From: Calditrichia bacterium
GTDB lineage: Bacteria; Calditrichota; Calditrichia; JAJRVZ01
Length of the DNA: 64,000 nt
Direction of reading: 5' to 3'
Assembly: GCA_963765585.1 (NCBI GenBank)
Contig: CAVXXB010000008.1
Coordinates: 405,111 to 469,110, forward strand
Shown: positions 1-64,000 of the stretch, piece by piece
Position numbering within the stretch: position 1 is the first letter of the stretch
Layout of the letters: the number at the start of each line of letters is the position of its first letter
Notes under the pieces: model-generated
Database searches by the model: none
What the model saw: the letters and a program-made list of their open reading frames with translations, nothing else
Told to the model about the DNA's origin: nothing
Position numbers and translations under genes: made by a program

Positions 1-189
1 CATTAGGTGAAATTTTCATTTTTACATACTCCTTTTTTGATCATTTTTATTAAATCAGGGTTTTTGTATGAAATTTCAGGAATATAGTTCCTGTGCGATT
101 AATAATATGATCAAATCAAAAACAGCGCAGCATTTCACTGCGCTGTTTTATTATATTCTAACTATAACAACCAATTTGTAAAAAAATTA

Positions 190-3045
190 TTAAAGAGACA
201 AACGCAAACCGGCACGTAGCCAGTAACCATAGTATTCTTGCTGCAGTGGCCGATCGGCAATTTCAAAATAGTCAATCTGAGGTTCATCCAGTATATTGAC
301 AAATTCAGCAAAGATATCCAGTTGAGGAATTATTTTATAGCTGGCTGATAAATCCATCTGCATGTGGGCATCACGCCATTCGTCTTCACTTCCATCCGGA
401 TTTGAGCTTACCTCTCTCAGATATTTCCCTTGATAGTTTACAGTAAACCGGCCGGAAAATCCGCCCCACTCGTAGGCCAGAGCTATATTACCAATGTCAC
501 CAGCCTGTCCCGGCAATACTTTTACATCTTCACGAATATCTTTTACCAGATCAGAATTTGCCCAGGTATGGGTATAGTTGGCATATATTCCGAATCCTGC
601 CCAGAAACCAGGCAGAAAATTAAGTTGTTGCTGCCAGTTCACTTCAATACCAAGTATCGTGGCTGCACCGCCATTTACCGGACCTCTGAATTCCCATCCA
701 TCAAATTGAGAAGTAGGATCATCGATATCTTCGCGAAGTTCAAAAATGATGTTATCCATACTCTTATAGAAAACACCACCCGATAGTACACCAACACCAA
801 CAAAATAATGCTCACCCATTAGATCCAAATTCCAAGATTCGGTAACAGCCAGATCCGAATTTCCTTCCCGAATCTCTTCGCCATCAAAGTCTAACGATGA
901 ATATGGTACAAGATCCCAGTAGTTTGGCCGGGCCATAGTTCTGGTCACAGCAAACCTGAGATTGCTCATGCGATCCAATTGATATTTCAGGTGAAGGTTT
1001 GGCATAAATAAGCCATAACTTCTATCACTGGTTGAGTCCTGGTTTGCAACCAGGTCACCATCTGTATTAAAACGAAGTACTGTTCCGGTGTAGTCATTTT
1101 GAGTATGCTCATAGCGTATACCTGCCAAAACAACCCATTCACTCAAATTGACGGTAGTCATCGCATAGCCGGCATAAATTTTTTCTTTAGCCAGATAAGT
1201 TTGTCCAAACGTATCCCAAATCTCTGTACTACCGACAAATCCGTCATCGTTATCACGCCATTGATTAAAGAATTCTTCTACCTTATCGGCATCCGGTGCC
1301 GGGCCATAACGATAATTATTATTCAAAAAATCCATGGTTCCATCATCCCTGCCGGCTTCCATCTGGCTCATAAAAACATCATCGCCTTCCCAATCATAGC
1401 CTTTACGATCATCTTTCCGGTCTTTTTCTTTATTTCGCACTTTACCACCAATCTTAAAATCGGAGGCATAACCGGCGAACGTATAGGGCATTTTATAATT
1501 TAACCCGATTGTCAGGTTCTGATCAGATGCACTTGTGTTTCGATAGTCTACAGCTCGCAATTCATATCCCGCGGCGTCGAATTCACTGAACACATCCGCA
1601 TCCCCTACATTCGTTTGATTCCATTTTGGATATGCCGGATCGCTATAGTCAATTCTGAAATTATAATTATCTTCAATCGAACGCCATTCAGAATCAATCT
1701 GAGGTTGATGTTTTTCATCACTAAAACTATAAGAAACTTTATAATCCAGAACACTATTGCCAAGCATATGCTCACCACCTGCAGAAAATGCTTGCTGAAC
1801 CAGTTCTTCGAGTCTTTGCCCAGATTCCATCTCAATTCTTGCACCTTCGAGAGTCGTACCGCCTGAGTCCAGATAATCACCACGGCCCATACGCACACGC
1901 TTCCGGCCAAAGGTCTGATCATCATCCAGTTTATTCCACATGGCATCAATAAAAAAACGTGTGGTCTGAACAGGACGAAATTCAAAAGTGGCGCCCACGC
2001 CATAACGATCACGGACATTGTAAAAATCTCTTAAATCTACATCATCCAGAGCCCAACCGCCACGTACTACGCCGCCGTCGTCGGCAGTAGGATCATCATA
2101 CCCGGTTTCTTTGTTATGGGCCCCTTTATCCGTGCGATCCCAGTTTGCAGTAAGGGTAAGTCCCATATTATTATTCGTACCAAAACGATTACTATAACTA
2201 AATTTACCCTGGTAAATGGCATTGCCTCTTAAGGCAGTATATCCACCACCAAGCGTGGCACGAAGACGCATTCCGCTATAGTCAAATGCATTTCTGGTGA
2301 TCAAATTTACTGTTCCGCCAATTGCATCCCCATCCATATCAGGAGTGAGTGCTTTGACAACCTCGATGGAAGCCATCTGGTTAGAACCAATAACATCCAA
2401 CTGTGAATAACGTTCTTCTACACGGCTGGTTGCCAGTTCTTCACCATTAACTTTCACATTACTCAGGCGTGGCTCTGTTCCACGAACCAGCACATATCGC
2501 CCTTCACCCTGGCTGCGGTCAATGTATACACCCGGTACACGCTGTACCACGTCTGCTGTAGTGTAATCGGGGAATAATTCCATTTGTTCACGGGAAACTA
2601 CATTTTTAATATTGGGTGAAACCCGTTGCTGGTTCAGAGCCTTCATCTGTCCTTCCAACTGCCCCTCAACCACAATAGTTTCAGTGCTCATAGCTGATAA
2701 ATTAAGACGAATCTCATCCAGAACCACACGGCCTCCGGAACTGGTCACACTGACCGGAGCAGTATAATCTTCATAACCAATATAGGCGATCATCAATTGA
2801 TAATCTCCATCAGGCACATTTGCAATTACAAACACACCTTCTCTGTCAGTGGCCGCTCCCATACTGGTGCCCTGCAGCATCACATTGGCACCAACCAGGT
2901 ATTCGCCTGTACTGGCATCGGCTACCTGACCGGCGATCATGCCCTGGGCATAAAGCATACCGGTAGATGCCATTAAAAGAAAAAACAATACAAAGCATGC
3001 GCTTCGCATCAACAACGGAGATTTGTTAGTCATGCGTACCTCCAA
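190..3045 (-). CDS. TonB-dependent outer-membrane receptor (N-terminal carboxypeptidase-regulatory-like domain, plug, beta-barrel)
   Basis: 951-aa ORF with a signal peptide. The N-terminal CarbopepD_reg-like segment (IAGQVADASTGEYLVGANVML...) is followed by plug and barrel-type Gly/Tyr-rich repeats to the C-terminus. Confidence 0.8.
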   Translation of the reverse strand: MEVRMTNKSPLLMRSACFVLFFLLMASTGMLYAQGMIAGQVADASTGEYLVGANVMLQGTSMGAATDREGVFVIANVPDGDYQLMIAYIGYEDYTAPVSVTSSGGRVVLDEIRLNLSAMSTETIVVEGQLEGQMKALNQQRVSPNIKNVVSREQMELFPDYTTADVVQRVPGVYIDRSQGEGRYVLVRGTEPRLSNVKVNGEELATSRVEERYSQLDVIGSNQMASIEVVKALTPDMDGDAIGGTVNLITRNAFDYSGMRLRATLGGGYTALRGNAIYQGKFSYSNRFGTNNNMGLTLTANWDRTDKGAHNKETGYDDPTADDGGVVRGGWALDDVDLRDFYNVRDRYGVGATFEFRPVQTTRFFIDAMWNKLDDDQTFGRKRVRMGRGDYLDSGGTTLEGARIEMESGQRLEELVQQAFSAGGEHMLGNSVLDYKVSYSFSDEKHQPQIDSEWRSIEDNYNFRIDYSDPAYPKWNQTNVGDADVFSEFDAAGYELRAVDYRNTSASDQNLTIGLNYKMPYTFAGYASDFKIGGKVRNKEKDRKDDRKGYDWEGDDVFMSQMEAGRDDGTMDFLNNNYRYGPAPDADKVEEFFNQWRDNDDGFVGSTEIWDTFGQTYLAKEKIYAGYAMTTVNLSEWVVLAGIRYEHTQNDYTGTVLRFNTDGDLVANQDSTSDRSYGLFMPNLHLKYQLDRMSNLRFAVTRTMARPNYWDLVPYSSLDFDGEEIREGNSDLAVTESWNLDLMGEHYFVGVGVLSGGVFYKSMDNIIFELREDIDDPTSQFDGWEFRGPVNGGAATILGIEVNWQQQLNFLPGFWAGFGIYANYTHTWANSDLVKDIREDVKVLPGQAGDIGNIALAYEWGGFSGRFTVNYQGKYLREVSSNPDGSEDEWRDAHMQMDLSASYKIIPQLDIFAEFVNILDEPQIDYFEIADRPLQQEYYGYWLRAGLRLSL

Positions 3046-3275
3046 ATTAAAGGGTTAGTAAAAATTTGCAAGTTAAGGACAATTTTGTCTGAATAACTTT
3101 CCTGGACATCACCTCCTTTTTCAACTGTTAAATGTCTGTTCATATTTGATTGATATTTAAATTGCACATTCTTTCATATATCATGGGTTCACTGGATTTA
3201 TATTAAATCAGTGATGATTAAGTTAAAGTTTGAATTCTCAAAACTCTTCCCGTATATGCAGTAATATATGGCCCC

Positions 3276-3333
3276 AAGCTTGATAAGCACAAAATATAGA
3301 GCATTGCTCTGTTATTGTCAAGCCTTTTTTTTC
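3276..3333 (+). terminator. Hairpin (gcttgataagc...ttattgtcaagc) followed by a T8 run, intrinsic-terminator-like in plus orientation
   Basis: Imperfect ~9-bp stem at 3276..3323, then tttttttt at 3325..3332, directly abutting the stop codon of the minus-strand SDR gene. Confidence 0.4.
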
Positions 3334-4098
3334 TCAAACACAGGCACTAAGCCCGCCATCGACAAAAAATGTCTGGCCGTTTACATAAGATGATGCCTGT
3401 GAAGCCAGGAAAATGGCTGCGCCAATCAGTTCCTCGGGATTCCCCCAGCGATCTGCCGGAACCCGTGAACATAACCAGGCATCAAATTCTTTATTTTCAT
3501 ACAGGGATTTTGTCATTTCTGTTTTAAAGTAACCGGGCGCAATGGCATTGATCTGGATATTGTGTTTCCCCCAATCGGTTGCCATTCCTTTTGTAAGTAA
3601 TTTAAGGCCACCCTTCGCCGCAGTATATGGTGCTATCGTGGGTCGGGCCAGTTCACTTTGTATGGAACAAATATTGATAATTTTGCCTGATTTTCGCTGT
3701 ATCATATCAGGAACAACGGTTTTGGCCGTTAGAAAGGCTCCTGTAAGATTGATATCTAAAATTCTCTGCCAATCTTCCAGTTTAAATTCTTCTAACGGTC
3801 CACGAATCTGAATACCAGCGTTATTAACAAGGATATCTATAGATCCGATATCGTTTTTGAGCTTCTCAATAGCTTTTAGAATACCTTTCTCATCCCGCAC
3901 ATCAAAAACAGAACCAAATGCTGAAATTCCTTCATCATTCAGGGTTTTAACGCTTTCGGATAATTGATTCTCATCAATATCGCTAAGGATCACCCGGCAT
4001 CCTGCCTGACCCAGGCCACGGGCGAGGGTTAATCCGATTCCCCGGCCGGAACCGGTGATTAAGGCGGTTTTGTCTTTTATGTTGAATAAGCTATTCAT
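3334..4098 (-). CDS. idnO: Short-chain dehydrogenase/reductase, gluconate 5-dehydrogenase (IdnO/Gno)-like
   Basis: 254 aa with the TGSGRGIG Rossmann motif. The blocks NICSIQSE...YTAAKGG...NAIAPGYFKTEMTK...WLCSRVPADRWGNPEELIGAAIFLAS match my recollection of E. coli IdnO, not KduD (which has APGYMATNNT). Confidence 0.8.
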   Translation of the reverse strand: MNSLFNIKDKTALITGSGRGIGLTLARGLGQAGCRVILSDIDENQLSESVKTLNDEGISAFGSVFDVRDEKGILKAIEKLKNDIGSIDILVNNAGIQIRGPLEEFKLEDWQRILDINLTGAFLTAKTVVPDMIQRKSGKIINICSIQSELARPTIAPYTAAKGGLKLLTKGMATDWGKHNIQINAIAPGYFKTEMTKSLYENKEFDAWLCSRVPADRWGNPEELIGAAIFLASQASSYVNGQTFFVDGGLSACV

Positions 4099-4156
4099 TG
4101 ATTTATTTCCTTTTGCGGGCTAAAGCCCGGTATTGTGGTGATTCATCAATCCCCCG

Positions 4157-5090
4157 GGATAAATCCCGGGGCTATTGATCATATTTATGAATCTATGCAA
4201 ATGTCATCCCGAATTTATTTCGGGAATATTCTGCTGGCTATCGGCTGTCTGCTCTCGGCCAACAGCCAACGGCAAACGATTTAGGATAAATCCCGGGGCC
4301 ATTGATCATATTTATCAATCTATGCAAATGTCATCCCGATTTTATTTCGGGAATATTCTGCTGGCTATCGGCTGTCTGCTCTCGGCCAACAGCCAACGGC
4401 AAACTGATTTAGGATAAATCCCGGGGCCATTGATCATTTTTATCAATCTATGCAAATGTCATCCCGAATTTATTTCGGGATCTATGTATCGGCTATCGGC
4501 CACCGGCAAACGATTAGGATAAATCCCGGGCTATGATCATATTTATCAATCTATGCAAATGTCATCCCGGAATATTCTGCTGGCTATCGGCTGTCTGCTC
4601 TCGGCCAACAGCCAACGGCAAACTGATTTAGGATAAATCCCGGGGCCATTGATCATATTTATCAATCTATGCAAATTTCATCCCGATTTTATTTCGGGAA
4701 TATTCTGCTGGCTATCGGCTGTCTGCTCTCGGCCAACAGCCAACGGCAAACTGATTTAGGATAAATCCCGGGGCCAGTGATCATATTTATCAATCTATGC
4801 AAATTTCATCCCGATTTTATTTCGGGAATATTCTGCTGGCTATCGGCTGTCTGCTCTCGGCCAACAGCCAACGGCAAACTGATTAAGGATAAATCCCGGG
4901 GCCATTGATCATATTTATCAATCTATGCAAATTTCATCCCGATTTTATTTCGGGAATATTCTGCTGGCTATCGGCTGTCTGCTCTCGGCCAACAGCCAAC
5001 GGCAAACTGATTTAGGATAAATCCCGGGGCCATTGATCATATTTATCAATCTATGTATCGGCTATCCGCTGTCGGCCATCGGCCAACGGA
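4157..5090. repeat. Tandem array of a ~127-128-bp unit, 6 near-identical copies plus 2 truncated/degenerate copies
   Basis: Unit starts (ggataaatcccgggg) fall at 4157, 4285, 4412, 4517, 4631, 4759, 4887 and 5015. The copy at 4412 is truncated and the copy at 4517 has a 12-bp deletion. Each unit carries the hairpin tcatcccgattttatttcgggaat. The last degenerate copy runs into the stop codon of the transporter gene at 5091. Confidence 0.95.
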
Positions 5091-6413
5091 TCAGCTCATC
5101 ATCTTTGTGACCATATCAATCACGGACAATGCCGATTCCCAGGCACCCCAGATGGCCAGGGCAAACAGAAAACCCATGATCAGGTTTTCCCATAATTTAT
5201 TTTTATATTCTGTTCCGATATAGCGACTGTTGGCTGTGATCCACCAAAGGCCACCTGCCAATGCAGGAATCAGCACAGCCATTAGTGTATTTGCAAGTAG
5301 TGTTAGTGTTACAAAATCTGCTTTTCCTGTCAGGATCCAGACGAATGGTGAAACCATTATCCATAGGGCGGTAATTTTGTATATTGGATACTTACGATAA
5401 TCCGGCGTTTTTGTTGTGCTTTTTGGATTTCTCCAGCGAAAAAATGCATGACTGGCCAGATATCCCAATCCCAAACCATTTCCAAGTAAAGAAGTAAATA
5501 CCGCACCGAACATGCCTAACAGAAATAATTTACGGCCACCCTCACCCAGGACCAGACCGAGCAACGCAGTTAAATCCTCTAAATTGCCAATATTTTTTCC
5601 AGATTCTCTGACCAGTTCGGCACCAAGTGTCCATACTGCCAGATTAAATATAATCAATGCCACGATGGCCAGAATAAAATCATAGGTCTGCAGTTTCCGG
5701 TATTTTGGTCCTTTCCACCCCTTCTGCTCTAAAAAATAAGGATATACCAGGTTTAACAGAGATCCACCGACCGCGCCGATCATGGCCATAGCCACAGCCA
5801 TTGCACCAAACGGACCCTGTTGTTCAGGAATATCAAATGCAATCGTTCCTTTTATAATACCTGTAATATTTGGCCCCACCCAGAGAGCCGATCCAACCAG
5901 CGAAATAGTCATCAGTACAATAAATATCTTAAATACCCATTCAGCACGATCGTAAAGAGGTCTGAAAACAACAAGCAATCCAATTATCACCCATACTATC
6001 CCCCACATCCAATCTGGACCAACTCCGGTTAATTTGGACATGGTCTCACCAATGCCGGCAATCATATAGGTTCCGTTTATATGACCAATAATGGCAATTA
6101 CAATCAATAGAAATGGCGCGTAGAATGGGTGCAGGCGAACAAGGCCATCCAAAAGGCCTTCATTGTGTATATTGCACATCTGATATTTGGCAATTGTGCT
6201 GACAAAAAAGAAGCGCATCAATAATGCCACTACCATTGCCCACATCAGTGCATAACCATAATTTGCACCGGAAACACCCGCGGACACAATATCACCGGAT
6301 CCGAGCCATGTTAACACAATGACAAATCCGGGACCGAATGAACGTACATATTCCCAAAAAGATGTTGGAATTTTTGGTGCGGCTTTATTTTCGATATTAT
6401 TATTTTCTGACAT
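5091..6413 (-). CDS. Nramp-family-related polytopic membrane transporter (divergent; canonical DPGN and MPH motifs absent)
   Basis: 440 aa with ~11 TM segments. GPGFVIVLTWLGSGDIVSAGVSGANYGY aligns to the MntH TM1 region GPG..DPGN..GY, with DPGN replaced by GSGD. Confidence 0.55.
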   Translation of the reverse strand: MSENNNIENKAAPKIPTSFWEYVRSFGPGFVIVLTWLGSGDIVSAGVSGANYGYALMWAMVVALLMRFFFVSTIAKYQMCNIHNEGLLDGLVRLHPFYAPFLLIVIAIIGHINGTYMIAGIGETMSKLTGVGPDWMWGIVWVIIGLLVVFRPLYDRAEWVFKIFIVLMTISLVGSALWVGPNITGIIKGTIAFDIPEQQGPFGAMAVAMAMIGAVGGSLLNLVYPYFLEQKGWKGPKYRKLQTYDFILAIVALIIFNLAVWTLGAELVRESGKNIGNLEDLTALLGLVLGEGGRKLFLLGMFGAVFTSLLGNGLGLGYLASHAFFRWRNPKSTTKTPDYRKYPIYKITALWIMVSPFVWILTGKADFVTLTLLANTLMAVLIPALAGGLWWITANSRYIGTEYKNKLWENLIMGFLFALAIWGAWESALSVIDMVTKMMS

Positions 6414-6567
6414 TTGTTTTCCTGACTGATACTTTTTTGACCAATAAGAAAAGTTAGAAGTTAGAGTTTATCATTGGCCACTCGCCTCTCGGCTCTCGCC
6501 CCAAGACATACAAAATGGAGCTGTATTCGAAACCAGTGCCGAGTACCAAGTTCCTAATTCCTAACTC

Positions 6568-7380
6568 CTAACTGCTATTAATAAGCCCATACCCCAGACT
6601 CTTCGAAATGCTGTCTGCGTGTTTTTTTACCTGTTTACCGATTTTTTCAAATTCTGATTCGGGTATTCTGATCGACGGCCCGGTAATCCATATGGCGGCA
6701 ATCGGCTTGCCGTGCCGGTTGAACACGGGCGCAGAGATGCAATGCATTCCTTCAATTTCTTCCGCATGATCAATAGAATAGCCATCTTTACGAACTTTCG
6801 TAAGCACCCTGCGATATTTTTCTAAACTTAAAATTGTACGTGAACTGTATTTTTTAAACACAATCTTTTTGAATATTTTTTCCTGTGCTTCCTTAGGTAA
6901 AAAGGCAATCATTGCTTTTCCTGGTGCAGCGGTATGTAACTGAAATTTGCGTCCCGGTTCCAGTACAAAGCGAAACGAATGAATCCCTGGTACTTCCTCG
7001 ATCACCATTCCTTCATGACCATGTAACACACCAAGAGGAACCGTTTCGCCAAACATGTCCCTCAGGCGGCGCATATGGTCCAATGCTTTTTCAACCAGCG
7101 ATTCTTCGGTTAGTGCATTATATCCCAACACAAGCAATTTTTGCGACAATTGGAAGGCCTTGGTATCCTCATCCCGGTTCAAATAGCCGCGATCGAATAG
7201 CGTTGCCGTGATTCTAAAAATACTATTACGCGGGATGTTAGACTGAGTTGAAATTTCGCTGGAATTGAGACCTTGAGAATTATTGGCGAGGAGCTCAATA
7301 ATTTCCAGGGCCCGTTCAAGATTGGGAACATGATATTTGGAAGGGGTACCTTTGATATTCATTACTGTCTTAATCCCCAA
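6568..7380 (-). CDS. IclR-family transcriptional regulator (KdgR-like)
   Basis: 270 aa. The N-terminal wHTH (LERALEIIELLANNSQGLNSSEISTQSNIPRNSIFRITATL) is followed by an IclR effector domain. KdgR of pectin/hexuronate regulons belongs to this family. Confidence 0.8.
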   Translation of the reverse strand: MGIKTVMNIKGTPSKYHVPNLERALEIIELLANNSQGLNSSEISTQSNIPRNSIFRITATLFDRGYLNRDEDTKAFQLSQKLLVLGYNALTEESLVEKALDHMRRLRDMFGETVPLGVLHGHEGMVIEEVPGIHSFRFVLEPGRKFQLHTAAPGKAMIAFLPKEAQEKIFKKIVFKKYSSRTILSLEKYRRVLTKVRKDGYSIDHAEEIEGMHCISAPVFNRHGKPIAAIWITGPSIRIPESEFEKIGKQVKKHADSISKSLGYGLINSS

Positions 7381-7480
7381 GCAATGGTTTAATATTTAGA
7401 CAGAATGTCTAAAAATAAAATAAATCAAACCATAAGTCAACAAAAATAACTATATTTGGACGAATATTTACCTGATAATT

Positions 7481-8194
7481 TTAAGTCTCATTTTGGACCG
7501 GATTACGCAAAACGCCAATCTTTTCTATCTCCACCTCAACCTCATCACCGTCCTGAACAGCACCCACACCGGCAGGCGTACCGGTAAGAACAATGTCGCC
7601 TTCTTCCAGCGTAATCCAGCGTGTTATAAATTCGAGCATTTCCGGAATTGAAAAAATCATATGCTTTGTATTGCTTCGCTGAACAGTTTTGCCATTCAGT
7701 CTGCAGGTAATATCTAAATTTTGCGGGTCACCGATGTCTTCGGGATACACCAGCTGAGGCCCGAGCGGGCCAAATGTGTCCAAAGATTTCCCCCTGAACC
7801 AACCGGATTTATCCTGGGACTGAAAATTTCTTTGAGATACGTCATTCACACATGTATAGCCCAGAATATAATCGAGCGCATGAGATTGCATTATGCGACT
7901 GGCAGTTTTTTTAATTATAAATGCCAGTTCTGCCTCATAATCTACCCGCACCGGATCAAAATCATATTCAAACATCGCCTTAGGAAGTATAATGGGGCTG
8001 CCATTACTGATTAATACATTTGGTGTTTTTGCAAACAGGATAGGCTCACTAGGTTCATCTGCATTTATGCTTTTTACCTTTAAGGAATCCGCTTCTGCAA
8101 TGTGGTCACGGTAGTTCATTCCCAGCGCAATAATCTTTTGTGGTTGTACAGGATAAACTTTATCACTGCCAAATATTGGTAAATTGATTTGCAT
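7481..8194 (-). CDS. Fumarylacetoacetate hydrolase (FAH) family protein (2-keto-4-pentenoate hydratase / YcgM-like)
   Basis: 237 aa. The motifs KIIALGMNYRDHIAEA, YEAELAFII and DIVLTGTPAGVG are typical of FAH-family decarboxylase/hydratases. Confidence 0.8.
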   Translation of the reverse strand: MQINLPIFGSDKVYPVQPQKIIALGMNYRDHIAEADSLKVKSINADEPSEPILFAKTPNVLISNGSPIILPKAMFEYDFDPVRVDYEAELAFIIKKTASRIMQSHALDYILGYTCVNDVSQRNFQSQDKSGWFRGKSLDTFGPLGPQLVYPEDIGDPQNLDITCRLNGKTVQRSNTKHMIFSIPEMLEFITRWITLEEGDIVLTGTPAGVGAVQDGDEVEVEIEKIGVLRNPVQNET

Positions 8195-8195
8195 A

Positions 8196-10232
8196 TCAAC
8201 TCCCCGATCGAGATTTTACTCTTTGATATACTTTTTCGGCGGTAAACCCGAAATAATCTTCTATCACAGGCTCCGGTGCTGAGGCGCCATAGCTATCCTG
8301 TGAAATAATTAAGCCATCATTGCCGGTAAATTTCTGCCATCCATGCCCAACCCCGGCTTCGACACTAATTCTTAAACCAGCCCGCCGGCCCAGAATTGAT
8401 TTTTTATAATTTTCATCCTGAAGATCAAATAATTCCCAGCTTATTACTGATGCCACGCAAACCGAATGCCCCTCTTTTTCAAGCATCCTGGCCGCACCGG
8501 CAGCAGCATGCACTTCGGAACCAGTAGCAAAGAATAAATAATCGACCGGACCATCTTCCTGACCATATAACACATACGCACCGCGGCGTACACCGGATAA
8601 TGCCTTTTTAAATGTAAACTCACTCATTGTGGATTTAACCGGCTGCCTGGTAAATGTGATGGCAATCGGCGATCCCTGTACTTCAAATGCGGTAATCCAG
8701 GCTGCCTTTGCTTCATTTTCATCACAGGGACGTAATACCACCAGATTGGGAATCATACGTAGTGACATAAGTTGTTCGACGGGTTGATGGGTGGGTCCAT
8801 CGGCCGCAATCAGAATTGAATCATGAGAAAACAGATAAATGACACGCTGCTTCATCATGGCAGCCATACGCAGGGCATTACGCATATAATCTGAAAAAGT
8901 AAGAAACGTAGCCACTGCCGGTTGGATCATTCCGTGTAACTGCATTCCATAGGCGCATGTGGCCATGGCGAATTCACGCACACCGAATTTTATCTGTTGA
9001 TGCCGCCAGTCACCTTTTTCAACAATGCCGGTTTTCAGTGAGGTATTATCACTACTGGCCACGTCAGCCGAACCGGTTACAAAATAGGGTAGAATTTCAC
9101 TCAGTTTATTTACAATGGGTGCATTATAAAAGCGTGTGGCCTGATCCGGTTTTATATCCAATTGCCAAATCTGTTGCTCAAAATCCTCAGGCAAGCCACG
9201 CTCAACGGCGCTATTCCATTTTTTTAGGATTCCCGGATTTGCGGCAATGTTTTGCTCCCAGCGCGCCTTCCATTGTGCCTCATAGCCACTTAACTTGGGT
9301 TTAAGGTTCTTTAAATAATCTTTGACTTCATCTGGCACATAAAAAGTTGGCTCTTGCGGCCAGCCGATGGCTTTTTTAAATCCCGCCATTTCCTCGGGTC
9401 CGAGAAAATTTCCATGACTGACACTTTTTCCTTCGCGGGTAGGAGAGAATTTCCCAATGACGGTTCTGGCAATAATCAAAACAGGTTTATCTTTTTCATT
9501 TTTTGCCAGATCAAAGGCCTTTTCCATTTGCTGATAATCATAGCCATCGATAACTATGGTCTTGAAACCGTAAGATTCATATCTTGCCTGCGTATTTTCC
9601 AGCAAACAATGCTCCGTTGGACCATCCAGACAGATATCGTTTGAATCATAAACAATCACCAGGTTATTGAGCCCCAGTGTTCCGGCAAGACTACCGGCCT
9701 CCGAGGTAATGCCTTCCATGATACAGCCATCGCCTGCCAGAACATAAATTTTTGCATCAAACAACTCATCACCAAATTGGGCGGCAAGTCGTTTTTGTGC
9801 CATAGCCATACCCGTTGCAGCCGCAATACCCTGCCCCAATGGTCCGGTTGTGGTTTCCACACCGGGTGCTTCGCCATGTTCCGGATGTCCCGGCGTCCGT
9901 GAATGTAATTGTCTGAATTTTTTTAGATCGTCAAGCGTCAAACCATAATCGAAGAGATGTAACAAGGAATAAAGAAGCATGGATCCATGCCCGGCGGATA
10001 GAACAAAACGATCGCGCCCGATCCAATCGGGATTCCCGGGATTGTGACGCATTACCCTGGCATATAAATACACCGCGATATCAGCTGCGCCAAGCGGTAA
10101 CCCCGGGTGTCCTGACTTTTGCAATTCGATTGCATCTGCTGACAGCGCACGAACTGTATTGGCCGTTTGTTGCAAAATCGCAATATCAGCACTGTTCATA
10201 ACATTTCCTTCCAAAGAAACATTTTTGTTCAA
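8196..10232 (-). CDS. tkt: Transketolase
   Basis: 678 aa with the TPP-binding N-terminus (GHPGLPLGAADIAVYLY...RDRFVLSAGHGSMLLYSLLHL), a Pyr domain and a C-terminal domain. The start codon is 2 bp from the stop of the FAH gene. Confidence 0.9.
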   Translation of the reverse strand: MNKNVSLEGNVMNSADIAILQQTANTVRALSADAIELQKSGHPGLPLGAADIAVYLYARVMRHNPGNPDWIGRDRFVLSAGHGSMLLYSLLHLFDYGLTLDDLKKFRQLHSRTPGHPEHGEAPGVETTTGPLGQGIAAATGMAMAQKRLAAQFGDELFDAKIYVLAGDGCIMEGITSEAGSLAGTLGLNNLVIVYDSNDICLDGPTEHCLLENTQARYESYGFKTIVIDGYDYQQMEKAFDLAKNEKDKPVLIIARTVIGKFSPTREGKSVSHGNFLGPEEMAGFKKAIGWPQEPTFYVPDEVKDYLKNLKPKLSGYEAQWKARWEQNIAANPGILKKWNSAVERGLPEDFEQQIWQLDIKPDQATRFYNAPIVNKLSEILPYFVTGSADVASSDNTSLKTGIVEKGDWRHQQIKFGVREFAMATCAYGMQLHGMIQPAVATFLTFSDYMRNALRMAAMMKQRVIYLFSHDSILIAADGPTHQPVEQLMSLRMIPNLVVLRPCDENEAKAAWITAFEVQGSPIAITFTRQPVKSTMSEFTFKKALSGVRRGAYVLYGQEDGPVDYLFFATGSEVHAAAGAARMLEKEGHSVCVASVISWELFDLQDENYKKSILGRRAGLRISVEAGVGHGWQKFTGNDGLIISQDSYGASAPEPVIEDYFGFTAEKVYQRVKSRSGS

Positions 10233-10332
10233 ATATTTTATAAATAACTGCGAAATATTATTTATATATAGACAGCCTGTCTAAATATATGACATGTTTC
10301 CTAATAGTGCAAGGATTATATATCGATGTTAT

Positions 10333-12021
10333 TTAGTAGGATGGTAATATAAAGAACTCCTCCCCGGATATATTTTCTGGTTTCACCTGGCCCCAAATCT
10401 CAATTGTATTTTCATTAATACTTTTTATCACACTCCAGATTTTTCCTATTTTGACAACATCCCCGGTTTTCACACCCGTCAGGTTTTTCTGTGGTGATAT
10501 TGTTATCCTGGATACAAATTTGTTTTCATCATTGGAATATTCAATAATTTTTCCCTTGGCAGTATTCCTTTTATATTCATAATTAAAATCTGAATTTTCA
10601 GCTGCCCATTTTTCTGATATATTATAAATACTGTTTTGCTTAACATCAGGTGGAACACTTATATTTTTCGCTATTTCAATCGGACCATTTGCATTATTTT
10701 TAAACTGGTTTTTATGTATCATTGCGGCCGGAAAGTAAGAATATACAGAACGTACCGTAACCCCGGGTCCACCTGGATTGTCCATAATGATGTTGCCGGA
10801 TAGTTCCATATACGAATCCACACTTAATACACCTCCGCCCGGATTATATACGATTGTATTGCCGGTAATTTTTCCGCGGCCTTCCTTACTTAACCTAATA
10901 CCACCGGGTCCGCCACCTTCCGTATAGTTACCTGCAATAAAGTTATCCTGTATCAAGGGATGACTGGATCGCATGGCATAGATTCCGCCGCCATCATCAT
11001 CAGAACTATTCCCAAGAATAAAATTTTCGATGATATCGGGAAACGAAAAATACTCTACATAAATACCGCCGGCATCACTACGCCCCTGTGCCTTATTGTT
11101 CAGAATCAGGTTATTCTTTATAATCGGCCGGGCTTCGTACGCACACCCTATTGCAGCACCGTTGCTGCTGCGGGTACGTCCGGTATCATTAATACCGGAG
11201 TTATTCTCTAAAAACACATTGTTTTCTATTTTGACCCGCAAACCGTCAATCATGCGATTGTCAACAAACCTGGCTTCCGGACCACCCTTTACACGCACCC
11301 AACCATATACGGCAATTCCGGCACCCATACCGATACCGGTTTTGTTCTTATAAAAGATATTATTTCGAATCTCGGGTACAGCGTTAAACAAACAGGCGAT
11401 TCCGCCACCCTGGTTGCCTTCCTGGTGAATCCGGTTATAGTTAAAATTTTCCGGCGCCAGGGTCATATTATCCAAAATAATATTATTGCTGATTTCCGGC
11501 GAGGTATCATCACACAGAATGCCCGCGCCATGCCCCCGCACCCGGCCATTTGCAATAATAAATCCATCCAATATAGAGTGATCGGCAGCAATGATCACTC
11601 TGTTTTCACCCTTACCGCTCAGAAAAGTCCGGTATTGATAAATATCTCTTTGCCAATTGTCCTCTGAGAATCCACCATACAAATCTGTGTATTGTATCAT
11701 TTCCAGGCTGCCTGATTCGTAACGACCCTGTCCAACCAACACCGCAATACGATTTTTTTCAGATGAACCGGCAATCTGCGATAAGGCTTTTTTAACTGTC
11801 TGCCATGGTTGTTCGGGAGTCCCCTTACCATTTGTATCTGATCCCGATTTTACAGATACATACATTATAGATTGATATCGATCTGTATCGATTTTTTCAG
11901 TTTTAGGTCCCAGTTTATCGAGCCTGGATTGTAATTCCTCACCGGCAAGACAAGTGGTAAATAAAATGGCGATAATTATGATTGATTTTAAAATATGCAT
12001 AGATTCTCCACAGCTATTCAT
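10333..12021 (-). CDS. Secreted right-handed parallel beta-helix (PbH1) repeat protein, pectin-lyase-fold
   Basis: 562 aa with a signal peptide (likely true start at MHILKS...). Multiple NNI/NN(T/S)G beta-helix repeats. Confidence 0.65.
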   Translation of the reverse strand: MNSCGESMHILKSIIIIAILFTTCLAGEELQSRLDKLGPKTEKIDTDRYQSIMYVSVKSGSDTNGKGTPEQPWQTVKKALSQIAGSSEKNRIAVLVGQGRYESGSLEMIQYTDLYGGFSEDNWQRDIYQYRTFLSGKGENRVIIAADHSILDGFIIANGRVRGHGAGILCDDTSPEISNNIILDNMTLAPENFNYNRIHQEGNQGGGIACLFNAVPEIRNNIFYKNKTGIGMGAGIAVYGWVRVKGGPEARFVDNRMIDGLRVKIENNVFLENNSGINDTGRTRSSNGAAIGCAYEARPIIKNNLILNNKAQGRSDAGGIYVEYFSFPDIIENFILGNSSDDDGGGIYAMRSSHPLIQDNFIAGNYTEGGGPGGIRLSKEGRGKITGNTIVYNPGGGVLSVDSYMELSGNIIMDNPGGPGVTVRSVYSYFPAAMIHKNQFKNNANGPIEIAKNISVPPDVKQNSIYNISEKWAAENSDFNYEYKRNTAKGKIIEYSNDENKFVSRITISPQKNLTGVKTGDVVKIGKIWSVIKSINENTIEIWGQVKPENISGEEFFILPSY

Positions 12022-12192
12022 TGTGATATCTCCCGATTAACCGGGACCATACAAACAAGGTTCTTCTCCGGAAATATTTTCCGGAGAAAATTCATATAAA
12101 TTAATTTGTGAAACACATTATACCATAGCGCACACTTTTTCGCGGAGACGCGGATACGCAGAGTTTTACTCGGTACTCGCAGCTCTGTATTC

Positions 12193-12228
12193 ATCATAAA
12201 AAGAAGAGGAACGGTCTCAGACCGTTCC
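12193..12228 (-). terminator. Intrinsic terminator for the FG-GAP gene: perfect hairpin ggaacggtctcagaccgttcc followed by a T-run on the minus strand
   Basis: A 10-bp perfect stem lies 7 bp downstream of the stop at 12235. The minus strand reads hairpin then tcttcttttt. Confidence 0.7.
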
Positions 12229-12234
12229 CTACAA

Positions 12235-15072
12235 TTATTTAAAGCTAATTTTCACTTCGTTAAGTATAGGTGAATATGCGCCGTTATCGGTTGTAAAAAT
12301 GGCCTTGTATTGCAACCAGGTTGCATCAGACGGCAGATTGATAATTTTGCCCGGTTGGGTATAATACGTGTCCTTACCATCAGGCCCCATCCATTGGGCT
12401 TGATCCAACATTTCCACACTTTTTGCCGCACGTACCTGGAAATGTATTTTACTGCGATTTGGTGTTTCTGCCTGCCAGGCTATTTTTTCAGGAATTTTAC
12501 CTGCCAAATTATGAGCTGAAGATATATAACTGTATGCAAATTTTCTATTCTCAATATGTCCGATATCAATACCCACATCATAATGGACGCCCACACTGGG
12601 AATCTCATGGCGATTGTCTGCAGAAAAGCCCTTTTCGCTGCCCCAGTAAATAAGTGAATTAGTACTATGGTCACCAAATTTCCCAATCTCATCATAACTG
12701 CCATCATGACGATGACAAAAGAAAAACACATCCGTATATCCGTCCAGATTAAAATCACTTGCGATCGATCCCGTGGCACCATCCGTAGGTAATTTTATGC
12801 TATTTTCAAGCGAATATCCATCTTCACCTCCAAGCAGGATAGTTGAATGCCAGGATCTGCGGCCATTGCCTTTGTAAAAGGGGCATATTAAATCAAGCCA
12901 GTCATCTCCATTTACATCGGCGATGCACATTGTCTTGGCCATAACGCCGATTTTTGTGAGATGCTCCGGATCAAATGTGCCATCCGCATTCTGATAATAA
13001 ATCAACACATTTTTATCATGGGCAAAGACAATATCCAGGAGGCCATCTTTGTTCAAATCCGCCACTCCAGGCGTCCCGGCGCCATTGCTTTCAGAAATTC
13101 GGATTCGTTTATCTTCCTTGAATTCACGGGTACCGGTTCCATAATAGATGCTGGCATCACCCCATTTCCCCTGCTGACCAAATACGATATCCAGATGACC
13201 ATCCCGGTTGATATCGGCAATTGATGCAGCACGGGTCATCATTATTGGCAATGTTGTTCGATCTGTGATGGGCCAACCCTGCTCGCTGCCCCAATAAATA
13301 AACGAACCTGGAAGCGGATCCCCATTTTCTGATTTTTTTACAGGTGTGCCATTGGATATAAGCACATCCAGATAGCCATCACGATCCAGATCGGCCACTT
13401 CCACACCCAATCCGGAATATGACGGCAAACCACTCATTCGCCATGAATCAAAGTCATTATTCTGATTCCAATAGACAAACGCTTCATTGGCCAGCCGCGT
13501 AATTTCACCCCGGTTAAGTAATATGACATCCACCTGATTGTCATCGTCCAGATCGGCAAAAGCCTGTTCGTAGGATTCCCGACCCGGCAATTCGATCCGG
13601 TCATCGACATTATATTTTCCATTGGCATTTCCAAAATAGAGATAATTTGGATCATAGTCCCCGCGTGAATTTCCCATCATTGACGTAAAAACGATATCGA
13701 GATGTCCATCCCCATTCAGATCCGCAATCGCGTTACCCTGGGCTCCGTGCTCATAAAGAGGTGTGCGTTGGGTTTTAGTAAATCCATCGGGTGAATTCCA
13801 ATAGATAAATGATGGTACTTCATAAGAATAGTGTTCCTGGAAATTTGACACGACCAGGTCAACCCATCCATCGTTGTTCAGATCTGCCGCATTGGCGCCC
13901 CAGGCACCAATCGTCTGGATTGAAACACGATTTTCTTCCAGAAAGCCTTTTTCAGAACCATAATACAAATATGAATCAATTAAGCGATTCGCCAGCCTGG
14001 GATTCCCGGTAAGTGAATGCTGGTGATTGGTAAAGAACACATCCTGATGACCATCTTTATTAAAATCTGAGATTACGACATCTTTTGCCATATAGCTTGT
14101 AAATGATATAGACCTATCCGTCAAAAATCCGTCGGCACTATTTAAATATGCAAGTGATGTGGTTCCTTCCTGATTTGCAAAAACCACATCTTTTAAACCG
14201 TCACCATTAATATCATCGCAAGCGACTGCATGGGCCTTTTTTGTCGGTAATTTTGCCATTTCTTTTTCATCGAATCCGGATTCGGAGCCATAATAGATAT
14301 AAGATTCCGCCCCATCCCCATTGGCAAAAACCAGATCCGGCCAGTCATCGCCATTCAACTCATCGATCAAAACATCAGTGGCACCTACCGTCAGGACATT
14401 TGTAAATTTTTCCGGATCAAAGCCACTCTTTGCCCCCCAGTAAATCCTGCTGGGGGAAGAACCTTCACGATTTTTATCGCGATATTCCCAGAACCCGCCG
14501 GAGAATGCAAATACAATATCCTGAAAACCATCCTTGTTCAAATCGCCGATGGCTGCTTTTTGCGTATTGGATCCGGGAAGTTCAACACGCTCTGCAAAAG
14601 GATAAAAGCCCCATTTGTCAGGCGATGATTTAAAATCCGGATCTTTCAATCCACCGTAATATATAAAAGACGGCATCTCCGTCCAGGTGCCATTTGAATA
14701 ATTTGCTACAACTAAATCCTGATTACCATCCTGGTTCAGATCGCCAGGTGTCACCCACATGGGGCCGTTGGCCGGCACATAATTGTGATTCTTAATACTA
14801 AAATCTTTGCCGTTTCCCCAATAAATGGACAGATCAAGCATCTCGATCAGAGGATGCGAATTGGCACACAGGATATCGATATAGCCATCGTCATTGACGT
14901 CCCAGCGATTGATCATCTGTACCCGGCCGTTATGGGATACATACGTATTGGCGCCGGCATCATCAAACGTGCCGTCTGCAAAATCGGTAAATGTTTTTTC
15001 AATCCACACATCCTGGCTAAACAGTGATATACAACTGAATAGAAAGATTACCAATATCAAAAATGTTTTCAT
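12235..15072 (-). CDS. Secreted FG-GAP/VCBS repeat beta-propeller protein (945 aa)
   Basis: Signal peptide present. There are more than 10 repeats of D(L/I)NxDGxxD(I/L)V calcium-binding FG-GAP motifs. Confidence 0.7.
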   Translation of the reverse strand: MKTFLILVIFLFSCISLFSQDVWIEKTFTDFADGTFDDAGANTYVSHNGRVQMINRWDVNDDGYIDILCANSHPLIEMLDLSIYWGNGKDFSIKNHNYVPANGPMWVTPGDLNQDGNQDLVVANYSNGTWTEMPSFIYYGGLKDPDFKSSPDKWGFYPFAERVELPGSNTQKAAIGDLNKDGFQDIVFAFSGGFWEYRDKNREGSSPSRIYWGAKSGFDPEKFTNVLTVGATDVLIDELNGDDWPDLVFANGDGAESYIYYGSESGFDEKEMAKLPTKKAHAVACDDINGDGLKDVVFANQEGTTSLAYLNSADGFLTDRSISFTSYMAKDVVISDFNKDGHQDVFFTNHQHSLTGNPRLANRLIDSYLYYGSEKGFLEENRVSIQTIGAWGANAADLNNDGWVDLVVSNFQEHYSYEVPSFIYWNSPDGFTKTQRTPLYEHGAQGNAIADLNGDGHLDIVFTSMMGNSRGDYDPNYLYFGNANGKYNVDDRIELPGRESYEQAFADLDDDNQVDVILLNRGEITRLANEAFVYWNQNNDFDSWRMSGLPSYSGLGVEVADLDRDGYLDVLISNGTPVKKSENGDPLPGSFIYWGSEQGWPITDRTTLPIMMTRAASIADINRDGHLDIVFGQQGKWGDASIYYGTGTREFKEDKRIRISESNGAGTPGVADLNKDGLLDIVFAHDKNVLIYYQNADGTFDPEHLTKIGVMAKTMCIADVNGDDWLDLICPFYKGNGRRSWHSTILLGGEDGYSLENSIKLPTDGATGSIASDFNLDGYTDVFFFCHRHDGSYDEIGKFGDHSTNSLIYWGSEKGFSADNRHEIPSVGVHYDVGIDIGHIENRKFAYSYISSAHNLAGKIPEKIAWQAETPNRSKIHFQVRAAKSVEMLDQAQWMGPDGKDTYYTQPGKIINLPSDATWLQYKAIFTTDNGAYSPILNEVKISFK

Positions 15073-15335
15073 CTTATGTCCATTTTTTTCCTGATTGCCT
15101 TCATTTATAGAACGCTGAGTACGCTGAATACCGCGGAATATTTAAGAACAGAGTGTAAGCAATTTAAATTCTGAACCGGGTTCAGAATGACCTTATTGTC
15201 TTCCCGTATTTGGTTCGGGATCTAAATGGAGATATATTTTTTAAACTGTTATTTGGTAGTTATAAACGAACTCACAATAAATCTCTCATCTCTAATTTAT
15301 TAAAATCCGCCTTACTCTGAATAATCTGCGTTAAA

Positions 15336-16136
15336 TTACAGATCACGCTCATATAACAACATGAGAGTATTTGACATTTGGATACGTATTTCCCTGTATT
15401 TCTCATTATCTGCCTGACTCTCTGTAAGTTTGATTTCACGCGTCAGGTAGTTGATCAGTTCCTCTTTTGATCGTTGTGCATAATAACTATCAGGGAACCG
15501 ATCCATATAATCCTTAAATAGAATAAATCCCAGAGGCCATAATTGTTCAAAGTTACCCCATTTCTCAGATATTCTCTGATCTATAACCTGTAGAATACTT
15601 TTATTTGCTTCAAATGATCTGGTTTCAGAACTTTTATGTGCCATAAACTGATACTCAAAAAAAAGTTCATTCATAGCAATTAATTCTGATTCGGTGTTAC
15701 CAGTACCCAGTTCCGAGTAATAGTAACGCACAGAATCCAGCCAGGTCTGAATTTCAAATTTCGATAGTTTCTCCACATCCAGCTTATAATTTATGGGTAT
15801 GTTAAGCCAGAACTTCTCCACCTTGCCATTTACTGTGCCGGGTTCAAATTTTGCCGTCTTAATCATATCAAGTGCCGATTGATCCAATAATTGTGATCCG
15901 GATGATCGGTATATATCTGCCAGCGCTACATTACCCTGTTCATCAATCATTACTTTTAACTGTACTGATCCGGATATATTATATTCATAGGCCTCCCTGG
16001 GATACTCAAATGCGATATGTGTGGAAAGTAATTTTGGGTAAACTATCCCCGATTTGTTCTGTTTTTGTGGATGACATCCTAACAGAAAACAAAATAAAAA
16101 TAATAACAGATATTTTGACGCAATGTGTCTTATCAT
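15336..16136 (-). CDS. Lipoprotein with a TonB C-terminal-like domain
   Basis: 266 aa with a signal peptide and lipobox (LLGCHPQ). The segment YPREAYEYNISGSVQLKVMIDEQGNV...SSGSQLLDQSALDMIKTAKFEP matches the TonB_C fold signature. Confidence 0.55.
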   Translation of the reverse strand: MIRHIASKYLLLFLFCFLLGCHPQKQNKSGIVYPKLLSTHIAFEYPREAYEYNISGSVQLKVMIDEQGNVALADIYRSSGSQLLDQSALDMIKTAKFEPGTVNGKVEKFWLNIPINYKLDVEKLSKFEIQTWLDSVRYYYSELGTGNTESELIAMNELFFEYQFMAHKSSETRSFEANKSILQVIDQRISEKWGNFEQLWPLGFILFKDYMDRFPDSYYAQRSKEELINYLTREIKLTESQADNEKYREIRIQMSNTLMLLYERDL

Positions 16137-16164
16137 ATAAATCTGTTTTGAAACGACTAAATCG

Positions 16165-17424
16165 TCATTTCTGTGAAGTTGATAATTTTACTGAAACCGG
16201 ATTATCCAGCTTTAATATCTCTAATTCCAGATATTTACGGAACTGTTCTTCGGTTGTTATGCCGCCCGGCTCCTGTCCCCAGGCCGCCAGGAAATAATAC
16301 GTCATATTTTCCTGTTCTGGTTTCAGAATTACTATGTGACTCTGACCATCATCGGCTCTTTCAATTAAATTCGATTTTTTATATAAAACCGCCATACCGA
16401 GTAAATCCTGTTCATTGACAAGCGTTTGCGCGCCAAAGGTAGCCAGATATTGCCATTCACTATCTCCGGATGATTCTAATAAATCCGCCATTTCATGCTT
16501 TACCAACCCGGTACAGATGTTTTCAGCTCCACCTTTTATAGTGATATCGTGTCTGGTTTTACGGTCACCGGCCGCAATCGATAATTTTGATTGTAAATCA
16601 TATTTTTTGTCCGCCACCTGCCAGCCATAATAATCCGTCTGTATCCGTGAATATACCGGACCATTTGCTACAATCGCGCAGGTAATGCTATCTGTCACTG
16701 ATACCATTTTAACTTCGCTATCATTCCACATACCAATGGATCCGATTCCGAGTGTTGATCCTACCTTCAGTACATCCACTCCCCAATCGGCCATTTCATG
16801 GTATGAATCAAATCCGTCCTGTCCTACGTTTTGTAACACCATTTCGCTGGTCTTTTTGCCGAAGATATCTGTTGCATTGCGCCAGTCCAGATAGAATCGA
16901 TAACCAACCTTATCAGACTCCCAACCGGGACCCTCATAGCGAAAATAGGTATCATGATCTGTATGGACATCCGGAACCCGTACATAGGAAACATTTTCGA
17001 ATTTCCCGCCGATATATTTTTTATCTTCAAATTTTCCACCAACTTTATGGGATAATTCCGCCTGTGTTCTCTTTGTGTATGGTTTTTCAATCGCCACACC
17101 GGGTGTCGAAATTATTAATAATTCTCGTTCTTCATTTGGTTGAAGATCTGTTACCAGTACCAGCATATCATTCTGACCATCCTGATTCCGGTCATCCAAC
17201 TGACAAGGGACTGCATCTTCCCCATGATATACCATTAATGCCCTCTCATTAAATTCGCTGTTACCGGCTTTTAGATCGGCTACAGGTAGTTCAATTAACA
17301 CATCCTTTAGTGGTTGATCCAGATTATTTTTCACCTTCAAATCATATTTAATTGGTCCGCTGCAGGAACTCAATACAACAATAATAATTAGCGACAGAAA
17401 AATTTTCATTTTATAGACCTCCAA
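16165..17424 (-). CDS. Hypothetical lipoprotein (possibly DUF4861-type, associated with hexuronate/pectin loci)
   Basis: 419 aa with a signal peptide and LSSCSG lipobox. No catalytic motifs recognised. The family assignment rests on weak recollection only. Confidence 0.4.
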   Translation of the reverse strand: MEVYKMKIFLSLIIIVVLSSCSGPIKYDLKVKNNLDQPLKDVLIELPVADLKAGNSEFNERALMVYHGEDAVPCQLDDRNQDGQNDMLVLVTDLQPNEERELLIISTPGVAIEKPYTKRTQAELSHKVGGKFEDKKYIGGKFENVSYVRVPDVHTDHDTYFRYEGPGWESDKVGYRFYLDWRNATDIFGKKTSEMVLQNVGQDGFDSYHEMADWGVDVLKVGSTLGIGSIGMWNDSEVKMVSVTDSITCAIVANGPVYSRIQTDYYGWQVADKKYDLQSKLSIAAGDRKTRHDITIKGGAENICTGLVKHEMADLLESSGDSEWQYLATFGAQTLVNEQDLLGMAVLYKKSNLIERADDGQSHIVILKPEQENMTYYFLAAWGQEPGGITTEEQFRKYLELEILKLDNPVSVKLSTSQK

Positions 17425-17678
17425 TGGTTATAATAAATACTACCACAATAATTGTTTCTTGATACACGAATATATATCCGATTATTTTTTACTGCAATTT
17501 TTTTATATTCATTATATGTCCTGGCCTAATGTTTACAAATTTTTAACCGGCAAGTGCGCAGAGAATGACGGAAATAGGTACGGACGAAATCAATAATTAT
17601 TATTCGTTTGTTAACACATAGCCAAGACAATACAAATTATAATATTGCGAGATAAAGCAGATTGGATATAAAATTTCC

Positions 17679-17698
17679 GGAACGGTCTGAGACCGTTC
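17679..17698 (-). terminator. Second copy of the hairpin ggaacggtctgagaccgttc, downstream of the Ldh_2 gene
   Basis: Same stem sequence as at 12208..12228. It lies ~60 nt downstream of the stop at 17759. Confidence 0.5.
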
Positions 17699-17758
17699 AC
17701 TACCAATACATTTGAATATCTAACCTCTAACCAAATTTTCGATACCACAAAATAAAAA

Positions 17759-18760
17759 TTAAACCATTTCCAAAATCTCTTGCCAGTAGTCATAATCAAC
17801 CGGGATTCCATTTTTTAAATTTTCTTTTCTTCTGATCAATGTCTGTTCGCCGGGATAATATATATTTGCACCTTGATGTATTTTATCAGAAGACCGATTG
17901 TACTCTAAAATATTATCAATTATTGCATCCGAATCTATTACACCGGGCTTGGAAGCATCGATGGCGATAAATATCTGTGATAATCCATATTCGTGATCAC
18001 GTTTTCCGATTTGATGCACCGCATCCCCCTCTGACAAAATTGCTGCAATAATATCGAGCATCATAGATAAACCGGACCCTTTCCAAAAGCCGATGGGCAA
18101 AAGACGTTCCGTCTGCTCAATTTCGCCAGGATCACGGCTTAGATTTCCATTGTGATCATACCCGCCATCCATGGGTAAGGATTCATTATTCCGCCGGAAT
18201 GATTCCAGTTTGCCGTAAGAAAACAACGACAATGCCATATCCAAAACAATATGTCCTTCAGATCGTGGTACGGCCATCACAAATGGGTTATTTCCCAATT
18301 TAGCCTCAGTAGCACCCCAGGGCGGTAAATTTGGTTTCGTATTTGTCCAACAGATTCCGATGCAGTTAGCATCTGCTGCCTGCCAGCCGTAGGATCCACC
18401 GCGTAGCCAGTGATTGGTATTGCGCAAAGCAACACACCCTAAACCCTGTGTTTTTGCGATCTCAATTGCTCTTTGCATGCAGGCGTAGGCATTCAGATTC
18501 CCTGGACCAAGACTGCCGTCCCAGTTTTCAACAGTTCCATTTTTCTTCCGGCATTTTGCCAGTGCATCCGGTTTAATATATCCGCGTTGTATGCCGCGAA
18601 TATATGCAGGGAATCTGTTTATGCCATGGGAGGCAAATCCATCCAGATTGGTCTCTGTGAATAACCGGGCTGATAAATCTGCCCGCTTATCACTAAAATT
18701 ATACTTGATTAGAATCTGTTTTAGAGTTTGGTGAAGATCTTTGTATGGAATACGTTGCAT
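17759..18760 (-). CDS. yiaK: Ldh_2-family dehydrogenase, YiaK-like 3-dehydro-L-gulonate 2-dehydrogenase / 2,3-diketo-L-gulonate reductase
   Basis: Blocks NRFP, ALRNTNHWLRGGSYGWQAA, IGICWTN, PWGA..LGNNP, FSYGKLE and GFWKGSG match my recollection of E. coli YiaK. The ORF track starts at 18838, but the first 26 codons are read from the repeat element, so the true start is likely the M of MQRIPYKDL (~18760). Confidence 0.8.
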   Translation of the reverse strand: MQRIPYKDLHQTLKQILIKYNFSDKRADLSARLFTETNLDGFASHGINRFPAYIRGIQRGYIKPDALAKCRKKNGTVENWDGSLGPGNLNAYACMQRAIEIAKTQGLGCVALRNTNHWLRGGSYGWQAADANCIGICWTNTKPNLPPWGATEAKLGNNPFVMAVPRSEGHIVLDMALSLFSYGKLESFRRNNESLPMDGGYDHNGNLSRDPGEIEQTERLLPIGFWKGSGLSMMLDIIAAILSEGDAVHQIGKRDHEYGLSQIFIAIDASKPGVIDSDAIIDNILEYNRSSDKIHQGANIYYPGEQTLIRRKENLKNGIPVDYDYWQEILEMV

Positions 18761-18774
18761 ATTTTTCTCGCTTC

Positions 18775-19052
18775 TGGATACAAGATACAGGATACAGTAT
18801 TCAGGATACAAGATGCTGGATGCTACTTTCATTGTCATCTCGAAGAGATCTTTCCGGATTGCTGGTGCCCTTTTCGACGGGAAGATTCCTTCGGAATGAC
18901 ATAAGAATTACTTAGTACCCTGGATATAGTATCCTGCATATTGCTTCGGCTATAAGGTCCTTTCAGGAAGACAATTCGGTGCCACCTCTATACTGAAGCC
19001 TGGCGCCTGAAACCTGGGGCCTGTATCTTGCATCCAGCATCCAGTATCTGCT
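18775..19052. repeat. MITE-like dispersed element, copy A
   Basis: The low-complexity arm caagatacaggatacag... at 18781 pairs with the inverted arm ...ctgtatcttgcatccagcatccagtatctg at 19021..19050. The core tgtcatctcgaagagatctttccggattgctggtgc...gaagattccttcggaatgacataagaatta is near-identical to 21796..21880. Confidence 0.8.
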
Positions 19053-19056
19053 CTTC

Positions 19057-20478
19057 TCACAGTTTATAATTCTTCTTTGCCAGATTGTATGATAAATCAA
19101 CGATGATTTCTTTTGCTTCATCCATATCCAACACCCCGTCCAGTACCAGTTCGGCCAGATATCGTGAATCAATGCGCCGTGCAAGGTCATGGCGGGCCGG
19201 GATTGATGGAAAAGCACGTGTATCATCAATAAAACCCACCGTATTATAAAAACCTGCGGTTTCGGTTACATGGCGCCTGAAGCGTAACATTCCCTCGCGA
19301 CTGTCATGGAACCACCACGATGGCCCCAATCTCAATGCCGGATAATGTCCGGCCAGGGGTGCCAGTTCGCGGGAATAAGTGGACTCATCAAGGGTGAACA
19401 AAATTAATGTCAGATTTTTGTCATTACCAAATTTATCTAACAGCGGTTTTAGATTATGTACATAATCTGTGGTTACCGGAATATCACATCCTTTGTCCGC
19501 ACCAAATTTCTTAAAAATGTCCGGATTATAATTTCGGTATGATCCCGGATGGATTTGCATGGTCATGCCGTCTTCCGTGGCCATTCGGGCCATTTCCATC
19601 AACATATGTCCGGTAAAGATGGTCGCATCCTCATCCGTTGCTTTTCCCGCCAGTCCTTTTTGAAATAATTTTTCTGCTTCGTCTGCGCTAATTTTTATGG
19701 TAAAGGGTGAATTCACGCCGTGATCGGTTGAAGTACAACCCATGGACTTGAAAAATGCACGCTGGTTTTCCAAGGCGGTGATAAACTGAGTGTAGTCCTT
19801 ACAATCCATATCGGATAAGAGGCTCAACCGGTCAATTTGGGTCTTCCAGTCCGGAAATAACATATTTGTCACATTATCCGGCCGGAATGCCGGAACAATC
19901 TTACCATCCCAGTCGCTTTCCTTAATTGTTTTATGATGAACCAGCGTATCGGTGGGTGAATCTGTCGTACTCAATACCTCGATATTAAAACGATCAAACA
20001 TAGCGCGTGGATAGTTTTCCGGTTTTTGTAATGCAACTTCTATCTGATCATAAATATCCATCGCTGTGTCAGAATTCAATTGCTGTTTTATATCAAATAC
20101 ATCATGTAGTTCATGTTTGAGCCACATTCCGGTGGGTGTACCCCGGAAAAGATAAAAATTATCAGCAAAAATTTGCCAAATCTTTTTATGATCGGCTTCT
20201 GTTTTTCCGCCATCAGCCCTGGGAACACCAAGCGCCTCCAGATCAATTCCCTGGGAATAGAGCATCCGGAACACATAATGATCCGGAATAATTAATAATT
20301 CTGCCGGATCGGGAAATGGTGTATTTTCAGCAAATATTTTTGGATCCACATGTCCGTGGGGACAGATCAATGGTAGATCCTTAACTATTTCATATAATTC
20401 ACGGGCTATTTTGCGTTCTTCGGTGTTGGCACCAAGGTAACGATCTCCATTGAGTTTCAACTGTTTTTCTCCGGACAT
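19057..20478 (-). CDS. uxaC: Glucuronate isomerase (uronate isomerase)
   Basis: 473 aa. Full-length similarity to UxaC: ICPHGHVDP at the N-terminal metal site, and the C-terminal LGPSWWFHDSREGMLRFRRHV...GFIDDTRAFPSIPARHDLARR matching E. coli FGSGWWFNDQKDGMERQ...[20 protein letters not shown]. Confidence 0.9.
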   Translation of the reverse strand: MSGEKQLKLNGDRYLGANTEERKIARELYEIVKDLPLICPHGHVDPKIFAENTPFPDPAELLIIPDHYVFRMLYSQGIDLEALGVPRADGGKTEADHKKIWQIFADNFYLFRGTPTGMWLKHELHDVFDIKQQLNSDTAMDIYDQIEVALQKPENYPRAMFDRFNIEVLSTTDSPTDTLVHHKTIKESDWDGKIVPAFRPDNVTNMLFPDWKTQIDRLSLLSDMDCKDYTQFITALENQRAFFKSMGCTSTDHGVNSPFTIKISADEAEKLFQKGLAGKATDEDATIFTGHMLMEMARMATEDGMTMQIHPGSYRNYNPDIFKKFGADKGCDIPVTTDYVHNLKPLLDKFGNDKNLTLILFTLDESTYSRELAPLAGHYPALRLGPSWWFHDSREGMLRFRRHVTETAGFYNTVGFIDDTRAFPSIPARHDLARRIDSRYLAELVLDGVLDMDEAKEIIVDLSYNLAKKNYKL

Positions 20479-20492
20479 ACAAACTCCTTTTT

Positions 20493-20923
20493 ATAGAACA
20501 CGGATTACACTGATTACTCGAAGTATCAATAAGCGTTCCCGAGAATATCTCGGGAACGAGATATCTATGATTACGGATTAAATGTAGTAATTTAATGATC
20601 TCACATGAGTAATTCATGCAATTTACCACAAAGACTCAAAGACACGAAGAAAAAGAATTAAAAATTTATAATTGAAATACAATCACCGTGTTTTATAATT
20701 ATAACTCTTTCTGCTAATCCATTATTTTTTATAACTTTGTATCTTTGTTACTTTGTGACTTTGTGTTTATGAATAATTCAGGCTAATTATTTTAATAAAA
20801 TATATTGAATATAAGTATAGTATGTATAAATATTTTTAATTTCGATCTAAAATGCATAAATCTATAAAAATTATTTTTTAAATTCCGCGTTAATCCGTGT
20901 GATCCGCGTAATCCGTGTTCTAT
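20493..20923. mobile_element. 431-bp intergenic element bounded by 16-bp perfect terminal inverted repeats (atagaacacggattac / gtaatccgtgttctat)
   Basis: The TIRs at 20493..20508 and 20908..20923 sit right next to the uxaC start and the methyltransferase start. The interior has a perfect palindrome gttcccgagaatatctcgggaac (20535..20557), direct 9-10-bp words CACGGATTA/CACTGATTA, and a very AT-rich centre. Confidence 0.5.
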
Positions 20924-20944
20924 CAAATAATTAACGGGAGCAAT

Positions 20945-21694
20945 ATGAATAACGATTTTATCTTTGAGTTTTTTGAAAAAATGCCCAGACAAGGCCCTGG
21001 ATCAGAAAAATATACGTTACAAGCATTGGAGAAAATCAAGCATAGATTGCCGGTTACCCCTAATATACTGGATATCGGGTGTGGCAATGGTACACAAACA
21101 TTTGATCTGTTACAGGCGCTTCCTTCGGCCAATATAACCGCAATTGATATTCACCCACCATTTCTTGACATGGTCAAAGAGAAATGTTGTAAGATACTAC
21201 AGCCCCCGGCAAAAGTTCATGCACAGGCAATGTCCATGGCAGAAATCGACTTTGATCCGGGCACATTTGATCTCATCTGGTCGGAGGGCGCGATATACAA
21301 TGTCGGTTTTGAAAGAGGAATACAACTTTGGCAGGATTTACTAAAACCCGATGGATATATGGTGGTATCCGAAGCCGTCTGGCTAAAACCGGATTTGCCT
21401 GCGCCGGTGAGAGATTTTTGGGAATCAGAATATCCCGAGATCGGCACTATCGCGGATAAATTTTCAATCATTGAAAAATCCGGCTTAGAAACAGTTCATC
21501 ATTTTACGCTTCCCAAATCAGTGTGGCAGGATGAGTTTTATGTTCCCATGCAGGAATTAATCAATCATTTTCGTAAATCGCAAAAGAGTAACGTGATGAA
21601 TGAATTCCTTGACGGCATGCAGATTGAGATAGATATGTTCAAATCTTACGGAGAGTATTATTCGTATGAATTTTTTGTGATGGGGAAAAGATAG
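20945..21694 (+). CDS. Class I SAM-dependent methyltransferase
   Basis: The glycine-rich SAM motif I (LDIGCGNGTQT) and an acidic motif II (AIDIHPP) are present. The ORF track starts at 20915, but that ATG lies inside the right TIR, so the ATG at 20945 (MNNDFIFEFF) is more likely. Confidence 0.75.
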   Translation: MNNDFIFEFFEKMPRQGPGSEKYTLQALEKIKHRLPVTPNILDIGCGNGTQTFDLLQALPSANITAIDIHPPFLDMVKEKCCKILQPPAKVHAQAMSMAEIDFDPGTFDLIWSEGAIYNVGFERGIQLWQDLLKPDGYMVVSEAVWLKPDLPAPVRDFWESEYPEIGTIADKFSIIEKSGLETVHHFTLPKSVWQDEFYVPMQELINHFRKSQKSNVMNEFLDGMQIEIDMFKSYGEYYSYEFFVMGKR

Positions 21695-21919
21695 ATGCTT
21701 GATACTGGATGCAGGATACAGGATTCAGGATGCTGGATACTGGATGCTTGATGATGTGAATTCGATAAAATCGCACTCTATGTCATTCTGCATTCTGCCT
21801 GCCCCTGTCATCTCGCAGAGATCCTCCCGGATTGCTGGTGCACAATGCGACGAGAAGATTCCTTCGGAATGACACAAGAATTAATCAGTAACTTATTCTC
21901 GTATCCAGTATCCAGAATC
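21695..21919. repeat. MITE-like dispersed element, copy B
   Basis: Arms gatgcttgatactggatgcaggatacagg... and ...gtatccagtatccagaatc flank the core tgtcatctcgcagagatcctcccggattgctggtgc...gaagattccttcggaatgacacaagaatta, which matches copy A at 18828..18910. Confidence 0.8.
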
Positions 21920-21961
21920 ATATTGGGAACTTATTTTACGAGGAATTGTACAAACCGGCTT

Positions 21962-22003
21962 AAAAAAGAAAAACCCATCCGGGGCATGAACCGGACGGGT
22001 TTT
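21962..22003 (-). terminator. Intrinsic terminator of the TPR gene
   Basis: Hairpin aaacccatccggggcatgaaccggacgggttt at 21971..22003. On the minus strand it is followed by tttttctttttt. Confidence 0.65.
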
Positions 22004-22130
22004 CCAGACGTTAGGCTACACAAGGTGTGTAGACTTTGGAAGGCAAACTAATTTAACAATAAATTCAGTAAAAGTATTCCCTTTTCTGAATTTTTTTTAT
22101 TTTTTTTGTATTTGGGAAAATAATTAGAAC

Positions 22131-23429
22131 TTAATTATTTTCTCTATATGGCTTTTGACTTTTATATAAGTCAATTCGCGGCTCTATTTCTTGTGCCATT
22201 TGTTTGTCCCGGTTTTTTATCGCCAGTGAATGTGCTCTCTCTGCCAGTTGTCTCGCTTTGTCATATTCCTTATTCTCGGCAAAGCCCATCGCCAGAAGAT
22301 CCAGACATGTTGCCGTTTCCTGCTCATTATCCTCACAAATTAAAACAGCCAGTCGTAATGCTTCTTTTCCATTGCGAATTTTCGATTCAGGTGCGCTGGC
22401 ATATATTCTCGCGAGTTGATATGCAAATCGACGATCATTAGGTGCAATTTCCATACCCTTTTTAAAATAATTTATGGCGTCCGCTCTCTGACCCTGTCGT
22501 TTTGAAAAGGTTCCGATATTCAGATACGCATCCGTGGATTTGCTATCTATTTCCAGACTTTTCATTATTGTCATTTTTGCCTTTTCTATATCACCCAGTT
22601 CAAAATAGATGACTGCCAGATTGTTAATCGCGGCGAAATGTACCGGATTAATATCCAGAGCTTCCTTGTAATGATCCATGGCGGCTTCATAGCGTTTTTG
22701 TCGCTGATACACATAACCTAAACTGGTATGAGATGCTTCATTGGGTTTTGCTTCCAACGCTTTTTTGAACTCTTCTTCGGCCTTATTCAGATTGCCCTGA
22801 TTCAAAAAGTTATTTCCCCTAACCTGACACCAGAACGAACTCACCGCTTCGTTGACCATTTCGTAGTAGACCGGGTCTTTTAAGTCAAGTCGTTCGGGAA
22901 GCTTTACCATTTTATTAAATACAAGTTCGGCCTTTTCCTTTTCACCTTTTCTACGGTAAATATCTGCGAGTAGCGCTTGTGCCTCTCTGTAACCGGGCGC
23001 CATCTGCACGGCTTTACTTATTTGAGATTCCGCAGCATCTAAATCACTCTGTTCCATAGCCACTTTTGCCAAACCCAGATACGCATGTGGCACCCTGGAA
23101 TTCGAATATAGAACTCCCTGATAGCAAGCTTTGGCTTCCTTTAAACGACCAGATAAAAGATAGCGATTACCCAGTTTTATATTTAAGGGTGGATAAGAAG
23201 AATCCAGTTGTTTTGCTTTTTCATACCAGATAAGCGCATCATCTGAATTGAGCTCATCCAGTGCAATCGCACAAAAATAAGGCCAGCGGAAATGTTCGGG
23301 GTCAAGAGAATTTGCTTTTTCAAAACACGGCACAGAAGGTTCTATATAATCATGAATTAACAATGTCATGCCCAATTTACCCCAGTTTTCACTTTTATCC
23401 GGTTCAGATTCGGCCTGCGACACCAGCAT
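22131..23429 (-). CDS. Tetratricopeptide (TPR) repeat protein
   Basis: 432 aa with at least 8 TPR-like 34-aa repeats (AxxxYxxAxxxDP pattern). Confidence 0.8.
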   Translation of the reverse strand: MLVSQAESEPDKSENWGKLGMTLLIHDYIEPSVPCFEKANSLDPEHFRWPYFCAIALDELNSDDALIWYEKAKQLDSSYPPLNIKLGNRYLLSGRLKEAKACYQGVLYSNSRVPHAYLGLAKVAMEQSDLDAAESQISKAVQMAPGYREAQALLADIYRRKGEKEKAELVFNKMVKLPERLDLKDPVYYEMVNEAVSSFWCQVRGNNFLNQGNLNKAEEEFKKALEAKPNEASHTSLGYVYQRQKRYEAAMDHYKEALDINPVHFAAINNLAVIYFELGDIEKAKMTIMKSLEIDSKSTDAYLNIGTFSKRQGQRADAINYFKKGMEIAPNDRRFAYQLARIYASAPESKIRNGKEALRLAVLICEDNEQETATCLDLLAMGFAENKEYDKARQLAERAHSLAIKNRDKQMAQEIEPRIDLYKSQKPYRENN

Positions 23430-23925
23430 ATTGACTTTGCTAACGATTTGCTTCTCTGTGCCTGCAAAAGCAATTGCTCTGATATTTTCAAGAATTTCTT
23501 TATTCGTACTATAATCGATGTACCAAATAATTGAAAAATAAGATGAACGTACATACGATTAATAAAAGAATAACATAGAGATAATTTTTAGTTTTCATTC
23601 CATCACCTGATATTTGAGAGTAGTATAAAATAGAGACAGGTCATCTCGCAGAAACCCTCCCGTGATGCAGGCACTGCGTTAGAACAAGAAAATGTTACCC
23701 GAACGACGGAAAGATCCCTGAAGGGATGACAAATTAATATCAATGTCCAATGCCCAAGTCCGAATGTCAAATGAATGCCCAAAATAAAATGCCAAATTAT
23801 AAAAGTAATTCACAATCATTGGACATTGAAAATTGATTTGGCATTTGGATTTTGACATTTGGCATTCTTATTTAAAACTTTGTGATCTTCGTGGTGAATT
23901 ATAGTACTCATAATAATTTCACCAC

Positions 23926-25623
23926 TCAATCGGCTACATCTTGTCCTTGCCCTTTTTTAAGGGTAATTATCTGATTGGGTGAAATATTCTTAAATATTTC
24001 AGTATCTCCACCTGGCCAAATGACGCGTACTTCATCGATGCTGTCGATGTTGCCAAGTCCAAAATGCGCCCGCGGATCATTTGAGGCGCAAAAACTATAG
24101 CCGGGATTTACCAGACGCAGGAAACTTTTTTCTCCCGAATGGACTATGACTTTTGCACCATACATATCCCTTTTCAAGTTGGGATCGATGGCCCTGACTA
24201 TTAACCAGTTACCATTTTTCTCATGATCATTGCGATACAGGCGGGCTCTTCCGCCTTCATTTGATACCAGCAAATCAACATCCCCATCGTTGTCAATATC
24301 GCCAAATACCAGCGCCCGGCTATTTTCAACCCGTGACGTAAATGGCAATGCCTGGTCACTCACATCGGTGAAACGGTCATTGCCATCGTTATTAAAAATC
24401 AGATTTGGTTCGGCATAATGATCCCAGTATTGAAGAGGATCTCTGTCCGTATAAATTTTTCCTCGAATAACTCTTCCGTTCACAATGGCAAGATCCAGAT
24501 CGCCATCGAGATCATAATCAAAGAATCCGGTACCAAAGCCGGTAAACGGCAGGCTGACTGCCGACAATGCGACTGGATTGGTCTCATCCTGAAATCCGAT
24601 ATCACCGGCATTGCGTAAAAAAGTGTTTGTTTCCCCCTGAAAATGTGTCATAAATAAATCAAGATCAAGATCGTTATCCACATCACCCAGTGTTACGCCC
24701 ATACTCGCTTCGGCCATTCCCATGCCATTTATTGCCATTCCCTGCATAAGTGCGTCATCACGAAACGTCCCATCCTTTTGATTGATCCACAGATGATTGT
24801 ATTTCCGGTCATTCGAGATATAGATATCGGGATAAAAATCATCATTAAAATCGGCACTTATAATTCCCAGGCCGGCGGATGGTTTGGCAGCAATGCCCGA
24901 TTCGACAGAGACATCTTTAAAGGTACCGTCACCATTATTTTTAAATAACCGGTCCGCGTATCCCGGGAATCCCTGTGGACCACAATAATCCGGGGCTCCT
25001 AAACGATCGACGCATACTACTGCTGTATCGTAATCCACATAATTTGCCACACAAATATCCAGGAATGAGTCTAAATTATAGTCGACGAAGGTAACGGAAA
25101 TCCCCCAATCGGGATTATGAATACCTGATGCCTGTGTTATATCACTAAAAGTACCATTTCCATTATTCAAATAAAGTGCATCCGGACCATCATTGGAAAT
25201 GTAAACATCCAGATCGCCATCATTATCAATATCCCCAATGGCCACTCCCATGCCATATCCTTGATCCCCCAGGCCGGAAATGCTGGTAACATCCGTGAAT
25301 GTACCATTGTCTTCCTGCCGGTAGAGCCTGTTTCTTATCGGTTCGTTATTGGTTTGTGTCTTTTCATGAATTGCGCCGTTGAGTAAATAAATATCCAGAT
25401 CATCATCGTTATCATAATCAAAAAACGCCGCACCGGATCCGATACTTTCCGGCATGTAATATTTACCATCAATTGCCGGGTCATGCACAAAATCAAGATT
25501 TACCTGGTCGGTAATTTCAGTTAGAAAGGAATTACTCTTTTGCCCCGTATCATTGCTGCACCCACAAAAAAACAAAAGCACATATGCAGGTATAACAAAC
25601 ATTGTAATCCTAAAATTTACCAT
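23926..25623 (-). CDS. FG-GAP repeat + ASPIC/UnbV C-terminal domain lipoprotein (CRTAC1-like)
   Basis: 565 aa. Lipobox FFCGCSN, D(x)DxDGDLD FG-GAP repeats, and the C-terminal ASPIC motif ...GYSFCASNDPRAHFGLGNIDSIDEVRVIWPGG. Confidence 0.8.
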   Translation of the reverse strand: MVNFRITMFVIPAYVLLFFCGCSNDTGQKSNSFLTEITDQVNLDFVHDPAIDGKYYMPESIGSGAAFFDYDNDDDLDIYLLNGAIHEKTQTNNEPIRNRLYRQEDNGTFTDVTSISGLGDQGYGMGVAIGDIDNDGDLDVYISNDGPDALYLNNGNGTFSDITQASGIHNPDWGISVTFVDYNLDSFLDICVANYVDYDTAVVCVDRLGAPDYCGPQGFPGYADRLFKNNGDGTFKDVSVESGIAAKPSAGLGIISADFNDDFYPDIYISNDRKYNHLWINQKDGTFRDDALMQGMAINGMGMAEASMGVTLGDVDNDLDLDLFMTHFQGETNTFLRNAGDIGFQDETNPVALSAVSLPFTGFGTGFFDYDLDGDLDLAIVNGRVIRGKIYTDRDPLQYWDHYAEPNLIFNNDGNDRFTDVSDQALPFTSRVENSRALVFGDIDNDGDVDLLVSNEGGRARLYRNDHEKNGNWLIVRAIDPNLKRDMYGAKVIVHSGEKSFLRLVNPGYSFCASNDPRAHFGLGNIDSIDEVRVIWPGGDTEIFKNISPNQIITLKKGQGQDVAD

Positions 25624-26096
25624 TAACGTCCTGTTCTAATAGTATTATGGCGTTAATCCGGCCTGCCGCGTTTCACACGGGTCATCCCCGTTCTATTTCT
25701 TTGATGTTGATATCCTATGATACTATTTATTATTATGCAATATTACTGGTAGACGAATATTATATTTCACCCCTAAAGGGGTTTTCAATGTTTTTGGGAA
25801 CTCCATTTACTACAAATATAGAACCGCTACGCGGTTCTTTGTATATCCTCGATATCATAGTCCCGTCAGGGATTATATATTTCTATCCATTTTTGATAGA
25901 GCATAGTAAAAATCCCTTAGAGTTAATATATTATAAGTAATTTGTAATTGGTAATTTTAATGAACCAATAGCCAACTCCAGGTTCTGAATAACCAATAAC
26001 CAATTCCAAGTTACAAGTTACGAGTTACAAATTCCTAATCCCTCATCTCTAATCTATTTCACCTGTGCATTTACATGAGAGACAATTTCCCCCTTA

Positions 26097-29000
26097 TTAT
26101 TCAACCGTTATTTCCCTGGCATTATGCGGAATATCCGAAGTGGTGGATTTGCCACCGGGCCAGATTATCTTAATTTTTTGAGGATATTCCGCTATGCCAA
26201 AGACCTGGACATGAGAATCCTGGGACCAATAACCCGAACCGGTGTGAATTTGTCTGGCCGGACCGGAGTGATCCGAATATATCAACTGAGCAATGGCGCC
26301 AACGGCGGATAGATTCTTATCATCACCCTTTAACCGCACACGCAGACCCGGTTTTGCTTGTACATTTTTATAAAGTTTCGTCCTGGCGCCGTTTTGCGAA
26401 ACCGCAAGATCTATTCTGCCATCTTTATTATAATCACTTAAAGCGGCACCTCGTTGTTCGCCATAAATCCGGATTCCCGACTCCTGACCAGGTACTGCCT
26501 GCAATTTACCACTGCCATCTCCCCGCAACCATAATCCGCGTCCGGCATCAATTCTCGGCGTTTCAGGCTGGGTCGCAAAAAAGTTCTGAGATATAAATAC
26601 ATCATCATGACCATCGCCGTCAAAATCCGACACGCCACAATAAAAAGCCGGGGAAAATTGGGCTTCGGCCGGAAACTCAATGGCCTCAAACGAAGCACCC
26701 TTATTTAAAAAAACGGTATGAGCCAGGGTGTTTGCTGACAAGGAATCTGCGAGATATAGATCCGGACCGATTATACTGCGAAGTTCTGCTGCACCATATT
26801 GTTCAAATGATTTAACTTTGCTTTTTATAAACGGCATTGCCCGTGACATGCAGGAAAACCCACGCTCCGGAACAATGGATCTGATAAACGGATCAAAATG
26901 CGCTTCCACGATATCCAGGGTACCATTATTGTCAAAATCATCATAATATATTTTTAACGGATGATCGGGAGTATAATGATATTTACTGTTCAGTCCCCAG
27001 TTGGTTGCCACAATATCCATGCGGCCATCTTCGTTGAGATCAGCGGTAGTTAGCCCATTCCACCAGCCGCGATATTTGCTCATCCCATATTTTTCAGTAG
27101 CATCGGTGAAATGGCCATTTTGATTCTCAAATATCATCACCGGGCCCCATTCCAGCGCCAGAATCAATTCAGGATCGCCATCATGATCAAGATCGCTGAA
27201 CACGGCACCGGAGACCAGCCCAATTCGTCGTAATTTACCAGAATTTATTTCATCTGTTACGAATTTCCCATCTTCATTCTTTAATAATTCTGAAGATGCC
27301 GGATCCGGATATTTGCCTGGGATGACCCGCCCGCCAACAAATAAATCCAAATCTCCATCATTATCATAATCTGCAAGGGTGAGAGGACCGGTAGCAGAGA
27401 GGTTTGACGGCAAATCTTCACTATGCACAAACCGGTCTTTTTCAATGCGATATGTTTTGGCAACCGGTATCATTGCAGATTCCTCATAATTGGACTGACC
27501 AATGACCAGCGAGGTAGAATTTGGTTTATCAGACCAGGCCAAAACGGCCGTCTGATCTCGTTCTGTTTCTTTATTAAGTAACTTATCAATTACTTTAATA
27601 AAACCTTTGACCCCGTCATTGCGAAAAATAGTCGCTTTGCCCGCTTTTCCACTTGAAATTAACAGATCATCATCCCCGTCATGATCGATATCGAACCATG
27701 TCAAACCAGGACCCAGTTGACTCAATTGATTTGGCAGCAACGGCTGACGGTAAAAGTCATTAAACGCCAGATCATAATGTTCGTGCTGCAATTTCTCGCT
27801 CACATCTGTAAAATATGGATTTATATCATCAGATTTTAATTCCGAGGCACTTTCAGCAGTGGTTTCATCAATTTCATAGATACAATTTATTGACACATTT
27901 CGGATAAGGCTACGTTTGCCGCTACGCCAGATAACTTCGATTCGTCTTTCTGTAGCGTTTGATGTCGCAGCAAATACAATTAAGGGGTCTGAACCTGAAA
28001 GATAGTGTCCGCCACTTTTGACTTCTTTCGATTGCAGTATTTCTTCGCCAAGCAGTGTGACTTTTGATCCGATACCCTGAGTATTTGCTCCGGATCCCCT
28101 GAGGCGAACCGCAATTCTTGGTGCAATTGCTGTATTTTTATATATCCCGGCCGGGCTTTCAAAATTATTAATCACCACATCAAGGTCACCGTCATTATCA
28201 AGATCAGCCATTGACATGCCATGGGAAATTCCGGCGGTATGAAATCCCCAGTTTTCGCCGGTTTCAGTAAATGTCAGATCGCCATTATTTCGAAAGAGAT
28301 AATTATGGGTATCCAGCGGGGATACAATCAGTATGGACCGGCGCAACTCGTCCACAGTTTTAATTTTCTGCTGAATAATTTTATTCTGAGTATCGTAGTC
28401 CTGGACATCATATGCATGTCCGGTCGTTACCATCAGATCTTCATAGCCATCCAGATCCGCATCTATAAATATCGCCGACCAGGTCCAGTCCGATGCATAT
28501 AAACCACTGTAATTTGCAATTTCTGCATATGTTCCGTCACCACGGCTCAAAAACAGCGTATTGCGCATCACCTGGGGCCGGTTATATATTTTTCCGACGG
28601 AAATGCTGGTACGTGCCATCTCGCCCATCTGCATTTTACGTTTTTTATGGTCCCGGCTGAGCATGTCCGCAACAAAAAAATCAGCAAGTCCATCCCGGTT
28701 AATATCCGTAAAATCTACTGTCATAGATGAAGAACTGGTTGTACGGATTGCCGTTCTTTCAACTGCTTGAAAATTTCCATGGCCGTCATTTATCCAGATG
28801 AAATCCGGGCTTGAGAAGTCATTGCATACATAGATATCCGGATCACCGTCATTATCCATATCCTGCATTTGAGCGGAAAGCCCCCAGGCACGGGGTATAA
28901 TATCAGGAACATTATCTTCGCGGATGAAACGGGATGATTCCAGTGCAACCGGTTTAAGATGGCCTTTGCCATCATTGATATACAATATATCCCGTTCTCC

Positions 29001-29627
29001 GGCATCCGGTTCATAAAGCATTAAACCCGACGCATCCATTACCGGTGATTCCCTGTCACGGCGGCTTTTATAGCGGTAACTCACCATATACATATCCAGA
29101 TCACCATCCCCATCAATATCTCCCAGTGTCATGGATGTATTACCGGTCCGATCCTCCAAAGACACCAGGCCCACCTTTTCGGTCTCTTCGGCGAAACTTC
29201 CTGTACCATCATTTATAAAGCAGGCATTCGGTCCGTCCATTACGGTAACAAATAAATCAAGGTCCCGGTCACCATCAATATCGGCAAACACCGCCCCTTT
29301 AGAAAAATGACCGCGATGTGCCACACCGGCAGAATCAGTAATATCTTCAAACTTCCAATTACCCAGATTACGGTACAATTTATTTGAACCATTCAGTCCA
29401 CAGAAATAAATATCAATAAATCCATCATTATCGATATCGCCGGTGGCCACCCCGGAACCATCAAGCAAATGCTGATTACTGAGTATTTGCTCCTGGGTCA
29501 AGGTATTTGTAAATCCGATACCGGTAACTGTTGAATCCGAGCTGAACAAACCCGGTGGAATCGCCTGCGGGATCCATAAGTTCGGCCCATCGAAATCCGG
29601 TTTCCTGATGCCACTGCATCCGGTCAT
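26097..29627 (-). CDS. Large FG-GAP/ASPIC-UnbV protein with two propeller + ASPIC modules (1176 aa)
   Basis: Lipoprotein-like N-terminus (MTGCSG). There are two FG-GAP propeller regions. An internal ASPIC motif (GGHYLSGSDPLIVFA...IEVIWRSGK) and a terminal ASPIC motif (GSGYWSQDSHVQVFG...IKIIWPGGK) follow them. Confidence 0.8.
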   Translation of the reverse strand: MTGCSGIRKPDFDGPNLWIPQAIPPGLFSSDSTVTGIGFTNTLTQEQILSNQHLLDGSGVATGDIDNDGFIDIYFCGLNGSNKLYRNLGNWKFEDITDSAGVAHRGHFSKGAVFADIDGDRDLDLFVTVMDGPNACFINDGTGSFAEETEKVGLVSLEDRTGNTSMTLGDIDGDGDLDMYMVSYRYKSRRDRESPVMDASGLMLYEPDAGERDILYINDGKGHLKPVALESSRFIREDNVPDIIPRAWGLSAQMQDMDNDGDPDIYVCNDFSSPDFIWINDGHGNFQAVERTAIRTTSSSSMTVDFTDINRDGLADFFVADMLSRDHKKRKMQMGEMARTSISVGKIYNRPQVMRNTLFLSRGDGTYAEIANYSGLYASDWTWSAIFIDADLDGYEDLMVTTGHAYDVQDYDTQNKIIQQKIKTVDELRRSILIVSPLDTHNYLFRNNGDLTFTETGENWGFHTAGISHGMSMADLDNDGDLDVVINNFESPAGIYKNTAIAPRIAVRLRGSGANTQGIGSKVTLLGEEILQSKEVKSGGHYLSGSDPLIVFAATSNATERRIEVIWRSGKRSLIRNVSINCIYEIDETTAESASELKSDDINPYFTDVSEKLQHEHYDLAFNDFYRQPLLPNQLSQLGPGLTWFDIDHDGDDDLLISSGKAGKATIFRNDGVKGFIKVIDKLLNKETERDQTAVLAWSDKPNSTSLVIGQSNYEESAMIPVAKTYRIEKDRFVHSEDLPSNLSATGPLTLADYDNDGDLDLFVGGRVIPGKYPDPASSELLKNEDGKFVTDEINSGKLRRIGLVSGAVFSDLDHDGDPELILALEWGPVMIFENQNGHFTDATEKYGMSKYRGWWNGLTTADLNEDGRMDIVATNWGLNSKYHYTPDHPLKIYYDDFDNNGTLDIVEAHFDPFIRSIVPERGFSCMSRAMPFIKSKVKSFEQYGAAELRSIIGPDLYLADSLSANTLAHTVFLNKGASFEAIEFPAEAQFSPAFYCGVSDFDGDGHDDVFISQNFFATQPETPRIDAGRGLWLRGDGSGKLQAVPGQESGIRIYGEQRGAALSDYNKDGRIDLAVSQNGARTKLYKNVQAKPGLRVRLKGDDKNLSAVGAIAQLIYSDHSGPARQIHTGSGYWSQDSHVQVFGIAEYPQKIKIIWPGGKSTTSDIPHNAREITVE

Positions 29628-30011
29628 TACCGCATGAGATAAGAAATATTAGTAAGATGAAAAAATATGCCAGCCGAATAGCAGAATTATTATTAGAAAT
29701 ACATTTATAAAGATGGTTTATCATATACTCGTTTTCCCACCAACAAAATCAGTGATAATTTCTTTATACAAAAAGTCTGATAATTTACCAAAAAATAATA
29801 GAATAGTTTGAACCCTGAATTTAATCAGGGTCTCTCGCATAGACCCAAAGACCCGAGACAAGATGATTAGGTAAGTTAGAATGAGAAGTTAGAAATTGTA
29901 ATGGTAATTATTGCACATCGCCAATTACAAATTCTTAATTCCAAATCGTTTCATCTGCGCCTCTGCGACTCTGCGTGAAATAATTGTAAACAAATATGGA
30001 TGTTTACGCCC

Positions 30012-31652
30012 CTATTCCCGGATTCCTTTTCCTTGTACAACCTTAATATAATGATCAATTCCTGGTTGCTCAATATATTCTTTTTGCCCGTCCGGCCATT
30101 GGATCTCAAGTTTGTCAATTTTCTCATCGCCCCCTAATCCGATATGCATTCGCGGATCATTATAGGATAAATACGATGTGGCCCATTGATTTATTTTCAC
30201 CTGCTTTCTGCTCCCGGTTGTAATTGTCACTTTTGCGCCGATTGCTGAGGCCGGTCCGTTTTTACCCACCAGGGTCAATCCCAGCCAATGATTTTTATTT
30301 CCACCATCATTCCGAAGCAGCGTGGCAGTTGCACGCAGATCCACATGAGACACGATGATATCCAAATCACCGTCATTATCAAAATCCCAGACAGCAGCGC
30401 CTCTACCCGAACGTAAATCACTAAAATAATCTCCAACTTTCTTTCCCACATTGACAAAATTACCTTTTCCATCATTTTCAAGTAACAAGGGCGGTTGCTC
30501 TACCAGTTCCTCCGCCAGACCGTTGGCGGAAAAAATATCCAAATCGCCATCATTATCATAATCAAATAATGCGGCACCCCATGCTCCTTTGCCGGAAAAT
30601 GCGGACCGAACGCCACTGGACGCGGTTATATCTTCATAAATACCATTTCCGGTATTGCGGTAGAGCGCACCATACCGCAAATCAACTACCAGCAAATCAA
30701 TCAGACCATCCCCATCCACATCACCAATCGAACCATGCATGGATCCCGTTGGCAGCCCCTGGTCATTTACAGCCAGACCACTGGCTCTTCCCACTTCGCT
30801 AAATTTCTGATTGCCGTCGTTACGGAATAAAAAATTCTCCTGGTGGTCATTTCCTTGAAATAAGTCAAGATCACCATCATCATCATAATCAAATAAGCTC
30901 AGCCCCATGCATTTTGATTGTGGGTAGTACAAACCAACATCCCTGGTAACTTCCTTAAATGTACCATCTGTTTGCTGTTCGTATAATAACGAAGCCTGAC
31001 CATCATACTCAGAAGGGTGTGGCATCATATCGGGCGCAGTTGGTGAAATATAAGCGGGATCAAAAGCGAGAAAATTCCCCACCATCAGATCCACCCTTCC
31101 ATCCTGGTTATAATCCCAAAAACTGACCCCCACACTCCATTTTGTAAAATTATTCAGTTTTTCCGGACCCTGCAGTCCTAATTGTTGTGCGATATCTGTA
31201 AATGTCCCATCCCCATTATTCCGGTAAAACACATTGGGTCCATAGTTCAGCAAAAATATATCAACATCCGAATCACCATCATAATCAATTGCCCCGGCGG
31301 CCATGCTCCAATGCCGATCATCGACGCCTGCCTGACCACCTGTTTCGGTAAACGTACCATCCCCATTATTATGATACAGTTTATTGGGTGTGTTTTTAAA
31401 AATTAAACCCGTGGAATCGCTGATTCCCTCCAGGTAAGTGCCATTTAGCATATATAAATCCATGTTCCCATCACCATCATAATCCAGAATGGTAATCCCC
31501 GAACCACTGCTTTCAAGTATATTTTGATAGGTCAAATCTCCAAAATTATAACGGAAGTCGATACCGGCCTGTGTGGTAATTTCGGTGTATCGAATATCAA
31601 GATTCTGCGCAAATAGTCCACTGCAAAAAACAATCAATAGGATTAATATCAT
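30012..31652 (-). CDS. FG-GAP + ASPIC/UnbV secreted protein (CRTAC1-like), 546 aa
   Basis: Signal peptide and FG-GAP repeats. The C-terminus reads ...SYLSYNDPRMHIGLGGDEKIDKLEIQWPDGQ. Confidence 0.8.
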   Translation of the reverse strand: MILILLIVFCSGLFAQNLDIRYTEITTQAGIDFRYNFGDLTYQNILESSGSGITILDYDGDGNMDLYMLNGTYLEGISDSTGLIFKNTPNKLYHNNGDGTFTETGGQAGVDDRHWSMAAGAIDYDGDSDVDIFLLNYGPNVFYRNNGDGTFTDIAQQLGLQGPEKLNNFTKWSVGVSFWDYNQDGRVDLMVGNFLAFDPAYISPTAPDMMPHPSEYDGQASLLYEQQTDGTFKEVTRDVGLYYPQSKCMGLSLFDYDDDGDLDLFQGNDHQENFLFRNDGNQKFSEVGRASGLAVNDQGLPTGSMHGSIGDVDGDGLIDLLVVDLRYGALYRNTGNGIYEDITASSGVRSAFSGKGAWGAALFDYDNDGDLDIFSANGLAEELVEQPPLLLENDGKGNFVNVGKKVGDYFSDLRSGRGAAVWDFDNDGDLDIIVSHVDLRATATLLRNDGGNKNHWLGLTLVGKNGPASAIGAKVTITTGSRKQVKINQWATSYLSYNDPRMHIGLGGDEKIDKLEIQWPDGQKEYIEQPGIDHYIKVVQGKGIRE

Positions 31653-31959
31653 ATTTAAACTCCTGAGATCTAATTTGAATTGAGCCCCACTACCCTATTA
31701 TTAACTCACGCAGAGGCGCAGAGACGCTGAGAAAAAGAATATTGAATAGAAATTAGAGATTTGCGATTGGCAATATTTACAAATTACCAGTTCCTAATTC
31801 CGAGTTCCAAATTCTCCATTTTTGAGCAGGAGATTCTTCGTCCGCCAGACGGCGGACTCAGAATGACACCTAATATAATAACGAATTACCAATAGCAAAT
31901 TACTATCCTCATTTCTAACTTCTAACTATTTTTACTGCCTCTCTGCGAGTGAACATTGC

Positions 31960-34900
31960 TTAATCAGATTTATCCGATAGTAATGTCCGATATTTTTGGG
32001 TCGTTATCTTACGGGTGTTGTATTTTTTCATATACTCCTGATATTCATTATTTTGCGGGTAATTTTCACTATCACCATAAGGATATCGCGACATACCGAT
32101 AAACGGTAGTGGCAGAACTGTCTGCCCGGCAGCCGTATTCAGATCACCATCTTTCAACCAGCCCTGGGTATAGATTATAAAGTCCCGTGTCCAGCCCGTT
32201 TTGGTTGCAGGAAGTCCATCGGCCGCAAATGATATGCTTATCTCGTCACCTGCATTGGTAATGATGTATTTACTATCCGCCGTTTGCAGTAACTCTTCTA
32301 CATGACCATAACGTGTATAAAAACCTGTCAGATCGCGCCATATGGGTTCCGTGGTTACATCCGCATAGTCAAACCAGAAAGGTCCATGTCTTCCACCCTT
32401 GCGATACATGCGTGAAAATCCACGGTAATGGATATCAGCCGTGGAAAGAGCTAATTCATTAATTTCAATAGGTATTTCCTGGTCCCCAACTGTAAAGAAA
32501 ATATAATCCCAGTAAATGTGCATACTGGTGCGGATCCTGATCTTGCGCTCTTTGGAAAGGAATTTATCTTTCAGGTCAAGTATGACATATTTATTCTTCC
32601 CCATGGGAAAACTGACATTTTCAATCACGGTCTGCCATTTCCCCTGCTTATTTAGTACCTGCAGGTATGGCGCAATTACCTTTATATCCGAAGATTGCGA
32701 TACGGCCATATTTATACTGGCATCGGTCGGAAACACCCAGCCATTCAGATATAACATGACGGCTTCGGTCTCAGGAATATCACCAAGATCGATTACCAGG
32801 TCGTGGGGAACGGTTATGCCCTGATATTTGTCCATCTGCATGTCAGCGACGTATTTATTATCCTTCTCACGTACCAGCGGGCTGAGATCATTCCCCTGCC
32901 CATCCTGTACCGATTCTGGAGTTTTCTTCTGCTTTACTTTATACAGCTTAAATGGTGGAAATGGGGGCGGTGTAAAGCGCTCATTGACATATATATCTGT
33001 ATTCTCCGGATGGTCCACCGCCAGAAGTTTCACCTGATCAAAATAGGCCGTTTCCCAGAGTTCGGCGGTAATTTGCATTTGATATAAGCCATCTTTTTCT
33101 TTCAATAAGTGTCCGGGAATCTTGAAATAATCCTGCGAGGGATCTGAAAAGGCATAGGCCGTTTCTCCGCCCATAATGCCCAATGGCATGCCGAGAGCAC
33201 TGCGCCACAGTACATCGGTGACAAATTCAAATTTATCACCATCCCAGGTATACAGGAACGGACAGGATCCCTTTAGAATCTGTTTTTCCAACAATGCCTG
33301 ATCGCTGCCCGGTTCGAACAGATTTTGCGGAACACCATTTGTCCAAAGTACGCGAACCACATCGGCCTTTGTTCTTTGCCCCAGGCCAAAATGAGAAACC
33401 GCCTCGGTTACAACCCTGCGATTGATAGGACTCATCGGCTTTGACTTCCAGTTTGGCACCAATGCCAAAATAGTTATTCTTACCACTTCCGGTTCTGAGA
33501 CCTACCAGCTGTACTTTCAGATAATGATTCGCATTCCCGCCATCATTTCGTAATAAATAGACCCGGCCATCATCTCCTGCCATAAAAATATCCAAATCAC
33601 CATCCTCATTATAATCGGCGACCTCTATCTGCCTGGCTGACGGTAAATTTTGCGGTAGCAGAGATGACGCATCACTGAAGACACCCTTTCCGTTATTATG
33701 AAGGAGTATTACTTTATTTTTGACAGAACTGCCGGCTGCGGGTTCTCCGGAAATTATTAAATCCAGAAAACCATCATTATCAAAATCAAAAAAGGATACG
33801 GTATTGCAGGTAAAATCTTTTAAACCGGATTGTATTTCTTTCGAACGATAATCCTGTTCGAATTCAACGCCATCTTTGTTGGCGAAGAGAGAAAAAGTAC
33901 CCACACCGGCCGGAAAGTGGATCAAATCCTGTAATCCGTCATTGTTATAGTCACCCATGGCCACAGCCCGGGAGCCGTTAGCCAGTTTCATTCCGACCTT
34001 CTCAGAAATATCATCAAACTGGCCCTGACGTAAATTTGAGAACAGGTAATTGGAACCCTGGCTGTTAACTACATACAAGTCCAGATCGCCATCATCATCA
34101 AAATCCGCGAAATGTGTATCAATACTTGGCAATTTGTCACCGGAAACATTGAATTTATCTGCCATTTCGGTAAACGTCCCGTCCAGATTATTTCTGTAGA
34201 ATTTGTTCTTCTCCATATTTGCCTGGTATAAATCCAGATCACCATCATGATCAAAATCGGCAAAACAGGCGGCCAGACCATTGCCGCTTCCAGTAATACC
34301 CGCTTGCGCTGCCACATTTCGAAATTTCGAAGGATCATAATGATAATAAAGCCTGTTTTCAGTACTATTGACGATATACAGATCCAGATAGCCATCATTA
34401 TCATGGTCTGCAAAGATAGCAAAGCGATCGGCTCCGCCATGATTGATGCCCGATTCATTTATGATGTCGCCAAACTTGCCAAAATCATTTTTTAGCAGGT
34501 AGCGATAGTTCTTTCCCTGTTTGGGATTTAGTCCGGATGCATAGATATCCTGGGTGCCATTGCCATCAAAATCTGCCAGGGCAAGTATGTAATGTGCTTT
34601 TTCTGATCCGGAGGCAGAGTCACATAATACGGGCAGTTTATGCAAACCGGCAGACTCGCTGGCATCGGTGAATTTTATGGTTGCCAGTACGCCTGATGTG
34701 GTTAAATTGGATACATTTACATCCCGACGAAAACTGATTACCGGCGTACCGATAAGCGGCCCGCCGATCCCCTTTAACGCATCAAAACCGGACCGGTATA
34801 AAGGAGTTGGTTTCAGGATGTTTCTAAATATATTGAATGGAGGTGAGGCAGCTGCGGCATCATTTTTTTGCATATGTCTCAGACACTGATCGTAATAGGC

Positions 34901-35542
34901 ATTAGCTTCACCGGGAAATTCAGGCATTTGTTGTTCAATTGGTTCAAAATACCCCAGGGCCATATCTGCTTTTTTATTACGAAGAAGCAGATCGACCAGA
35001 TCAAATCGGGCCGTAATATTTGCCGGTATAAATGTGAGTACCCTGGTCAGCAATTCTTCTGCCCGCAAACTAAGTTGCGGATCCTTCGATTTTGCGTAAA
35101 TCTGCCCCAACTTGTATAAGGTTCTGATATGATCCGGATGATGTCGCAGCGTTTCCTCTAACAGGACAATTGCCTGATCTTCGCGGTTTGTCAGGATCAG
35201 TACTTCCGCCAAATTTAACTGAATTTCCGGATCCACTGCAGCTCTTTCCAGGGCAAATCGTAACTGCTTCTCAGCCTCCTGGTAATTACCCAGGCGAATA
35301 TAAACCAGCCCAAGATTGGCATAACCCAGGGCCTCATCCGGTGCGATACGGATCAATTCTTTAAATGCGGTTTCCGCTTCCGGAAGTTTATTTTCTTCCA
35401 GATATGCCAGTCCCATAGTTCTGGTAGTAATCATGTCAGGAATATTTTGTTGGTCCTGCAGATTCCCGCATGAATTAAAGAAATGAGGGATGAGGAATAT
35501 GATTGTCAGGAATAATGTAATGTTAAATTTTAAATATTTCAC
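31960..35542 (-). pseudogene. TPR + FG-GAP + ASPIC/UnbV + C-terminal extension protein, interrupted by a +1/-1 frameshift near 33440..33480
   Basis: The 768-aa ORF (33236..35542) has a signal peptide, N-terminal TPRs and FG-GAP repeats. It leaves frame after ...GSGKNNYFGIGAKLEVKAD(ESYQS). The overlapping 508-aa ORF (31960..33486) continues in another frame with ...RVVTEAVSHFGLGQRTKADVVRVLWTNG (ASPIC). The junction is at the G-run cagggttg. Confidence 0.6.
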
Positions 35543-35585
35543 TCTTGTTATCCTAAGTTTAGTAATACGTCAAAATAATAATTTA

Positions 35586-35733
35586 GACAGGATAACAGGA
35601 TTATTGAAGATGGTTAACTACTTGTGTATTATGCTGGTGACCCTATATGGACTCAAACTAAGTTTAGGAACCCAATTGTGTTCCCAAGTTCAACCTGGGA
35701 ACAAGGATTTCCTGTAAATCCTGTTATCCTGTC
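35586..35733. repeat. Structured intergenic element: 17-bp perfect inverted repeat gacaggataacaggatt / aatcctgttatcctgtc enclosing ~114 bp with internal palindromes
   Basis: Read directly. The inner palindromes are gttcccaagttcaacctgggaac and ggaacccaattgtgttcc. It lies in the 236-bp gap between two minus-strand genes. Confidence 0.6.
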
Positions 35734-35778
35734 AAAAAAAACAAAATAGTCTGCTTGTCAAACAATGACCGTAATTTA

Positions 35779-37092
35779 TTACTTAAGTCGAGAATTATCA
35801 ATAACCTGAATTATTGGATTGGCCTGATTTCCACCGCCGTTGTCCCAGACAATTTCTCCTGTCACCCCTGTCATTGGTGACATACGGAACAGGATTTCAC
35901 GCAACCGAGCCCGGCTTAATCCGCTAATATGGATAGCCCGGATGATGATGTTTAGACTATCAAACAAATATGCTGCTTCTGAGGTGGGTAATTCACCGAA
36001 TAAATTATGATAGCGATCTGCAAATACACGATAGGCTGAATTATTGTGAGAGGAGAATGGTAACAGATAATTAATTTTCCTTCCAGTGAACGTTTTCAGT
36101 TTATTTATATCAAGATTTGTTATTACGGGCAAGAATACCGATAGGTGCAACTCTTTTTTGCCTAATTCATCCAATAATTCAAATATCATATCCGGAGAGA
36201 GGTGCAGTATCAACGCATCGACATTATATGGCGTAATACGTTTGACAATTTCCGGGATATCCGCGTGAACCGGGATTTCAAAGTGAAAGACCGGATTATA
36301 TGAATTCTCATTAAACACACGGGATAGTTCTCGGGAAAATAATTGTCCGTCATGGTCAGCAGTGGTTATAAATCCGATTATTTTGTATCGGCTTTTTATA
36401 ACGCCATCATGAAAAAGAGCACTGGCCTGCATACAAAAATCGGGGGGAAGTCTGAACATCCAGGGTATATTGACATAGTTTAGCGTAGGATCTGCTGATA
36501 GCGGCGCAATAAGCGGCACTCTGGCCTTTGTAACGATCTGCTCGGCAATATGTGTTGCCGCTCCGTCCTGTGATCCGATAATGGCCCAGACACTATCTTC
36601 GTAAATCAGTTTTATCATTTCTTTTGATCCGGCCCCCCAAGGATCGTCGGCCCAGCGTTGAATCAATTTAAATGGCTTTCCCTGATATCCGCCTGAGTCA
36701 TTTGCCATGGATATGGCCATATTGGCGGCATTGAAAAGCGGTTTATTTTCAGATCTTGGCAGAAACAAACCCAGTGAAATGCTATCGACTTTAGTATTAT
36801 TGCTATCCGGCCACCCGGAATACTCAGCCGGTGTATCAAGAACATGAACCGGTTTTTGTGATTCAACAGATTCCTGAGCAAGGAGAAAATTTAAACTACT
36901 GCTTAAAATAATGAGTGGAATTATTAATAGAGACTTCTGAAAAATGAAAATATTTACCTTAGCGTCATTCTGAACTTGTTTCAGAATCCCTTTAAATAGA
37001 CCCTGAAATAAATTCAGGGTGACGAAATTCAAGTATTTATTACATTTTTCAGAAGTTTCTAATATATAATATTTATGGGGAAGATTATTCAT
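35779..37092 (-). CDS. Periplasmic binding protein, Peripla_BP_6 / Leu-Ile-Val-binding (LivJ-like) family
   Basis: 437 aa (ABC-type branched-chain amino acid binding fold). The start is uncertain: the first ~45 codons run through two hairpin-GATGAC elements at 36962..37025, and the signal-peptide-like segment (IFIFQKSLLIIPLIILSS) lies after them. Confidence 0.65.
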   Translation of the reverse strand: MNNLPHKYYILETSEKCNKYLNFVTLNLFQGLFKGILKQVQNDAKVNIFIFQKSLLIIPLIILSSSLNFLLAQESVESQKPVHVLDTPAEYSGWPDSNNTKVDSISLGLFLPRSENKPLFNAANMAISMANDSGGYQGKPFKLIQRWADDPWGAGSKEMIKLIYEDSVWAIIGSQDGAATHIAEQIVTKARVPLIAPLSADPTLNYVNIPWMFRLPPDFCMQASALFHDGVIKSRYKIIGFITTADHDGQLFSRELSRVFNENSYNPVFHFEIPVHADIPEIVKRITPYNVDALILHLSPDMIFELLDELGKKELHLSVFLPVITNLDINKLKTFTGRKINYLLPFSSHNNSAYRVFADRYHNLFGELPTSEAAYLFDSLNIIIRAIHISGLSRARLREILFRMSPMTGVTGEIVWDNGGGNQANPIIQVIDNSRLK

Positions 37093-38479
37093 TGGATTGA
37101 TTCAAATCCCGCGGGACTTCATCATGAGAATAGAATTTAAAGACACCATCCTCCAGAATTACCAAAGTGGCCGGCGATCTGTTTGAGTATACCGCATCAA
37201 ATTCCTTTTTGCCGGTTACTCCTTTATAATCGGATTGATTTGCCAGCTGGTCCCGAATTAAGGCACGATTCAAACCAGCCTGTTCAACAGCATTTAATAT
37301 CATATTCATACCATCAAAGGCATGGGCCGCATAGCTTTCGGGTTCATCACCAAACCTGTCTTTAAATTGACTTTTAAATGATAACAGATCCGGATCATTG
37401 CTTTCGGGGTGATAAGGATAGGCCGCCGCAACATTCCCGGCACCGGTTCCGGCCAATTGTATGAATTCGGGTATGACCATCCGGTCGCTGCCGAGATACC
37501 ATTGATTCATGCCCAATTTCCGCATCTGCTTTAAGATCAGAGCCGATTCCCGTGCATTGCCGTATGTTATAACCCCATCAGGGTTTAAATTCCGGATTCG
37601 CTCTAACTGAGAGGTAAAATCGGTATCTCCCTCCTGATACTGCAATTCAATGACAAACGGGAATCCAAGTCTTGTGGCTGCATCGCGAAACTCATCTATG
37701 CTCATTCTGCCATAACGGTTTGTTGCACGAAGTGCCGCCACCTTTTTTAGTTTAAGTGTTTTAAATGCAAAATCGGCAAGCGTATAACACATCTGACGAT
37801 CATCGGTGATACAGCGAAACACCCAGGGAATGCTTGTTTCAACAAATGTGGGATCCGTGTCGGCGGAATTCATGACCGGTAGTTCGGCTTTGAGCGCGGC
37901 CCGGATCAATATATGACTATTTGCACCATCTACCGTACCGAGCACCGCCCAGACGCTGTCTTTATAGGCCATCATTATAACTTCTCGTCCCGATGAACGC
38001 CAGTTACCGTTATCATTCCGGATAATCAGTTTAAAAGGCACTTTATTGCGGTAACCGCCTTTAAGATTGGCCTGTTCAACAGCCAGTTGCGCTCCCTGGA
38101 GCATCCTCATGCCAATCGACGATAAATGTGAAGACTGATATCCGTCCCAACGCACCACGCGTTGATTCACATTAAACTTTAAATTTTTCAGATCACCGAT
38201 AGAATCAAGATCCGCATTGATAATCGGACCGATAAATCCTATTTTTATGCTATCTGGTAATGGGGGTTCAGATATATGCCGGCCGTAGCCCGGATACTCC
38301 AGCGTATCCAGAAAAAAACGTTTGTAAGGCTGTTCAAAACGGCTGTATGGCGCGTATTCATTGGGTGTTTTTCCATAATCTAAAGTATCACTTGAATTTT
38401 GAGCGAGAAGGCAAGTACTCATTGCACATAGAAAAATGATGCAGGATATTAGCGATATTTTACCAATTTGATGTATCAT
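37085..38479 (-). CDS. Periplasmic binding protein, Peripla_BP_6 family (second paralog)
   Basis: 464 aa with a signal peptide. Same fold signature as the downstream gene (GSQDGAATH / GTVDGANSH). It overlaps the downstream ORF by 8 bp. Confidence 0.65.
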   Translation of the reverse strand: MIHQIGKISLISCIIFLCAMSTCLLAQNSSDTLDYGKTPNEYAPYSRFEQPYKRFFLDTLEYPGYGRHISEPPLPDSIKIGFIGPIINADLDSIGDLKNLKFNVNQRVVRWDGYQSSHLSSIGMRMLQGAQLAVEQANLKGGYRNKVPFKLIIRNDNGNWRSSGREVIMMAYKDSVWAVLGTVDGANSHILIRAALKAELPVMNSADTDPTFVETSIPWVFRCITDDRQMCYTLADFAFKTLKLKKVAALRATNRYGRMSIDEFRDAATRLGFPFVIELQYQEGDTDFTSQLERIRNLNPDGVITYGNARESALILKQMRKLGMNQWYLGSDRMVIPEFIQLAGTGAGNVAAAYPYHPESNDPDLLSFKSQFKDRFGDEPESYAAHAFDGMNMILNAVEQAGLNRALIRDQLANQSDYKGVTGKKEFDAVYSNRSPATLVILEDGVFKFYSHDEVPRDLNQSNE

Positions 38480-38686
38480 AAATATTCTCGGTTAATTCAC
38501 ATTCAGAGAGAAAGGAAATTGGGAATTAGGACTTGGGAACTTGTGATTGTGCTTTGTTATTGATTATATTAAAAACAAATAAATATCACCCAGCACCAAT
38601 GCCAAATAACTAATTACAAGTTACTAATTCCCAGTTCCAAGTTTCAAATCTCTAATCTCTCATTCCTCATTTCTAATCTCTAACTT

Positions 38687-39808
38687 CTACCTTAATCCCG
38701 GGTAGTACCCCTTACCCTTCCCTCTGGCTAATCCATGCCCGGTTCCGATCCAGATATCATCACCCATAAACTCTGTGCAGATGGTGAAATGGTTTGGTAA
38801 ATCCAGATTTGTCTCCACTTTATCTATTATCTTATTTCCACGCATTACTTTTGCCGTCCAGGTTTTATCATCTTCATTTTCAAGCACATAGGTAACCCAG
38901 GTATCTGAATCAAAATCCACCAGCACGCCCAATCCCTTATCGGTGCAATTATAACTTGATATTGCACTTCTTCCCAGTGACAGATTTATAAAATTACTGG
39001 GTAATCCACTGTCATGATCCATATACCCGCGCCAGTTTCTGCCATCATAACGACTTAACCCAAAATAAGTTGAGGCCCATAATACGTTATCCACATAGGA
39101 TGCGGATGTAGTGATCACATGAACCAGTCCATCATCACGATACAGATCAATCTCCATTTCGCCGTCGGGATCATGGTATACCTTCCAGCTCTCTGTCGGT
39201 ACATCCCACTCCAGAATCCCACCGCCCCAGACTGCAAAATATACCTTGTCATCATTGGCATCGACATTGTAAGTCCAGACCTCTTCCATGGGCGCATGTT
39301 TTTCATTAAAAACCGCCCATTCGCCACTCAACTGGTTATACCGACTGATCCCTGCAGTGGTAGCCACCCATACATTATCGCCCTCAATATCAATGCCATA
39401 TACCACATCATTTAATAAACCGCTGTTCATTTGCGTAAAATGTTCAAAATATCCGCCGCTGAACCGGGCGATTCCCTCACCAAATAATGCCAGCCATAGT
39501 TCACCGGTTTTGTGATCTTTGGCGATACCCATTATTACATTCCAGGGTAATCCATTGGCCTCCGTCCAGCTTTCCCACTTACCATTATAATAGAGTACCA
39601 GACCACCCTCCGTGCCGATCCACAGGCTATCGCCATCTGCTTCCAGAAAGAAAATATGATCATTTATCAACTGCCCCCCAGTTGACTCCGTTGTAAAAGT
39701 TTCCCACTCAGTATAGACAAAAGGAAATCCGGCGTTTACATCCCTATCACTTTCCTGACCAAAAGTCAAAATTGAAAATAACAGGAGGATCATTATTGAT
39801 TTATACAT
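38687..39808 (-). CDS. Secreted beta-propeller protein with two-component-regulator-propeller (Reg_prop)-like repeats
   Basis: 373 aa with a signal peptide. Repeats are of the type WIGTEGGLVLYYNGKWESW and VWVATTAGISRYN. Confidence 0.55.
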   Translation of the reverse strand: MYKSIMILLLFSILTFGQESDRDVNAGFPFVYTEWETFTTESTGGQLINDHIFFLEADGDSLWIGTEGGLVLYYNGKWESWTEANGLPWNVIMGIAKDHKTGELWLALFGEGIARFSGGYFEHFTQMNSGLLNDVVYGIDIEGDNVWVATTAGISRYNQLSGEWAVFNEKHAPMEEVWTYNVDANDDKVYFAVWGGGILEWDVPTESWKVYHDPDGEMEIDLYRDDGLVHVITTSASYVDNVLWASTYFGLSRYDGRNWRGYMDHDSGLPSNFINLSLGRSAISSYNCTDKGLGVLVDFDSDTWVTYVLENEDDKTWTAKVMRGNKIIDKVETNLDLPNHFTICTEFMGDDIWIGTGHGLARGKGKGYYPGLR

Positions 39809-39821
39809 AGTATAGTTCCAA

Positions 39822-42255
39822 TTAAAGCGTCTTTAAGTATTCCATCAAATCATTCAGTTGATCTTTTGTCAGATCATTGGTGACACCATGGGTGTCTTTT
39901 GTATTATACAGTGTCCATATTTCATCCAGCGACGCAGCCCGCCCGTCATGCAGATACGGCGGCGAGGCATAAATATTATTAAGATGGGGTACATCAAACT
40001 TGCCATGGGTATCCAATGCGGATGATGTTCCCACATCAAATTGCTCCCGGTTCGTATAATAGGGATAGGTATGACATGTATTACAGCGATTATATTCAGG
40101 AATTTCATTTCCTGAATTATCATAAATACGTTCAAATATCCGCTTCCCTCTTCGTTGTGCATCGCTAAGCTGTTCGCCGGTACGGTATCTGTTTGGCGGC
40201 CTTGGGATCGTAACAATATATCGATCCAGTGCTGCAGATTGTTCCGGTTTAAAGGGATCAATGCGGGTAAAAAATGCTGCCAGACGCGGTCCGCATTGAC
40301 GTTTTAAAGTGGGATTTTTTCCAGTCCATTTAAAAGGTGCGGTATCATTGATTCCCCGTAGCGTCCGGTTATCAACCGGGTTTACCCCAAGACCATCCGG
40401 TTCGATATCATAGGTCAGACCATCGATACCACCATCGGGATGACAGGAATGACAGGAAAACTGTCGCGCATAGGTATATTCCGAACTGTGAAATATGCGC
40501 TCGCCATATCTTGCCTGGGTAATTTCATCTGGTCCGCCAAGATCGATGGTTTTAATCCGTTCTGCGTGATTCGATATCAATAACCGATATGGCATCATCA
40601 AGGCCGTCTGCCACATATAAAAATTTATTATTCGGCGAAACCGCCATTCCCCTGGGACTTTGCCCCACCTTTATTCGTTCGACCACAAATTGAAGGCTCA
40701 TTCCCAGGTGGTTGGCCATCTCTGCACGGTCTTTAGCAGATAAATTCTGTGAGAGTATGTTTTTCATGGCTTCAATATCGATCATTGCCACTTCTTGCAC
40801 ACCGCCGCCTGTTGCGAATGCATACCGGCCATCGCCTGAAAACACAATATCAGTCGGATCAGCAAAGAAGTCATTAATTTCATCCAGCAATAACTGGTCT
40901 ACGCGACCGTCCTTCCATAAAATCCCGATACCGTTGGTCATGATCCAGCCCTGAATATTGCGGGTCATGGGTACCAGGTTTTTGGTACGAATCAATGTCA
41001 CCAGGGCAAAATGGGCATCAGGTGATACGGCGACACCTTGTATCAGGTTTGCATCCCTGACTGGAATCCGTTTTCTTACCGTCGCGGTTTTTGTGTCAAT
41101 CACTGTAACTTCAGATACGGAAGTTGATCTGAATTTTCCATATCTTGGCAGATTATTGGTGATGTATACAGAACTGCCATCCGGTGATATTGCGGCGCCC
41201 CAGGGTCCGCGTGATGCTGCCAGACGTTTAACCTCGTGCCCTTTAGCCAAATCCACAACAGACACATCGTAGGTTCCGGCATTGGCCACATACATAAACT
41301 TGCCATCGGGAGTAATGACCATTTCATGGGGTTCATCACCAACAATAATCGTATTTATCACCTGGTAAGACCTGGTATCCACGACCGAAATATTATCTGA
41401 TGCCCGATTACTCACATAAGCCCGTGATTGATCCGGTGAAAAGCAAACAAAATGCGGCTGCATACCGATATCAATTTCCCTGAGAATCTTATCGGTCCCG
41501 GTATCAACAACAATCAGACTATTGGAGGCCTCGCAGGCAATAAACAAGCGTTCCCCATCCCTGGTAACGGCCAGGTTAAACGGGGTTTTATAAACTACCT
41601 TCTTTTCATTAACATTCTGCTTTTTTGAGGCAGATGATTTAATTACCGGTTTCGTACGTTCAACATAGTCGTCGTCAATGGGAATAATGCCGGGTGTAAG
41701 TGCGCCCCCTTTTCCGAAATGAGCGATGGCGGCAAACGCCGAATCAAAGTCAAATATTTTTGAATTCAAAACAGATACATGAGAATTTTTTTCTTTATGA
41801 CATATCATGCAATCACGCTTTTGCGTCTTTTTCAGACCTGCACGGATTGCTTTGTCCCGGTCCCGCATAATATCGGCATCAATATAGTCGCTACCGGGTC
41901 CATGACATAACTCGCATTGCACCCCATCCTCAAAGCGGAAAGTATCATCACGCTCCCATTCTTCAACATTATATGCTGTTGTGTGACATCCCAGACAAAT
42001 GGGACTCTCCCAGGGTTCAATATCAATTCCGGATAATTCAGCAATCTCCTTTGACTCCGGTTTAAATAAAACGGAATGGGCCTGCGCGTGTTTTGACTGC
42101 CGCCAGATATTGAATTGATCCCGGTTACCCTGCTGATGATGACATTGGCGGCAGACCTGTTCACCTACATAAATGCGATCAGCTGGCTGCTGCGCACTCA
42201 GGTTCATAGCGGCAAAAATAAACATCCAGATTAGTTTAGAATATTGATTTTTCAT
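39822..42255 (-). pseudogene. Fusion of an N-terminal tetra-heme cytochrome c, a YVTN beta-propeller and a C-terminal di-heme cytochrome c peroxidase/MauG-like domain, split by a frameshift at ~40552..40616
   Basis: The 567-aa ORF has CRQCH, CLGCH, CELCH and CMICH, followed by YVTN-type propeller repeats (YVSNRASDNISVVD, YVANAGTYDVSVVD, YVADGLDDAISVIDIES). The overlapping 264-aa ORF continues ...RIKTIDLGGP...CHSCHPDG...CNTCHT. The junction is in a C-rich stretch (ccattcccctgggactttgcccc). Confidence 0.55.
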
Positions 42256-42441
42256 AATGCAAATCTGATCTATTCAGATATTTCTAAAGCAAAGTCGCAG
42301 AAAAAGATAGTTAGAAGTTTGGAACTGGGAATTGGGAATTAGTAATTTGTTATTGGTTATTAGTACATCTTTTTACTTCTAACTTCTAATTCCAATTCCT
42401 AATTTTCGTCTCTGCATCTTTGCGAGAGATAACCTATCCAT

Positions 42442-43260
42442 CTATTGCTGATTACTAAATTGCAATACTACGACTTCTTTATTCTTCTTTCTGATGCCAT
42501 AAATAGTTCCCTTTTCGGAACGATCCCAGGCGATTCCCTGACCGAATATATTGATCGGTACAACTTCAACCAGATCTAAAACAGAACCTCGATCTGGAAT
42601 CTGAAAGACATAGGTTTCGGGCAAATCATGTCCCGTACAATACAGCAGACTATCCACACCCCATGAACCACCGGAATTACTCATGGGTCTGAATTTTTCA
42701 ACTACTTCCTCCGGAAATACCCATGATTCTATTTCACGCCATTGGCCATCGAGTTTAACCACACTTGTCCATTCGGATCCCTTACCTGTCACATGTTTCC
42801 ATTTTTCATAGTGGGCAAAACCGGCCCACCAATAGCCATCATGCCAGTCAAGCCATGTACAACTACCCCGGTATATGCCAAAACTGAACGAATCGATATG
42901 CTCTAATGTGGCTGCATCCCATACTTCAATTGAACTGGTCATAGGTACCGCAGAATAATTAGAGTGCGCACAATACAACTTGCCGTCAATAATTACGCCG
43001 CTATCCAGGTGAATTATCGGTCCGTCACCGTCTTCCTTCCATTGAGCCACCAGTTCACCGGTTGTTTTATCGTATTTTCCGATTCTTTGACTATCGATTA
43101 CATAAATATAATCCTGGTCAATGGCAACGCCCTGCCGGGCCTCTTTCATTTTAAATGTCTTTATTTCTTTAAATTCCCGGGTTCCTGCATAGGTTTGTGA
43201 ATTAAACAGTACTATAGTCAGGCAGATAATTATACTTAGTGTAAAAAAATGCTTTGTCAT
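42442..43260 (-). CDS. Secreted hypothetical protein (beta-rich, ~270 aa)
   Basis: Signal peptide only. No recognised motifs. Confidence 0.45.
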   Translation of the reverse strand: MTKHFFTLSIIICLTIVLFNSQTYAGTREFKEIKTFKMKEARQGVAIDQDYIYVIDSQRIGKYDKTTGELVAQWKEDGDGPIIHLDSGVIIDGKLYCAHSNYSAVPMTSSIEVWDAATLEHIDSFSFGIYRGSCTWLDWHDGYWWAGFAHYEKWKHVTGKGSEWTSVVKLDGQWREIESWVFPEEVVEKFRPMSNSGGSWGVDSLLYCTGHDLPETYVFQIPDRGSVLDLVEVVPINIFGQGIAWDRSEKGTIYGIRKKNKEVVVLQFSNQQ

Positions 43261-43453
43261 TTAGTCTCCAAACGAGAAGGATAATTACTTTGAAAGATCT
43301 GAAAAAAACACAACTCGTCACGCCCGAAGAACAGGATTTTCAACCTGTATTCATTTCAGATTTTGTTCTTTTGATCCTGAAATCCTGAAACTAGTTCAGG
43401 ACAAGCAAGTTCAGGATGACGCTTTGAATTAAATTTTCATTCTTCAGATCGCT

Positions 43454-45082
43454 CTACTCGATTATTTTAATCACCTGGTTCGCTGATATGTTTTCAAGTA
43501 CCTGGGTAGTACCACCAGGCCAGCGAATTTCTATTTTATCTATAGTTTTCGCATTTCCCAGTCCAAAATGTAGCCGGGGATCACTTTGTGACAGATACCC
43601 GGAACTGCTTACGCGCCACTTTGTCTGGACAAGTTTATTTGCTGTCAACCTGACACGACAACCAATACCATCACGGTTGCTTTTTGTACCCTGGAGCTGA
43701 ATAGAAATCCAGTTTTGTGTGTTTCCACCATCATTCCGTAACAAACGCGGCCGGTTATTCAGATTTAATATGAGAATATCCAGATCGCCATCATTATCAT
43801 AATCCCCGACAGCGGAGCCGCGGCTGACAAACTTTTCCTGAAAATCAGATCCCAATTTATGAGAGATATTTTCAAAGCGGTTGCCTGCCTGGTTTATCAG
43901 CAGCAAATCTTCCTCACCTATCAAACGGTGGGGATGCCCGTTGCTTATAAATAAATCGCTGTACCCATCATGATCAAAATCAAATATATTGCATGACCAG
44001 CTGGTATATTGGCCGCAGGCCGCAGCAATACCCATTCTGGCACTCATCTCCTCGAAGTATCCCGATCCGGTATTTTTATAATAACAACCATAGTCCATGT
44101 CCGGTACAATGATATCGACCATGCCGTTTAAATCAAGATCACCAAATTCGCCACTCATTGCCGAAGTCGCCTCACCATTCTGGCCAAAGCCGGTGCCTGT
44201 TTGAAGTGCCACATCCGTAAAAGTGCCATCGCCGTTGTTGCGGTATAAATAATTCTCCATGGCATCATTGGCAACGAAGATATCCCAGTCCCCATCATCA
44301 TCATAATCACAGGAACTGACACCCATGGCCCGTCCTTCGGGGTTGTAAACACCTGCAGTTTTTGTCACATCACTGAAAGTACCATCCCCATTATTATGAT
44401 ACAAAATATCTGCCTGGCCATGATAGGCCAGCGGTCCGGGAAATTTTTCTGCAGCATAGAAATATTTATAATCGGGATCATATTCGATATAATTTCCCAC
44501 ATACAGATCCAGAAAGCCATCCAGATCGTAATCAAGAAATGTGCTGCCTATCCCATACAGATCATTTTCCAGGCCTGCCTGAGACGTGAAATCCGTGAAT
44601 GTGCCATCACCATTGTTCCGGTAGAACACATTGGCGCCCCAATTTGATACAAATACATCCTGATCACCATCATTATCATAGTCACCCGTAACCACAGCCA
44701 TTCCCATTCCTTTATGCCCCAGACCACTCTCTGCAGTAACGTCGGTAAATGTATGATCACCGTTATTGCGATACAGTGCATTGCGCAGTTTATCTTTATT
44801 TTTTCGGCCGCGCTTATGGCTGATACCTTCGATATATGCGCCGTTCACAAGATATATATCCAGATCTGAATCGCCATCATAGTCAAAAAAACAACAACCA
44901 CCCGCATTGGATTCGATAAGATTACTCATTTCATCATCGCCGAAATTATGAATAAAAGAAATACCCGATATTTCGGTTACATCAGATAATTGCTGATCCT
45001 TATTTTGTGCATCCCCAATATGAATCATACCAAAGATATAAAAGAGGATTGTTACAGTTCTGGCGATACCAGTTAATTTCAT
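43454..45082 (-). CDS. FG-GAP + ASPIC/UnbV secreted protein (CRTAC1-like)
   Basis: FG-GAP repeats are present. The C-terminus reads ...SSGYLSQSDPRLHFGLGNAKTIDKIEIRWPGGTTQ. The likely true start is MKLTGIART (signal peptide) at ~45082, not the longest-ORF start at 45169 (which would overlap the upstream gene by 73 bp). Confidence 0.8.
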   Translation of the reverse strand: MKLTGIARTVTILFYIFGMIHIGDAQNKDQQLSDVTEISGISFIHNFGDDEMSNLIESNAGGCCFFDYDGDSDLDIYLVNGAYIEGISHKRGRKNKDKLRNALYRNNGDHTFTDVTAESGLGHKGMGMAVVTGDYDNDGDQDVFVSNWGANVFYRNNGDGTFTDFTSQAGLENDLYGIGSTFLDYDLDGFLDLYVGNYIEYDPDYKYFYAAEKFPGPLAYHGQADILYHNNGDGTFSDVTKTAGVYNPEGRAMGVSSCDYDDDGDWDIFVANDAMENYLYRNNGDGTFTDVALQTGTGFGQNGEATSAMSGEFGDLDLNGMVDIIVPDMDYGCYYKNTGSGYFEEMSARMGIAAACGQYTSWSCNIFDFDHDGYSDLFISNGHPHRLIGEEDLLLINQAGNRFENISHKLGSDFQEKFVSRGSAVGDYDNDGDLDILILNLNNRPRLLRNDGGNTQNWISIQLQGTKSNRDGIGCRVRLTANKLVQTKWRVSSSGYLSQSDPRLHFGLGNAKTIDKIEIRWPGGTTQVLENISANQVIKIIE

Positions 45083-45096
45083 TTTATTTCCGATTA

Positions 45097-47037
45097 TTAG
45101 TTTTCTTTTTTGGTTCTGACCTTCTCCAAATATGGAGTTAAATCGTAAGGCGCACCCATATCGATCCATTCTATCAGGAGCATTTTTTCCTTCTCGCTCA
45201 GAATATCATTTTTGTGAACCGGCGGTTCGGATATCTCCGATGTATCTTTCAAATGATCTGTTAAAATAATGTCCATTGTCAGACTACTGTTTATTGCCCA
45301 TCCAGGAACTATATATGTTTTATCATCCGCATTTTTCCAGGCAAGTAGATCCAAATAGAAATCTTCATAAGAAAAGTCTCTGCCGGAAGAATTATTATCT
45401 TTTATCGGGGATAATATATGTCCGGATCCATGACATTCAGGAATTGCACATTTTTGCATAAGCATGGGTGCGATTTTATGTCTAAAGTCAATTGGGTTGG
45501 TATTTTCAGGAACATCCGTCAGATCGACCGGTGGTTTTACGATCGCATTTACCAGAATATTGGGCGGTGATAATTCGCGATTTTCATGACATCCAATGCA
45601 TCCGCGATTTTCGTTACCCATTGCCCATGTCCACCCCTCCTGGGTCCGGATTTTCATTTTGTTTTTATTTAATAAGTGAAAACTCAATGGCACTTCGGCC
45701 GGAACCCGCACATGGAAGGATCCGTCATTCTCCACAGGTGCCACACCCAGAACCCTGGCCGGCAGGCTATTTGGATTGATCTGATCAGGTTTTTGCATCT
45801 CTTTTTTTGGCAGACCTTCAATAATCCGGACATATTTTATATCGCCGGGTGAAATATTTTTTCCGGTATCCAAATTGGTCCGATAGCTATCCATGCAATA
45901 GAATACAGCGGTTGTCGCGCCGGGAATCAGCCAGTTGGATCTGCCTTTTGCCGGGGTATGTGAAGTGAGAATTTGTGTGTCAATGGTATGCCATCCGGCC
46001 TCACCATAAATTTTTTCAATTTTATCACCGGAAGAAGGATCCAGTTGATATACTGCAAATTCAGCCTCCTTTGAGTTCGATCGGTACGAGGCAAGTAATC
46101 CGCCATCGGGCATGGGACAAGGGCTATGGTAAAGACCCTCTTCTGCAATAATTGTTTTCCTGTATGAATTCAGTGGTCTGCGATGGGAAACTTCGGCAAT
46201 ATCACCACCACCAGGCCAATTTTGTTCATCCGATTCAATATAGTATACCCGGTTATCATACTCAGATGCATGTACCATCTCTTTGAAAAGAGGCAATTCA
46301 TGATTACCATAATATGGCATCAGGTCGGTGCCATCGACATTCACTGCCATCAGTGCCAGTTTTCCACCGGCAGAGGGTTGCCAACTGCTGAAAACAATCC
46401 GGCCATCCGGTAACACATCGGGAGAATAATCGCTATATAGATTATAAGTGAGCCGGTAGGTATTTTTTCCCTGGTGATCGGTTCCGTAGAGGGCCAAAAT
46501 TGCCCTGGATTCGATATTATTATACCAGGCATGTTCATTTCCGGCATATACAATTTGCGGTGTCGGCTGGGGATCATTCAGATAGAAACGGTTTCCGGCA
46601 TATACCGGCATCATGCAGTCACCGGATGCGCGGGTAATTTGCTTTTTATGGGATCCATCTGATTTCATTGACCAAATTTGCCAGTAGTCATTCTCATTTA
46701 TTTTTCCACTAAATATGATATTCAGTCCATCAAAAGAAATATCCGGATCACAGGCCGCAAAGAAATCCTGAGTCAGATTTTTTATTGTATTACTTTGCAA
46801 GTTATAGTTGACAATTCTCGCACTCTTGACATAACGATCGGAAATTGAGGATATATTTTCATATCTGCTTTTATCGGAATTTGTGTACTGCGGAACCTGG
46901 ACAAATATGAAGTCAATAGTTTTAGCATACTGTGCATTAATATCAGTTGTGATATAGCAAATGAAAAAAAGAATAAGAAAATGCCAATAAACTTTATCGA
47001 TATAATTGTGATTCGCTAGTGATTGTTCTTCTTTCAT
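45097..47037 (-). CDS. Secreted TolB/PD40-like beta-propeller protein with two C-terminal c-type heme-binding motifs
   Basis: 646 aa. Propeller-like repeats (FDGLNIIFSG..., DGRIVFSSW). The C-terminal part has GCIGCHENRE and CAIPECHGSGH (CXXCH x2). Confidence 0.5.
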   Translation of the reverse strand: MKEEQSLANHNYIDKVYWHFLILFFICYITTDINAQYAKTIDFIFVQVPQYTNSDKSRYENISSISDRYVKSARIVNYNLQSNTIKNLTQDFFAACDPDISFDGLNIIFSGKINENDYWQIWSMKSDGSHKKQITRASGDCMMPVYAGNRFYLNDPQPTPQIVYAGNEHAWYNNIESRAILALYGTDHQGKNTYRLTYNLYSDYSPDVLPDGRIVFSSWQPSAGGKLALMAVNVDGTDLMPYYGNHELPLFKEMVHASEYDNRVYYIESDEQNWPGGGDIAEVSHRRPLNSYRKTIIAEEGLYHSPCPMPDGGLLASYRSNSKEAEFAVYQLDPSSGDKIEKIYGEAGWHTIDTQILTSHTPAKGRSNWLIPGATTAVFYCMDSYRTNLDTGKNISPGDIKYVRIIEGLPKKEMQKPDQINPNSLPARVLGVAPVENDGSFHVRVPAEVPLSFHLLNKNKMKIRTQEGWTWAMGNENRGCIGCHENRELSPPNILVNAIVKPPVDLTDVPENTNPIDFRHKIAPMLMQKCAIPECHGSGHILSPIKDNNSSGRDFSYEDFYLDLLAWKNADDKTYIVPGWAINSSLTMDIILTDHLKDTSEISEPPVHKNDILSEKEKMLLIEWIDMGAPYDLTPYLEKVRTKKEN

Positions 47038-47058
47038 TTATATCTTTAATAATTCTGA

Positions 47059-47928
47059 TTACTGGTGATTATTTCCGGATAAATTTCTTCCCACTGCCAG
47101 GGCGACAGGAATAAGTCCTTTCATTAATTCACAAAAGGTCTCAGGATTGAGTGATTGTTCTCCATCGCATAGCGCTTTACTAGGATCATGATGTGCTTCA
47201 ATGAGCAATCCGTCGGCACCCGCTGCAATAGCTGCCTTTGCCAATTCCGGCACCAACCACCAGTGGCCGGCACTATGACTCGGATCCACAATCAATGGCA
47301 GATGGGTGTATCTTTTTAATAAAGGAATCGCACTGATGTCCAGCGTAAATCTTGTGGCCATTTCAAACGTACGTATGCCACGCTCACACAAAATCACATT
47401 AGTATTACCCTGTTTCATTATATATTCAGCTGCGAAGAGGAATTCCTCCACAGTTGCCGACATTCCCCTTTTCAACAGCACTGGCTTCCCGGATTTACCA
47501 ACTTCTTCTAACAAAGCACTATTGTGCATATTACGCGAACCCACCTGCAATATGTCTACACAATCCGCCATGAGCGTAACTTTTCGAGTATCCATGACCT
47601 CACTGACAACCGGAATATCCAATTTCCGCCGAACCCGTGCTAAAATTTTTGCACCTTCGTCATGTAATCCCTGAAAACTATATGGCGATGTACGCGGCTT
47701 AAAGGCACCACCTCGCAGAATAGCGGCACCGCATTTTTGAACCATTTGGGCGGTTTGAAAAGTCTGCTCCTCATTTTCGACCGAACAGGGGCCGGCAATG
47801 ATTACTATTTCATTACCACCAATGTGTACACCAGACACGTTGACGATTGTTTTTTCCTGAACAGATTTTCTACCTGTATATTTAAATTGTTCAGAAATAC
47901 GCGGGTTTAGATATTTAATCTCTGTCAT
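47059..47928 (-). CDS. 3-deoxy-7-phosphoheptulonate (DAHP) synthase, type I-beta (KDO8PS-like fold)
   Basis: 289 aa. The motifs VIIAGPCSVENEEQ, AILRGGAFKPRTSPYSFQG, PVVSEVMD and CERGIRTFE are typical of Thermotoga/Bacillus-type DAHP synthase. Confidence 0.8.
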   Translation of the reverse strand: MTEIKYLNPRISEQFKYTGRKSVQEKTIVNVSGVHIGGNEIVIIAGPCSVENEEQTFQTAQMVQKCGAAILRGGAFKPRTSPYSFQGLHDEGAKILARVRRKLDIPVVSEVMDTRKVTLMADCVDILQVGSRNMHNSALLEEVGKSGKPVLLKRGMSATVEEFLFAAEYIMKQGNTNVILCERGIRTFEMATRFTLDISAIPLLKRYTHLPLIVDPSHSAGHWWLVPELAKAAIAAGADGLLIEAHHDPSKALCDGEQSLNPETFCELMKGLIPVALAVGRNLSGNNHQ

Positions 47929-48003
47929 TAGTAATAATAATATCTTGTTTGCACCGCCATCTAACGTTATTTATTTTCTTGTTGTACAGCAATGGCTTCT
48001 ATT

Positions 48004-48561
48004 TCAACCAACAAATCTTCGCGGCATATTGTCAGCTTGTATACCTGTGCTGGCGGGCAGAGGATCCAGACCCAGCCAGGAATAAAATGCAGTTCTAACT
48101 TCATTAAAATCTTTATAGTCACGTGACATATCACGGAGATAACAAGAAGTTCTGACGATATCATGCCAGTTCATCGATTCAGCACGTAGTAATTCGGAGA
48201 TGTTTCTGAATGTACGCCAGCATTGCGCGCGAAAATCACCCATATGCACCGATTTTCCGTGCTCATCGACACTTGCTGTTCCTGAAATCAGCATTACTTT
48301 ATATCCCCCTAAATTCAGACAGAGCGCTCTTGAAAAGGATGAAGGCTTTTGATAGTCATATGCTTCATTCAGAGTGTTTGCTGCACTTACTGCATTCTTC
48401 TCTACCGGCATCATACCCTCAGCATACTCAGGTCTGACAAATGATTTCGTATTCAAGCCAGCATCGAGAAGGCCCAGTTTTTTCAATTCACTTTTTTCTG
48501 CTTCAGACATCGTAGCCACATCCAATGTGATCACACTATTTGATTCAGTTACAGTTGTCAT
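48004..48561 (-). CDS. RidA/YjgF/RutC-family protein with an N-terminal extension
   Basis: 185 aa. The C-terminal 125 aa fit the Rid fold (GTASVDEHGKSVHMGDFRAQCWRTFRNISELL...DIVRTSCYLRDMSRDYKDFNEV). Confidence 0.7.
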   Translation of the reverse strand: MTTVTESNSVITLDVATMSEAEKSELKKLGLLDAGLNTKSFVRPEYAEGMMPVEKNAVSAANTLNEAYDYQKPSSFSRALCLNLGGYKVMLISGTASVDEHGKSVHMGDFRAQCWRTFRNISELLRAESMNWHDIVRTSCYLRDMSRDYKDFNEVRTAFYSWLGLDPLPASTGIQADNMPRRFVG

Positions 48562-48722
48562 ATATTGATTCCTCCATGTCCAAATAGCTCCTGTTTAAGC
48601 AATATTTATTTACATTAAATTTATCATTTTAAATATATATATCAAAATTACTTTCCCTCTTCTCAGGCATATATCCTGAAGAATACTTGAACTTTAAATA
48701 GCGATAAAATACGTTATATAAC

Positions 48723-49821
48723 TTACAGGGCATTCAGTGCAAAGGCATACGCACCCAACGCAACTGCTTCACTTGTACCTATTTTGGATATTCCAACGCC
48801 CACACGGCTCATTGGATCATATAAAATCTTTTTCGAACTGCCTGGAACGGTAATCTCTTTTGATTCCCCTTTTATAAATAATTCCAGATCATCTTCATCT
48901 TCCAGATTAAACGTACGAACCGCTAAACGACGGTAAGTATCGCCACTAAAATTTCTATAACTGGCATTCATTTCTTCAATCATCTTTGGAAAAAACAGAG
49001 ATGCAGCACCGGCGACTCCACCTCCGATCACCCCAATTCCATCAATTAAAGTTAAAACGTTTGCGATTGCATCGCCGAGTACCTCTCCCATGCGGTTATA
49101 TGAACTGAGCGCAGCCTCTTTATTACCCTGAAGTTTTCCTGTGGCAATTTCATAAATCTCTTTCGGAGTTGGAACATCTTTAAAAGGAATTCCGACAATT
49201 TTGGCATATTCACGCTGAACTGCGCGAATACTCACACCCTCCTCCACATTCATTTCAGGATCCAATTTGTTTCGTAATAACCATACTTCTCCTGCTCCGG
49301 AATTATCACCAATAAATAATTTTCCATTTCGAACAATACCGGCACCAAATCCAGTCCCCAGGGTAAAGCCGACAAGATTATTAAATCTTTTGGGACTACC
49401 AGCATTTTCGAGCAATTGGTTAATATATGGAAGATATCCGGCAATAGCCTCGCCATAACCGTACAGATCGCCATCATTATTTATATAAACAGGTAATTTA
49501 AATTTTTCTTCGAGCATTGGCCCAAGTGCTATTCCACCGCGAAAACCAGGCAAGTTTCCGAGATTTCCGATTATACCGTTGGGATAATCAGCCGGTCCGG
49601 GAAAAGCAAAGACTGATAGCCACTGGTTTATCCGGCAATCGGCTCTCCAATTGTTCAAACCCATCGACAATTGTATTCAAACATCGTTCCAGATTATCTG
49701 CATTTGAGGGTAACGATATTGGTTCACTAATTTTTTGGCCACCTTGTATAGCAATAAATACAAAGTTTGTACCACCGGCATCCAATGTCATTACAGTTCT
49801 TTTATCATTTTTATAATCCAT
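48723..49821 (-). pseudogene. ROK-family sugar kinase (glucokinase/NagK-like) with a frameshift near 49590..49670
   Basis: The 77-aa ORF (MTLDAGGTNFVFIAIQ... ATP-binding N-terminus) and the 315-aa ORF (AFPGPADYPNGIIGNLGNLP...) overlap in different frames. Confidence 0.65.
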
Positions 49822-49896
49822 CTCGATGCTCCATCATTATAGTATATAAGTAATTTGGCTGTAATTGATCTAATAATATCCTGATATCTGCTTGTC

Positions 49897-51036
49897 TTAT
49901 GCTGCCTTGCGCCCTCTTAATGAAATAATAAGCAAATATGTAAAGCAGATGACGGGCACAATATATGATAGTGCAAGCATTCCTTTGTCTACTAATTCAC
50001 CCATTACCAAAGGCACCAGGGCGCCTCCGCTGATTGCCATTACCATAAGACCCGAAAGTTCACTGGCACGATCCGGTTTTTCCTCGATTGTTATAGAGAA
50101 CAACATGGGCCATATATTCGCGAAACCCAATCCACCGAGGATGACACCAATTACAGTTAAATACTCGATACCTGTCATAATAAAAACGACACCCAGGAGA
50201 CCCAAGGCGGCAGATATTCTGAAAAATGTATGCGCATTGAGATTGATACTGCCACCAACCAGTCGACCAAATGTTATTGTACTAAAAAATATTGTTGGAC
50301 CAAGTAACGCCGCTCTGTCCGCGGTAAATCCAAAATTTTCCAGGGTCGGCTTGAGAAAGCGCCCCATGCATACCTCTGCACCCACATATAAGAATATACC
50401 CAATACAGCTAAAGCAAATACGGGCTCTCTCAACAGCCCCAGCGAAGAACCAATACTTGGTGGAATTTCCGCCTTGGTTTCTTCTATTTTTAATGAGGCA
50501 ACAAAAATAAATGCCAAAATCATAAATGCCAGAAATACAGGAAAAACACCACGCCAGCCCATGGCAGCAAAAACAGGCAGAATTAATACTAATCCAACTA
50601 AGTATGAAGATCCGGCAGATCCCAGGCCTTTAATTCCCTGAGCCATGGCAAGGTTACGACTATATCGGCCTTCGGCACTAACATCACGCATAATGGGATT
50701 TCCTGCAACTTGAAGAAATGTTGTACCGATTCCTAATACAAAGATGCAGATCAACAAGACCATAAATCCAGGATTAATAAATGTTGGAACAGCCATAGCC
50801 ACAATATTCAGGCCCAAACCTAAAAGTAAAAGGTTTTTCTTTCCGATACGCGCAGCAAGTACCCCACCGGGCACGCTGAATACCGCAAAGGCAATAAAAA
50901 CAAAAAAGGTGAGTAAGGTGGCAATCACAGCACTTAAATTATAGTTTTCCTGGACCGCACTGGCCATAGGCCCCATGGCATCGGCAATTCCCATAACTAA
51001 AAATGCCAAAAATATCGGGAAGGTCTTAAATTTCAT
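49897..51036 (-). CDS. MFS transporter, FucP/GluP-like sugar:H+ symporter
   Basis: 379 aa with 10-12 TM segments. The N-terminal MGIADAMGPMAS..GKKNLLLLG region resembles the fucose/glucose-galactose permease family. Confidence 0.65.
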   Translation of the reverse strand: MKFKTFPIFLAFLVMGIADAMGPMASAVQENYNLSAVIATLLTFFVFIAFAVFSVPGGVLAARIGKKNLLLLGLGLNIVAMAVPTFINPGFMVLLICIFVLGIGTTFLQVAGNPIMRDVSAEGRYSRNLAMAQGIKGLGSAGSSYLVGLVLILPVFAAMGWRGVFPVFLAFMILAFIFVASLKIEETKAEIPPSIGSSLGLLREPVFALAVLGIFLYVGAEVCMGRFLKPTLENFGFTADRAALLGPTIFFSTITFGRLVGGSINLNAHTFFRISAALGLLGVVFIMTGIEYLTVIGVILGGLGFANIWPMLFSITIEEKPDRASELSGLMVMAISGGALVPLVMGELVDKGMLALSYIVPVICFTYLLIISLRGRKAA

Positions 51037-51134
51037 ACTGTTCTCCTTATGGATGTAATTCCGGTTAGTGTTTGATTCCAGGCTTAATATAGCGTTTGTT
51101 TTTCAATTTATTTGTACCAGGAGTTGAGATTAAA

Positions 51135-52488
51135 TTATCCTATTCCCAATTTTTTCTGTATGTGTTCGAGTGAAATGCCTTTTGTTTCAATCATAACATA
51201 TATTACCCAAAATAACTGTCCGATCATACAAAGAGCATAAAATGCGAATGTATGGCCGCCGGAGACTTCTGCAAATATTGGGAATGTCCATGAAATTAAT
51301 GCTGCCATTACCCAATGTGTAAAACTGCCAAGGGCTTGACCACGTGCACGAACCCGATTGGGGAAAATCTCACTAATGAATACCCAGATCACCGCTCCCT
51401 GCCCGAATGCATGTGAAGCTATAAATACAATCAGACTTACAAGAACAACTATACTTCCGGTATCCGTGAATTCAGTTCCAAAAGTATAAAAAGCCCAGGC
51501 AGGCTGAACTCAAACTTACTATATATCCAATGGATCCGACGACCATCAATTTTTTTCTGCCAAAATTGTCGATTAACAATAGCGCAAGCATCGTAAATAT
51601 TAAATTAGTGCCTCCAATAGCAACTGTTTGCAGTAAAGCCGATTCTGCGCCTGCTCCGGCCATCTTAAATATATGCGGAGCATAATACATTAAAGCATTT
51701 ATTCCGGACAATTGATTGAACATTGCGATAGATACGGCCAGAAGTATCGGTTTTATGTATTTTTTACAATAAAATGGTTCGTTTAACTGATGATGTTCTA
51801 AATCGAGTGACTTTTGAATTTCATTAACTTCTTCTCCAATACTGCCGGAATCAGTACCACAGTTTTCTAATACTATTTTAGCTTCGTCAACTCTGCCAAC
51901 CGCTATTAACCAGCGGGGACTCTTAGGATTTAAAATTAAGAGAAAGAAAAATATAAAAGCAGGAACTGCTTCAACTCCGAACATCCATCTCCATTCTATT
52001 GCACCTAAACTCAGGCCTGATATCACATAATTAGAAAAGAAAGCCAGGAGAATACCAAAGACAATATTGAATTGAGTGAGTGCAACCAGCCTGCCTCGAT
52101 ATTTAGCCGGAGATATTTCTGCTATATACATTGGAGAAACAACTGAGGCACCGCCTACACCCAAACCGCCAATCAATCTAAAAAATAAAAATGAATACCA
52201 ATCCCACGCAAGTGCAGTACCCAAGGCAGAAACAAAATAGAGTACTGCTAAAACATAAAGAATATTTTTTCTGCCATATTTATCTGTCGGCCTGCCAACA
52301 GTAATTGCCCCAATTATTGTCCCTATGAGAGCGCTGGCAACGGTAAACCCCAACCAAAAACTTGACAAATCGTATGTTTGTGCCAGCCAATGAGTGGTGC
52401 CAGAGATTACAGCCGTATCAAATCCAAAAAGCAATCCACCGAGTGAAGCAATTAGTGAATATAAAAAAACATTCTTTTGAGTTTTCAT
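51135..52488 (-). pseudogene. MFS sugar-porter-family transporter (XylE/AraE-like), interrupted between 51392 and 51472
   Basis: The 338-aa ORF has sugar-porter signatures (GRPTDKYGRKN, RLIGGLGVGGASVVSPMYIAEISPAKYRGR, GINALMYYAP). The separate 85-aa C-terminal piece has FPNRVRARGQALGS...IETKG. A ~79-bp gap lies out of frame between them. Confidence 0.65.
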
Positions 52489-52855
52489 TAACTTTTTCTC
52501 GAATTGTTATATTTTAAATCAAAGGGAATTTATTACATTTGATATACAATTTTTAAATTATCATAATTGTTAATATACAATATTTCGCCTACATTTGAAA
52601 AATAATTTTGCTCGATTCTTATTAAATTTTATATGTATTATAGGTTTTTCTTTTATGCACTTAAAGCAATTTTTGGACTAAACAATATCTTTTGTAACAA
52701 TTGTGGTAAACAGAGTCAAAGTAGGTAGGAGGGCAAGAAATAGTCAATAATTATCGCAGCAGGGCGAATCAATCTTGATGGAAATTGCTTCATTGTCTGC
52801 CGTACAACGGGCCCCTTGCCATAACATTAAAATGTGCTAATGTGTGTGAATCATT

Positions 52856-54145
52856 TTACTGATTGCGATAGTCAACCAGGAACAGGGTCGATTGTGATTC
52901 CGGTGCGCCCAGCTGTCTGGCCCTGGCATTTGGTAAAGCGCTTCCCACACAGATTTTTAACTCATATATTTCTTTATAAACTTCTCCATTATCATCATAT
53001 ATCTCTAAATCTTTTTTTTTGAGTCTAAATAAAACTTTTTTCTTTTCACCAGATTTTAGATAAACCCTCTGAAATCCTTTTAATGTTGAAACAGGTGTTA
53101 AAAACGGAACATCCACAGCCGATACATTATATTTGAAAGTCGTATAGCTAAGACCAAATCCAAAGGGGTATAGAATATCACCTTGGAAATATCGATATGT
53201 TTGTTTACTTCCGGAAATAGTATAATCTTTAAAATCTGCCAGTTGATCTGTTGAAGAGTATACAGATGCGGGAAGTTTCCCTGAAGGAGAAATATCTCCA
53301 AATAACACATCTGCAACTGCATTGCCGCCCTGCTCGCCGGGATACCAGGCCCATATAATAGCATCGGCCAAATCATGTACTTCCGGTATTGCCAGCGCAC
53401 TTCCTGAACAGTCCACCACAATCAAGGGTTTGTCATTACAGGCTTTACGCAGTTCACGCAGGTAAATCATCTGGCTCTCAGGCAATTCAATTTTATCACG
53501 ATCCCCACCCGTTTTTGAGAAAGGTGTATCGCCGTCCTCACCCTCGTAAAGGCCTGATAAACCAATTACGGCAATGGCTGCATCAGCATCCCTGGCATTC
53601 CATACCTGACCGGTTTTGATATTTGCAGGCTCCTGTTCCAGAAGAATAATTTTTTCATATCTGACGACGGATGTGCTTGATACCTTTTTGGCTATAAATT
53701 CCGGAAAATGGGATTCCGGTTCAGGATCAAACATGCCCAGCCTAAACCGTATCGCAAGTTGTTTTGCCAGAGCAGCAGATTCAACTTTATCCCCGGTAAT
53801 TTTATGATTTGCATGCAGATCATTTAAGGCACCACAGTCTGAAACAACATAGCCGCCAAAATTCCACTTGTTTCTAAGTATATCGATCAGATATGTTGAA
53901 CTGCCACAGCAGGCTTCCGAATTCAGCCGGTTATAAGCACACATCACACCGGCAACGCCTTCATCGACAAGCCGTTTAAATGCGGGTAAATATGTTTCAT
54001 TTAGATCCTTGAGATTTGATTTAGCATCAAATGTATGTCTAACGTTCTCCGGTCCGTTATGAACTGCAAAATGTTTAGCACAAGCAGCGATTTTAAGATA
54101 TTTTTCATTTTTCCCCTGCAATCCGCGAACAAATGCCGCACCCAT
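52856..54145 (-). pseudogene. Glycoside hydrolase family 3 (BglX-like), N-terminally truncated fragment lacking ~170 aa of the catalytic barrel
   Basis: The ORF begins inside the GH3 catalytic domain (KHFAVHNGPE at residue ~33 rather than ~200; GYVVSDCGA nucleophile region). It continues through the alpha/beta C-domain and the Fn3-like tail. Only 67 bp separate it from the end of the upstream GH92 gene. Confidence 0.65.
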
Positions 54146-54212
54146 CTCACCGGTTAAAAATGGATCCTCGCCATACGTCTCATATCCTCTGCCCTCGATT
54201 GATAATTTTCAC

Positions 54213-56504
54213 TTAAATTTTAACCGGTTTGTTGCCCATTACAAATTTCAATAATCCGCCGCTCATTATTTGCCGGTGGTTTATTGTAGAATTTTTATAT
54301 TTCTTTCCATTCAATTCAATTTCCTGAATATAAATATTATCCGGACTATTGTTTTCTGTTTCGATCGTAAATTTCTTTCCACCCGGTAAGCTGATGGTTG
54401 CCCTGTCAAATATTGGACTTCCGAAGACATATTCCTGCGATGCCGGAAATACAGGGTAGAAACCCAGCGATGAAAGTACATACCAGGCAGACATCTGACC
54501 ACAATCTTCATTTCCGATCACACCATCCGGATCATCATGGTAAAATTCCTTCATAATATAGCGAACTTTTTCTGCCGTTTTCCACTGCTGACCGGCCGAT
54601 GCATATAAATAGGCAATATGATGACTCGGCTCGTTGCCGTGTGCATACTGGCCAATAATACCGGTCAGATCTACCAGAACCTCTTCTTCATCTTCCAGTG
54701 AAATTGTAAAGAAACTATCCAGGCGGGTAATAAACATTTCTTTACCGCCCAGTAATTCGATCAAACCGGGAACATCATGAGGTGCCAGCCATAGATATTG
54801 CCAGGCATTTCCTTCCGCATAATCCTTTGCAAACGATCGTTTGGAGATAATTGGATCAAACATTGGATTCCAGCTGCCATCGCTCATTACCCCCCGGAAA
54901 AATCCAACCGACTTATCATAATATAGCTGATAGTTTTTTGCTCGTTTGCTGAAATATTCATAATCTTCCTCTTTACCTAATGCCTTTGCCATCAGCGCAG
55001 TACTTCCGTCAGATATCGCCAATTCCATTGCCTGGGCCACGGATCTATGAATTTCTCCATCGGATGGGATTGGTTTCATTTCTTTTAAATAATCCAGACC
55101 TTCAATATCTAACATTGAAGTGGTTTTAATAGCATCATATGCGCGTTCAACATCAAATCCACGGTAGCCTTTAAGATATGCTTCGGCAATCACCTGCAAA
55201 CTGCTGATCCCGACCATGGTTTTTGTTTCATATCCATGCAGATGCCAGATGGGTAAATAGCCCTGCTCATCAAATATTGCCAGCATAGTGTTTACAAAAT
55301 CATCCACCCGATTGGGTTGCAATATGGTAAAAAGTGGATGCGCCGCCCGGTAAGTATCCCAAAGTGAAAGCACAGTATAGTTTGTAAAATCCGGATTCTT
55401 ATAAACCTTATTATCGGCCCCACGATAATCGCTATTATGATCATTGAACAATGAAGGATGCATATAGGAATGATAAAGTGCGGTGTAGAAAATCCTTTTA
55501 TCGGCTTCATTTTTTGTTTCAATTGTGACATTTGATAACTCGGCATTCCATTTTTCGCGAGCTGAGGCAACCACACCGTCAAAATTCCAATCGGGAATTT
55601 CTTTTTCTATATTAGCGAGTGCATTTTTCTCACTAACCGGCGATATACCCACTTTTAATTCGATTCTGTCAGGGGAAGATGTAAAACTAATCAAACCTTT
55701 CAGAGAAGTGACATCTTTATTATCTTTGCTTACCGGCTTCGTTTCATCAAACAGTTTTAACTCAGGGATCGGAATCGAACTTTTAATAGCAAAGAATACC
55801 TGCTGCTCTTTCGCCCATCCCGAAGAAAAACGGCGTCCTATAATCGTGTATTCATCAATACGGACTAATGAAGCCTCGGTGGTCCGGTCATTAATCCCTT
55901 CCTTAAGATCGATAATTATATGTGCATTTTGTTTTTCAGGAAAAAAATAACGGTGATAACCGACCCGCTCTGTAGCAGCTAATTCAACCCGTACACCATT
56001 ATCCATTCTTACGGAATAATAACCAGGTTTAACTTTTTCATTTTCATGACTAAACTTGGAGAGATAACCACCATGTGGATATTCCTGAGTTCCTTTATCC
56101 AGTCTCACATCCCCGGTAAAGGGCATGATCAGTACATCGGCCAGATCTCCTATCCCGGTACCGCTTAAGTGCAGCTGGGAAAAACCGATAATCAGGCTGT
56201 CAGAGTAATGATATCCGGAACACCAGTCCCATCCTTTATAGATATTATTTGGACCTATTTGCACTGCACCAAATGGCACATTTGCACCTACAAAGACATG
56301 ACCATGACCTCCGGATCCAATTAATGGATCGACATAGTCTACCGGTTGCATCCTGTTATTATTCGCATTGCATCCAAATAGATTTGAGATCATAACAAAA
56401 AAACTGATCAGCAATAAAATCGTTTTTTGTTTAAATTGAGATTGCATCATCGCTAAACTCCTCGCAGTGATATGAAAGTGTTTTATACGTATTCTCATAA
56501 TCAA
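54213..56504 (-). CDS. Glycoside hydrolase family 92 (alpha-1,2-mannosidase-like)
   Basis: 763 aa with a signal peptide. The N-terminal signature is VDPLIGSGGHGHVFVGANVPFGAVQIGPNN. Confidence 0.85.
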   Translation of the reverse strand: MIMRIRIKHFHITARSLAMMQSQFKQKTILLLISFFVMISNLFGCNANNNRMQPVDYVDPLIGSGGHGHVFVGANVPFGAVQIGPNNIYKGWDWCSGYHYSDSLIIGFSQLHLSGTGIGDLADVLIMPFTGDVRLDKGTQEYPHGGYLSKFSHENEKVKPGYYSVRMDNGVRVELAATERVGYHRYFFPEKQNAHIIIDLKEGINDRTTEASLVRIDEYTIIGRRFSSGWAKEQQVFFAIKSSIPIPELKLFDETKPVSKDNKDVTSLKGLISFTSSPDRIELKVGISPVSEKNALANIEKEIPDWNFDGVVASAREKWNAELSNVTIETKNEADKRIFYTALYHSYMHPSLFNDHNSDYRGADNKVYKNPDFTNYTVLSLWDTYRAAHPLFTILQPNRVDDFVNTMLAIFDEQGYLPIWHLHGYETKTMVGISSLQVIAEAYLKGYRGFDVERAYDAIKTTSMLDIEGLDYLKEMKPIPSDGEIHRSVAQAMELAISDGSTALMAKALGKEEDYEYFSKRAKNYQLYYDKSVGFFRGVMSDGSWNPMFDPIISKRSFAKDYAEGNAWQYLWLAPHDVPGLIELLGGKEMFITRLDSFFTISLEDEEEVLVDLTGIIGQYAHGNEPSHHIAYLYASAGQQWKTAEKVRYIMKEFYHDDPDGVIGNEDCGQMSAWYVLSSLGFYPVFPASQEYVFGSPIFDRATISLPGGKKFTIETENNSPDNIYIQEIELNGKKYKNSTINHRQIMSGGLLKFVMGNKPVKI

Positions 56505-56573
56505 TCCTTTATATCTTTCTAATTAATAATTTCAATTATTTGAACATGGAAAACTGCCTAAGCAGTCGATAAT

Positions 56574-58778
56574 TTATTTCTGAATATTGGATCTGCCGAG
56601 ATAATCCTGATAAATACAGTCTATCTGAAAACCATCCACACCTGCTTTAATAAGTCGCTCAACATCATAGCGCGCCTCTGCACGGTGCTTTTTTTCTGAA
56701 TACCGGAATGTATTTATTGCCGGTATAACCAGAGCGCCATTTTCCTGTACAGGTTTAACAAGATCTAAAGGCCAGGTCTCCGGGACTCCAAACCAGTAAT
56801 AGCCACTGAGATCAGGCGAAGCACCCTGTTTCACCTTTTCCAGCAGATCCTCGGGAAGCGTTATCAGAACTTTATCCTGCAAATATTTTCGCGTTCGGGA
56901 GCGACCGAGTGTCATACATGCCTTATCCAGTTGGTATTTTTCAATCAGGCCCAAAATACGTTTGTAAAACAAATCGCTACCCTCCCCGGATTTTATATCG
57001 AACATGACACCAAGGTTGAGTGAACTGCACAGGCCGAGCATTATATCCAACGAGGTAATGGTCTGATCACTATTCAGGAAATGGATTTGTGAGACGGCAT
57101 CTAATGTAAGGTCAGAGATTCTGCCATCAATCCCACACGCATTTAACATGTTCTCATCATGAAAAACAACCGGGTAATGATCCTGGCTTTCCCTGACATC
57201 CAGTTCAACCATATCATAGCGATAAGCAGCTGCCATTTTAACGGCCATCTGGGAACACTCCGGCACATCCGGAAATACCACCCCGCCGCGATGGGCAATC
57301 AGGATTGGACTGCGGGCACGAACCGCATCAGTATCCCACACATTTATAAGTTCAGGAAGCGGGATAATCCGGGGGACTATCGCTTTGGAGACCGGTGTGC
57401 TTCTTCCATCTATTTTGTATTTCTCGAGCAATCCGGACAATTTTATGGCAATATCCATATTTTCACTATAGACATTTTCTTTTTCAGAAGGATCCCTGGC
57501 AAGATTATACAAGCGATCGTTGCCAATCAGTTTCCATTCCCCTTGCCGGATGAAAAGGTCTGTATTATCCGGTCTGCCGATAAAATCTTCACGAATTGGT
57601 TTATCAACATCTTTGATATATAAAGCATTCAATATATTATAACTGTCTTCGGCCACATTATCGGGCAAAGGTTCACCAACCAGAGCAGCAAAAGTAGCTA
57701 ACATATCTGTGGTGGATATAATTTGAGCACATTTGGAATCCGGTTCGATGACCCCGGGCCAACTTGCAATAAATGGCATGCGGTGTCCACCCTCCCAGGC
57801 GTCAAATTTCATTCCGCGGTACAAAGATGTAGCCCGGTGGCCATAGGTTTCGATATCAACCGGCCACCACACCGGGCCATTATCGCTGGTAAAGAAAATG
57901 AGTGTATTTTCCCGTAATCCGTTGTCATACACTGCCTGAACAACGCTTCCAATCGCATTATCATTTTCGGAAACCCAATCGCCATAATCTCCTGCATCAG
58001 ATGTTCCCTTGAATCTTTCAGAAGCCAACCAGGGTGTGTGCGGAGAAGCAAGCGCTAAATAGAGAAAGAATGGTGATGAGTTATTTGCCGCTTCTTTAAT
58101 AAATTCAATGGATTTTTGAGTAAAATTTGACAGTACTTGATCATGTTTAAAATCCGGAGCAACTTTACCTTCCCGCCAGAAAGGACCCTGCCAGCCATTC
58201 TTACCATAGCCCTCACTGGCTGCCACATCTTCGGTGGGCGGTTGCACTGCATGCCTATTTTCAATGTAGTAATAATCTGCCTGGTCAAGTGAGCGACTGA
58301 TACCGAAATAGTAATCAAATCCGCGATCAACCGGACCACCCTTCAGATTATTATAATCGCTGTAATCAAATCCCAGATGCCATTTACCTACCATTGCGGT
58401 GCGGTATCCGTTTTTTTGCAGCACAGAGGCAATCGTCCAGCGATTCTCTTCAATCAGAGGCTCACTCTGCCATTTAAAACTTCCAGCTCTGAACGGATAG
58501 CGGCCTGTCAGCAGACCATAACGCGATGTAACACAGGATGAACCTGGCACATGGGCATCTGTAAACATCATACCGGATGCGGCTAACTTGTCAAGACGAG
58601 GTGTTTCAATTTTTGAATCCGGATTGAAGGCTTTGACATCGCCATATCCCATATCATCGGCCATGATAAAGATGATATTCGGCAATTTCTGAGTCTGCTG
58701 TGCATGTACATTTATGGTCAGCAAAGAAAGAACCATCACAACGCTAAGCCACCATTTAATCAAAAATTTACTTTTCAT
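56574..58778 (-). CDS. Fusion protein: N-terminal sulfatase (alkaline-phosphatase superfamily) + C-terminal glycerophosphodiester phosphodiesterase (GDPD) domain
   Basis: 734 aa with a signal peptide. The sulfatase core is IIFIMADDMGYGD...SSCVTSRYGLLTGRY (non-canonical C-V-T-S-R instead of C-x-P-x-R). The C-terminal ~250 aa has GDPD catalytic residues (IAHRGG...ELDVRESQDHYPVVFHD). Confidence 0.75.
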   Translation of the reverse strand: MKSKFLIKWWLSVVMVLSLLTINVHAQQTQKLPNIIFIMADDMGYGDVKAFNPDSKIETPRLDKLAASGMMFTDAHVPGSSCVTSRYGLLTGRYPFRAGSFKWQSEPLIEENRWTIASVLQKNGYRTAMVGKWHLGFDYSDYNNLKGGPVDRGFDYYFGISRSLDQADYYYIENRHAVQPPTEDVAASEGYGKNGWQGPFWREGKVAPDFKHDQVLSNFTQKSIEFIKEAANNSSPFFLYLALASPHTPWLASERFKGTSDAGDYGDWVSENDNAIGSVVQAVYDNGLRENTLIFFTSDNGPVWWPVDIETYGHRATSLYRGMKFDAWEGGHRMPFIASWPGVIEPDSKCAQIISTTDMLATFAALVGEPLPDNVAEDSYNILNALYIKDVDKPIREDFIGRPDNTDLFIRQGEWKLIGNDRLYNLARDPSEKENVYSENMDIAIKLSGLLEKYKIDGRSTPVSKAIVPRIIPLPELINVWDTDAVRARSPILIAHRGGVVFPDVPECSQMAVKMAAAYRYDMVELDVRESQDHYPVVFHDENMLNACGIDGRISDLTLDAVSQIHFLNSDQTITSLDIMLGLCSSLNLGVMFDIKSGEGSDLFYKRILGLIEKYQLDKACMTLGRSRTRKYLQDKVLITLPEDLLEKVKQGASPDLSGYYWFGVPETWPLDLVKPVQENGALVIPAINTFRYSEKKHRAEARYDVERLIKAGVDGFQIDCIYQDYLGRSNIQK

Positions 58779-59072
58779 ATATAGGCCTTCATTTTACAAA
58801 AAACAATTTGAGGAGATTGCTTCAGCGTCCCGATTAAATCGGGACTTCTCGCAATGACAAGTAAACGTTAGTCAGTTTTCATTAATCAATCTTTTCAATT
58901 TCTACCCAAAATGGAAATATTCGTTTTCCATTTACCGAATAAAATGGAATCAATTCACAATCCATTTCAGGAAGTGAAACATTTTTCATCTCAATTATGT
59001 CGGTTTTTGTTTTTGAATTTCTTTTTTGGTTTATAATACCCTTTGTTTCCAGAAACATCCTGCCGCCAGCTT

Positions 59073-60632
59073 CTACATCGGTTTTATAAATTTAAAACTA
59101 AAATTATACATCCCCCTCTGCACACTCACATTCCATTTCCCAAAAATTTCTTCATGAGCCCAAATTCCCCGCTGCCCGCCGGCATCGTTTCTATTGAGAA
59201 TAACCGGATTTTCGTATTTACTACCCACGACAATTCTGGGTGCATTAACCAGATTTTCTGATTCAATTAATTGCTTATAAGTTATATCAAGTTCCTTTTT
59301 GAGATTATCTGCAATTTCTTGATGATCAAGAATAATATTATCTTGTTCAAATGGATCTTTACTCAGATTAAATAATTGAAAATCGTTGAGTTCAGCATTA
59401 TAGTCTGTCATTCCAACAAATTTATAGTCTCCCTTTTGCAGGGCAATATTATTATATAGCTCGGGATATCGCCTTGTCCAGTAAAAGAACAGTGACCGGT
59501 CTGTCCATTCTACTTTTACTTTCTTGATCAGCGGTACAAGGCTTTTTCCATCAATTATTTTTTCTTTCGGTAAGGGGACATCACACAACTCTGCTATAGT
59601 TGGCATAATATCGATATGAGCTGAAACTGTTTCTATATCCATATTTTCTTCTGTTAATGCCGGATACCTTAAATAAAAAGGCACTCTGACACCACCACGA
59701 TACACACTGCCTTTCCTGCCGCGCATACCACCAATATACCTTGTTTGCTGAGGTCCGTTGTCTGTCATAAAAATTATAAGGGTATTCTGTGCAATTTTCA
59801 GATCATCTAGCTTTTGCAAAAGTCTGTCCATATTGTCATCGATATTTGTTACCATGGCATATACTTTTCTGGCATCCTCTTTATCCTTATCGCTCATTTT
59901 CGCAAATGGTCTTTTGTCACTCTCAAATCCGGATGAGGGATCAATATCTTTGTATAACTGATAATATTTATCAGGAACCTGCAAAGGGGTGTGCGGTGCG
60001 TTGAAAGAAAGATAGCAAAAGAAAGGGGCTTGATGATGCCTCTCGATAAATTTGATTGCCTGCTCGGTAAAAATATCCGAGCAATATCCGTCGTAGTTTG
60101 CTTTTTTACCATTATGCCACAGCACCGGATTGAAATAACTGCTATCGCCTTTAAAATAGGTCGTTATATCACCCACCTGCCCCATGCCGCCGGACAAATG
60201 AATCAAAGATTCATCAAAACCCTGATAGTTGGGTGTATGTGGATAATTATCCCCCAAATGCCATTTGCCAAATATACCTGTTTTATAATTTGCCTGCTTC
60301 AATATCTCGGCAATGGTAATCTCATTTGAGGCCATTATTGCACCGCCATTGTATGTATCCCGTACACCTGTCCGTAAGGAGTAACGACCGGTCATCAGAC
60401 TTGAGCGGGTAGGTGCACAAACTGGGGAAACATAAAAGTTATTGAAACGGATATTTTCAGACGCAAATTTATCAATTACCGGCGTCCGGACATGTGGATT
60501 TCCGGTAATACCCAGATCTCCATATCCCTGATCATCGGTAATTACGATAATCACATTTGGTTTTTGATCTTGCTGCCGGACACAGGCGGAGAGTAAAACT
60601 GCAAGGATAGCTAAGTAAATCATGTGCTTCAT
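59073..60632 (-). CDS. Arylsulfatase (formylglycine-dependent)
   Basis: 519 aa with a signal peptide. IIVITDDQGYGD, the canonical CAPTRSSLMTGRY motif and GKWHLG. Confidence 0.85.
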   Translation of the reverse strand: MKHMIYLAILAVLLSACVRQQDQKPNVIIVITDDQGYGDLGITGNPHVRTPVIDKFASENIRFNNFYVSPVCAPTRSSLMTGRYSLRTGVRDTYNGGAIMASNEITIAEILKQANYKTGIFGKWHLGDNYPHTPNYQGFDESLIHLSGGMGQVGDITTYFKGDSSYFNPVLWHNGKKANYDGYCSDIFTEQAIKFIERHHQAPFFCYLSFNAPHTPLQVPDKYYQLYKDIDPSSGFESDKRPFAKMSDKDKEDARKVYAMVTNIDDNMDRLLQKLDDLKIAQNTLIIFMTDNGPQQTRYIGGMRGRKGSVYRGGVRVPFYLRYPALTEENMDIETVSAHIDIMPTIAELCDVPLPKEKIIDGKSLVPLIKKVKVEWTDRSLFFYWTRRYPELYNNIALQKGDYKFVGMTDYNAELNDFQLFNLSKDPFEQDNIILDHQEIADNLKKELDITYKQLIESENLVNAPRIVVGSKYENPVILNRNDAGGQRGIWAHEEIFGKWNVSVQRGMYNFSFKFIKPM

Positions 60633-61071
60633 GTATCAGATCCCTTCAAATTCAAGACTCATTCTTAAGGTTATTATCAGTAAGTCCCACATCTACCCGA
60701 TCATAAAAGATCTTGTGATCCTTTAATATGAGCTCTCCCGATGACATCAAGATAATCTTTATTTTCAATAATTAGTTACCATTATTAATTATCATTTATT
60801 ATGATTTTACTAAGTTCTTTTCTTTTACAAACAATAAAAACGAATTGCTTGTTAATGAGATTTCTTCGTCGCTGAACGCTTCGCAATAAAATGAAAATGG
60901 AGCGTACGAATGAAAGTTTATGCGCAGGCGAGAGTCTATTGGCCCGTTAATTTCACGGATTTAACTGATTTTTGCTGATTGGTTTCACAATATTTAAGAC
61001 ATGTGCCTGAATCCGGCCCGCCTGTTTCACAGGAAAAACAGGATAATCCGCGTGTAATTAATCAGATGATG

Positions 61072-63600
61072 TTATCGCAGCAGAATTAATTTTTTAGTTT
61101 CATTAAAACCAGAACATTGTAGTCTGTAAAAATATACACCGCTGTTTAGATCTGAAGCATCAAATTCTATTTTGTGATATCCGCTTACTTTGTATTCGTG
61201 CACTAATGTTGCAACTTCTTTGCCTAATACATCATAGACTTTCAACTGCACAAATTCACTATGTGGCATTGAATAACTTATTGTTGTCAACGGATTAAAC
61301 GGATTCGGATAATTATCATACAATTCATATTTGGAAGGTACATCTCCCATTTCCGTTTTATCAATACCGGTCATGCCATGTTCAATTTTAATATCATCAA
61401 TAAACCAGCCAAGATGAGTGTTCTCCCCATCTGAAATAAACCGGAACCTCAGCCGAAAATCAGCAGAGCCACTATAATCGTTTAAAGAAATATTTATCTG
61501 TTCCCATGTGATCGTCAGGCCGCTGAATCCTTCACCAATTCTTTCCCAAATGACGCCGCCGTCAACACTGATTTCTACAAAACCGGTGTCTCCCTCCATA
61601 ATACTTTTCCTCGACCAGAATGTGAATTGCGGATTAATGACAGATGTGAGATTAAAAGAATAGGTATATTCAGCATAACTATCCATATTATTTTCATAAC
61701 GGAGACCCGGATTAACAGCCAAACAAAACTCGCCATTATTAACTATCCGGCTATCTCGCCCCCAACCAGCGTGAGTAGTCCACTTCGTAAAATCAGTCTC
61801 AAAGTCATCCAATAAATTGGTAACGTTAAAACTTGATTTGAGCGAATCTGAAGATTTATCCTGATCATTGGATAGATTTGTAATAAAGACAATGTCATAA
61901 TTTGCGCTACTTGATGCATTCCAGTTATCAAAAGTTACTGTTTCCATCTCGAAAGTACCTATGTTGTCAATCGTTTTAATGTTAGAATAGACTATCTCAC
62001 CTTCGGATCTAATTTCGCAAGAAATTGGGACATTAAGCTCTTCGTTTTCACCAATATTCCATACGATTAACTCGGGCGAATGGTTAGTCGTGAAAGCAGG
62101 GATGTTTTCAAATTTAGATGTCTGTTTAAATGCGAGCAAATTATGCTCAAGTTTTTCAACGGATGTTATTTCTACAGTAGTAGTACTATTTGCCTTAAGA
62201 TCAATACTCACATCAACAACATGCACTGCATCACCATCAAAAGCCTGCATTATTATTCCGTTTCGATTAATATATTCCTTTCCTTTTGGCAGGATAAAAC
62301 GTACCCTGGCGCTTTCAATGGGAAAATTGAATTTATTAATAATGGTTGCCCTATTATATGCCTTTGTTCCGTTATTTTCGTCGGAATAATCTCAATTTAA
62401 GTTTACAGGTATTATAATTCATGTCGGTCTCAAGCCCTGCATGACCGGAATATGAATTTCCTACCGTTTCAAAGGTACCCTTAATATTATCAATTTTATA
62501 CAAGTTAAACGGAGCACCGTTAATGCCATTCTGGACACCGGCTGCTGTATAAATTATAGGTTTTCCGTCAATGGAATAAGGATTAGTAGTATAGCGGTGA
62601 ATATGTCCGCCCAGCAGTAATCCAAAAGGTGCGCCTACATTCTTAAATGCATTATACAAGGGAGGGACACTTTCCTGGGGGACATGAAAAAAACCGATCC
62701 TTAAATTGCCTTTTCCTACACTGTCAATCCAGTCTTGTGGCTGCATCAAGTTGCCATTGATAATTTGCTACATAACCCGGATCACCACCCCCGGTAGAAG
62801 GGCACCAGGAGTTAGTTATCCCAACAAAACGTGTGTTGCCATAGGTGAAATTCTGGCATGTAAGTCCAAAATATTCATTCCAAGCCCGTGCCGGAGTGGC
62901 CAGGTCCGGCTCGTTGTAATAGTTATGTGTAGGCGTATCATGATTGCCCGGAATCGCAAAATATGCTGTATTTAGGTTATTCAACCCGTTTATAGTTCCT
63001 GTACCATTTATGAATTCATCTAATCTAGCTAAATTTGTACTACTATTGCTACTTTGCCAGTAACAATCTCCTGTTTCAATAAACATTTCAGGCGCTATAA
63101 TATTGGCAATATCAATCACGCTCGATTGTTCAGGGTAGATAATACCCGGGGTATCTTTACTGGCCTCCCATCTATGCGGATCTGAAAAGTGCATAATATA
63201 GTAGCTGCTTTTATACTCCTTAATCACCTTTACCGCTGCTAAAGATATTTCATCGCCAGTGGCAATTTTCAAAATCAGATTATACCGGTCGGCCGGTGCG
63301 TCTTCAGGTACTTGTACGTTAATTTTGCGATTGTAAGTGTTCCCCGACCACTTGTCGTATATCCAGTTACCATTTTCAACACTAAAGGAAGTACTAACAC
63401 TATTATACGGCCCTTGTAACTCTACCGAATCGATGATTTGCCCATCATCGGCATCAAACCATACCTCAAAGTTTTCTCCAGATTTTACAATTGCGGTTGT
63501 AGCCCGCCAGGGATAAATAATCTTTCCACACCATCCGGTGCTATAGAAGCTGAAAAGTTAAGAATAAGATTAAAAATAATGACGTATTGCTGCTTTTCAT
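61072..63600 (-). pseudogene. Secreted calcineurin-like metallophosphoesterase with a T9SS (Por) C-terminal sorting domain, read through 3-4 frameshifts
   Basis: Signal peptide MKSSNTSLFLILFLTFQLL* (63600..63541) ends in TAG. The next piece is out of frame (62724..63272, containing IPGNHD). Then comes 62372..62749 (GHIHRY). After that, 61072..62392 extends 5' of the annotated ATG (...NGTKAYNRATIINKFNFPIESARVRFILPKGKEY...) and ends in a T9SS CTD (VYFYRLQCSGFNETKKLILLR). One junction lies in a C5 run (caccacccccggt). Confidence 0.55.
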
Positions 63601-63777
63601 GTTACATACTCCTGTATAACAAATTTGGAATTTTTAATAGAATTATTATCTATATGCCAAGATAAAAACTATTAAATGTTGATGTGCCGGGTGAATTAAA
63701 ACGCGGCGCGTTGCATGCATAACATTGCCGTTTTCACTTTTTCAACTATCTCATCATCACATTTTCCCGGGAAATTT

Positions 63778-63999
63778 TCACTGGCCTATCCTAACGTTTA
63801 CGCATTCATATTTCTTATCATAAATTACTTCTGCATTCGAGTCATTAATTGTCAATGTTTGAAGTACGCCTTTTACACCGAGTGCTGCATTGATTATAGG
63901 TTGGCCTTCTATTACTACTTCCATATTGGCTCTGTCTGCAGTGAAGGCGGTATAGACTTTGGACAGGCTGTTAAGCACAATTCTATTGCCGGTTCTCAA
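63778..63999 (-). CDS. Partial ORF running off the window edge (5' end missing), unknown function
   Basis: 73 codons ending at the stop at 63778. The first codon in the window is TTG, not ATG, so the gene continues beyond 64000. Confidence 0.3.
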   Translation of the reverse strand: MRTGNRIVLNSLSKVYTAFTADRANMEVVIEGQPIINAALGVKGVLQTLTINDSNAEVIYDKKYECVNVRIGQ

Positions 64000-64000
64000 A

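Follow-up and report, generated by a model that had tools for sequence, protein, structure and literature searches.

Genomic context and structure of the repeat array

On its minus strand, the 64-kb window (the whole stretch of DNA that was analysed) carries a gene for an Nramp-family transporter followed by one for an SDR-family oxidoreductase. The two reading frames, ORF 5091-6413(-) and ORF 3334-4098(-), leave a gap of 992 bp which houses a tandem array at positions 4157-5090, built of eight head-to-tail units (~7.5 copies) with 0 spacers between them. The seven neighbouring genes encode a TonB-dependent receptor, the SDR protein, the Nramp transporter, an IclR-type regulator, an FAA-hydrolase-family protein, a transketolase and a beta-helix protein. 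The elements of the Nramp-SDR region are as follows:

3334..4098 (-), SDR-family oxidoreductase, the downstream gene; the nearest models are IdnO (gluconate 5-dehydrogenase) and KduD, with scores below their cut-offs
4116..4129 (-), hairpin CGGGCtttaGCCCG, just upstream of the SDR ribosome-binding site; the sole spacer element listed as conserved in the relative whose Nramp protein is 91% identical
4152..4171 (-), CCCCGGGAT-tt-ATCCCGGGG, a complete hairpin at the edge of the array that faces the SDR gene; its 5' half terminates each unit
4157..5090 (-, the sense strand of both flanking genes), whole array, non-coding, 8 units (7 complete or variant and 1 partial)
4157..4284 (-), U1, full, SDR-proximal, 128 bp, ~9 differences from U5; holds the promoter-like site closest to the SDR gene
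4285..4411 (-), U2, full, 127 bp as cut (128 bp with the shared G at 4284), 1 difference from U5
4412..4516 (-), U3, variant, 105 bp, with a short 'type B' heptad tail common to U8
4517..4630 (-), U4, 114 bp; a 12-bp deletion takes out the CCCGA…TCGGG hairpin, and 2 bp are deleted in addition
4631..5014 (-), U5-U7, three full 128-bp units; the -35-like hexamer is the ATGAAA variant in all three
5015..5090 (-), U8, partial, 76 bp, adjoining the Nramp stop codon; covariance model score 59 bits
5091..6413 (-), Nramp-family transporter, the upstream gene; its stop codon abuts the array

With Tandem Repeats Finder, three overlapping rows of period 127/128 were obtained that together span 4157-5055 and match at 96-98% where the array is clean, and a repeat search of the array returned 7 in-register copies at a spacing of 127/128/219/128/128/128. 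The ~128-bp array of ~7.5 copies described in the initial annotation is thus real, and the unit starts given there (4157, 4284/4285, 4412, 4517, 4631, 4759, 4887 and 5015) agree with our unit listing and alignment. Three sub-patterns of the unit (21-32 nt) had 6-7 matches each inside the array and 0 in shuffled sequences. All eight units and their hairpins point in the same orientation.

Where six near-identical copies had been counted, we found five full-length ones of 127/128 bp that are 95-100% identical: U5 and U7 are the same (100%), U6 differs from both by 2 bases, and U2 and U1 depart from U5 as listed above. The copy at 4412 is not simply 3'-truncated, as had been supposed, but a variant with a different, shorter tail (…GGCCGATAGCCGATACATAGAT, minus strand), and the same tail is found in the terminal partial copy at 5015-5090. 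The 12-bp internal deletion assigned to the copy at 4517 is present and removes the hairpin, accompanied by the 2-bp loss. The last copy does extend up to the transporter stop codon, its final base being 5090. U8 is devoid of a 41-nt block that carries the hairpin and the -35-like hexamer, and looks like the unexpanded ancestral spacer. Identical copies make up the centre of the array and diverged copies its periphery, as would be expected from homogenisation by unequal exchange.

These variants also bear on the idea that an assembler inflated a single-copy spacer, which we find scarcely credible. Several split genes in the window suggest indel errors typical of long-read assemblies, but the copies are non-identical, and a loop made by the assembler would not give rise to two structural variants (U3, U4), one partial copy and SNPs in an ordered pattern. 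Moreover, 934 bp lie well inside long-read length.

The GC content of the array is 44.6%, compared with 34.0% for the remaining intergenic DNA of the window and 42.9-43.5% for the two flanking genes. The earlier statement that the array is GC-richer than its surroundings holds against the intergenic DNA, whereas it is barely richer than the neighbouring genes. The unit contains a heptad-like hairpin (GCCGTTG GCTGTTG GCCGAGA GCAGACA GCCGATA GCC); many other intergenic regions of the window are filled with heptad-built palindromes that resemble it. The two ends of a unit pair over 6 bp only (TAAATC/GATTTA), a pairing created by the unit junction. As the 5' half of the CCCCGGGAT-tt-ATCCCGGGG hairpin ends every unit, the duplication breakpoint probably lay inside that hairpin.

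Coding potential and assignment to known classes

The array contains no ORF longer than 80 aa, and its minus-strand ORFs are of 42 aa or less, none of them joining the Nramp stop to the SDR start. Translational coupling of the MIRU type was ruled out, ORFs overlapping the flanking stop and start codons being absent. For the 80-aa ORF at 4175-4417 on the plus strand, considered spurious from the outset, there was no NCBIfam family and no word-sharing protein among 5.8 billion protein clusters, so that it indeed looks spurious. The head-to-tail structure without spacers and the period of 128, which is not a multiple of 3, likewise bear out the proposal of a non-coding tandem amplification.

ARAGORN detected no tRNA or tmRNA in the array, though the predicted fold resembles a cloverleaf. 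Rfam gave 0 matches at the gathering score across the whole window; the best sub-threshold match in 3900-5300 was ES003, at chance level with 21.5 bits versus a gathering score of 37 (E ~0.2).

In common with CRISPR arrays, the locus has regularly spaced direct repeats with a small palindrome. In contrast to them, the period here equals the repeat length: the entire 128 bp recur, with 0 unique spacers or segments, instead of repeats of 23-50 nt separated by unique spacers, and no cas gene occurs among the seven neighbouring genes. The exclusion of a CRISPR array in the initial annotation was therefore correct. A MITE was rejected, as the ends of the unit pair over the said 6 bp only and no dispersed copies were detected in the window or the related loci. 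A MIRU-type family, with its unit at many loci, was rejected as well: neither the 64-kb window nor the related loci contained a second copy. Integron attC sites, iterons and parS were considered from the sequence and dropped: cassettes are missing, as are genes for replication or partition, and no consensus matches. With spacer-less head-to-tail units in the range of ~10-150 bp (period 127/128, ~7.5 copies), the array does fall within the definition of a minisatellite or VNTR.

Uniqueness of the unit and comparison with related loci

At <=3 mismatches, the three sub-patterns had 0 matches elsewhere in the 64-kb window, and neither the masked window nor any of 36 related loci gave a match to the unit in blastn-short and nhmmer searches. 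The covariance model R1, representing the sense-strand structure, matched the array alone when run on the window plus 21 related loci, 424 kb in total. An exact scan for a 24-nt core of the unit yielded 0 matches in the genome and metagenome contig collections, and blastn in distant mode gave nothing meaningful for the unit in plasmids and phages. A degenerate hairpin-plus-ATGAnATTTGCA pattern had 0 matches in viral contigs and 1 unrelated metagenome match (L036), which is a single small hairpin element, TGTCATCCCGAACTTGTTTCGGGATCTC. For the source genome, the uniqueness of the unit refers to the 64-kb window, and copies may lie beyond it. Among all genomes searched, only one carries the array; no second genome of the same species was found, and the locus with the closest Nramp homologue (91%) is without it.

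The gene order beta-helix protein, transketolase, (FAA hydrolase), IclR, Nramp, SDR, TonB-dependent receptor is kept in the related loci L001/L002 and L004. In L004, the gene for FAA hydrolase is missing, and a transposase gene of the IS1595 family separates the SDR gene from the receptor gene. The Nramp-SDR spacer measures 224 bp in L001/L002 (Nramp 91% identical) and is unrelated in sequence; it comprises ~225 bp with different hairpin elements in L005 (Nramp 78%, 'uncultured Calditrichota bacterium') and 43 bp in L004 (Nramp 80%). In L003 (Nramp 90%), the 104 bp downstream of Nramp are also unrelated, and the cluster named 'Calditrichia bacterium' has an Nramp protein of 77% identity. Between the window and L001, positional conservation is limited to the last 75-85 nt before the SDR start, a stretch that includes a CCCCGGG… hairpin, the CGGGCtttaGCCCG hairpin and the ribosome-binding site.

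Since the unit was found nowhere else, since the relatives keep the Nramp-SDR pair with unrelated spacers and since conservation is confined to these last 75-85 nt, the array appears to be a recent lineage-specific gain. It most likely stems from recent amplification of the local spacer in this lineage, not from a genome-wide REP element.

A loosely dispersed hairpin module within the unit

Part of the unit, ~25 nt in length, reads GTCA-TCCCGA…TCGGGA-AT on the plus strand, corresponding to 'hairpin + ATGAC' on the minus strand. Occurrences of this 'GTCAT + hairpin' module are:

4203..4225 (+), GTCA-TCCCGAAtttatTTCGGGA in U1, recurring in U2, U3 and U5-U7
15191, 18900, 21873, 23730, 31867, 43420 and 58858 (-), examples of convincing dispersed copies

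According to the initial annotation, a hairpin followed by ATGACA is present in each unit and the same module occurs singly in many other intergenic regions. The former is true of U1-U3, whereas U5-U7 have ATGAAA, U4 has lost the hairpin and U8 is without the module. The latter describes a loose class: 32 matches were counted in the window versus 17 +/- 4 in shuffled sequences, ~8-10 of them being convincing and located in other intergenic regions. Yet the hairpin sequences of the dispersed copies differ, common features being GTCAT and the general shape alone, and most have GTCAT on the minus strand, that is, in the opposite orientation to the array copies. Intergenic hairpin elements are abundant in this genome, as seen in the window.

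A 7-bp direct repeat, CATAGAT, flanks the hairpin module on both sides in U3, and it is precisely between these repeats that U8 lacks the module. This arrangement is compatible with insertion of a small element as well as with deletion between direct repeats; both fit. By the sequence comparison above, only the ~25-nt module within the unit belongs to the loosely dispersed class. The unit seems to be assembled from kinds of small element that are common in this genome, and the amplified entity was apparently the composite of 128 bp.

BIMEs of E. coli and NIMEs of Neisseria are mosaic clusters of REP and dRS3 hairpins, respectively (PMC3184786). Their components have hundreds of genome-wide occurrences, REPs alternate in orientation, and such clusters can stabilise the upstream mRNA (PMC3184786). 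The locus described here resembles them in its intergenic position, often intra-operonic in those systems, and in GC-rich hairpins mixed with short motifs; in addition, the hairpin module has a conserved 5' head (GTCAT), as in REPs. An array formed by accumulation of a genome-wide REP-type palindrome, possibly mobilised by a RAYT-type transposase, would account for the enrichment of the 'GTCAT + hairpin' class in the window, for its presence in an unrelated contig, for the CATAGAT repeats around the module in U3 (and its precise lack in U8) and for a genome rich in intergenic hairpin elements; moreover, a REP-like palindrome has been described for Caldithrix abyssi (PMC5317091). Nevertheless, we consider this explanation, which the initial annotation had favoured, unlikely. 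The repeated entity is a 128-bp composite rather than a hairpin, and no further copy of the unit or its sub-patterns was recovered from the 64 kb (<=3 mismatches), by profile or covariance-model search, or from the collections searched. The copies are arranged head-to-tail in a single orientation at fixed spacing, unlike BIMEs with their alternating REPs (PMC3184786), and the dispersed hairpins have little beyond GTCAT in common.

Promoter-like sites, transcription and predicted RNA structure

Seven of the units contain a sigma70-like site on the sense strand:

4178..4207 (-), ATGACA-18-TATGAT in U1, 10/12; the -10 hexamer ends 79 nt upstream of the SDR start
4305-4334, 4433-4462, 4536-4565, 4652-4681, 4780-4809 and 4908-4937 (-), equivalent sites

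The score is 10/12 in U1, U2 and U4, and 9/12 in U3 (ATGACA-18-AATGAT) and in U5-U7 (ATGAAA-18-TATGAT); the three youngest copies have the poorer -35 hexamer, ATGAAA. Since a site of this quality is expected by chance at a rate of 0.03-0.08 per 128 nt (in 3-8% of 128-nt segments), it is weak evidence for a promoter. Other genes of the window are preceded by canonical -35/-10 promoters. The -10 hexamer of U1 is located 6 nt upstream of the conserved CCCCGGG leader hairpin, and L001 has TATTAT 9 nt upstream of the equivalent hairpin. The array does lie upstream of the idnO-like SDR gene, as first described, and a role in its leader or promoter is plausible.

There were 0 terminator-like sites on either strand in 3900-5300, neither after Nramp nor within the units; canonical terminators are present elsewhere in the window. 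Given this lack and the 43-bp distance between the two genes in L004, transcriptional read-through from Nramp is likely.

For the RNA of one unit, we calculated folding energies of -41.8 kcal/mol (z = -3.9) for the sense strand and -34.8 kcal/mol (z = -2.3) for the opposite strand. The predicted sense-strand fold consists of a closing stem and three hairpins. The difference between strands is due in part to G-U pairs in the heptad hairpin; this bias is based on a single sequence family and may stem from the heptad repeats in which that hairpin originated. No intergenic region of the window is more structured than the Nramp-SDR spacer as a whole (-0.36 kcal/mol per nt; z = -10.6). Compensatory base pairs among the array copies numbered 0, and variants hit every module: U4 has lost the hairpin, SNPs disrupt stems in U1, U4 and U6, and U5-U7 have a weaker -35 hexamer. 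With 0 compensatory changes and stem-breaking variants, selection on the units is not visible in the aligned copies.

In Nostoc sp. PCC 7120, 12 tandem copies of nsiR1, identical in the centre and diverged at the periphery, precede hetF (PMC9045159). NsiR1 units have demonstrated promoters (DIF1 motif), discrete ~60-nt transcripts, terminators and conservation across heterocystous cyanobacteria (PMC9045159). The array studied here is likewise composed of direct repeats immediately upstream of a gene, with a promoter-like sequence per unit. This raises the question if it might be a tandem small-RNA or structured-RNA gene array, in which each unit would have its own promoter and specify a ~100-130-nt four-way-junction RNA, acting either in trans or on the SDR leader in cis. 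We regard this as doubtful. The sigma70-like site per unit on the sense strand, the stable sense fold (closing stem plus three hairpins, with G-U pairs valid on that strand only) and the identical centre with diverged edges, as in the nsiR1 array (PMC9045159), speak in its favour. Against it, no hairpin-plus-T-run terminator exists on either strand although canonical ones occur elsewhere in the window; no Rfam family and no homologue in relatives or in any collection scanned was detected; the variants break stems and delete a hairpin in place of compensatory changes; and the promoter match is of marginal significance. Unlike NsiR1, the array has neither terminator nor conservation. There is accordingly a small chance that each 128-nt unit would be an independently transcribed four-way-junction RNA, or a multi-promoter module, newly arisen in one Calditrichota lineage. 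If so, it would represent a newborn NsiR1-like regulatory RNA locus that controls the sugar-acid SDR gene or uncouples SDR from Nramp.

Protein binding offers another conceivable function, the palindromes TTGATCAtatttATCAA or CCCGGG every 128 bp serving as operator, titration or centromere-like sites. A clean 5-6-bp inverted repeat with a 7-nt centre in each unit and the gene of an IclR/KdgR-like regulator two genes upstream would be in line with this, but the operator-like palindrome found next to promoters of the cluster is a different one (TAGACAnnnTGTCTA at 7397-7411 and 10269-10283), partition and replication genes are absent nearby, and the palindrome of the unit is broken in U1, U4 and U6. 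We therefore deem a binding-site array very unlikely. Its specific form, an array of IclR operators, was rejected, TAGACAnnnTGTCTA being absent from the units.

Proposed origin of the array and related repeat systems

The reading we prefer, with a probability of about 0.62, is that the array is a lineage-specific non-coding minisatellite that arose by local spacer duplication in a conserved gene cluster (IclR, Nramp, SDR, TonB-dependent receptor). By default, we take it to be a neutral or weakly to mildly cis-acting repeat of variable copy number, whose effect on expression, if any, would be at most cis-acting.

Put together, U8 and the flank on the SDR side (4099-4171) restore a plausible spacer of ~130 bp in single copy, which ends in the complete CCCCGGGAT-tt-ATCCCGGGG hairpin. 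According to our proposal, the ancestral Nramp-SDR spacer was of this length (~130 bp), would still be visible as 5015-5090 joined to 4099-4171, and may already have contained two hairpins, one built of heptad repeats and one of the form ATTGAT…ATCAAT, together with the promoter of the SDR gene and the first bases of its leader. The small 'GTCAT-hairpin' module would have been gained next. One duplication by illegitimate recombination, with one breakpoint within the CCCCGGGATTTATCCCGGGG hairpin, may have followed, and later unequal crossing-over or replication slippage would have led to expansion and homogenisation to ~7.5 copies. As a consequence, the SDR gene would now be preceded by its promoter-like region in as many as seven tandem copies (ATGACA/ATGAAA-18-TATGAT). 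A read-through transcript starting from Nramp or an upstream unit would carry a ~0.9-kb string of stable hairpin modules, which could, like REP/BIME hairpins, uncouple or modulate the expression of Nramp and SDR.

If the minisatellite is the product of slippage and unequal exchange and nothing else, its value would be a practical one, as a marker for strain typing or assembly quality in an uncultured lineage of the Calditrichota. Should the seven promoter-like copies be active, the array would be a natural example of amplified promoters that tune a single gene in a cluster for sugar-acid utilisation. Current concepts would be unchanged in either case, passive repeat or active promoters; the array illustrates the amplification, inside a conserved operon, of a spacer with promoter and small hairpin elements.

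Bacterial minisatellites or VNTRs include loci with units of ~50-130 bp. Among these, the MIRU-VNTRs of Mycobacterium tuberculosis form one family over ~40 loci, often with short ORFs that overlap neighbouring stop and start codons. By analogy, the closest kind of element is the bacterial intergenic minisatellite/VNTR, of which MIRU (Supply et al., cited in PMC3184786) is the best-known intra-operon example. Shared with MIRU are the non-coding head-to-tail unit of ~100 bp, its intergenic location in an operon-like cluster, where the genes on either side run in the same direction, near-identical copies with occasional internal deletions, and slippage or unequal recombination as the presumed route of expansion. 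Unlike MIRU, the unit described here is known from one locus and has no coupling ORFs.

A further point of comparison is BrickBuilt of Porphyromonas gingivalis, a minisatellite-in-MITE whose unit is 23 nt long and whose leader and tail subunits end in inverted repeats; it has 19 copies per genome and promoter activity (PMC4596501). The 128-nt unit of our array differs from it in size and in being restricted to a single locus, with no terminal inverted repeats to delimit the array. Both are spacer-less intergenic tandem repeats of an FCB-group bacterium, with promoter elements, or in our case promoter-like ones, inside the repeat.

Dispersed palindromic elements

Small elements scattered over the window share a conserved head, GTCAT, whereas the hairpin behind it varies (GTCAT[TC]C[CT]GA…). 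Some form pairs of inverted ends, e.g. 21807/21873. An unrelated metagenome contig (L036) carries elements of this architecture as well, and the element class therefore crosses lineages.

15191 (-), 18900 (-), 21873 (-), 23730 (-), 31867 (-), 36964 (+), 43420 (-), 58858 (-): GTCAT-hairpin elements, window
76-99, 174-202: GTCAT-hairpin elements, L036

Many intergenic regions of the window harbor long imperfect palindromes made of heptad-like short repeats, with arms such as GGAATTA / GAAGTTA opposite TAATTCC / TAACTTC; to our knowledge, they belong to no named family. A stop codon often directly precedes their start, and some end in a T-run, in which they resemble oversized terminators. Similar elements are also present in the relative locus L005 of an uncultured Calditrichota bacterium.

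6414-6567, 25624-26096, 29628-30011, 31653-31959, 38480-38686, 42256-42441: heptad-built palindromes
18776-18814, 21694-21753: further positions, with period-7 TRF rows

A 17-nt palindrome, AACGGTCT(G/C)AGACCGTT, occurs twice, in both cases with a gene end just upstream. It is reminiscent of the REP-like motif aAACCGTTgaAACGGTTt described for Caldithrix abyssi, although the sequences are not identical (PMC5317091).

12210-12226: 17-nt palindrome, first copy
17681-17697: 17-nt palindrome, second copy

Candidate operator of the gene cluster

Two copies of another palindrome, TAGACAnnnTGTCTA, lie just downstream of the sigma70-like promoters TTGACT-17-TATTTT and TTGCAC-17-TATATT. The genes behind these sites encode an FAA hydrolase plus transketolase and an IclR/KdgR-like regulator, for which TAGACAnnnTGTCTA is likely a binding site.

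7397-7411: operator-like palindrome, first copy
10269-10283: operator-like palindrome, second copy

Split genes, gene orientation and a further tandem repeat

Three genes of the window appear to be split by frameshifts, which suggests that they are pseudogenes or that a long-read assembly left indel errors in them; 1-base length differences among the units of the tandem array have to be read with this caveat.

48723-49670 + 49588-49821: ROK-family kinase
51135-51392 + 51472-52488: MFS sugar transporter
62372-62749 + 62724-63272: phosphoesterase-like protein

Co-orientation of ORFs is unusually strong across the 64 kb: among the 41 ORFs with a length of 150 aa or more, 39 are encoded on the minus strand (window 1-64000). 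Locus L012 (Terriglobia MAG) has a tandem repeat of its own (377 bp x 2.9, at 12348-13440), located ~1 kb downstream of the Nramp homologue and unrelated to that of the window.

Follow-up and report, generated by a model that had tools for sequence, protein, structure and literature searches.

The CGTC-tagged REP superfamily was described by Di Nocera, De Gregorio and Rocco (2013, BMC Genomics 14:522; PMC3733652) and includes the Neisseria element dRS3 (CGTC-1) as well as the Rickettsia elements RPE-6 and RPE-4 (CGTC-1 and CGTC-4, respectively). The tag of these elements is often TGTC (CCTC also occurs), AT is near-invariant in the first two stem positions, the stem measures 8 to 9 bp with a loop of 4 to 5 nt, and an unpaired 3-nt tail with the consensus CCA follows (PMC3733652). 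Tags-outside (HH) dimers with spacers of 20 to 100 nt predominate, and tandem clusters are rare (PMC3733652). The elements lie mostly behind ORFs, where the spacer is unidirectional or convergent, at tens to thousands of copies per genome, and intragenic copies occur as well, including the in-frame RPE-4 and RPE-6 of Rickettsia, which have the same CGTC tag (PMC3733652). Unlike GTAG REPs, CGTC REPs never flank RAYT/IS200-like genes, and no transposase is associated with them (PMC3733652). The superfamily has been reported from five phyla and in four families; KSB1 is not among the phyla (PMC3733652).

We analyzed a 64,000-nt stretch of DNA (the window), in which a first-pass annotation had noticed hairpins followed by ATGAC at dispersed intergenic sites. 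It had read these either as a REP-like family recognized by a protein, for example a RAYT-type transposase, or as a conserved RNA processing or termination signal. Our analysis makes it likely that the sites belong to a CGTC/TGTC-tagged REP family that spreads by the mechanism proposed below. The superfamily is thereby extended to candidate division KSB1, the name carried by homologues of the glucuronate isomerase (UxaC).

Frequency and anatomy of the tagged hairpins

The window has a G+C content of about 42%, and nearly all of its long ORFs are on the minus strand. According to the first-pass annotation, hairpins followed by ATGAC should be more frequent than in shuffled intergenic sequence, and the counts agree with this. 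On both strands of 9.2 kb of intergenic DNA, a perfect hairpin (stem of at least 5 bp, loop of 3 to 9 nt) directly before ATGAC was observed 10 times, compared to 0.52 ± 0.72 times (maximum, 3) in 300 dinucleotide shuffles. The excess persisted when the tandem array was excluded (7 observed versus 0.56 shuffled) and when stems of at least 7 bp were required (4 versus 0.06). With pure A/T 5-mers set aside, ATGAC was the top 5-mer behind hairpins. A refined descriptor (GTC followed by an AT-initiated stem of at least 5 bp with a loop of up to 30 nt) showed that 11 of 20 intergenic GTCAT occurrences open a hairpin (8.2 kb), compared to 0.98 ± 1.0 in shuffled sequence (maximum, 5); in coding DNA the same descriptor gave 9 of 126 (7%). 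About 20 units are present within the approximately 9 kb of intergenic DNA of the window. The hairpins and the pentamer might coincide by chance, and some instances are indeed weak, such as the site at 17557 without a hairpin and the AT-only 5-bp stems found in coding DNA. However, none of the 300 shuffles reached the observed counts, the units have their flanks in common on either side of the hairpin, and identical units occur in other organisms, so chance can for practical purposes be dismissed.

All sites of the first-pass annotation were recovered, either at the same coordinates or at most 2 nt away, and three units were added (15197-15224, 21807-21822, and 23640-23655). The units, dimers and remnants are as follows (a period in place of the strand marks inverted structures).

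4157-5055, plus strand: tandem cluster of about seven 127/128-nt units (TRF; repeat family D14)
4202-4229, 4329-4356, 4457-4484: REP units of the tandem cluster with the tag TGTC
4457-4484, plus strand: best-kept array unit, TGTC ATCCCGAA tttat TTCGGGAT CTA, with an 8-bp stem and a 5-nt loop
4560-4577: truncated REP unit of the tandem cluster
4676-4703, 4804-4831, 4932-4959: REP units of the tandem cluster with the tag decayed to TTTC
15168-15192, minus strand: originally flagged site, GGTC ATTCTGAAC ccg GTTCAGAAT, with a 9-bp stem and a 3-nt loop (fold z, -3.6)
15197-15224, plus strand: partner unit, TGTC tTCCCG tatttggtt CGGGAt CTA, 86% identical to the array unit
17557-17571, minus strand: tag and half stem without a hairpin, CCGTCATTCT / CCGTCATTCTCTGCG
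18833-18901, strand.: element A, 69-nt HH dimer (repeat family D17)
21782-21798, plus strand: extra tag and half stem, GTCATTCTGCATTCTGC, in a 42-nt insert left of element B; remnant
21806-21874, strand.: element B, HH dimer, 87% identical to element A
23639-23731, strand.: element C, HH dimer with a longer spacer than its homologues A and B (repeat family D18)
29812-29834, plus strand: REP-like body without a tag, ACCCTGA atttaa TCAGGGT CTC, whose stem resembles that of the unit at 37000-37024; remnant
31833-31868, minus strand: singleton, TGTC ATTCT GA [GTCCGCC gtct GGCGGAC] GA AGAAT CTCC
36928-37061, strand.: 134-nt long hairpin with the dimer 36963-37024 at its tip (-27 kcal/mol; z, -6.2)
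36963-37024, strand.: HH dimer, CGTC ATTCTGAA cttgt TTCAGAAT ... ACCCTGAA ataaa TTCAGGGT GACG
43382-43421, minus strand: singleton, CGTC ATCCTGAA (20-nt loop) TTCAGGAT
58816-58859, minus strand: singleton of the cross-phylum type, TGTC ATTGC GAGAA [GTCCCGAT tta ATCGGGAC] GCTGAA GCAAT CTCC
60857-60893, minus strand: decayed copy of the cross-phylum type, tTtATTGCGAAGCG..GACGAAGaAATCTC; remnant

The window thus holds four HH dimers, one tags-inside (TT) dimer, one tandem cluster, and three singletons, in addition to the remnants. The flagged site at 15168-15192 is the left half of the TT dimer, which spans 15168-15224. The second site of the first-pass annotation has a tag and a half stem at 17557-17571 but lacks the stem-loop ascribed to it and is probably a remnant. 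Each repeat of the tandem cluster includes DNA flanking its single REP unit, and it carries a heptamer block and two further small hairpins. The ATGAC module had been reported in every array unit; TGTCAT is intact in three of the seven, while three read TTTCAT and one is truncated. Element A (TGTC ATCTC gaa GAGAT CTTTCC ... GGGAAG ATTCC ttc GGAAT GACA) folds as a single long hairpin with the closing pair TGTCAT/ATGACA and is flanked by inverted arrays of the heptamer GGATRCW (18767-18805 and 19006-19044). Some 230 nt are common to elements A and B, flanking heptamer arrays included. The left unit of element C is decayed (GGTC ATCTC gca GAAAC), and its right unit reads TGTC ATCCCT tc AGGGAT CTTTCC. 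The dimer at 36963-37024 is made up of two units with 8-bp stems and 5-nt loops and is closed by CGTC/GACG (z, about -4.6). In general, two inverted units with the tags outside form REPIN-like dimers of 62 to 93 nt, which can fold either into a pair of small hairpins or into a single long one. The ATG within the tag creates false start codons, for example an ORF start at 18838 instead of 18760, and spurious ORFs arise from REP arrays.

Read from the opposite strand, the units have a common layout, in which the tag (T/C)GTC is unpaired and is followed by a stem strand beginning with AT, a loop, the returning stem strand ending in AT, and a tail CTY or CCC. What had been read as a 3' tail, ATGAC, is thus complementary to the 5' tag GTC together with the AT that opens the stem. 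The earlier description of differing stems before a conserved ATGAC tail was thus correct for the stems and mistaken about the tail. Among 16 units, the tag is TGTC in 10, CGTC in 3, GGTC in 2, and TTTC in 1. Stem pair 1 is A-T in 12 of the 16 units and pair 2 is T-A in 15, and 93.8% of the cells in the outer five stem pairs are paired. Both-sided changes were seen in four of the five stem pairs and one-sided changes in none, with stem positions 3 to 5 covarying, a test that is partly circular because the units were selected as hairpins. This bias does not affect the tag and tail, which are conserved while the stems between them vary; the tail CTY/CCC is present in 13 of the 16 units. Non-Watson-Crick pairs in the stems are few, and the asymmetry of G-U versus A-C pairs was examined as a strand test.

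Three types of body were distinguished. The first has a stem of 8 to 9 bp and a loop of 3 to 5 nt, as in the best-kept array unit and in the left unit of the dimer at 36963-37024, whose tail is CCC. The second has a stem of 5 to 6 bp and a loop of 2 to 3 nt (e.g., TGTC ATTCC gaa GGAAT CTTCCC). In the third, found at 31833-31868 and 58816-58859, a second hairpin and internal loops of GA/GAA lie within an outer 5-bp stem. The outer stems of these two singletons are ATTCT/AGAAT at 31833-31867 and ATTGC/GCAAT at 58816-58858. The hairpins previously placed at 31840 and 58826 do exist, but they are the inner ones, and the AT on the ATGAC side belongs to the outer 5-bp stem. The loop of the singleton at 43382-43421 holds a nested TCCTGAA/TTCAGGA hairpin.

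Related units in other organisms and close relatives

The pattern GTCATTGCGAG-N5-35-GCAATCYCC, which the window unit at 58816-58859 fits, was found at 120 or more loci (at least) in genome contigs of many phyla. Among the matches listed, the hosts were Chloroflexota, Bacteroidota, Gamma- and Deltaproteobacteria, Oscillospiraceae, Patescibacteria, Ignavibacteria, Planctomycetota, Neisseriaceae, Atribacteria, and one archaeal MAG. The inner hairpins of these units also covary among the matches listed, and their pairs are arranged as HH in 59 cases, HT in 27, and TT in 9. The spacers among these matches are co-directional in 49 cases and convergent in 26, while divergent spacers are depleted (9 cases). 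The right ends of elements A and B share an exact 21-mer, TGTCATTCCGAAGGAATCTTC, that occurred at 10 metagenome loci of 31 to 47% G+C, mostly in HH dimers of 70 to 120 nt adjoining housekeeping genes. The dimers elsewhere have unrelated spacers of 27 to 75 nt. An exact-pattern scan for the A/B/C element in collections of genome and metagenome contigs returned no match, and a literature search by sequence strings returned primers only. The occurrence of closely similar units across many phyla without a linked transposase sharpens the question, standing since 2013, of what moves or selects them.

In a relative with a UxaC 87% identical to that of the window (L002), the TPR gene is near-identical to the window in its 3' region, as is its terminator. 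The orthologous spacer lacks element B and its heptamer flanks but is otherwise conserved. The spacer between UxaC and Ldh_2 in this relative carries a different unit (TGTCATTGCGAGCGAG...GGCAATCC). In further relatives (L123 to L127 and L140 to L143), more distant ones among them, the spacers are very short and contain no tagged unit, and the copy number is sharply unequal between close relatives. These comparisons show that the elements were gained or lost in a lineage-specific manner. Presence and absence together with dispersal suggest that the elements are mobile, a reading drawn from sequence comparison.

The second Peripla_BP_6 gene (ORF 35779-37092) contains about 144 extra nt (48 codons), the greater part of which is the hairpin at 36928-37061. 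This insert is located in the 5' part of the coding sequence and affects the N-terminal signal-peptide region of the binding protein. Five relatives have the start codon of gene 2 positioned 8 nt ahead of the gene 1 stop codon (ATGAATAA or ATGAATAG), and the product of gene 2 begins with MNNFSRILII or MNSLLFS.... The window retains the overlapping ATG at 37092, followed by the extra nucleotides and then by ...FQKSLLIIPLI, and the insert is missing from the five relatives, in which this overlapping start codon is also retained. It preserves the reading frame and is stop-free solely in the frame of the gene; the other five frames contain 3 to 7 stops, and 1.6% of shuffles of the insert were stop-free. 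This shows that one insertion has been tolerated in frame inside a gene, like the Rickettsia palindromic elements (RPEs). As with RPEs, codons are added in frame and without stops (about 48 here), which would lengthen the protein. In contrast to RPEs, this is a single case, and it affects an N-terminal signal-peptide region. Together, the orthologous empty sites and the in-frame insertion provide clean evidence of insertion for this class of REPs.

The units are located 33 to 214 nt downstream of the stop codon of the preceding gene (92 nt for the singleton at 31833-31868 and 33 nt for that at 43382-43421). This position would also suit cis-acting RNA signals for 3'-end processing, stabilization, or termination that evolved in place and are not dispersed repeats. 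All three singletons in the window are in the sense orientation, the cross-phylum singletons among the matches listed are sense in 12 cases and antisense in 5, and the REPs of other bacteria presumably work as RNA hairpins (PMC3733652). However, the 12:5 bias is not significant, and the units occur mostly as inverted pairs, so that the motif is present on both strands. In the tandem array, the units run antisense to the genes on either side. Termination, the alternative raised in the first-pass annotation, is not supported, as no T-run follows any unit and the terminator scan called none of them. Four terminator-like sites were found between 14500 and 24500, none of which is a unit; canonical terminators are separate (e.g., 22005-21968), and element B lies downstream of one in a convergent 3'-3' spacer. 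There were no Rfam matches in the window either at gathering thresholds or at an E value of ≤1. The absence of the elements from orthologous spacers of relatives and the copy within a coding region likewise argue against signals that evolved in place, which we consider an unlikely explanation. A search of the window for tRNAs found none. Elements A, B, and C were also considered as a structured RNA gene; this candidate was rejected on the basis of their inverted-repeat ends, the unrelated spacers of dimers elsewhere, and the unrelated genomic contexts.

Comparison with CGTC REPs and other short repeats

The REP-like character proposed in the first-pass annotation is supported by the unpaired tetranucleotide tag, covarying stems, conserved tail, intergenic sites behind genes, and inverted dimers. 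The window units resemble CGTC REPs in their CGTC/TGTC tag, the AT at the start of the stem, and the short unpaired tail. They also share with them the prevalence of HH dimers with spacers of about 20 to 100 nt, the sites downstream of ORFs, an in-frame intragenic copy, and the lack of an adjacent transposase. Stems of 8 bp with 5-nt loops, within the published ranges, are found in the array and at 36964 and 37000, and the unit at 15168 agrees in part, with a 9-bp stem but a 3-nt loop. In contrast, the ends of elements A, B, and C have stems of 5 to 6 bp and loops of 2 to 3 nt, and 3-nt GNA loops on such stems are seen in many units; these short units and the composite units at 31833, 43382, and 58816 are outside the stem and loop ranges of the four published families. 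The tail in the window is CTY or CCC/CCT rather than CCA, the tandem cluster is large, and dimers are set inside longer inverted structures. Since the tag, the AT, the dimers, the location, and the intragenic copy are those of the superfamily while the tail, the short and composite units, and the tandem cluster deviate, we class the window elements as a new set of families within the known CGTC-tagged superfamily.

The GTAG REPs, BIMEs, and REPINs of E. coli and Pseudomonas also combine a tag with a hairpin, are intergenic and away from promoters, and presumably spread via single-stranded hairpins. Inverted doublets that can be folded into one long hairpin, as in REPINs, are represented here by element A, the dimer at 36963-37024, and the 134-nt hairpin. 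However, the window tags are (T/C)GTC and not GTAG or GTGG, and unlike the REP-RAYT systems, no RAYT was found in the window or in the 1.06 Mb of window and fetched loci.

Bacterial MITEs such as Correia/NEMIS, ERIC, and RUP are likewise small, noncoding, dispersed elements with inverted-repeat ends and variable presence. Elements A, B, and C and the 134-nt hairpin could accordingly be deletion derivatives of an insertion sequence with terminal inverted repeats, mobilized by a DDE transposase. The ends of A, B, and C form imperfect inverted repeats of about 25 nt that start with TGTCAT, the elements (69 to 134 nt) are in or near the size range of MITEs, and presence and absence were observed. 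However, no target-site duplication flanks A, B, or C, and neither a parent insertion sequence nor any other insertion sequence or transposase was found in the window or in the surroundings of related elements. The ends are covarying hairpins in their own right and also occur singly, in the tags-inside arrangement, and in tandem, and the dimers elsewhere have unrelated 27- to 75-nt spacers. A MITE origin therefore appears quite improbable.

The REP and BIME sequences of E. coli bind gyrase, Pol I, and IHF. By this precedent, the tag and palindrome might be a binding site for a host protein, such as a nucleoid-associated protein, a gyrase- or IHF-like protein, or a regulator, that is conserved and does not spread. 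The conserved tag and tail next to variable stems would fit such a site, and the head and tail sequences kept across phyla could reflect a conserved host factor. However, stems that differ between copies are unlike one sequence-specific operator, the copy number differs sharply between close relatives, and copies in tandem or in frame within a gene are a typical outcome of selfish spread. We give this explanation very little weight compared to a tagged REP family. Protein binding by the units and their mobility are compatible and not mutually exclusive.

Proposed spread and the search for a mobilizing enzyme

The statement of the first-pass annotation that no RAYT-type transposase is encoded in the window holds. 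No transposase, integrase, or Y1 HUH protein was detected there by Pfam, and Y1_Tnp (PF01797) was absent among the 40 long ORFs. Searches by phmmer with E. coli RayT and an IS608 TnpA as queries gave no match at an E value of ≤10 in the 1.06 Mb comprising the window and the fetched loci, most of which contain related elements. Within this 1.06 Mb, the RAYT link suggested initially is thus not supported, in agreement with the CGTC REPs, which never flank RAYT/IS200-like genes (PMC3733652), and the mobilizing enzyme is probably not a RAYT. All-against-all BLASTP of the ORFs neighboring the units revealed no recurrent family, and genes bracketed by two units were unrelated host genes, with the exception of one GIY-YIG gene. 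A link between GTCATTGCGAG-type repeats and small GIY-YIG nuclease genes was rejected as a general rule, since it applied to 1 of the approximately 120 matches listed (L015).

By analogy to GTAG REP/REPIN-RAYT systems and IS200/IS605, the elements would spread as nonautonomous DNA, with an enzyme acting in trans that would recognize the folded hairpin and the tag on single-stranded DNA. The copies would then be duplicated locally, sometimes in tandem, and decay. Given the sites 33 to 214 nt behind stop codons, the units are probably cotranscribed into 3' untranslated regions and operon spacers. Once transcribed, the hairpins could slow 3'-exonucleases at the mRNA 3' ends. Some copies may have arisen by segmental duplication of larger modules and not by transposition of the dimer. 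The approximately 230 nt shared by A and B and the long outer arms of the intragenic copy suggest that the propagating unit may exceed the dimer or that duplication or template switching was involved.

A bolder proposal, which we rate as rather unlikely, is that the TGTC/CGTC-AT palindromes constitute one cross-phylum superfamily moved by an agent other than RAYT and that the propagating unit in this genome is a longer palindromic module. The dimer would then be at the tip of a hairpin of 130 to 250 nt, with arms made of heptamer arrays in inverted orientation or of other inverted flanks. Modules of this kind could be generated by hairpin-primed or template-switch replication and not by cut-and-paste transposition. 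If true, this would explain both the missing transposase and the unusual heptamer-rich spacers of the genome. The superfamily so conceived covers Chloroflexota, Bacteroidota, Proteobacteria, Firmicutes, Patescibacteria, KSB1, and others.

REP units and spurious reading frames

False start codons arise from REP tags. The ORF at 17759-18838 starts, at 18838, with the ATG within a tag (ATGACA), and comparison with L002, a syntenic relative with an 87% identical UxaC, places the real Ldh_2 start at 18760 (MQRIPYK). Units of the cross-phylum GTCATTGCGAG-type occur in dense arrays at loci L005, L043, L064 (Chloroflexus MAG), and L015, and these arrays yield long spurious ORFs with peptides such as SCHCEPPQAAKQSPP and PPRNDIGG. 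At L015, units lie on both sides of a small GIY-YIG gene, and the GIY-YIG ORF extends into one of them (VIARSEATWQS...).

Tandem repeats and expanded spacers

Tandem 7-8-nt repeats were observed in nearly all long intergenic spacers of the window, with units including GGATACA, GATGCTG, CGCAGAG, AATTAGG, and TTGGCAT.

6451-6577, repeat array
18767-18814 and 19006-19048, repeat arrays
21694-21753 and 21901-21919, repeat arrays
23773-23873, repeat array
25937-26055, repeat array
29885-29975, repeat array
31708-31732 and 31929-31947, repeat arrays
38507-38683, repeat array
42299-42404, repeat array

The spacer center is often flanked by such repeats as imperfect inverted arrays, and REP dimers A and B, homologous tags-outside pairs of REP units, are bracketed by them. 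Similar arrays were found in L002 and in another compared locus, L128, but were absent from more distant relatives, whose spacers are short. The arrays resemble the STRR heptamer repeats of cyanobacteria. The syntenic block at 35779-48561 is approximately 2 kb longer than its counterpart in L140 (534-11204), mainly because of expanded spacers.

Other hairpins and palindromes

Approximately 110 nt located 3' of the TPR gene (21968-22075, minus strand) are almost identical to positions 5125-5215 of L002, a conservation exceeding that of the surrounding spacer. This stretch may be a conserved 3'-UTR element or a small RNA. Another hairpin, present in two copies of which the first is followed by a T-rich run, is apparently of the terminator type, shared by both sites and separate from the tagged REP units. 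Copies of a palindrome in the spacers upstream of an IclR-family regulator gene and of a transketolase gene look like an operator for the IclR regulator.

22016-22032, hairpin CTACACA-agg-TGTGTAG within the conserved stretch
22005-21968, minus strand, terminator within the conserved stretch
12209-12227 and 17680-17698, hairpin GAACGGTCT(C/G)AGACCGTTC immediately 3' of two unrelated stop codons
7397-7411 and 10269-10283, palindrome TAGACA-N3-TGTCTA
35583-35591, half-site of this palindrome

Coding repeats and possibly interrupted genes

The direct-repeat output of the window was dominated by coding repeats. Seven FG-GAP/ASPIC-UnbV (CRTAC1-like) paralogues (12235-15072, 23926-35542, and 43454-45169) give rise to many dispersed 30-60-nt repeats encoding D-x-D-x-D-G calcium-loop motifs. 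Relatives carry one cytochrome/beta-propeller gene of 797-817 aa at a position that in the window is occupied by three ORFs (42442-43260, 40552-42255, and 39822-40616). Two ORFs make up a split sugar transporter, one matching Sugar_tr profile positions 3-335 and the other positions 370-450. The match of a GH3 glycosidase begins at profile position 149. Each of these two cases probably reflects a frameshift or a pseudogene, or else an error of assembly.

51135-52488 and 52856-54145, split sugar transporter and GH3 glycosidase

Follow-up and report, generated by a model that had tools for sequence, protein, structure and literature searches.

The resemblance between copies A and B, which lie on either side of the uxaC and methyltransferase genes in the window (the whole 64-kb stretch of DNA that we analysed), is genuine: both are copies of a short intergenic repeat that can form a hairpin and is REP/MITE-like in character. 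The segment between them is ancestral chromosome and not cargo, and the GGATRCW arms next to the copies are a separate, window-wide feature that does not belong to the putatively mobile core. Copies A (18833-18917) and B (21806-21890) have 85 nt in common at 87% identity, in the same orientation and 2973 nt apart, which bears out the shared core of the preliminary description. Against expectations of 0.01 and 0.11 occurrences in the window, the 21-mer GAAGATTCCTTCGGAATGACA and the 15-mer CCGGATTGCTGGTGC are each present in exactly two places. Neither copy contains an ORF. A chance resemblance of low-complexity spacers had initially been kept as an alternative. The arms are of low complexity and could be aligned with one another in any register of 7 nt, but the core is not, and the same two-part element is found in other organisms. 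Chance is thus a practically negligible explanation.

We next describe the anatomy of the core. It is a doublet of 67-69 nt made of two inverted units of about 22 nt, each consisting of a (T)GTCAT head, a 5-bp stem, a G-N-A triloop closed by C-G, the returning stem and ATCYTCC. Doublet lengths, which range from 67 to 107 nt overall, fall in two groups of 67-69 and 106-107 nt. Their terminal inverted repeats measure 22-37 nt (27-37 nt for the metagenome loci), are 78-83% complementary, start with TGT and end with ACA. In an alignment of 12 distinct units the GTCAT head is invariant, (T)GTCAT is present in all 12, and 93% of the stem cells are paired. Compensatory double changes occur at three of the five stem pairs, a number reached by none of 500 shuffles. 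As the two units within one doublet differ in stem sequence and each retains its own hairpin, the local hairpin is conserved and not only the long one. The G-N-A loop with its C-G closure corresponds to GCGNAGC / CCGAAGG, the 'mini-hairpin DNA' motif, whose stability is much greater in DNA than in RNA (PMC13037366). The units of copy A score 35.5 and 38.8 bits with the covariance model, and its long hairpin has a predicted energy of -29.6 kcal/mol (z -3.5). The cores show no consistent strand preference in folding. Screening the whole window against Rfam families gave nothing at the gathering threshold, and a permissive threshold gave only sub-threshold, hairpin-like noise between 18600 and 24000; a sub-threshold, long-hairpin-like match lies at 23740-23868.

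A third, diverged doublet, copy C, sits in the next intergenic region beyond A and B, and the stem of its 3' unit is compensated (ATCCC/GGGAT). The six strong units in the 64 kb make up these three doublets, all within 5 kb, isolated single units are common, and all copies in the window lie between ORFs. The extra material previously noticed in copy A is also present, spanning about 90 nt (18902-18992). It holds a degenerate third unit (14.6 bits, E-value 0.06) that was absent from the training set of the covariance model. The degenerate 5' unit beside copy B contains a 7-nt tandem duplication. Singlet remnants thus adjoin both A and B.

Table 1. Repeat cores, word arrays and genes in and around the uxaC-methyltransferase segment (positions counted from the first letter of the window).
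Feature	Position	Strand	Basis or detail
Ldh_2 / YiaK-like dehydrogenase gene, corrected start	17759..18760	-	Pfam; N-termini compared with those of L013 and L026
Copy A left arm, seven tandem GGATRCW heptamers	18776..18823	.	TRF period 7 and word matches
Copy A core doublet	18833..18901	+	5' unit TGTCATCTCGAAGAGATCTTTCC, 27-nt spacer, 3' unit GGAAGATTCCTTCGGAATGACA
Copy A 3' tail, conserved	18902..18910	+	TAAGAATTA; flank comparison with copy B and metagenome locus L014 (there TAAGAATTT)
Degenerate third unit TTGTCTTCCTGAAAGGACC in the extra ~90 nt of copy A	18949..18976	-	Covariance-model match
Copy A right arm, eight CTGNNNC heptamers	18993..19049	.	TRF rows 18993-19023 and 19030-19048
uxaC, glucuronate isomerase	19057..20478	-	Pfam PF02614; homologues
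uxaC-methyltransferase intergenic region	20489..20927	.	Inverted 9-mer arrays (ACACGGATT / TCCGCGTAA) by both start codons; inner 8-mer arrays
SAM-dependent methyltransferase, 249 aa, ATG at 20945	20945..21694	+	Pfam; synteny
Copy B left arm, ~8.6 GATGCTG/GGATACW heptamers	21694..21753	.	TRF and word matches
Degenerate 5' unit in left spacer of copy B	21781..21799	+	TGT[CATTCTG][CATTCTG]CC; TRF row 21784-21798
Copy B core doublet	21806..21874	+	Covariance-model scores 37.1 and 32.3 bits
Copy B 3' tail CAAGAATTA	21875-21883	+	Directly after core doublet
Copy B right arm, GTATCCA x 2.7	21901..21919	.	Inverted to left arm; TRF
Copy C, diverged core doublet, 52-nt spacer	23639..23731	+	Covariance-model scores 29.0 and 29.6 bits
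Inverted ATGCCAA/TTGGCAT word arrays	23743..23868	.	Sequence; TRF 23836-23866

An exact search for the 21-mer gave 10 matches among 241 million metagenome records. About seven distinct loci share the two-part build, with spacers that are unrelated between them. These loci were found through the 3' 21-mer alone, leaving the 5' partner unselected, and at every one of them the partner is inverted and lies 27-90 nt upstream of the 3' unit. The metagenome doublets have neither word arms nor target-site duplications, occur in both orientations relative to genes and, at loci L014-L023, are all located between ORFs; one 6.8-kb contig carries two of them. Their neighbours are unrelated housekeeping genes, with copies between pgk and tpiA, upstream of secA, between OEP and HlyD genes and upstream of ctaA. 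As these copies adjoin pgk/tpiA, secA, efflux and ctaA genes, we rejected the core as a regulon-specific operator for hexuronate genes. The rarity of the exact 21-mer suggests that the GTCAT doublet family is either low-copy or very diverse. A scan of a genome collection for the degenerate 5' pattern GTCATCTCGNAGANANCNTNCCG returned 11 matches in unrelated bacteria, none of which extended past the pattern, and we discarded them as chance.

The orthologous pgk-tpiA spacers of four relatives, whose TIM proteins are 84-91% identical, hold this doublet, a GTCAC-type doublet, other GTCAY hairpins or none. Comparing the TIM homologues of L014 for filled and empty sites yielded no clean pair, as the spacers are too diverged for boundaries to be placed, while turnover is visible. 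For this reason, we infer mobility from turnover, and it is not demonstrated.

The preliminary description had taken A and B, with the genes between them, for a composite-like unit open to loss or duplication by recombination. Two copies in the same orientation do bracket uxaC and the methyltransferase, and the latter is the sole clearly plus-strand gene in the window. Conversely, the order TPR gene, methyltransferase (on the opposite strand), uxaC and Ldh_2 is kept in L013 and in L024 and L025, which fall in the same 90%-identity cluster, with uxaC 87% identical; methyltransferase, uxaC and Ldh_2 also keep their order in L026, at 74%. Both cores, A and B, are missing from all four loci. Since relatives without the repeats have the same gene order, the segment is ancestral and was not brought in by them, and the composite reading loses its support. 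The methyltransferase is divergent from uxaC in all relatives examined. No transposase Pfam domain was found in the 29 window genes scanned, and tblastn of 178 kb with approximate queries (IS608 TnpA and E. coli RAYT) found no RAYT or Y1 transposase. The longest identical run between A and B is 21 nt within the 85 nt of similarity, a poor substrate for homologous recombination. Considering that copy C and many array-bearing spacers place such elements in most gaps, the bracketing is expected from position alone. That A and B are the ends of a transposon-like unit, one that introduced the two genes or through which they are easily lost or duplicated, is therefore highly improbable in our view, and we caution against annotating the segment as mobile. 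The nearest named uxaC homologues belong to candidate division KSB1.

Copy A also affects the annotation of its neighbour. In the long ORF of 359 aa, which extends to 18838, 26 codons come from the arm and core. The Pfam Ldh_2 domain is matched from residue 30 onwards, and the methionine encoded at 18760 is where homologues begin. This agrees with the earlier suspicion that the first 26 codons are not translated, and removes a false extension from the Ldh_2/YiaK-like gene.

The inverted low-complexity arms seen at first reading are present in both copies. Period-7 arrays were detected by TRF at 18776-18814, 19030-19048, 21694-21753 and 21901-21919. In copy A, 18767-18805 pairs with 19006-19044 and 18805-18823 with 19030-19048; in copy B, 21729-21745 and 21694-21710 can each pair with 21903-21919. 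The left arm of copy A stands upstream of the Ldh_2 gene, 15 nt from its true start codon, and the right arm, inverted to the left one, ends 8 nt from the uxaC stop. This right arm is longer than first described, with eight heptamers over 18993-19049. The left arm of copy B begins at the methyltransferase stop codon. Folding of the whole copy A element gives -97.7 kcal/mol (z -4.4). All 14 double GGATRCW words of the window, where 0.5 are expected, fall within the arms of A and B.

The arms had been counted as part of the element. In other genomes the core has no such arms around it, the word arrays at copy C lie beside it and not around it, and similar arrays are frequent where there is no core, which together separate the arms from the core. 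Word arrays are found in most intergenic regions of the window, and 32 of the 36 TRF arrays with periods of 7-9 are intergenic (P = 6 × 10−23). Their words include GGATRCW, CGCAGAG and GTTAGAA, periods of 7, 8 and 9 coexist, and the arrays are usually nested inverted pairs abutting stop and start codons. GGATRCW words occupy the orthologous spot in L024/L025, which have no core. L013 retains arrays related to those between uxaC and the methyltransferase, as does L012 in the region upstream of uxaC. Between close relatives the words turn over while the position of the array is kept. Array-bearing intergenic regions fold better relative to shuffles than those without arrays (mean z -2.9 versus -0.7, p = 0.0015). 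Inverted 7-9-nt arrays at gene boundaries fold whole intergenic regions into long hairpins.

The MITE-like label given at first holds in part. The doublets are short and non-coding, with terminal inverted repeats whose TGT and ACA ends would suit TG...CA termini, and their intergenic copies are dispersed, as expected if a DDE-transposase insertion sequence had lost its interior and the remnant moved by cut-and-paste. Target-site duplications, which had been proposed as a check, are another matter: six of the eight doublets lack any direct repeat of at least 3 nt, and the other two have only 3- and 4-nt matches in A/T-rich flanks, at different offsets and of no consistent length. The cores thus lack the flanking duplications of a classical MITE, and the element is not one. 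Furthermore, no long version with a transposase was seen at any of the 10 loci that contain the 21-mer, and the core had no match in plasmids and phages (BLAST) or in viral contigs (scan). The covarying mini-hairpin at each end is not needed by DDE ends, and isolated single units are also contrary to this origin, which we consider unlikely.

On balance, we lean towards A, B and C being local paralogues of a REPIN-like, non-autonomous palindromic doublet that spreads as single-stranded DNA hairpins by means of an enzyme acting in trans. In single-stranded DNA the units would form mini-hairpins of very high stability, with the apex CCGAAGG / CGNAG. A hairpin-specific enzyme, probably a Y1/HUH-type transposase, would then copy them into intergenic DNA without leaving a target-site duplication. 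The cores lie inside or beside tandem-word arrays, and the spacer between the two units of a doublet is free to vary. Doublet copies may afterwards decay into single units, and settled copies may be transcribed within operons as stem-loops. Speaking against this reading are the failure to find a Y1 transposase in the 178 kb, the rarity of the 21-mer, and a head of GTCAT where RAYT-bound REPs have GTAG.

A further objection comes from uxaC itself. The window, L012, L013 and L024/L025 all have a GTCAT-type unit just downstream of the uxaC stop codon and in sense orientation, which could mean that a functional hairpin is conserved in place and was not inserted. Under this alternative, the doublets do not move and act in cis, in mRNA stabilisation or processing or in translational coupling across long spacers, and doublets and arrays are both selected for folding. 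The location of elements within operons such as pgk-tpiA and OEP-HlyD is in line with this, as are the folding of array-bearing spacers beyond that of shuffles and the arrays abutting stop and start codons at the same spots in relatives. The hairpins of short tandemly repeated repetitive (STRR) sequences in cyanobacteria have likewise been proposed to act in transcript stability or translational coupling (PMC2670836). However, different organisms have the same 22-nt unit, with its non-stem flanks GTCAT and ATCYTCC, between genes that are unrelated and in either orientation relative to transcription, and the family member in orthologous spacers varies or is missing. Among 12 array-bearing spacers, folding was not significantly better in the sense than in the antisense direction (better in seven, p = 0.12), a G-N-A triloop with C-G closure is more favourable to hairpins in DNA, and no Rfam family matches. 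We regard conservation in place as a reading to be taken seriously, albeit a doubtful one.

More speculatively, and in our estimate somewhat improbable, the GTCAT doublets and the 7-9-nt inverted arrays could be two stages of one undescribed intergenic repeat system of KSB1/Calditrichota-like bacteria. Hairpin units would spread without a classical RAYT, their half-stems would expand by slippage into mirrored arrays, and these would loop out the mRNA spacer. Candidate intermediates are located at 21781-21799 and 43373-43420, and arrays persist at stop and start codons. If true, such a hairpin-to-array process would account for the building and turnover of most of the intergenic DNA in these genomes.

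Returning to the REPIN-like reading, we compared the doublets with known systems. Literature searches with core motif strings (GTCATTGCGAG and similar) gave only primer-type noise, a search for KSB1 and repeats gave nothing relevant, and we found no published description of a GTCAT doublet family in this uncultured lineage. REPINs are REP doublets that form a hairpin (PMC3116915). Like them, our doublets consist of inverted short palindromic units with conserved heads facing outward and a less conserved spacer, and the whole can form a hairpin in single-stranded DNA or mRNA. Both are strictly extragenic and non-coding, lack target-site duplications, occur in clusters and have decayed singlets beside the doublets. 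The length classes of about 70 and 107 nt are also close to the 71- and 110-bp spacings of Pseudomonas fluorescens SBW25. REPs bound and cleaved by RAYT in E. coli and Stenotrophomonas have a GTAG-type tetranucleotide head. In contrast, the head here is GTCAT, the stem has only 5 bp with a G-N-A triloop, and spacers are unrelated between loci. The host is uncultured and probably of the KSB1 lineage, with no RAYT found in the 178 kb searched with approximate queries, and there are three diverged copies in 64 kb instead of the hundreds of near-identical ones in Pseudomonas. The repeat documents, for an uncultured lineage, a REPIN-like doublet family whose head (GTCAT) is distinct and whose apex is a DNA mini-hairpin. 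Finding a cognate enzyme in a complete genome would widen the range of REPIN-type systems, while showing that there is none would point to a new mode of spreading for such repeats.

Other known repeats resemble the doublets in fewer respects. MITEs, including Correia, Nezha and IS-derived miniature elements, are likewise short, non-coding, intergenic and dispersed, with terminal inverted repeats. Unlike these, the doublets lack a target-site duplication and a known parent insertion sequence, and their ends are covarying mini-hairpins. The REP-like intergenic palindrome of Caldithrix abyssi, aAACCGTTgaAACGGTTt, comes from a neighbouring phylum (PMC5317091). It is unrelated in sequence and build, being a single 18-nt palindrome and not a doublet of GTCAT hairpins.

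The arms, for their part, recall the STRR sequences of heterocystous cyanobacteria, tandem heptamers (CCCCAGT and relatives) of unknown function that form, for example, a hairpin between hupS and hupL (PMC2670836). The likeness concerns the arms only, which also consist of 7-nt tandem words, are intergenic and can fold into hairpins between the genes of an operon. Conversely, they come from another phylum, use words such as GGATRCW, CGCAGAG and GTTAGAA rather than CCCCAGT, combine periods of 7, 8 and 9 in nested inverted pairs at stop and start codons, and change their words between close relatives while keeping their position. STRR-like heptamer hairpin arrays are known from cyanobacteria, and they also occupy most of the intergenic regions in this window and in close relatives.

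The inverted word arrays and the core shared by A and B were described correctly in the preliminary description, since the two cores are direct copies (85 nt, 87% identity, spacing 2973 nt) and inverted arrays were found around both. In the 64 kb there are exactly two occurrences each of the 21-mer GAAGATTCCTTCGGAATGACA and the 15-mer CCGGATTGCTGGTGC, where 0.01 and 0.11 would be expected. The outline of the element was also borne out, and can be extended with an A right arm of eight heptamers, degenerate units in A's extra ~90 nt and in B's left spacer (the latter with a 7-nt duplication), and a third and diverged core, copy C, in the next intergenic region. Neither A nor B has coding content. 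In a run of four consecutive spacers, three hold one copy each, and the other 23 spacers hold none. This clustering is mildly non-random (by our own arithmetic, 73 of 2925 triples would cluster as closely, p ~0.025). Local copying is suggested by spacer sequence that A and B have in common with each other and, in part, with C.

Coordinates of repeats and other features (window positions unless a locus is named)
Feature	Position	Strand	Remark
Core A	18833-18917		
Core B	21806-21890		
Core C	23639-23731		
Degenerate unit, A	18949-18976		
Degenerate unit, B	21781-21799		CATTCTG duplicated
A arms	18776-18823 vs 18993-19049		inverted pair; TRF, inverted-repeat comparison
B arms	21694-21753 vs 21901-21919		inverted pair; TRF, inverted-repeat comparison
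Array-built intergenic regions	6414-6567, 12022-12234, 15073-15335, 25624-26096, 29628-30011, 31653-31959, 35543-35778, 38480-38686, 42256-42441, 43261-43453		
127/128-nt tandem array	4157-5089		between SDR and Nramp genes
Duplicated-stem unit	43373-43420	minus	ATCCTGAA x2 / TTCAGGAT x2
9-mer arrays	20489-20525, 20884-20927		ending GTAATCCGTGTTCTAT
uxaC leader hairpin	20534-20558	minus	CGTTCCCGAGATATTCTCGGGAACG
Candidate small RNA	21955-22060	minus	CCTTCCAAAGTCTACACACCTTGTGTAGCCTAACGTCTGGAAAACC; adjoins copy B
Gene run with CCP/MauG-like gene	39822-47037	minus	
Mobile-element island	L029, 11632-19286		1.25-Mb contig

The core is a doublet, consisting of the unit (T)GTCAT-YYY-GNA-RRR-ATC-YTCC, a spacer and then the inverse unit ending ATGACA. 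Either strand can be folded into one long hairpin (-29.6 kcal/mol, z -3.5 for A). A 5-bp mini-hairpin within each unit is the better-supported structure. Across 12 distinct units, taken both from the window and from other organisms, pairing holds in 93% of stem cells, and three of the five stem pairs have changes on both sides (TCC/GGA, CTC/GAG, CCT/AGG, TCT/AGA, CCC/GGG). This level of pairing and covariation was reached by none of 500 shuffles and by no slid register. The stems usually differ between the two units of one doublet; therefore, each mini-hairpin is maintained independently. GTCAT and the loop G and A are invariant or nearly so. The apex of the unit, C-GNA-G, is the "mini-hairpin DNA" motif, which the 3' unit has literally, as CCGAAGG. 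This motif is present in single-strand initiation signals and has exceptional stability in DNA form, with lower stability in RNA form (PMC13037366). This match argues, by inference from the motif only, that core units may form a hairpin in single-stranded DNA.

Copies beyond A and B, which the preliminary description had proposed to look for, were found both as copy C and in other organisms, where a scan of the metagenome collection for the 21-mer identified 10 loci, about seven of them distinct. Every complete locus has an inverted 5' partner unit 27-90 nt upstream, for which we had not selected. The spacers between the units are unrelated from locus to locus, the terminal inverted repeats measure 27-37 nt, and the doublets fall into two length groups of 67-69 and 106-107 nt. 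A covariance model built from the core units picks up three further cases that were not used for the search: L023 has a second doublet, L019 a single unit, and L012 a unit that follows uxaC downstream. All copies are intergenic, in both orientations relative to the flanking genes. Longer-looped relatives of the unit exist as singlets, in a GTCATTGCGAG...GCAATC and a GTCACCCTGAGCG...GGGTG form, at window positions 31832, 43373 and 58815, in the 128-nt tandem array, and in relatives. A hexuronate-specific operator is ruled out as the role of the core, because unrelated housekeeping genes (pgk-tpiA, secA, OEP-HlyD, ctaA) are found next to it. No match to the core was found in Rfam or among plasmids, phages and viral contigs.

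The best-supported reading is that A, B and C are local paralogues in a REPIN-like, non-autonomous family of palindromic doublets, set within or next to STRR-like word hairpins. The target-site duplications that a classical MITE led us to look for were not consistently present around the doublets, and with no parent element among the 10 loci either, that reading is unlikely. The main rival is an in-place structural hairpin; what speaks for it is that a GTCAT unit recurs directly behind the uxaC stop codon in four relatives. Turnover was seen at the orthologous pgk-tpiA spacer, where four relatives (TIM 84-91% identical) have the same CGCAGAG-type array first after the pgk stop. Inside the spacer are a core-type doublet in L014, a GTCACCCTGAGCG-type doublet in L027, other GTCAY hairpins in L028 and none in L029. 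Such variation would be expected of an element that is mobile or rapidly replaced, but the flanks have diverged too far for exact insertion boundaries to be set. The L029 contig also has, after tpiA-secG, a phage-integrase fragment, an IS110-family transposase, a HicB-like antitoxin and an RVT_1 reverse transcriptase, a mobile-element island unrelated to the doublets.

The uxaC and methyltransferase genes between A and B had been proposed to form a composite-element-like unit flanked by the two copies, which is contradicted by conserved synteny. Among named uxaC homologues, the nearest belong to candidate division KSB1 (69-73% identity). Closer relatives, L013 (uxaC 87% identical) and L024 and L025 from its 90%-identity cluster, have the order TPR - methyltransferase (opposite strand) - uxaC - Ldh_2, the last being the YiaK-like dehydrogenase gene. 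L026 (74%) keeps the order methyltransferase - uxaC - Ldh_2 - ... - DUF4861, with a uxaC-Ldh_2 spacer of 37 nt. Cores A and B are absent from all four, and at the corresponding positions L013 and L024 have GTCAT hairpins and word arrays of other kinds. As the methyltransferase lies beside uxaC without A or B, the repeats did not import these genes, and the segment is, judging from gene order, ancestral. The longest identical run between A and B is 21 nt. No transposase was detected in the 29 window genes (Pfam) or in 178 kb (tblastn, approximate queries). The suggestion that copy A adds 26 untranslated codons to Ldh_2 agrees with the Pfam Ldh_2 domain, which begins at residue 30. These codons, in the long ORF from 18838, are read out of arm and core, and Ldh_2 homologues begin MKRVPF or MRISF, aligning with MQRIPY encoded from 18760.

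Several other features were observed around these genes. A same-sense 9-mer array lies directly upstream of both divergent starts (uxaC and methyltransferase), and the pair may share it as an operator or 5'-UTR element; L013 retains related arrays of AATCCGYG type, as does L012 upstream of uxaC. The uxaC 5' leader contains a perfect 11-bp GC-rich hairpin without a T-run, a possible leader structure or protein-binding palindrome. Adjoining copy B, the window shares a stretch of ~60 nt at 100% identity with L012, L013 and L024, between flanking spacers that are unalignable. Always upstream of uxaC and in uxaC sense, this stretch consists of a 7-bp hairpin followed by a terminator (stem and T-run) whose stem has one-sided changes. 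It has no family match in Rfam and is a candidate conserved small RNA. Elsewhere in the window, domain-level matches in a minus-strand gene run indicate a di-haem CCP/MauG-like protein, a cytochrome c554-like protein fused to a beta-propeller, an FG-GAP/ASPIC protein and a protein with the hydrazine-synthase alpha middle domain (PF18582).

The arms of A and B are, from their distribution, a different feature from the core. All 14 GGATRCW double words in the window (0.5 expected) are within the four arms. Around the core in other organisms' loci there are no word arms, copy C has a word hairpin beside rather than around its core, and a GGATRCW array is also found upstream of Ldh_2 at the orthologous position in the core-less L024 and L025. 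Arrays of period 7-9 detected with TRF are largely intergenic (32 of 36, with an intergenic share of the window of 14.6%; P 6e-23), and at least one is present in 16 of the 27 window spacers of at least 100 nt. The density of period 7-8 arrays is ~9x that of 81 kb of unrelated control loci. Compared with shuffles, array-bearing spacers fold with a mean z of -2.9, versus -0.7 for array-free spacers (p 0.0015). The usual layout is of nested inverted pairs that abut a gene's stop codon on one side and the following gene's start region on the other.

Such nested arrays of 7-9-nt words make up most window spacers and draw on a shared vocabulary, with CGCAGAG/CTCTGCG outermost and GTTAGAA, GGAATTG, AATAACC and others inside. 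The 127/128-nt tandem array is an amplified module of unit plus word array: each of its approximately seven copies contains a CCCGGGGATAAATCCCGGGG hairpin, a ATTGATCA...TATCAAT hairpin, a GTCAT-type unit (TGTCATCCCGAATTTATTTCGGGA) and six GCYNNCN heptamers. Another GTCAT unit has both stem halves tandemly duplicated; together with the degenerate unit in B's left spacer, it looks like a form midway between simple hairpin units and inverted word arrays. These forms suggest the open possibility that word arrays grow from slipped half-stems, in which case units and arrays would be one system.

The core resembles REPINs in its inverted doublet, conserved heads, loose spacer and extragenic position, as well as in the lack of a duplication, the decayed singlets and similar size classes (PMC3116915). 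However, it does not have the GTAG head, and a high copy number and a cognate RAYT would also be expected of a REPIN; we therefore consider that the core works like a REPIN rather than being a proven member. The arrays of the window match the description of cyanobacterial STRRs, 7-bp tandem repeats that can form hairpins between the genes of operons; their function is unknown, with a possible role in transcript stability or translational coupling (PMC2670836). Core and arrays are a real repeat of an ordinary kind, REP/MITE-class intergenic palindromes with STRR-like arrays, in an unusual lineage and with a tidy anatomy.

Follow-up and report, generated by a model that had tools for sequence, protein, structure and literature searches.

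A stretched, gene-less copy of a dispersed GxxExxY-linked repeat family probably lies between uxaC and a divergent methyltransferase gene

Introduction

The genes for glucuronate isomerase (uxaC; PF02614, E 2e-89) and a class I SAM methyltransferase are divergently transcribed, and the spacer between them holds a 431-bp feature bounded by inverted repeats. A sequence-only reading of this locus had offered two explanations: a non-autonomous mobile element (MITE) inserted into the divergent promoter region, or an operator array for a regulator of the hexuronate genes, and possibly both. The question is whether the feature belongs to these two genes or to a family of elements found elsewhere. In this study, we analysed the feature within a 64-kb window, by which we mean the whole stretch of 64,000 nucleotides, and compared it with orthologous loci, with one genome per species, and with genes retrieved by protein alignment. 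The local element appears to be an ordinary gene-less copy of a repeat family, and both the family and its link to GxxExxY genes appear undescribed in the papers searched.

Results

Two inverted arrays surround an AT-rich core

The sequence ATAGAACACGGATTAC at 20493-20508 has its exact reverse complement at 20908-20923, forming the perfect 16-nt inverted repeat that the sequence-only reading had described. When up to 3 mismatches were allowed, 4 matches to this repeat were found in the window, against 0.43 expected from 100 dinucleotide-preserving shuffles. The inverted repeat can be extended to 37 nt at 81% identity (20489-20525 and 20891-20927). The feature consists of two inverted arrays of 9-nt units around a core (20526-20883) that is as AT-rich as had been reported, with 23.5% GC compared to 41.7% in the window as a whole. 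Its parts are as follows.

20493..20526, plus strand: left arm, made of the cap ATAGAAC (20493-20499), the units ACGGATTAC (20500-20508) and ACTGATTAC (20509-20517), and a degenerate third unit, TCGAAGTAT
20534..20558, no strand assigned: perfect palindrome CGTTCCCGAGA-ATA-TCTCGGGAACG of 11+3+11 nt with an 11-bp stem, inside the core
20572..20580, plus strand: lone left-type unit TACGGATTA, beyond the palindrome
20627..20650, plus strand: inner left-type array of the 8-nt units CACAAAGA, CTCAAAGA and CACGAAGA
20672..20699, plus strand: best sigma-70-like promoter match, TTGAAA-16-TATAAT, 11/12, directed towards the methyltransferase gene; a consensus match only
20728..20764, plus strand: inner right-type array of the 8-nt units TAACTTTG, TATCTTTG, TTACTTTG and TGACTTTG, followed by GTGTTTAT
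20882..20923, plus strand: right arm, made of a degenerate unit ATTCCGCG (20882-20889), the units TAATCCGTG (20891-20899), TGATCCGCG (20900-20908) and again TAATCCGTG (20909-20917), and the cap TTCTAT

The two left and three right 9-nt words noticed earlier are thus present, and each side carries in addition the degenerate unit listed above. Both arms lie directly upstream of a ribosome-binding site: 14 nt separate the left arm from the start codon of uxaC (20478, minus strand), and 21 nt separate the right arm from the methyltransferase ATG (20945). A profile of family arms matched them with E values of 2e-8 and 4e-9, respectively.

Within the core, the palindrome seen by the sequence-only reading has a terminator-like score on the minus strand. 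Judging from the lone left-type unit at 20572-20580, the left array may once have been longer and may have been interrupted by the palindrome. The CTTTGT repeats, also seen earlier, amount to 4.6 copies with an 8-nt period at 20728-20764; overlooked at the time was their inverted partner, three copies of CACAAAGA at 20627-20650, which together with them forms a 43-nt inverted repeat at 72% identity. The sequence GTGTTTAT that follows the inner right-type array resembles the cap GTGTTCTAT, and both CACAAAGA and GTGTTTAT resemble the CGCAAAT variant of the units described below. The inner 8-nt arrays may accordingly be nested, older material of the same GAAC-capped family. Sigma-70-like matches were no more numerous than in shuffled sequences.

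The right arm also bears on the start of the methyltransferase gene. The repeat had been said to overlap the first ATG of this open reading frame. The overlap is real, but the codon concerned is a GTG (20915). The methyltransferase ortholog of the closest relative, L115, is called from the ATG homologous to 20945, and in the window this ATG is preceded by GGGAG. The distance from cap to ATG is 21 nt here and 28 nt in L115, so the frame is not kept and an N-terminal extension would not be conserved. These results support a methyltransferase start at 20945, as the sequence-only reading had argued.

The arrays are present at some orthologous loci and absent from others

By the names that depositors gave them, UxaC homologs indicate an affiliation with candidate division KSB1. 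An inserted element is expected to differ in presence between orthologous regions, and such a difference was found. In L115 (UxaC 87% identical, gene order kept), both arms stand beside the homologous two start codons. Compared with the window, the left units of this locus are more numerous, its cap is duplicated, and its core is shorter and different. Only the 140 nt nearest the methyltransferase gene align with the window, and this alignment, like that of the right arm, is collinear. The part of the window core that is missing in L115 (about 20526-20795) comprises the palindrome, the lone unit at 20572-20580, and the inner 8-nt arrays. L116 (UxaC 85%), which has a different upstream neighbour, carries a capless left-type array upstream of uxaC. 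The divergent gene pair is syntenic in L118 (UxaC 74%) and L202 (75%), and its spacers there are plain AT-rich sequences of 192 and 195 bp without arrays. No arrays were found upstream of uxaC in L203, L204, and L119, whose uxaC loci are more distant and non-syntenic.

This distribution indicates either a gain of the arrays in the lineage that comprises the window, L115, and L116, or their loss in the other lineages. Since the syntenic relatives lack them, the arrays are dispensable for the uxaC/methyltransferase gene pair. Alignments of the window core with the empty spacers of L118 and L202 were dominated by AT-rich low complexity. The L115 spacer measures 295 bp, and subtracting about 100 nt of arrays leaves about 195 bp, as much as a spacer without arrays measures. 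Because the arrays lie at the outer edges and the L115 spacer matches in size, a single block insertion does not explain the spacer. The picture is rather that of arms joined to the two edges of a pre-existing promoter region than that of one inserted block.

The arms belong to a repeat family dispersed over many phyla

We scanned one genome per species (596 Gb, two strands) for the exact 16-mer and found it at no fewer than 114 loci, about 10 of them being coding-sequence or chance matches. The count alone is uninformative because a random 16-mer is expected about 280 times in 596 Gb; it is the context that decides. This context is a bracket of the form AAT(A/G)GAAC-(CRCNGATNN)n ... (NNATCNGYG)n-GTTC(T/C)ATT, with 2-4 tandem 9-nt units behind each cap. 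No fewer than 100 genomes of many phyla carry it, so that both the 16-mer and the iteron-like motif extend well beyond the present locus. In typical 16-mer loci the bracket reads (CRCNGATNN)3-4, a short loop, and (NNATCNGYG)3-4. In a profile built from 174 family arms, the cap positions are 91-100% conserved. According to the labels of the depositors, the hosts include Ignavibacteriota, Bacteroidota, Melioribacteraceae, Calditrichota, Cloacimonadota, Acidobacteriota, Chloroflexota, and Planctomycetota, as well as Azospirillum isolates, a Synechococcus MAG, and archaeal MAGs including Methanoperedens.

The feature of the window shares the defining traits of this family. It has the caps TATAGAAC at 20492-20499 and GTTCTATC at 20917-20924, canonical units directly inside them (two on the left, three on the right), and arrays in inverted orientation. 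It is intergenic and its ends lie near gene boundaries, as in the compact copies and at the ends of the gene-bearing cassettes described below. It is an outlier in length, at about 430 nt, since most copies measure 71-100 nt from end to end, with a tail to about 157 nt. Compact copies were located in intergenic DNA, between 17 co-directional, 4 convergent, and 2 divergent gene pairs, and often occupy the entire spacer. The genes next to the motif across many phyla are unrelated to one another and include leuC-leuD, leuA/cimA, bioD, serS, and tRNA genes.

The arms of the gene-less compact copies do not covary (0.682 vs 0.687). Copies from one genome were, by eye, as divergent as copies across phyla (L054 vs L068), which does not fit a recent burst from one master copy. 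We estimated, on the basis of per-position null identities, that two family arms agree over their first 16 nt in about 6% of cases, and a perfect 16-nt repeat alone is therefore no proof of recent insertion. The DNA element was almost absent from phage and plasmid collections. Literature searches with sequence strings, which returned one irrelevant primer match, and with descriptive terms found no earlier description of it.

The longer form of the element encloses a GxxExxY gene

Six family loci (L110, L031, L043, L106, L051, and L018, the last truncated) carry an open reading frame between the arms. The bracketed products match both TIGR04256, 'GxxExxY protein', and PF13366, PDDEXK_3, with E values of 1e-34 to 1e-39. 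The order is fixed in all six, namely ATAGAAC, left array, ribosome-binding site, open reading frame, right array, and GTTCTAT, over about 500 bp. The enclosed gene encodes about 125 aa and is always directed away from the ATAGAAC side and towards the GTTCTAT side.

Since these six loci had been chosen by their DNA motif, a retrieval based on protein only was performed. Alignment of the GxxExxY protein alone yielded an independent set of 80 metagenome loci, with 75 genes that had complete flanks. An array was scored when at least 2 left-type units occurred within 130 nt upstream or at least 2 right-type units within 140 nt downstream. Left-type arrays were found upstream of 44 of the 75 genes (59%) and in 5 of 561 background windows of the same loci; right-type arrays were found downstream of 41 of the 75 (55%) and in 9 of 561 background windows. 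Arrays on both sides were seen in 33 of the 75. The enrichment around GxxExxY genes is 30- to 60-fold over a background of 1-2%.

GxxExxY genes that scored zero mostly had variant units on both sides at once, of the type CGCAAAT, CGCGAAT, or CACGGAA, and the CGCAAAT type recurs beside GGAT-type sisters in the GxxExxY protein tree. These results indicate that the two arms of one element change together. The architecture around GxxExxY genes is not uniform: at some of them, one arm is present on both sides in direct orientation, or either side carries a complete palindrome. In the non-redundant copies that bear the open reading frame, 598 arm positions form Watson-Crick pairs, compared to 532.7 +/- 11.1 when arms were cross-paired, and 0 of 1000 shuffles reached 598. 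Arms that match in the ORF-bearing but not in the gene-less copies fit a picture of young ORF-bearing copies and decaying gene-less ones. Mismatches of the G-U type (59) are as frequent in the ORF-bearing copies as those of the A-C type (58), which leaves no transcribed-strand signature and no sign of selection on one strand.

The GxxExxY family is large, with at least 8000 homologs at E <= 1e-10. Members that depositors assign to archaea or bacteria (Methanoperedens, Deltaproteobacteria, and Bacteroidota) show 69-77% identity to relatives of one another. GxxExxY genes were found in none of 50,697 phage records and in 7 of 72,556 plasmids, so no vehicle for spread between phyla was found. Searches by sequence returned no homolog of solved structure. 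The AlphaFold model (pLDDT 92) predicts a small alpha/beta fold, whose PDB matches are weak and are PD-(D/E)XK nucleases only. The PDDEXK_3 family has been described as being of unknown function, with multiple transfers and mixed bacterial and archaeal clades (Steczkiewicz et al. 2012, PMC3424549). No paper describing the function of GxxExxY or its flanking repeats was found in the open-access literature searched.

We then asked whether the window copy holds such a gene. No GxxExxY open reading frame or remnant was detected in six frames of the core or of the 64-kb window (hmmsearch --max; the positive control scored 221 bits). As the core holds no GxxExxY match, the window copy is gene-less, like the compact copies. 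We also considered a decayed open reading frame, as the core is near the size of a GxxExxY gene, but rejected the idea because no remnant was found in either of the two cores, those of the window and of L115, or in a second element of the window (15106..15336).

Discussion

Alternative readings of the arrays

Taken together, we consider that the 431-bp feature is probably an ORF-less, stretched copy of a dispersed repeat family linked to GxxExxY genes, and that it is non-autonomous and comparable to MITEs and REPINs. Several other readings of the arrays were weighed against this one.

One of them takes the arrays as sites for an abundant trans-acting DNA-binding protein, a nucleoid-associated protein or 'global regulator', that coats the 9-mers to either side of the divergent promoter and thereby modulates uxaC and the methyltransferase gene; the arrays would then be kept for this role and would not be selfish. 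The position of both arms directly upstream of ribosome-binding sites agrees with this, and so do the compact copies, whose units keep the core motif without covariation of the arms, as if each unit were read singly. An architecture like the present one is found in Geobacter metallireducens, for which global regulators such as IHF/HU were proposed (PMC2700814). However, syntenic relatives manage without the arrays, and the orientation to the downstream gene varies, the cap being distal at serS in L082 and proximal here. Conservation of the motif across phyla would moreover demand an equally conserved binder, and GxxExxY is the only candidate protein. We regard this reading as rather unlikely, and it would become compatible with the preferred one if the binder were GxxExxY itself.

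A role at the RNA level was considered next, in which the arms pair in the transcript and form a long hairpin, serving in termination or stabilisation or as a site for RNase III. The compact copies fold stably (-35 to -60 kcal/mol, z -4.8 to -12), with about 1 mismatch per unit in their hairpins and with A-run and T-run flanks, and a gene 3' end adjoins at least one side in 21 of the 23 compact copies that have called genes on both sides. In the window, by contrast, 365 nt separate the two arms, which flank a divergent promoter region, and neither mRNA is expected to hold both, which makes a hairpin or terminator role unlikely for this copy. The equal numbers of G-U and A-C mismatches in ORF-bearing copies and the absence of covariation at variable positions in compact copies also speak against pairing as RNA. 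Rfam searches of the window and 18 compact-copy loci at gathering thresholds, and of one compact copy in E-value mode, returned no family apart from generic microRNA-hairpin noise. An RNA-level element is thus very unlikely here.

It may also be asked whether there is an element at all, or only local replication slippage in an unconstrained AT-rich spacer. Tandem repeats of 6-9 nt are common in the spacers of the window, and the number of units differs between the window and L115, which fits turnover; slippage is a likely cause of such changes in unit number. As an account of the whole feature it is highly improbable, because it explains neither a consensus of caps and units shared by at least 100 genomes from many phyla nor a 30- to 60-fold enrichment around one protein family.

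An array of operators serving a hexuronate-specific regulator, the second proposal of the sequence-only reading, did not survive the comparison. It drew on the location between uxaC and a divergent gene and on tandem units that look like iterons, and the uxaC-side array is indeed kept in three related genomes. The same caps and units, however, flank unrelated genes across many phyla, and this distribution contradicts a hexuronate-specific operator. Arrays are missing from the gene pair in L118 and L202 and from upstream of uxaC in L203, L204, and L119 as well, and the nearby sugar-acid genes (Ldh_2, DUF4861) lack the canonical motif, the present locus being the sole canonical one in the window. 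We consider such an operator extremely unlikely.

An invertible promoter (inverton), in which a recombinase flips the 365-bp core and thereby switches expression, would have the usual geometry of 16-37-nt inverted repeats around an AT-rich segment of a few hundred bp with promoter-like sites, but it is hardly credible here: the right half of the core is collinear with L115 (both orientations were aligned, and the only match was collinear), no recombinase is encoded among the nine genes of 12.2-29.6 kb, the loops of most family members are too short to invert, and flipping a promoter region between divergent genes makes no obvious switch.

Known motifs were compared with the element and set aside. 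In integron attC sites the boxes are R'' RYYYAAC and R' GTTRRRY, and the sites occur in arrays separated by cassettes. Of these boxes, the present caps ATAGAAC and GTTCTAT retain just the AAC/GTT triplets, with two of four degenerate positions per box failing to fit, and the open reading frame of the present family is inside the palindrome and not next to it. DnaA boxes (TTATCCACA against TNATCCGTG), the CsrA GGA motif, IHF sites, parS, dif, and the GAAC target of IS91 were set aside as apparent misfits in motif or in distribution.

A possible mechanism and its relation to known systems

REP/REPIN sequences and the RAYT transposases that go with them suggest a mechanism by analogy: the GxxExxY protein may recognise the 9-nt units and act at the GAAC/GTTC caps. 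ORF-bearing copies could spread or be maintained in this way, and gene-less copies would be non-autonomous leftovers that decay, lose the matching of their arms, and accumulate nested insertions. In the window, the AT-rich core between the arms would have to hold the promoters of both uxaC and the methyltransferase gene. If expression is affected at all, this would be a positional side effect, through 5'-leader sequence or a roadblock of bound protein, and not dedicated hexuronate control. More generally, we tentatively suggest that GxxExxY (PDDEXK_3) proteins could be the cognate enzymes of a foldback-type repeat of bacteria and archaea, in a REPIN-RAYT-like arrangement built on a PD-(D/E)XK nuclease, with gene-less copies as trans-dependent passengers able to bracket whole promoter regions. 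This broader proposal is possible, and we hold it with less than even confidence.

Several observations count against a simple transposon. No target-site duplication is visible at the window copy, whose flanks read ...CTTTTT | and | CAAATA..., or at 24 compact copies, where A-rich left and T-rich right flanks extend the palindrome. There is no transposase of a known family, a protein of 125 aa is small for a transposase, and the 64-kb window contains no GxxExxY gene. Movement of the element and its binding by protein are put forward here as putative properties, and a protein-binding reading with regulatory side effects is compatible with all the evidence too.

REP and REPIN sequences, reportedly treated together with RAYT transposases by Nunvar et al. 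in 2010 and by Bertels and Rainey in 2011, offer a parallel in how the evidence is built. Like the present family, they are dispersed, short, extragenic imperfect palindromes, often in inverted doublets of about 70-110 bp; in both systems the key evidence is an enzyme gene flanked by the inverted repeats, and most copies are gene-less. They differ in the enzyme, RAYT being an HUH (IS200-like) tyrosine transposase, whereas the partner here is PF13366/TIGR04256 with a PD-(D/E)XK fold. REPs are also single hairpins with a GT[AG]G head, whereas the arms described here carry a GAAC cap and tandem 9-nt units and are not self-palindromic. Finally, REPs are species-specific, while the present consensus is found across phyla, possibly across domains.

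The likeness to MITEs such as Correia/NEMIS elements lies in small gene-less elements with terminal inverted repeats, intergenic positions near gene starts, and presence/absence between genomes. The present copies differ in having no target-site duplication, no known transposase parent, arms made of degenerate tandem units, and high divergence from one another. A longer form with the same ends does exist, but it encodes a 125-aa protein of PD-(D/E)XK fold without known transposase function. The first proposal of the sequence-only reading is thus upheld in part: a dispersed family whose full form carries a nuclease-fold gene and the absence of the arrays from syntenic loci speak for a non-autonomous mobile element, while a target-site duplication, a known transposase, and a single inserted block are lacking.

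Intervening sequences of 23S rRNA, which are said to have been shown to carry an open reading frame by Ralph and McClelland in 1993, resemble the ORF-bearing form in having a small function-unknown open reading frame in the loop of a long inverted-repeat stem, within host transcription units, and in having ORF-less versions. Their protein is a four-helix bundle, their site is an rRNA helix, and their stems are not tandem 9-mers.

The 'predicted global regulator binding sites' of classes 1-3 in Geobacter metallireducens are pairs on opposite strands at variable distance, each with 3-5 tandem repeats of 7-9 nt (Aklujkar et al. 2009, PMC2700814). Compared by description, these sites share with our family an intergenic, multicopy occurrence, and the sequence TCCGTG is common to their class 2 unit TCTCCGTS[Y] and the right-type unit described here. 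They differ in that the authors read them as IHF/HU-type sites and report no link to an open reading frame (PMC2700814).

At the locus itself, the analysis removes a false lead, the hexuronate operator, and sets the methyltransferase start. Beyond it, an easily recognised DNA signature is now tied to GxxExxY/PDDEXK_3, and this repeat family is worth following up. If the link is functional, the 9-nt arrays with their GAAC caps would be a testable substrate for GxxExxY, and the 'paired tandem-repeat sites' noted in Geobacter in 2009 would be explained. Spacer sequence across many phyla could be masked or labelled accordingly by annotation pipelines.

Other repeats in the window

Searched with the profile of 174 arms, the 64-kb window contains one canonical copy and two weak relatives, which are as follows.

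15106..15336, plus strand: second, more degenerate and stretched element, occupying an entire spacer; profile E 0.2 on the left and 5.9 on the right (weak). On the left, TATAGAAC-GCTGAGTAC-GCTGAATAC-CGCGGAAT adjoins the start of the gene 12235..15072 (minus strand); on the right, the units AAATCCGCC..ATAATCTGCG and the cap GTTAAAT are located where the TonB_C gene 15336..16136 (minus strand) stops
60953..61053, plus strand: third relative, capless, CACGGATTT-AACTGATTT-TTGCTGATT, about 60 nt, and ATAATCCGCG; E 0.18 and 1.6 (weak)

Tandem repeats of 6-9 nt were also observed in spacers all over the window, often as nested inverted arrays. These window-wide repeats resemble the short tandemly repeated repetitive (STRR) sequences of cyanobacteria, reportedly described by Mazel et al. 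in 1990, in being tandem heptamer-type repeats in intergenic spacers. STRR sequences differ in that their units are lineage-specific and have neither a defined cap nor an associated gene.

Distribution of GxxExxY cassettes

Across different metagenomes, we found that GxxExxY cassettes, in which capped arrays of a 9-nt unit enclose a GxxExxY gene, recurred at the same operon-internal spacers.

Loci with GxxExxY cassettes at recurrent sites
leuC-leuD spacer: L110, L121-L124
before leuA/cimA: L127, L136, L151, L161
before bioD: L133, L141, L143, L157, L160, L196

Within the leuC-leuD group, the unit switched from CRCGGAT to CGCAAAT on both arms.

Both 9-mer palindromes and GxxExxY proteins were also present on archaeal-labelled contigs (Methanoperedens and an uncultured archaeon; loci L066 and L055; proteins P0141, P0149, P0158, and P0196). 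As these contigs carry the palindromes and their GxxExxY proteins are 70-75% identical to bacterial ones, the cases imply either recent transfer between domains or mis-binning.

Stretched copies and their internal hairpins

In isolates of three Azospirillum species (L019, L035, and L053), a stretched copy adjoining a tRNA gene was conserved. Its arms are ~75 nt apart, the right arm has no cap, and the AT-rich cap is conspicuous in genomes of 65-70% GC. In the window, both stretched elements contain a perfect hairpin (15168-15188 and 20534-20558) with GAAC/GTTC in the stem (ATTCTGAACCGGGTTCAGAAT and CGTTCCCGAGAATATCTCGGGAACG). These shared hairpins may be a coincidence or a second insertion type.

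Other repeats in the window

An element of ~75-90 bp, starting with GTCATCTCG(C/A)AGA and ending with ...GGAATGACA / GGGATGACA, was found in three copies, the first two of which are bracketed by inverted heptamer arrays.

Copies of the ~75-90-bp element and flanking arrays
18833-18910: upstream GGATRCW array at 18776-18814, downstream GYATCCA array at 19030-19048
21805-21885: upstream GGATRCW array at 21694-21753, downstream GYATCCA array at 21901-21919
23640-23730: third copy

It appears to be an array-bracketed element of a second type.

Most window spacers consist of inverted arrays, nested one inside another, whose tandem repeats are 6-9 nt long, as at the following positions.

Spacers with nested inverted arrays
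6445-6577
12141-12175
25910-26050
29954-29975
31708-31950
38514-38690
42296-42440

One example is nested, from the outermost pair inwards, as CGCAGAGN / TCTGCG, AGTTAGA / TCTAACT, and GGGAATT / AATTCC. Such spacers are a genome-wide habit; they resemble cyanobacterial STRR sequences and also the 'direct repeats of 6 to 42 nt' that PMC2996986 reports for Geobacter bemidjiensis.

A tandem array of ~7 copies of a 127/128-bp unit (83-98% identity) lies at 4157-5055, with one minus-strand gene on each side. Every unit contains a small hairpin (CATCCCGAATTTATTTCGGGA) and short repeats of the CGGCCAACAGCCAACGGC type.

Finally, ~100 nt of the window (21960-22060) were nearly identical to positions 4690-4770 of L116, a relative whose UxaC is 85% identical. 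The stretch consists of a hairpin resembling a terminator, AAAAACC...GGTTTTCC, and, after it, CCAGACGTTAGGCTACACAAGGTGTGTAGACTTTGGAAGG. It lies 3' of the methyltransferase gene in the window and 3' of an RRM_1 gene in L116, and may represent a conserved small RNA or else a 3' element.
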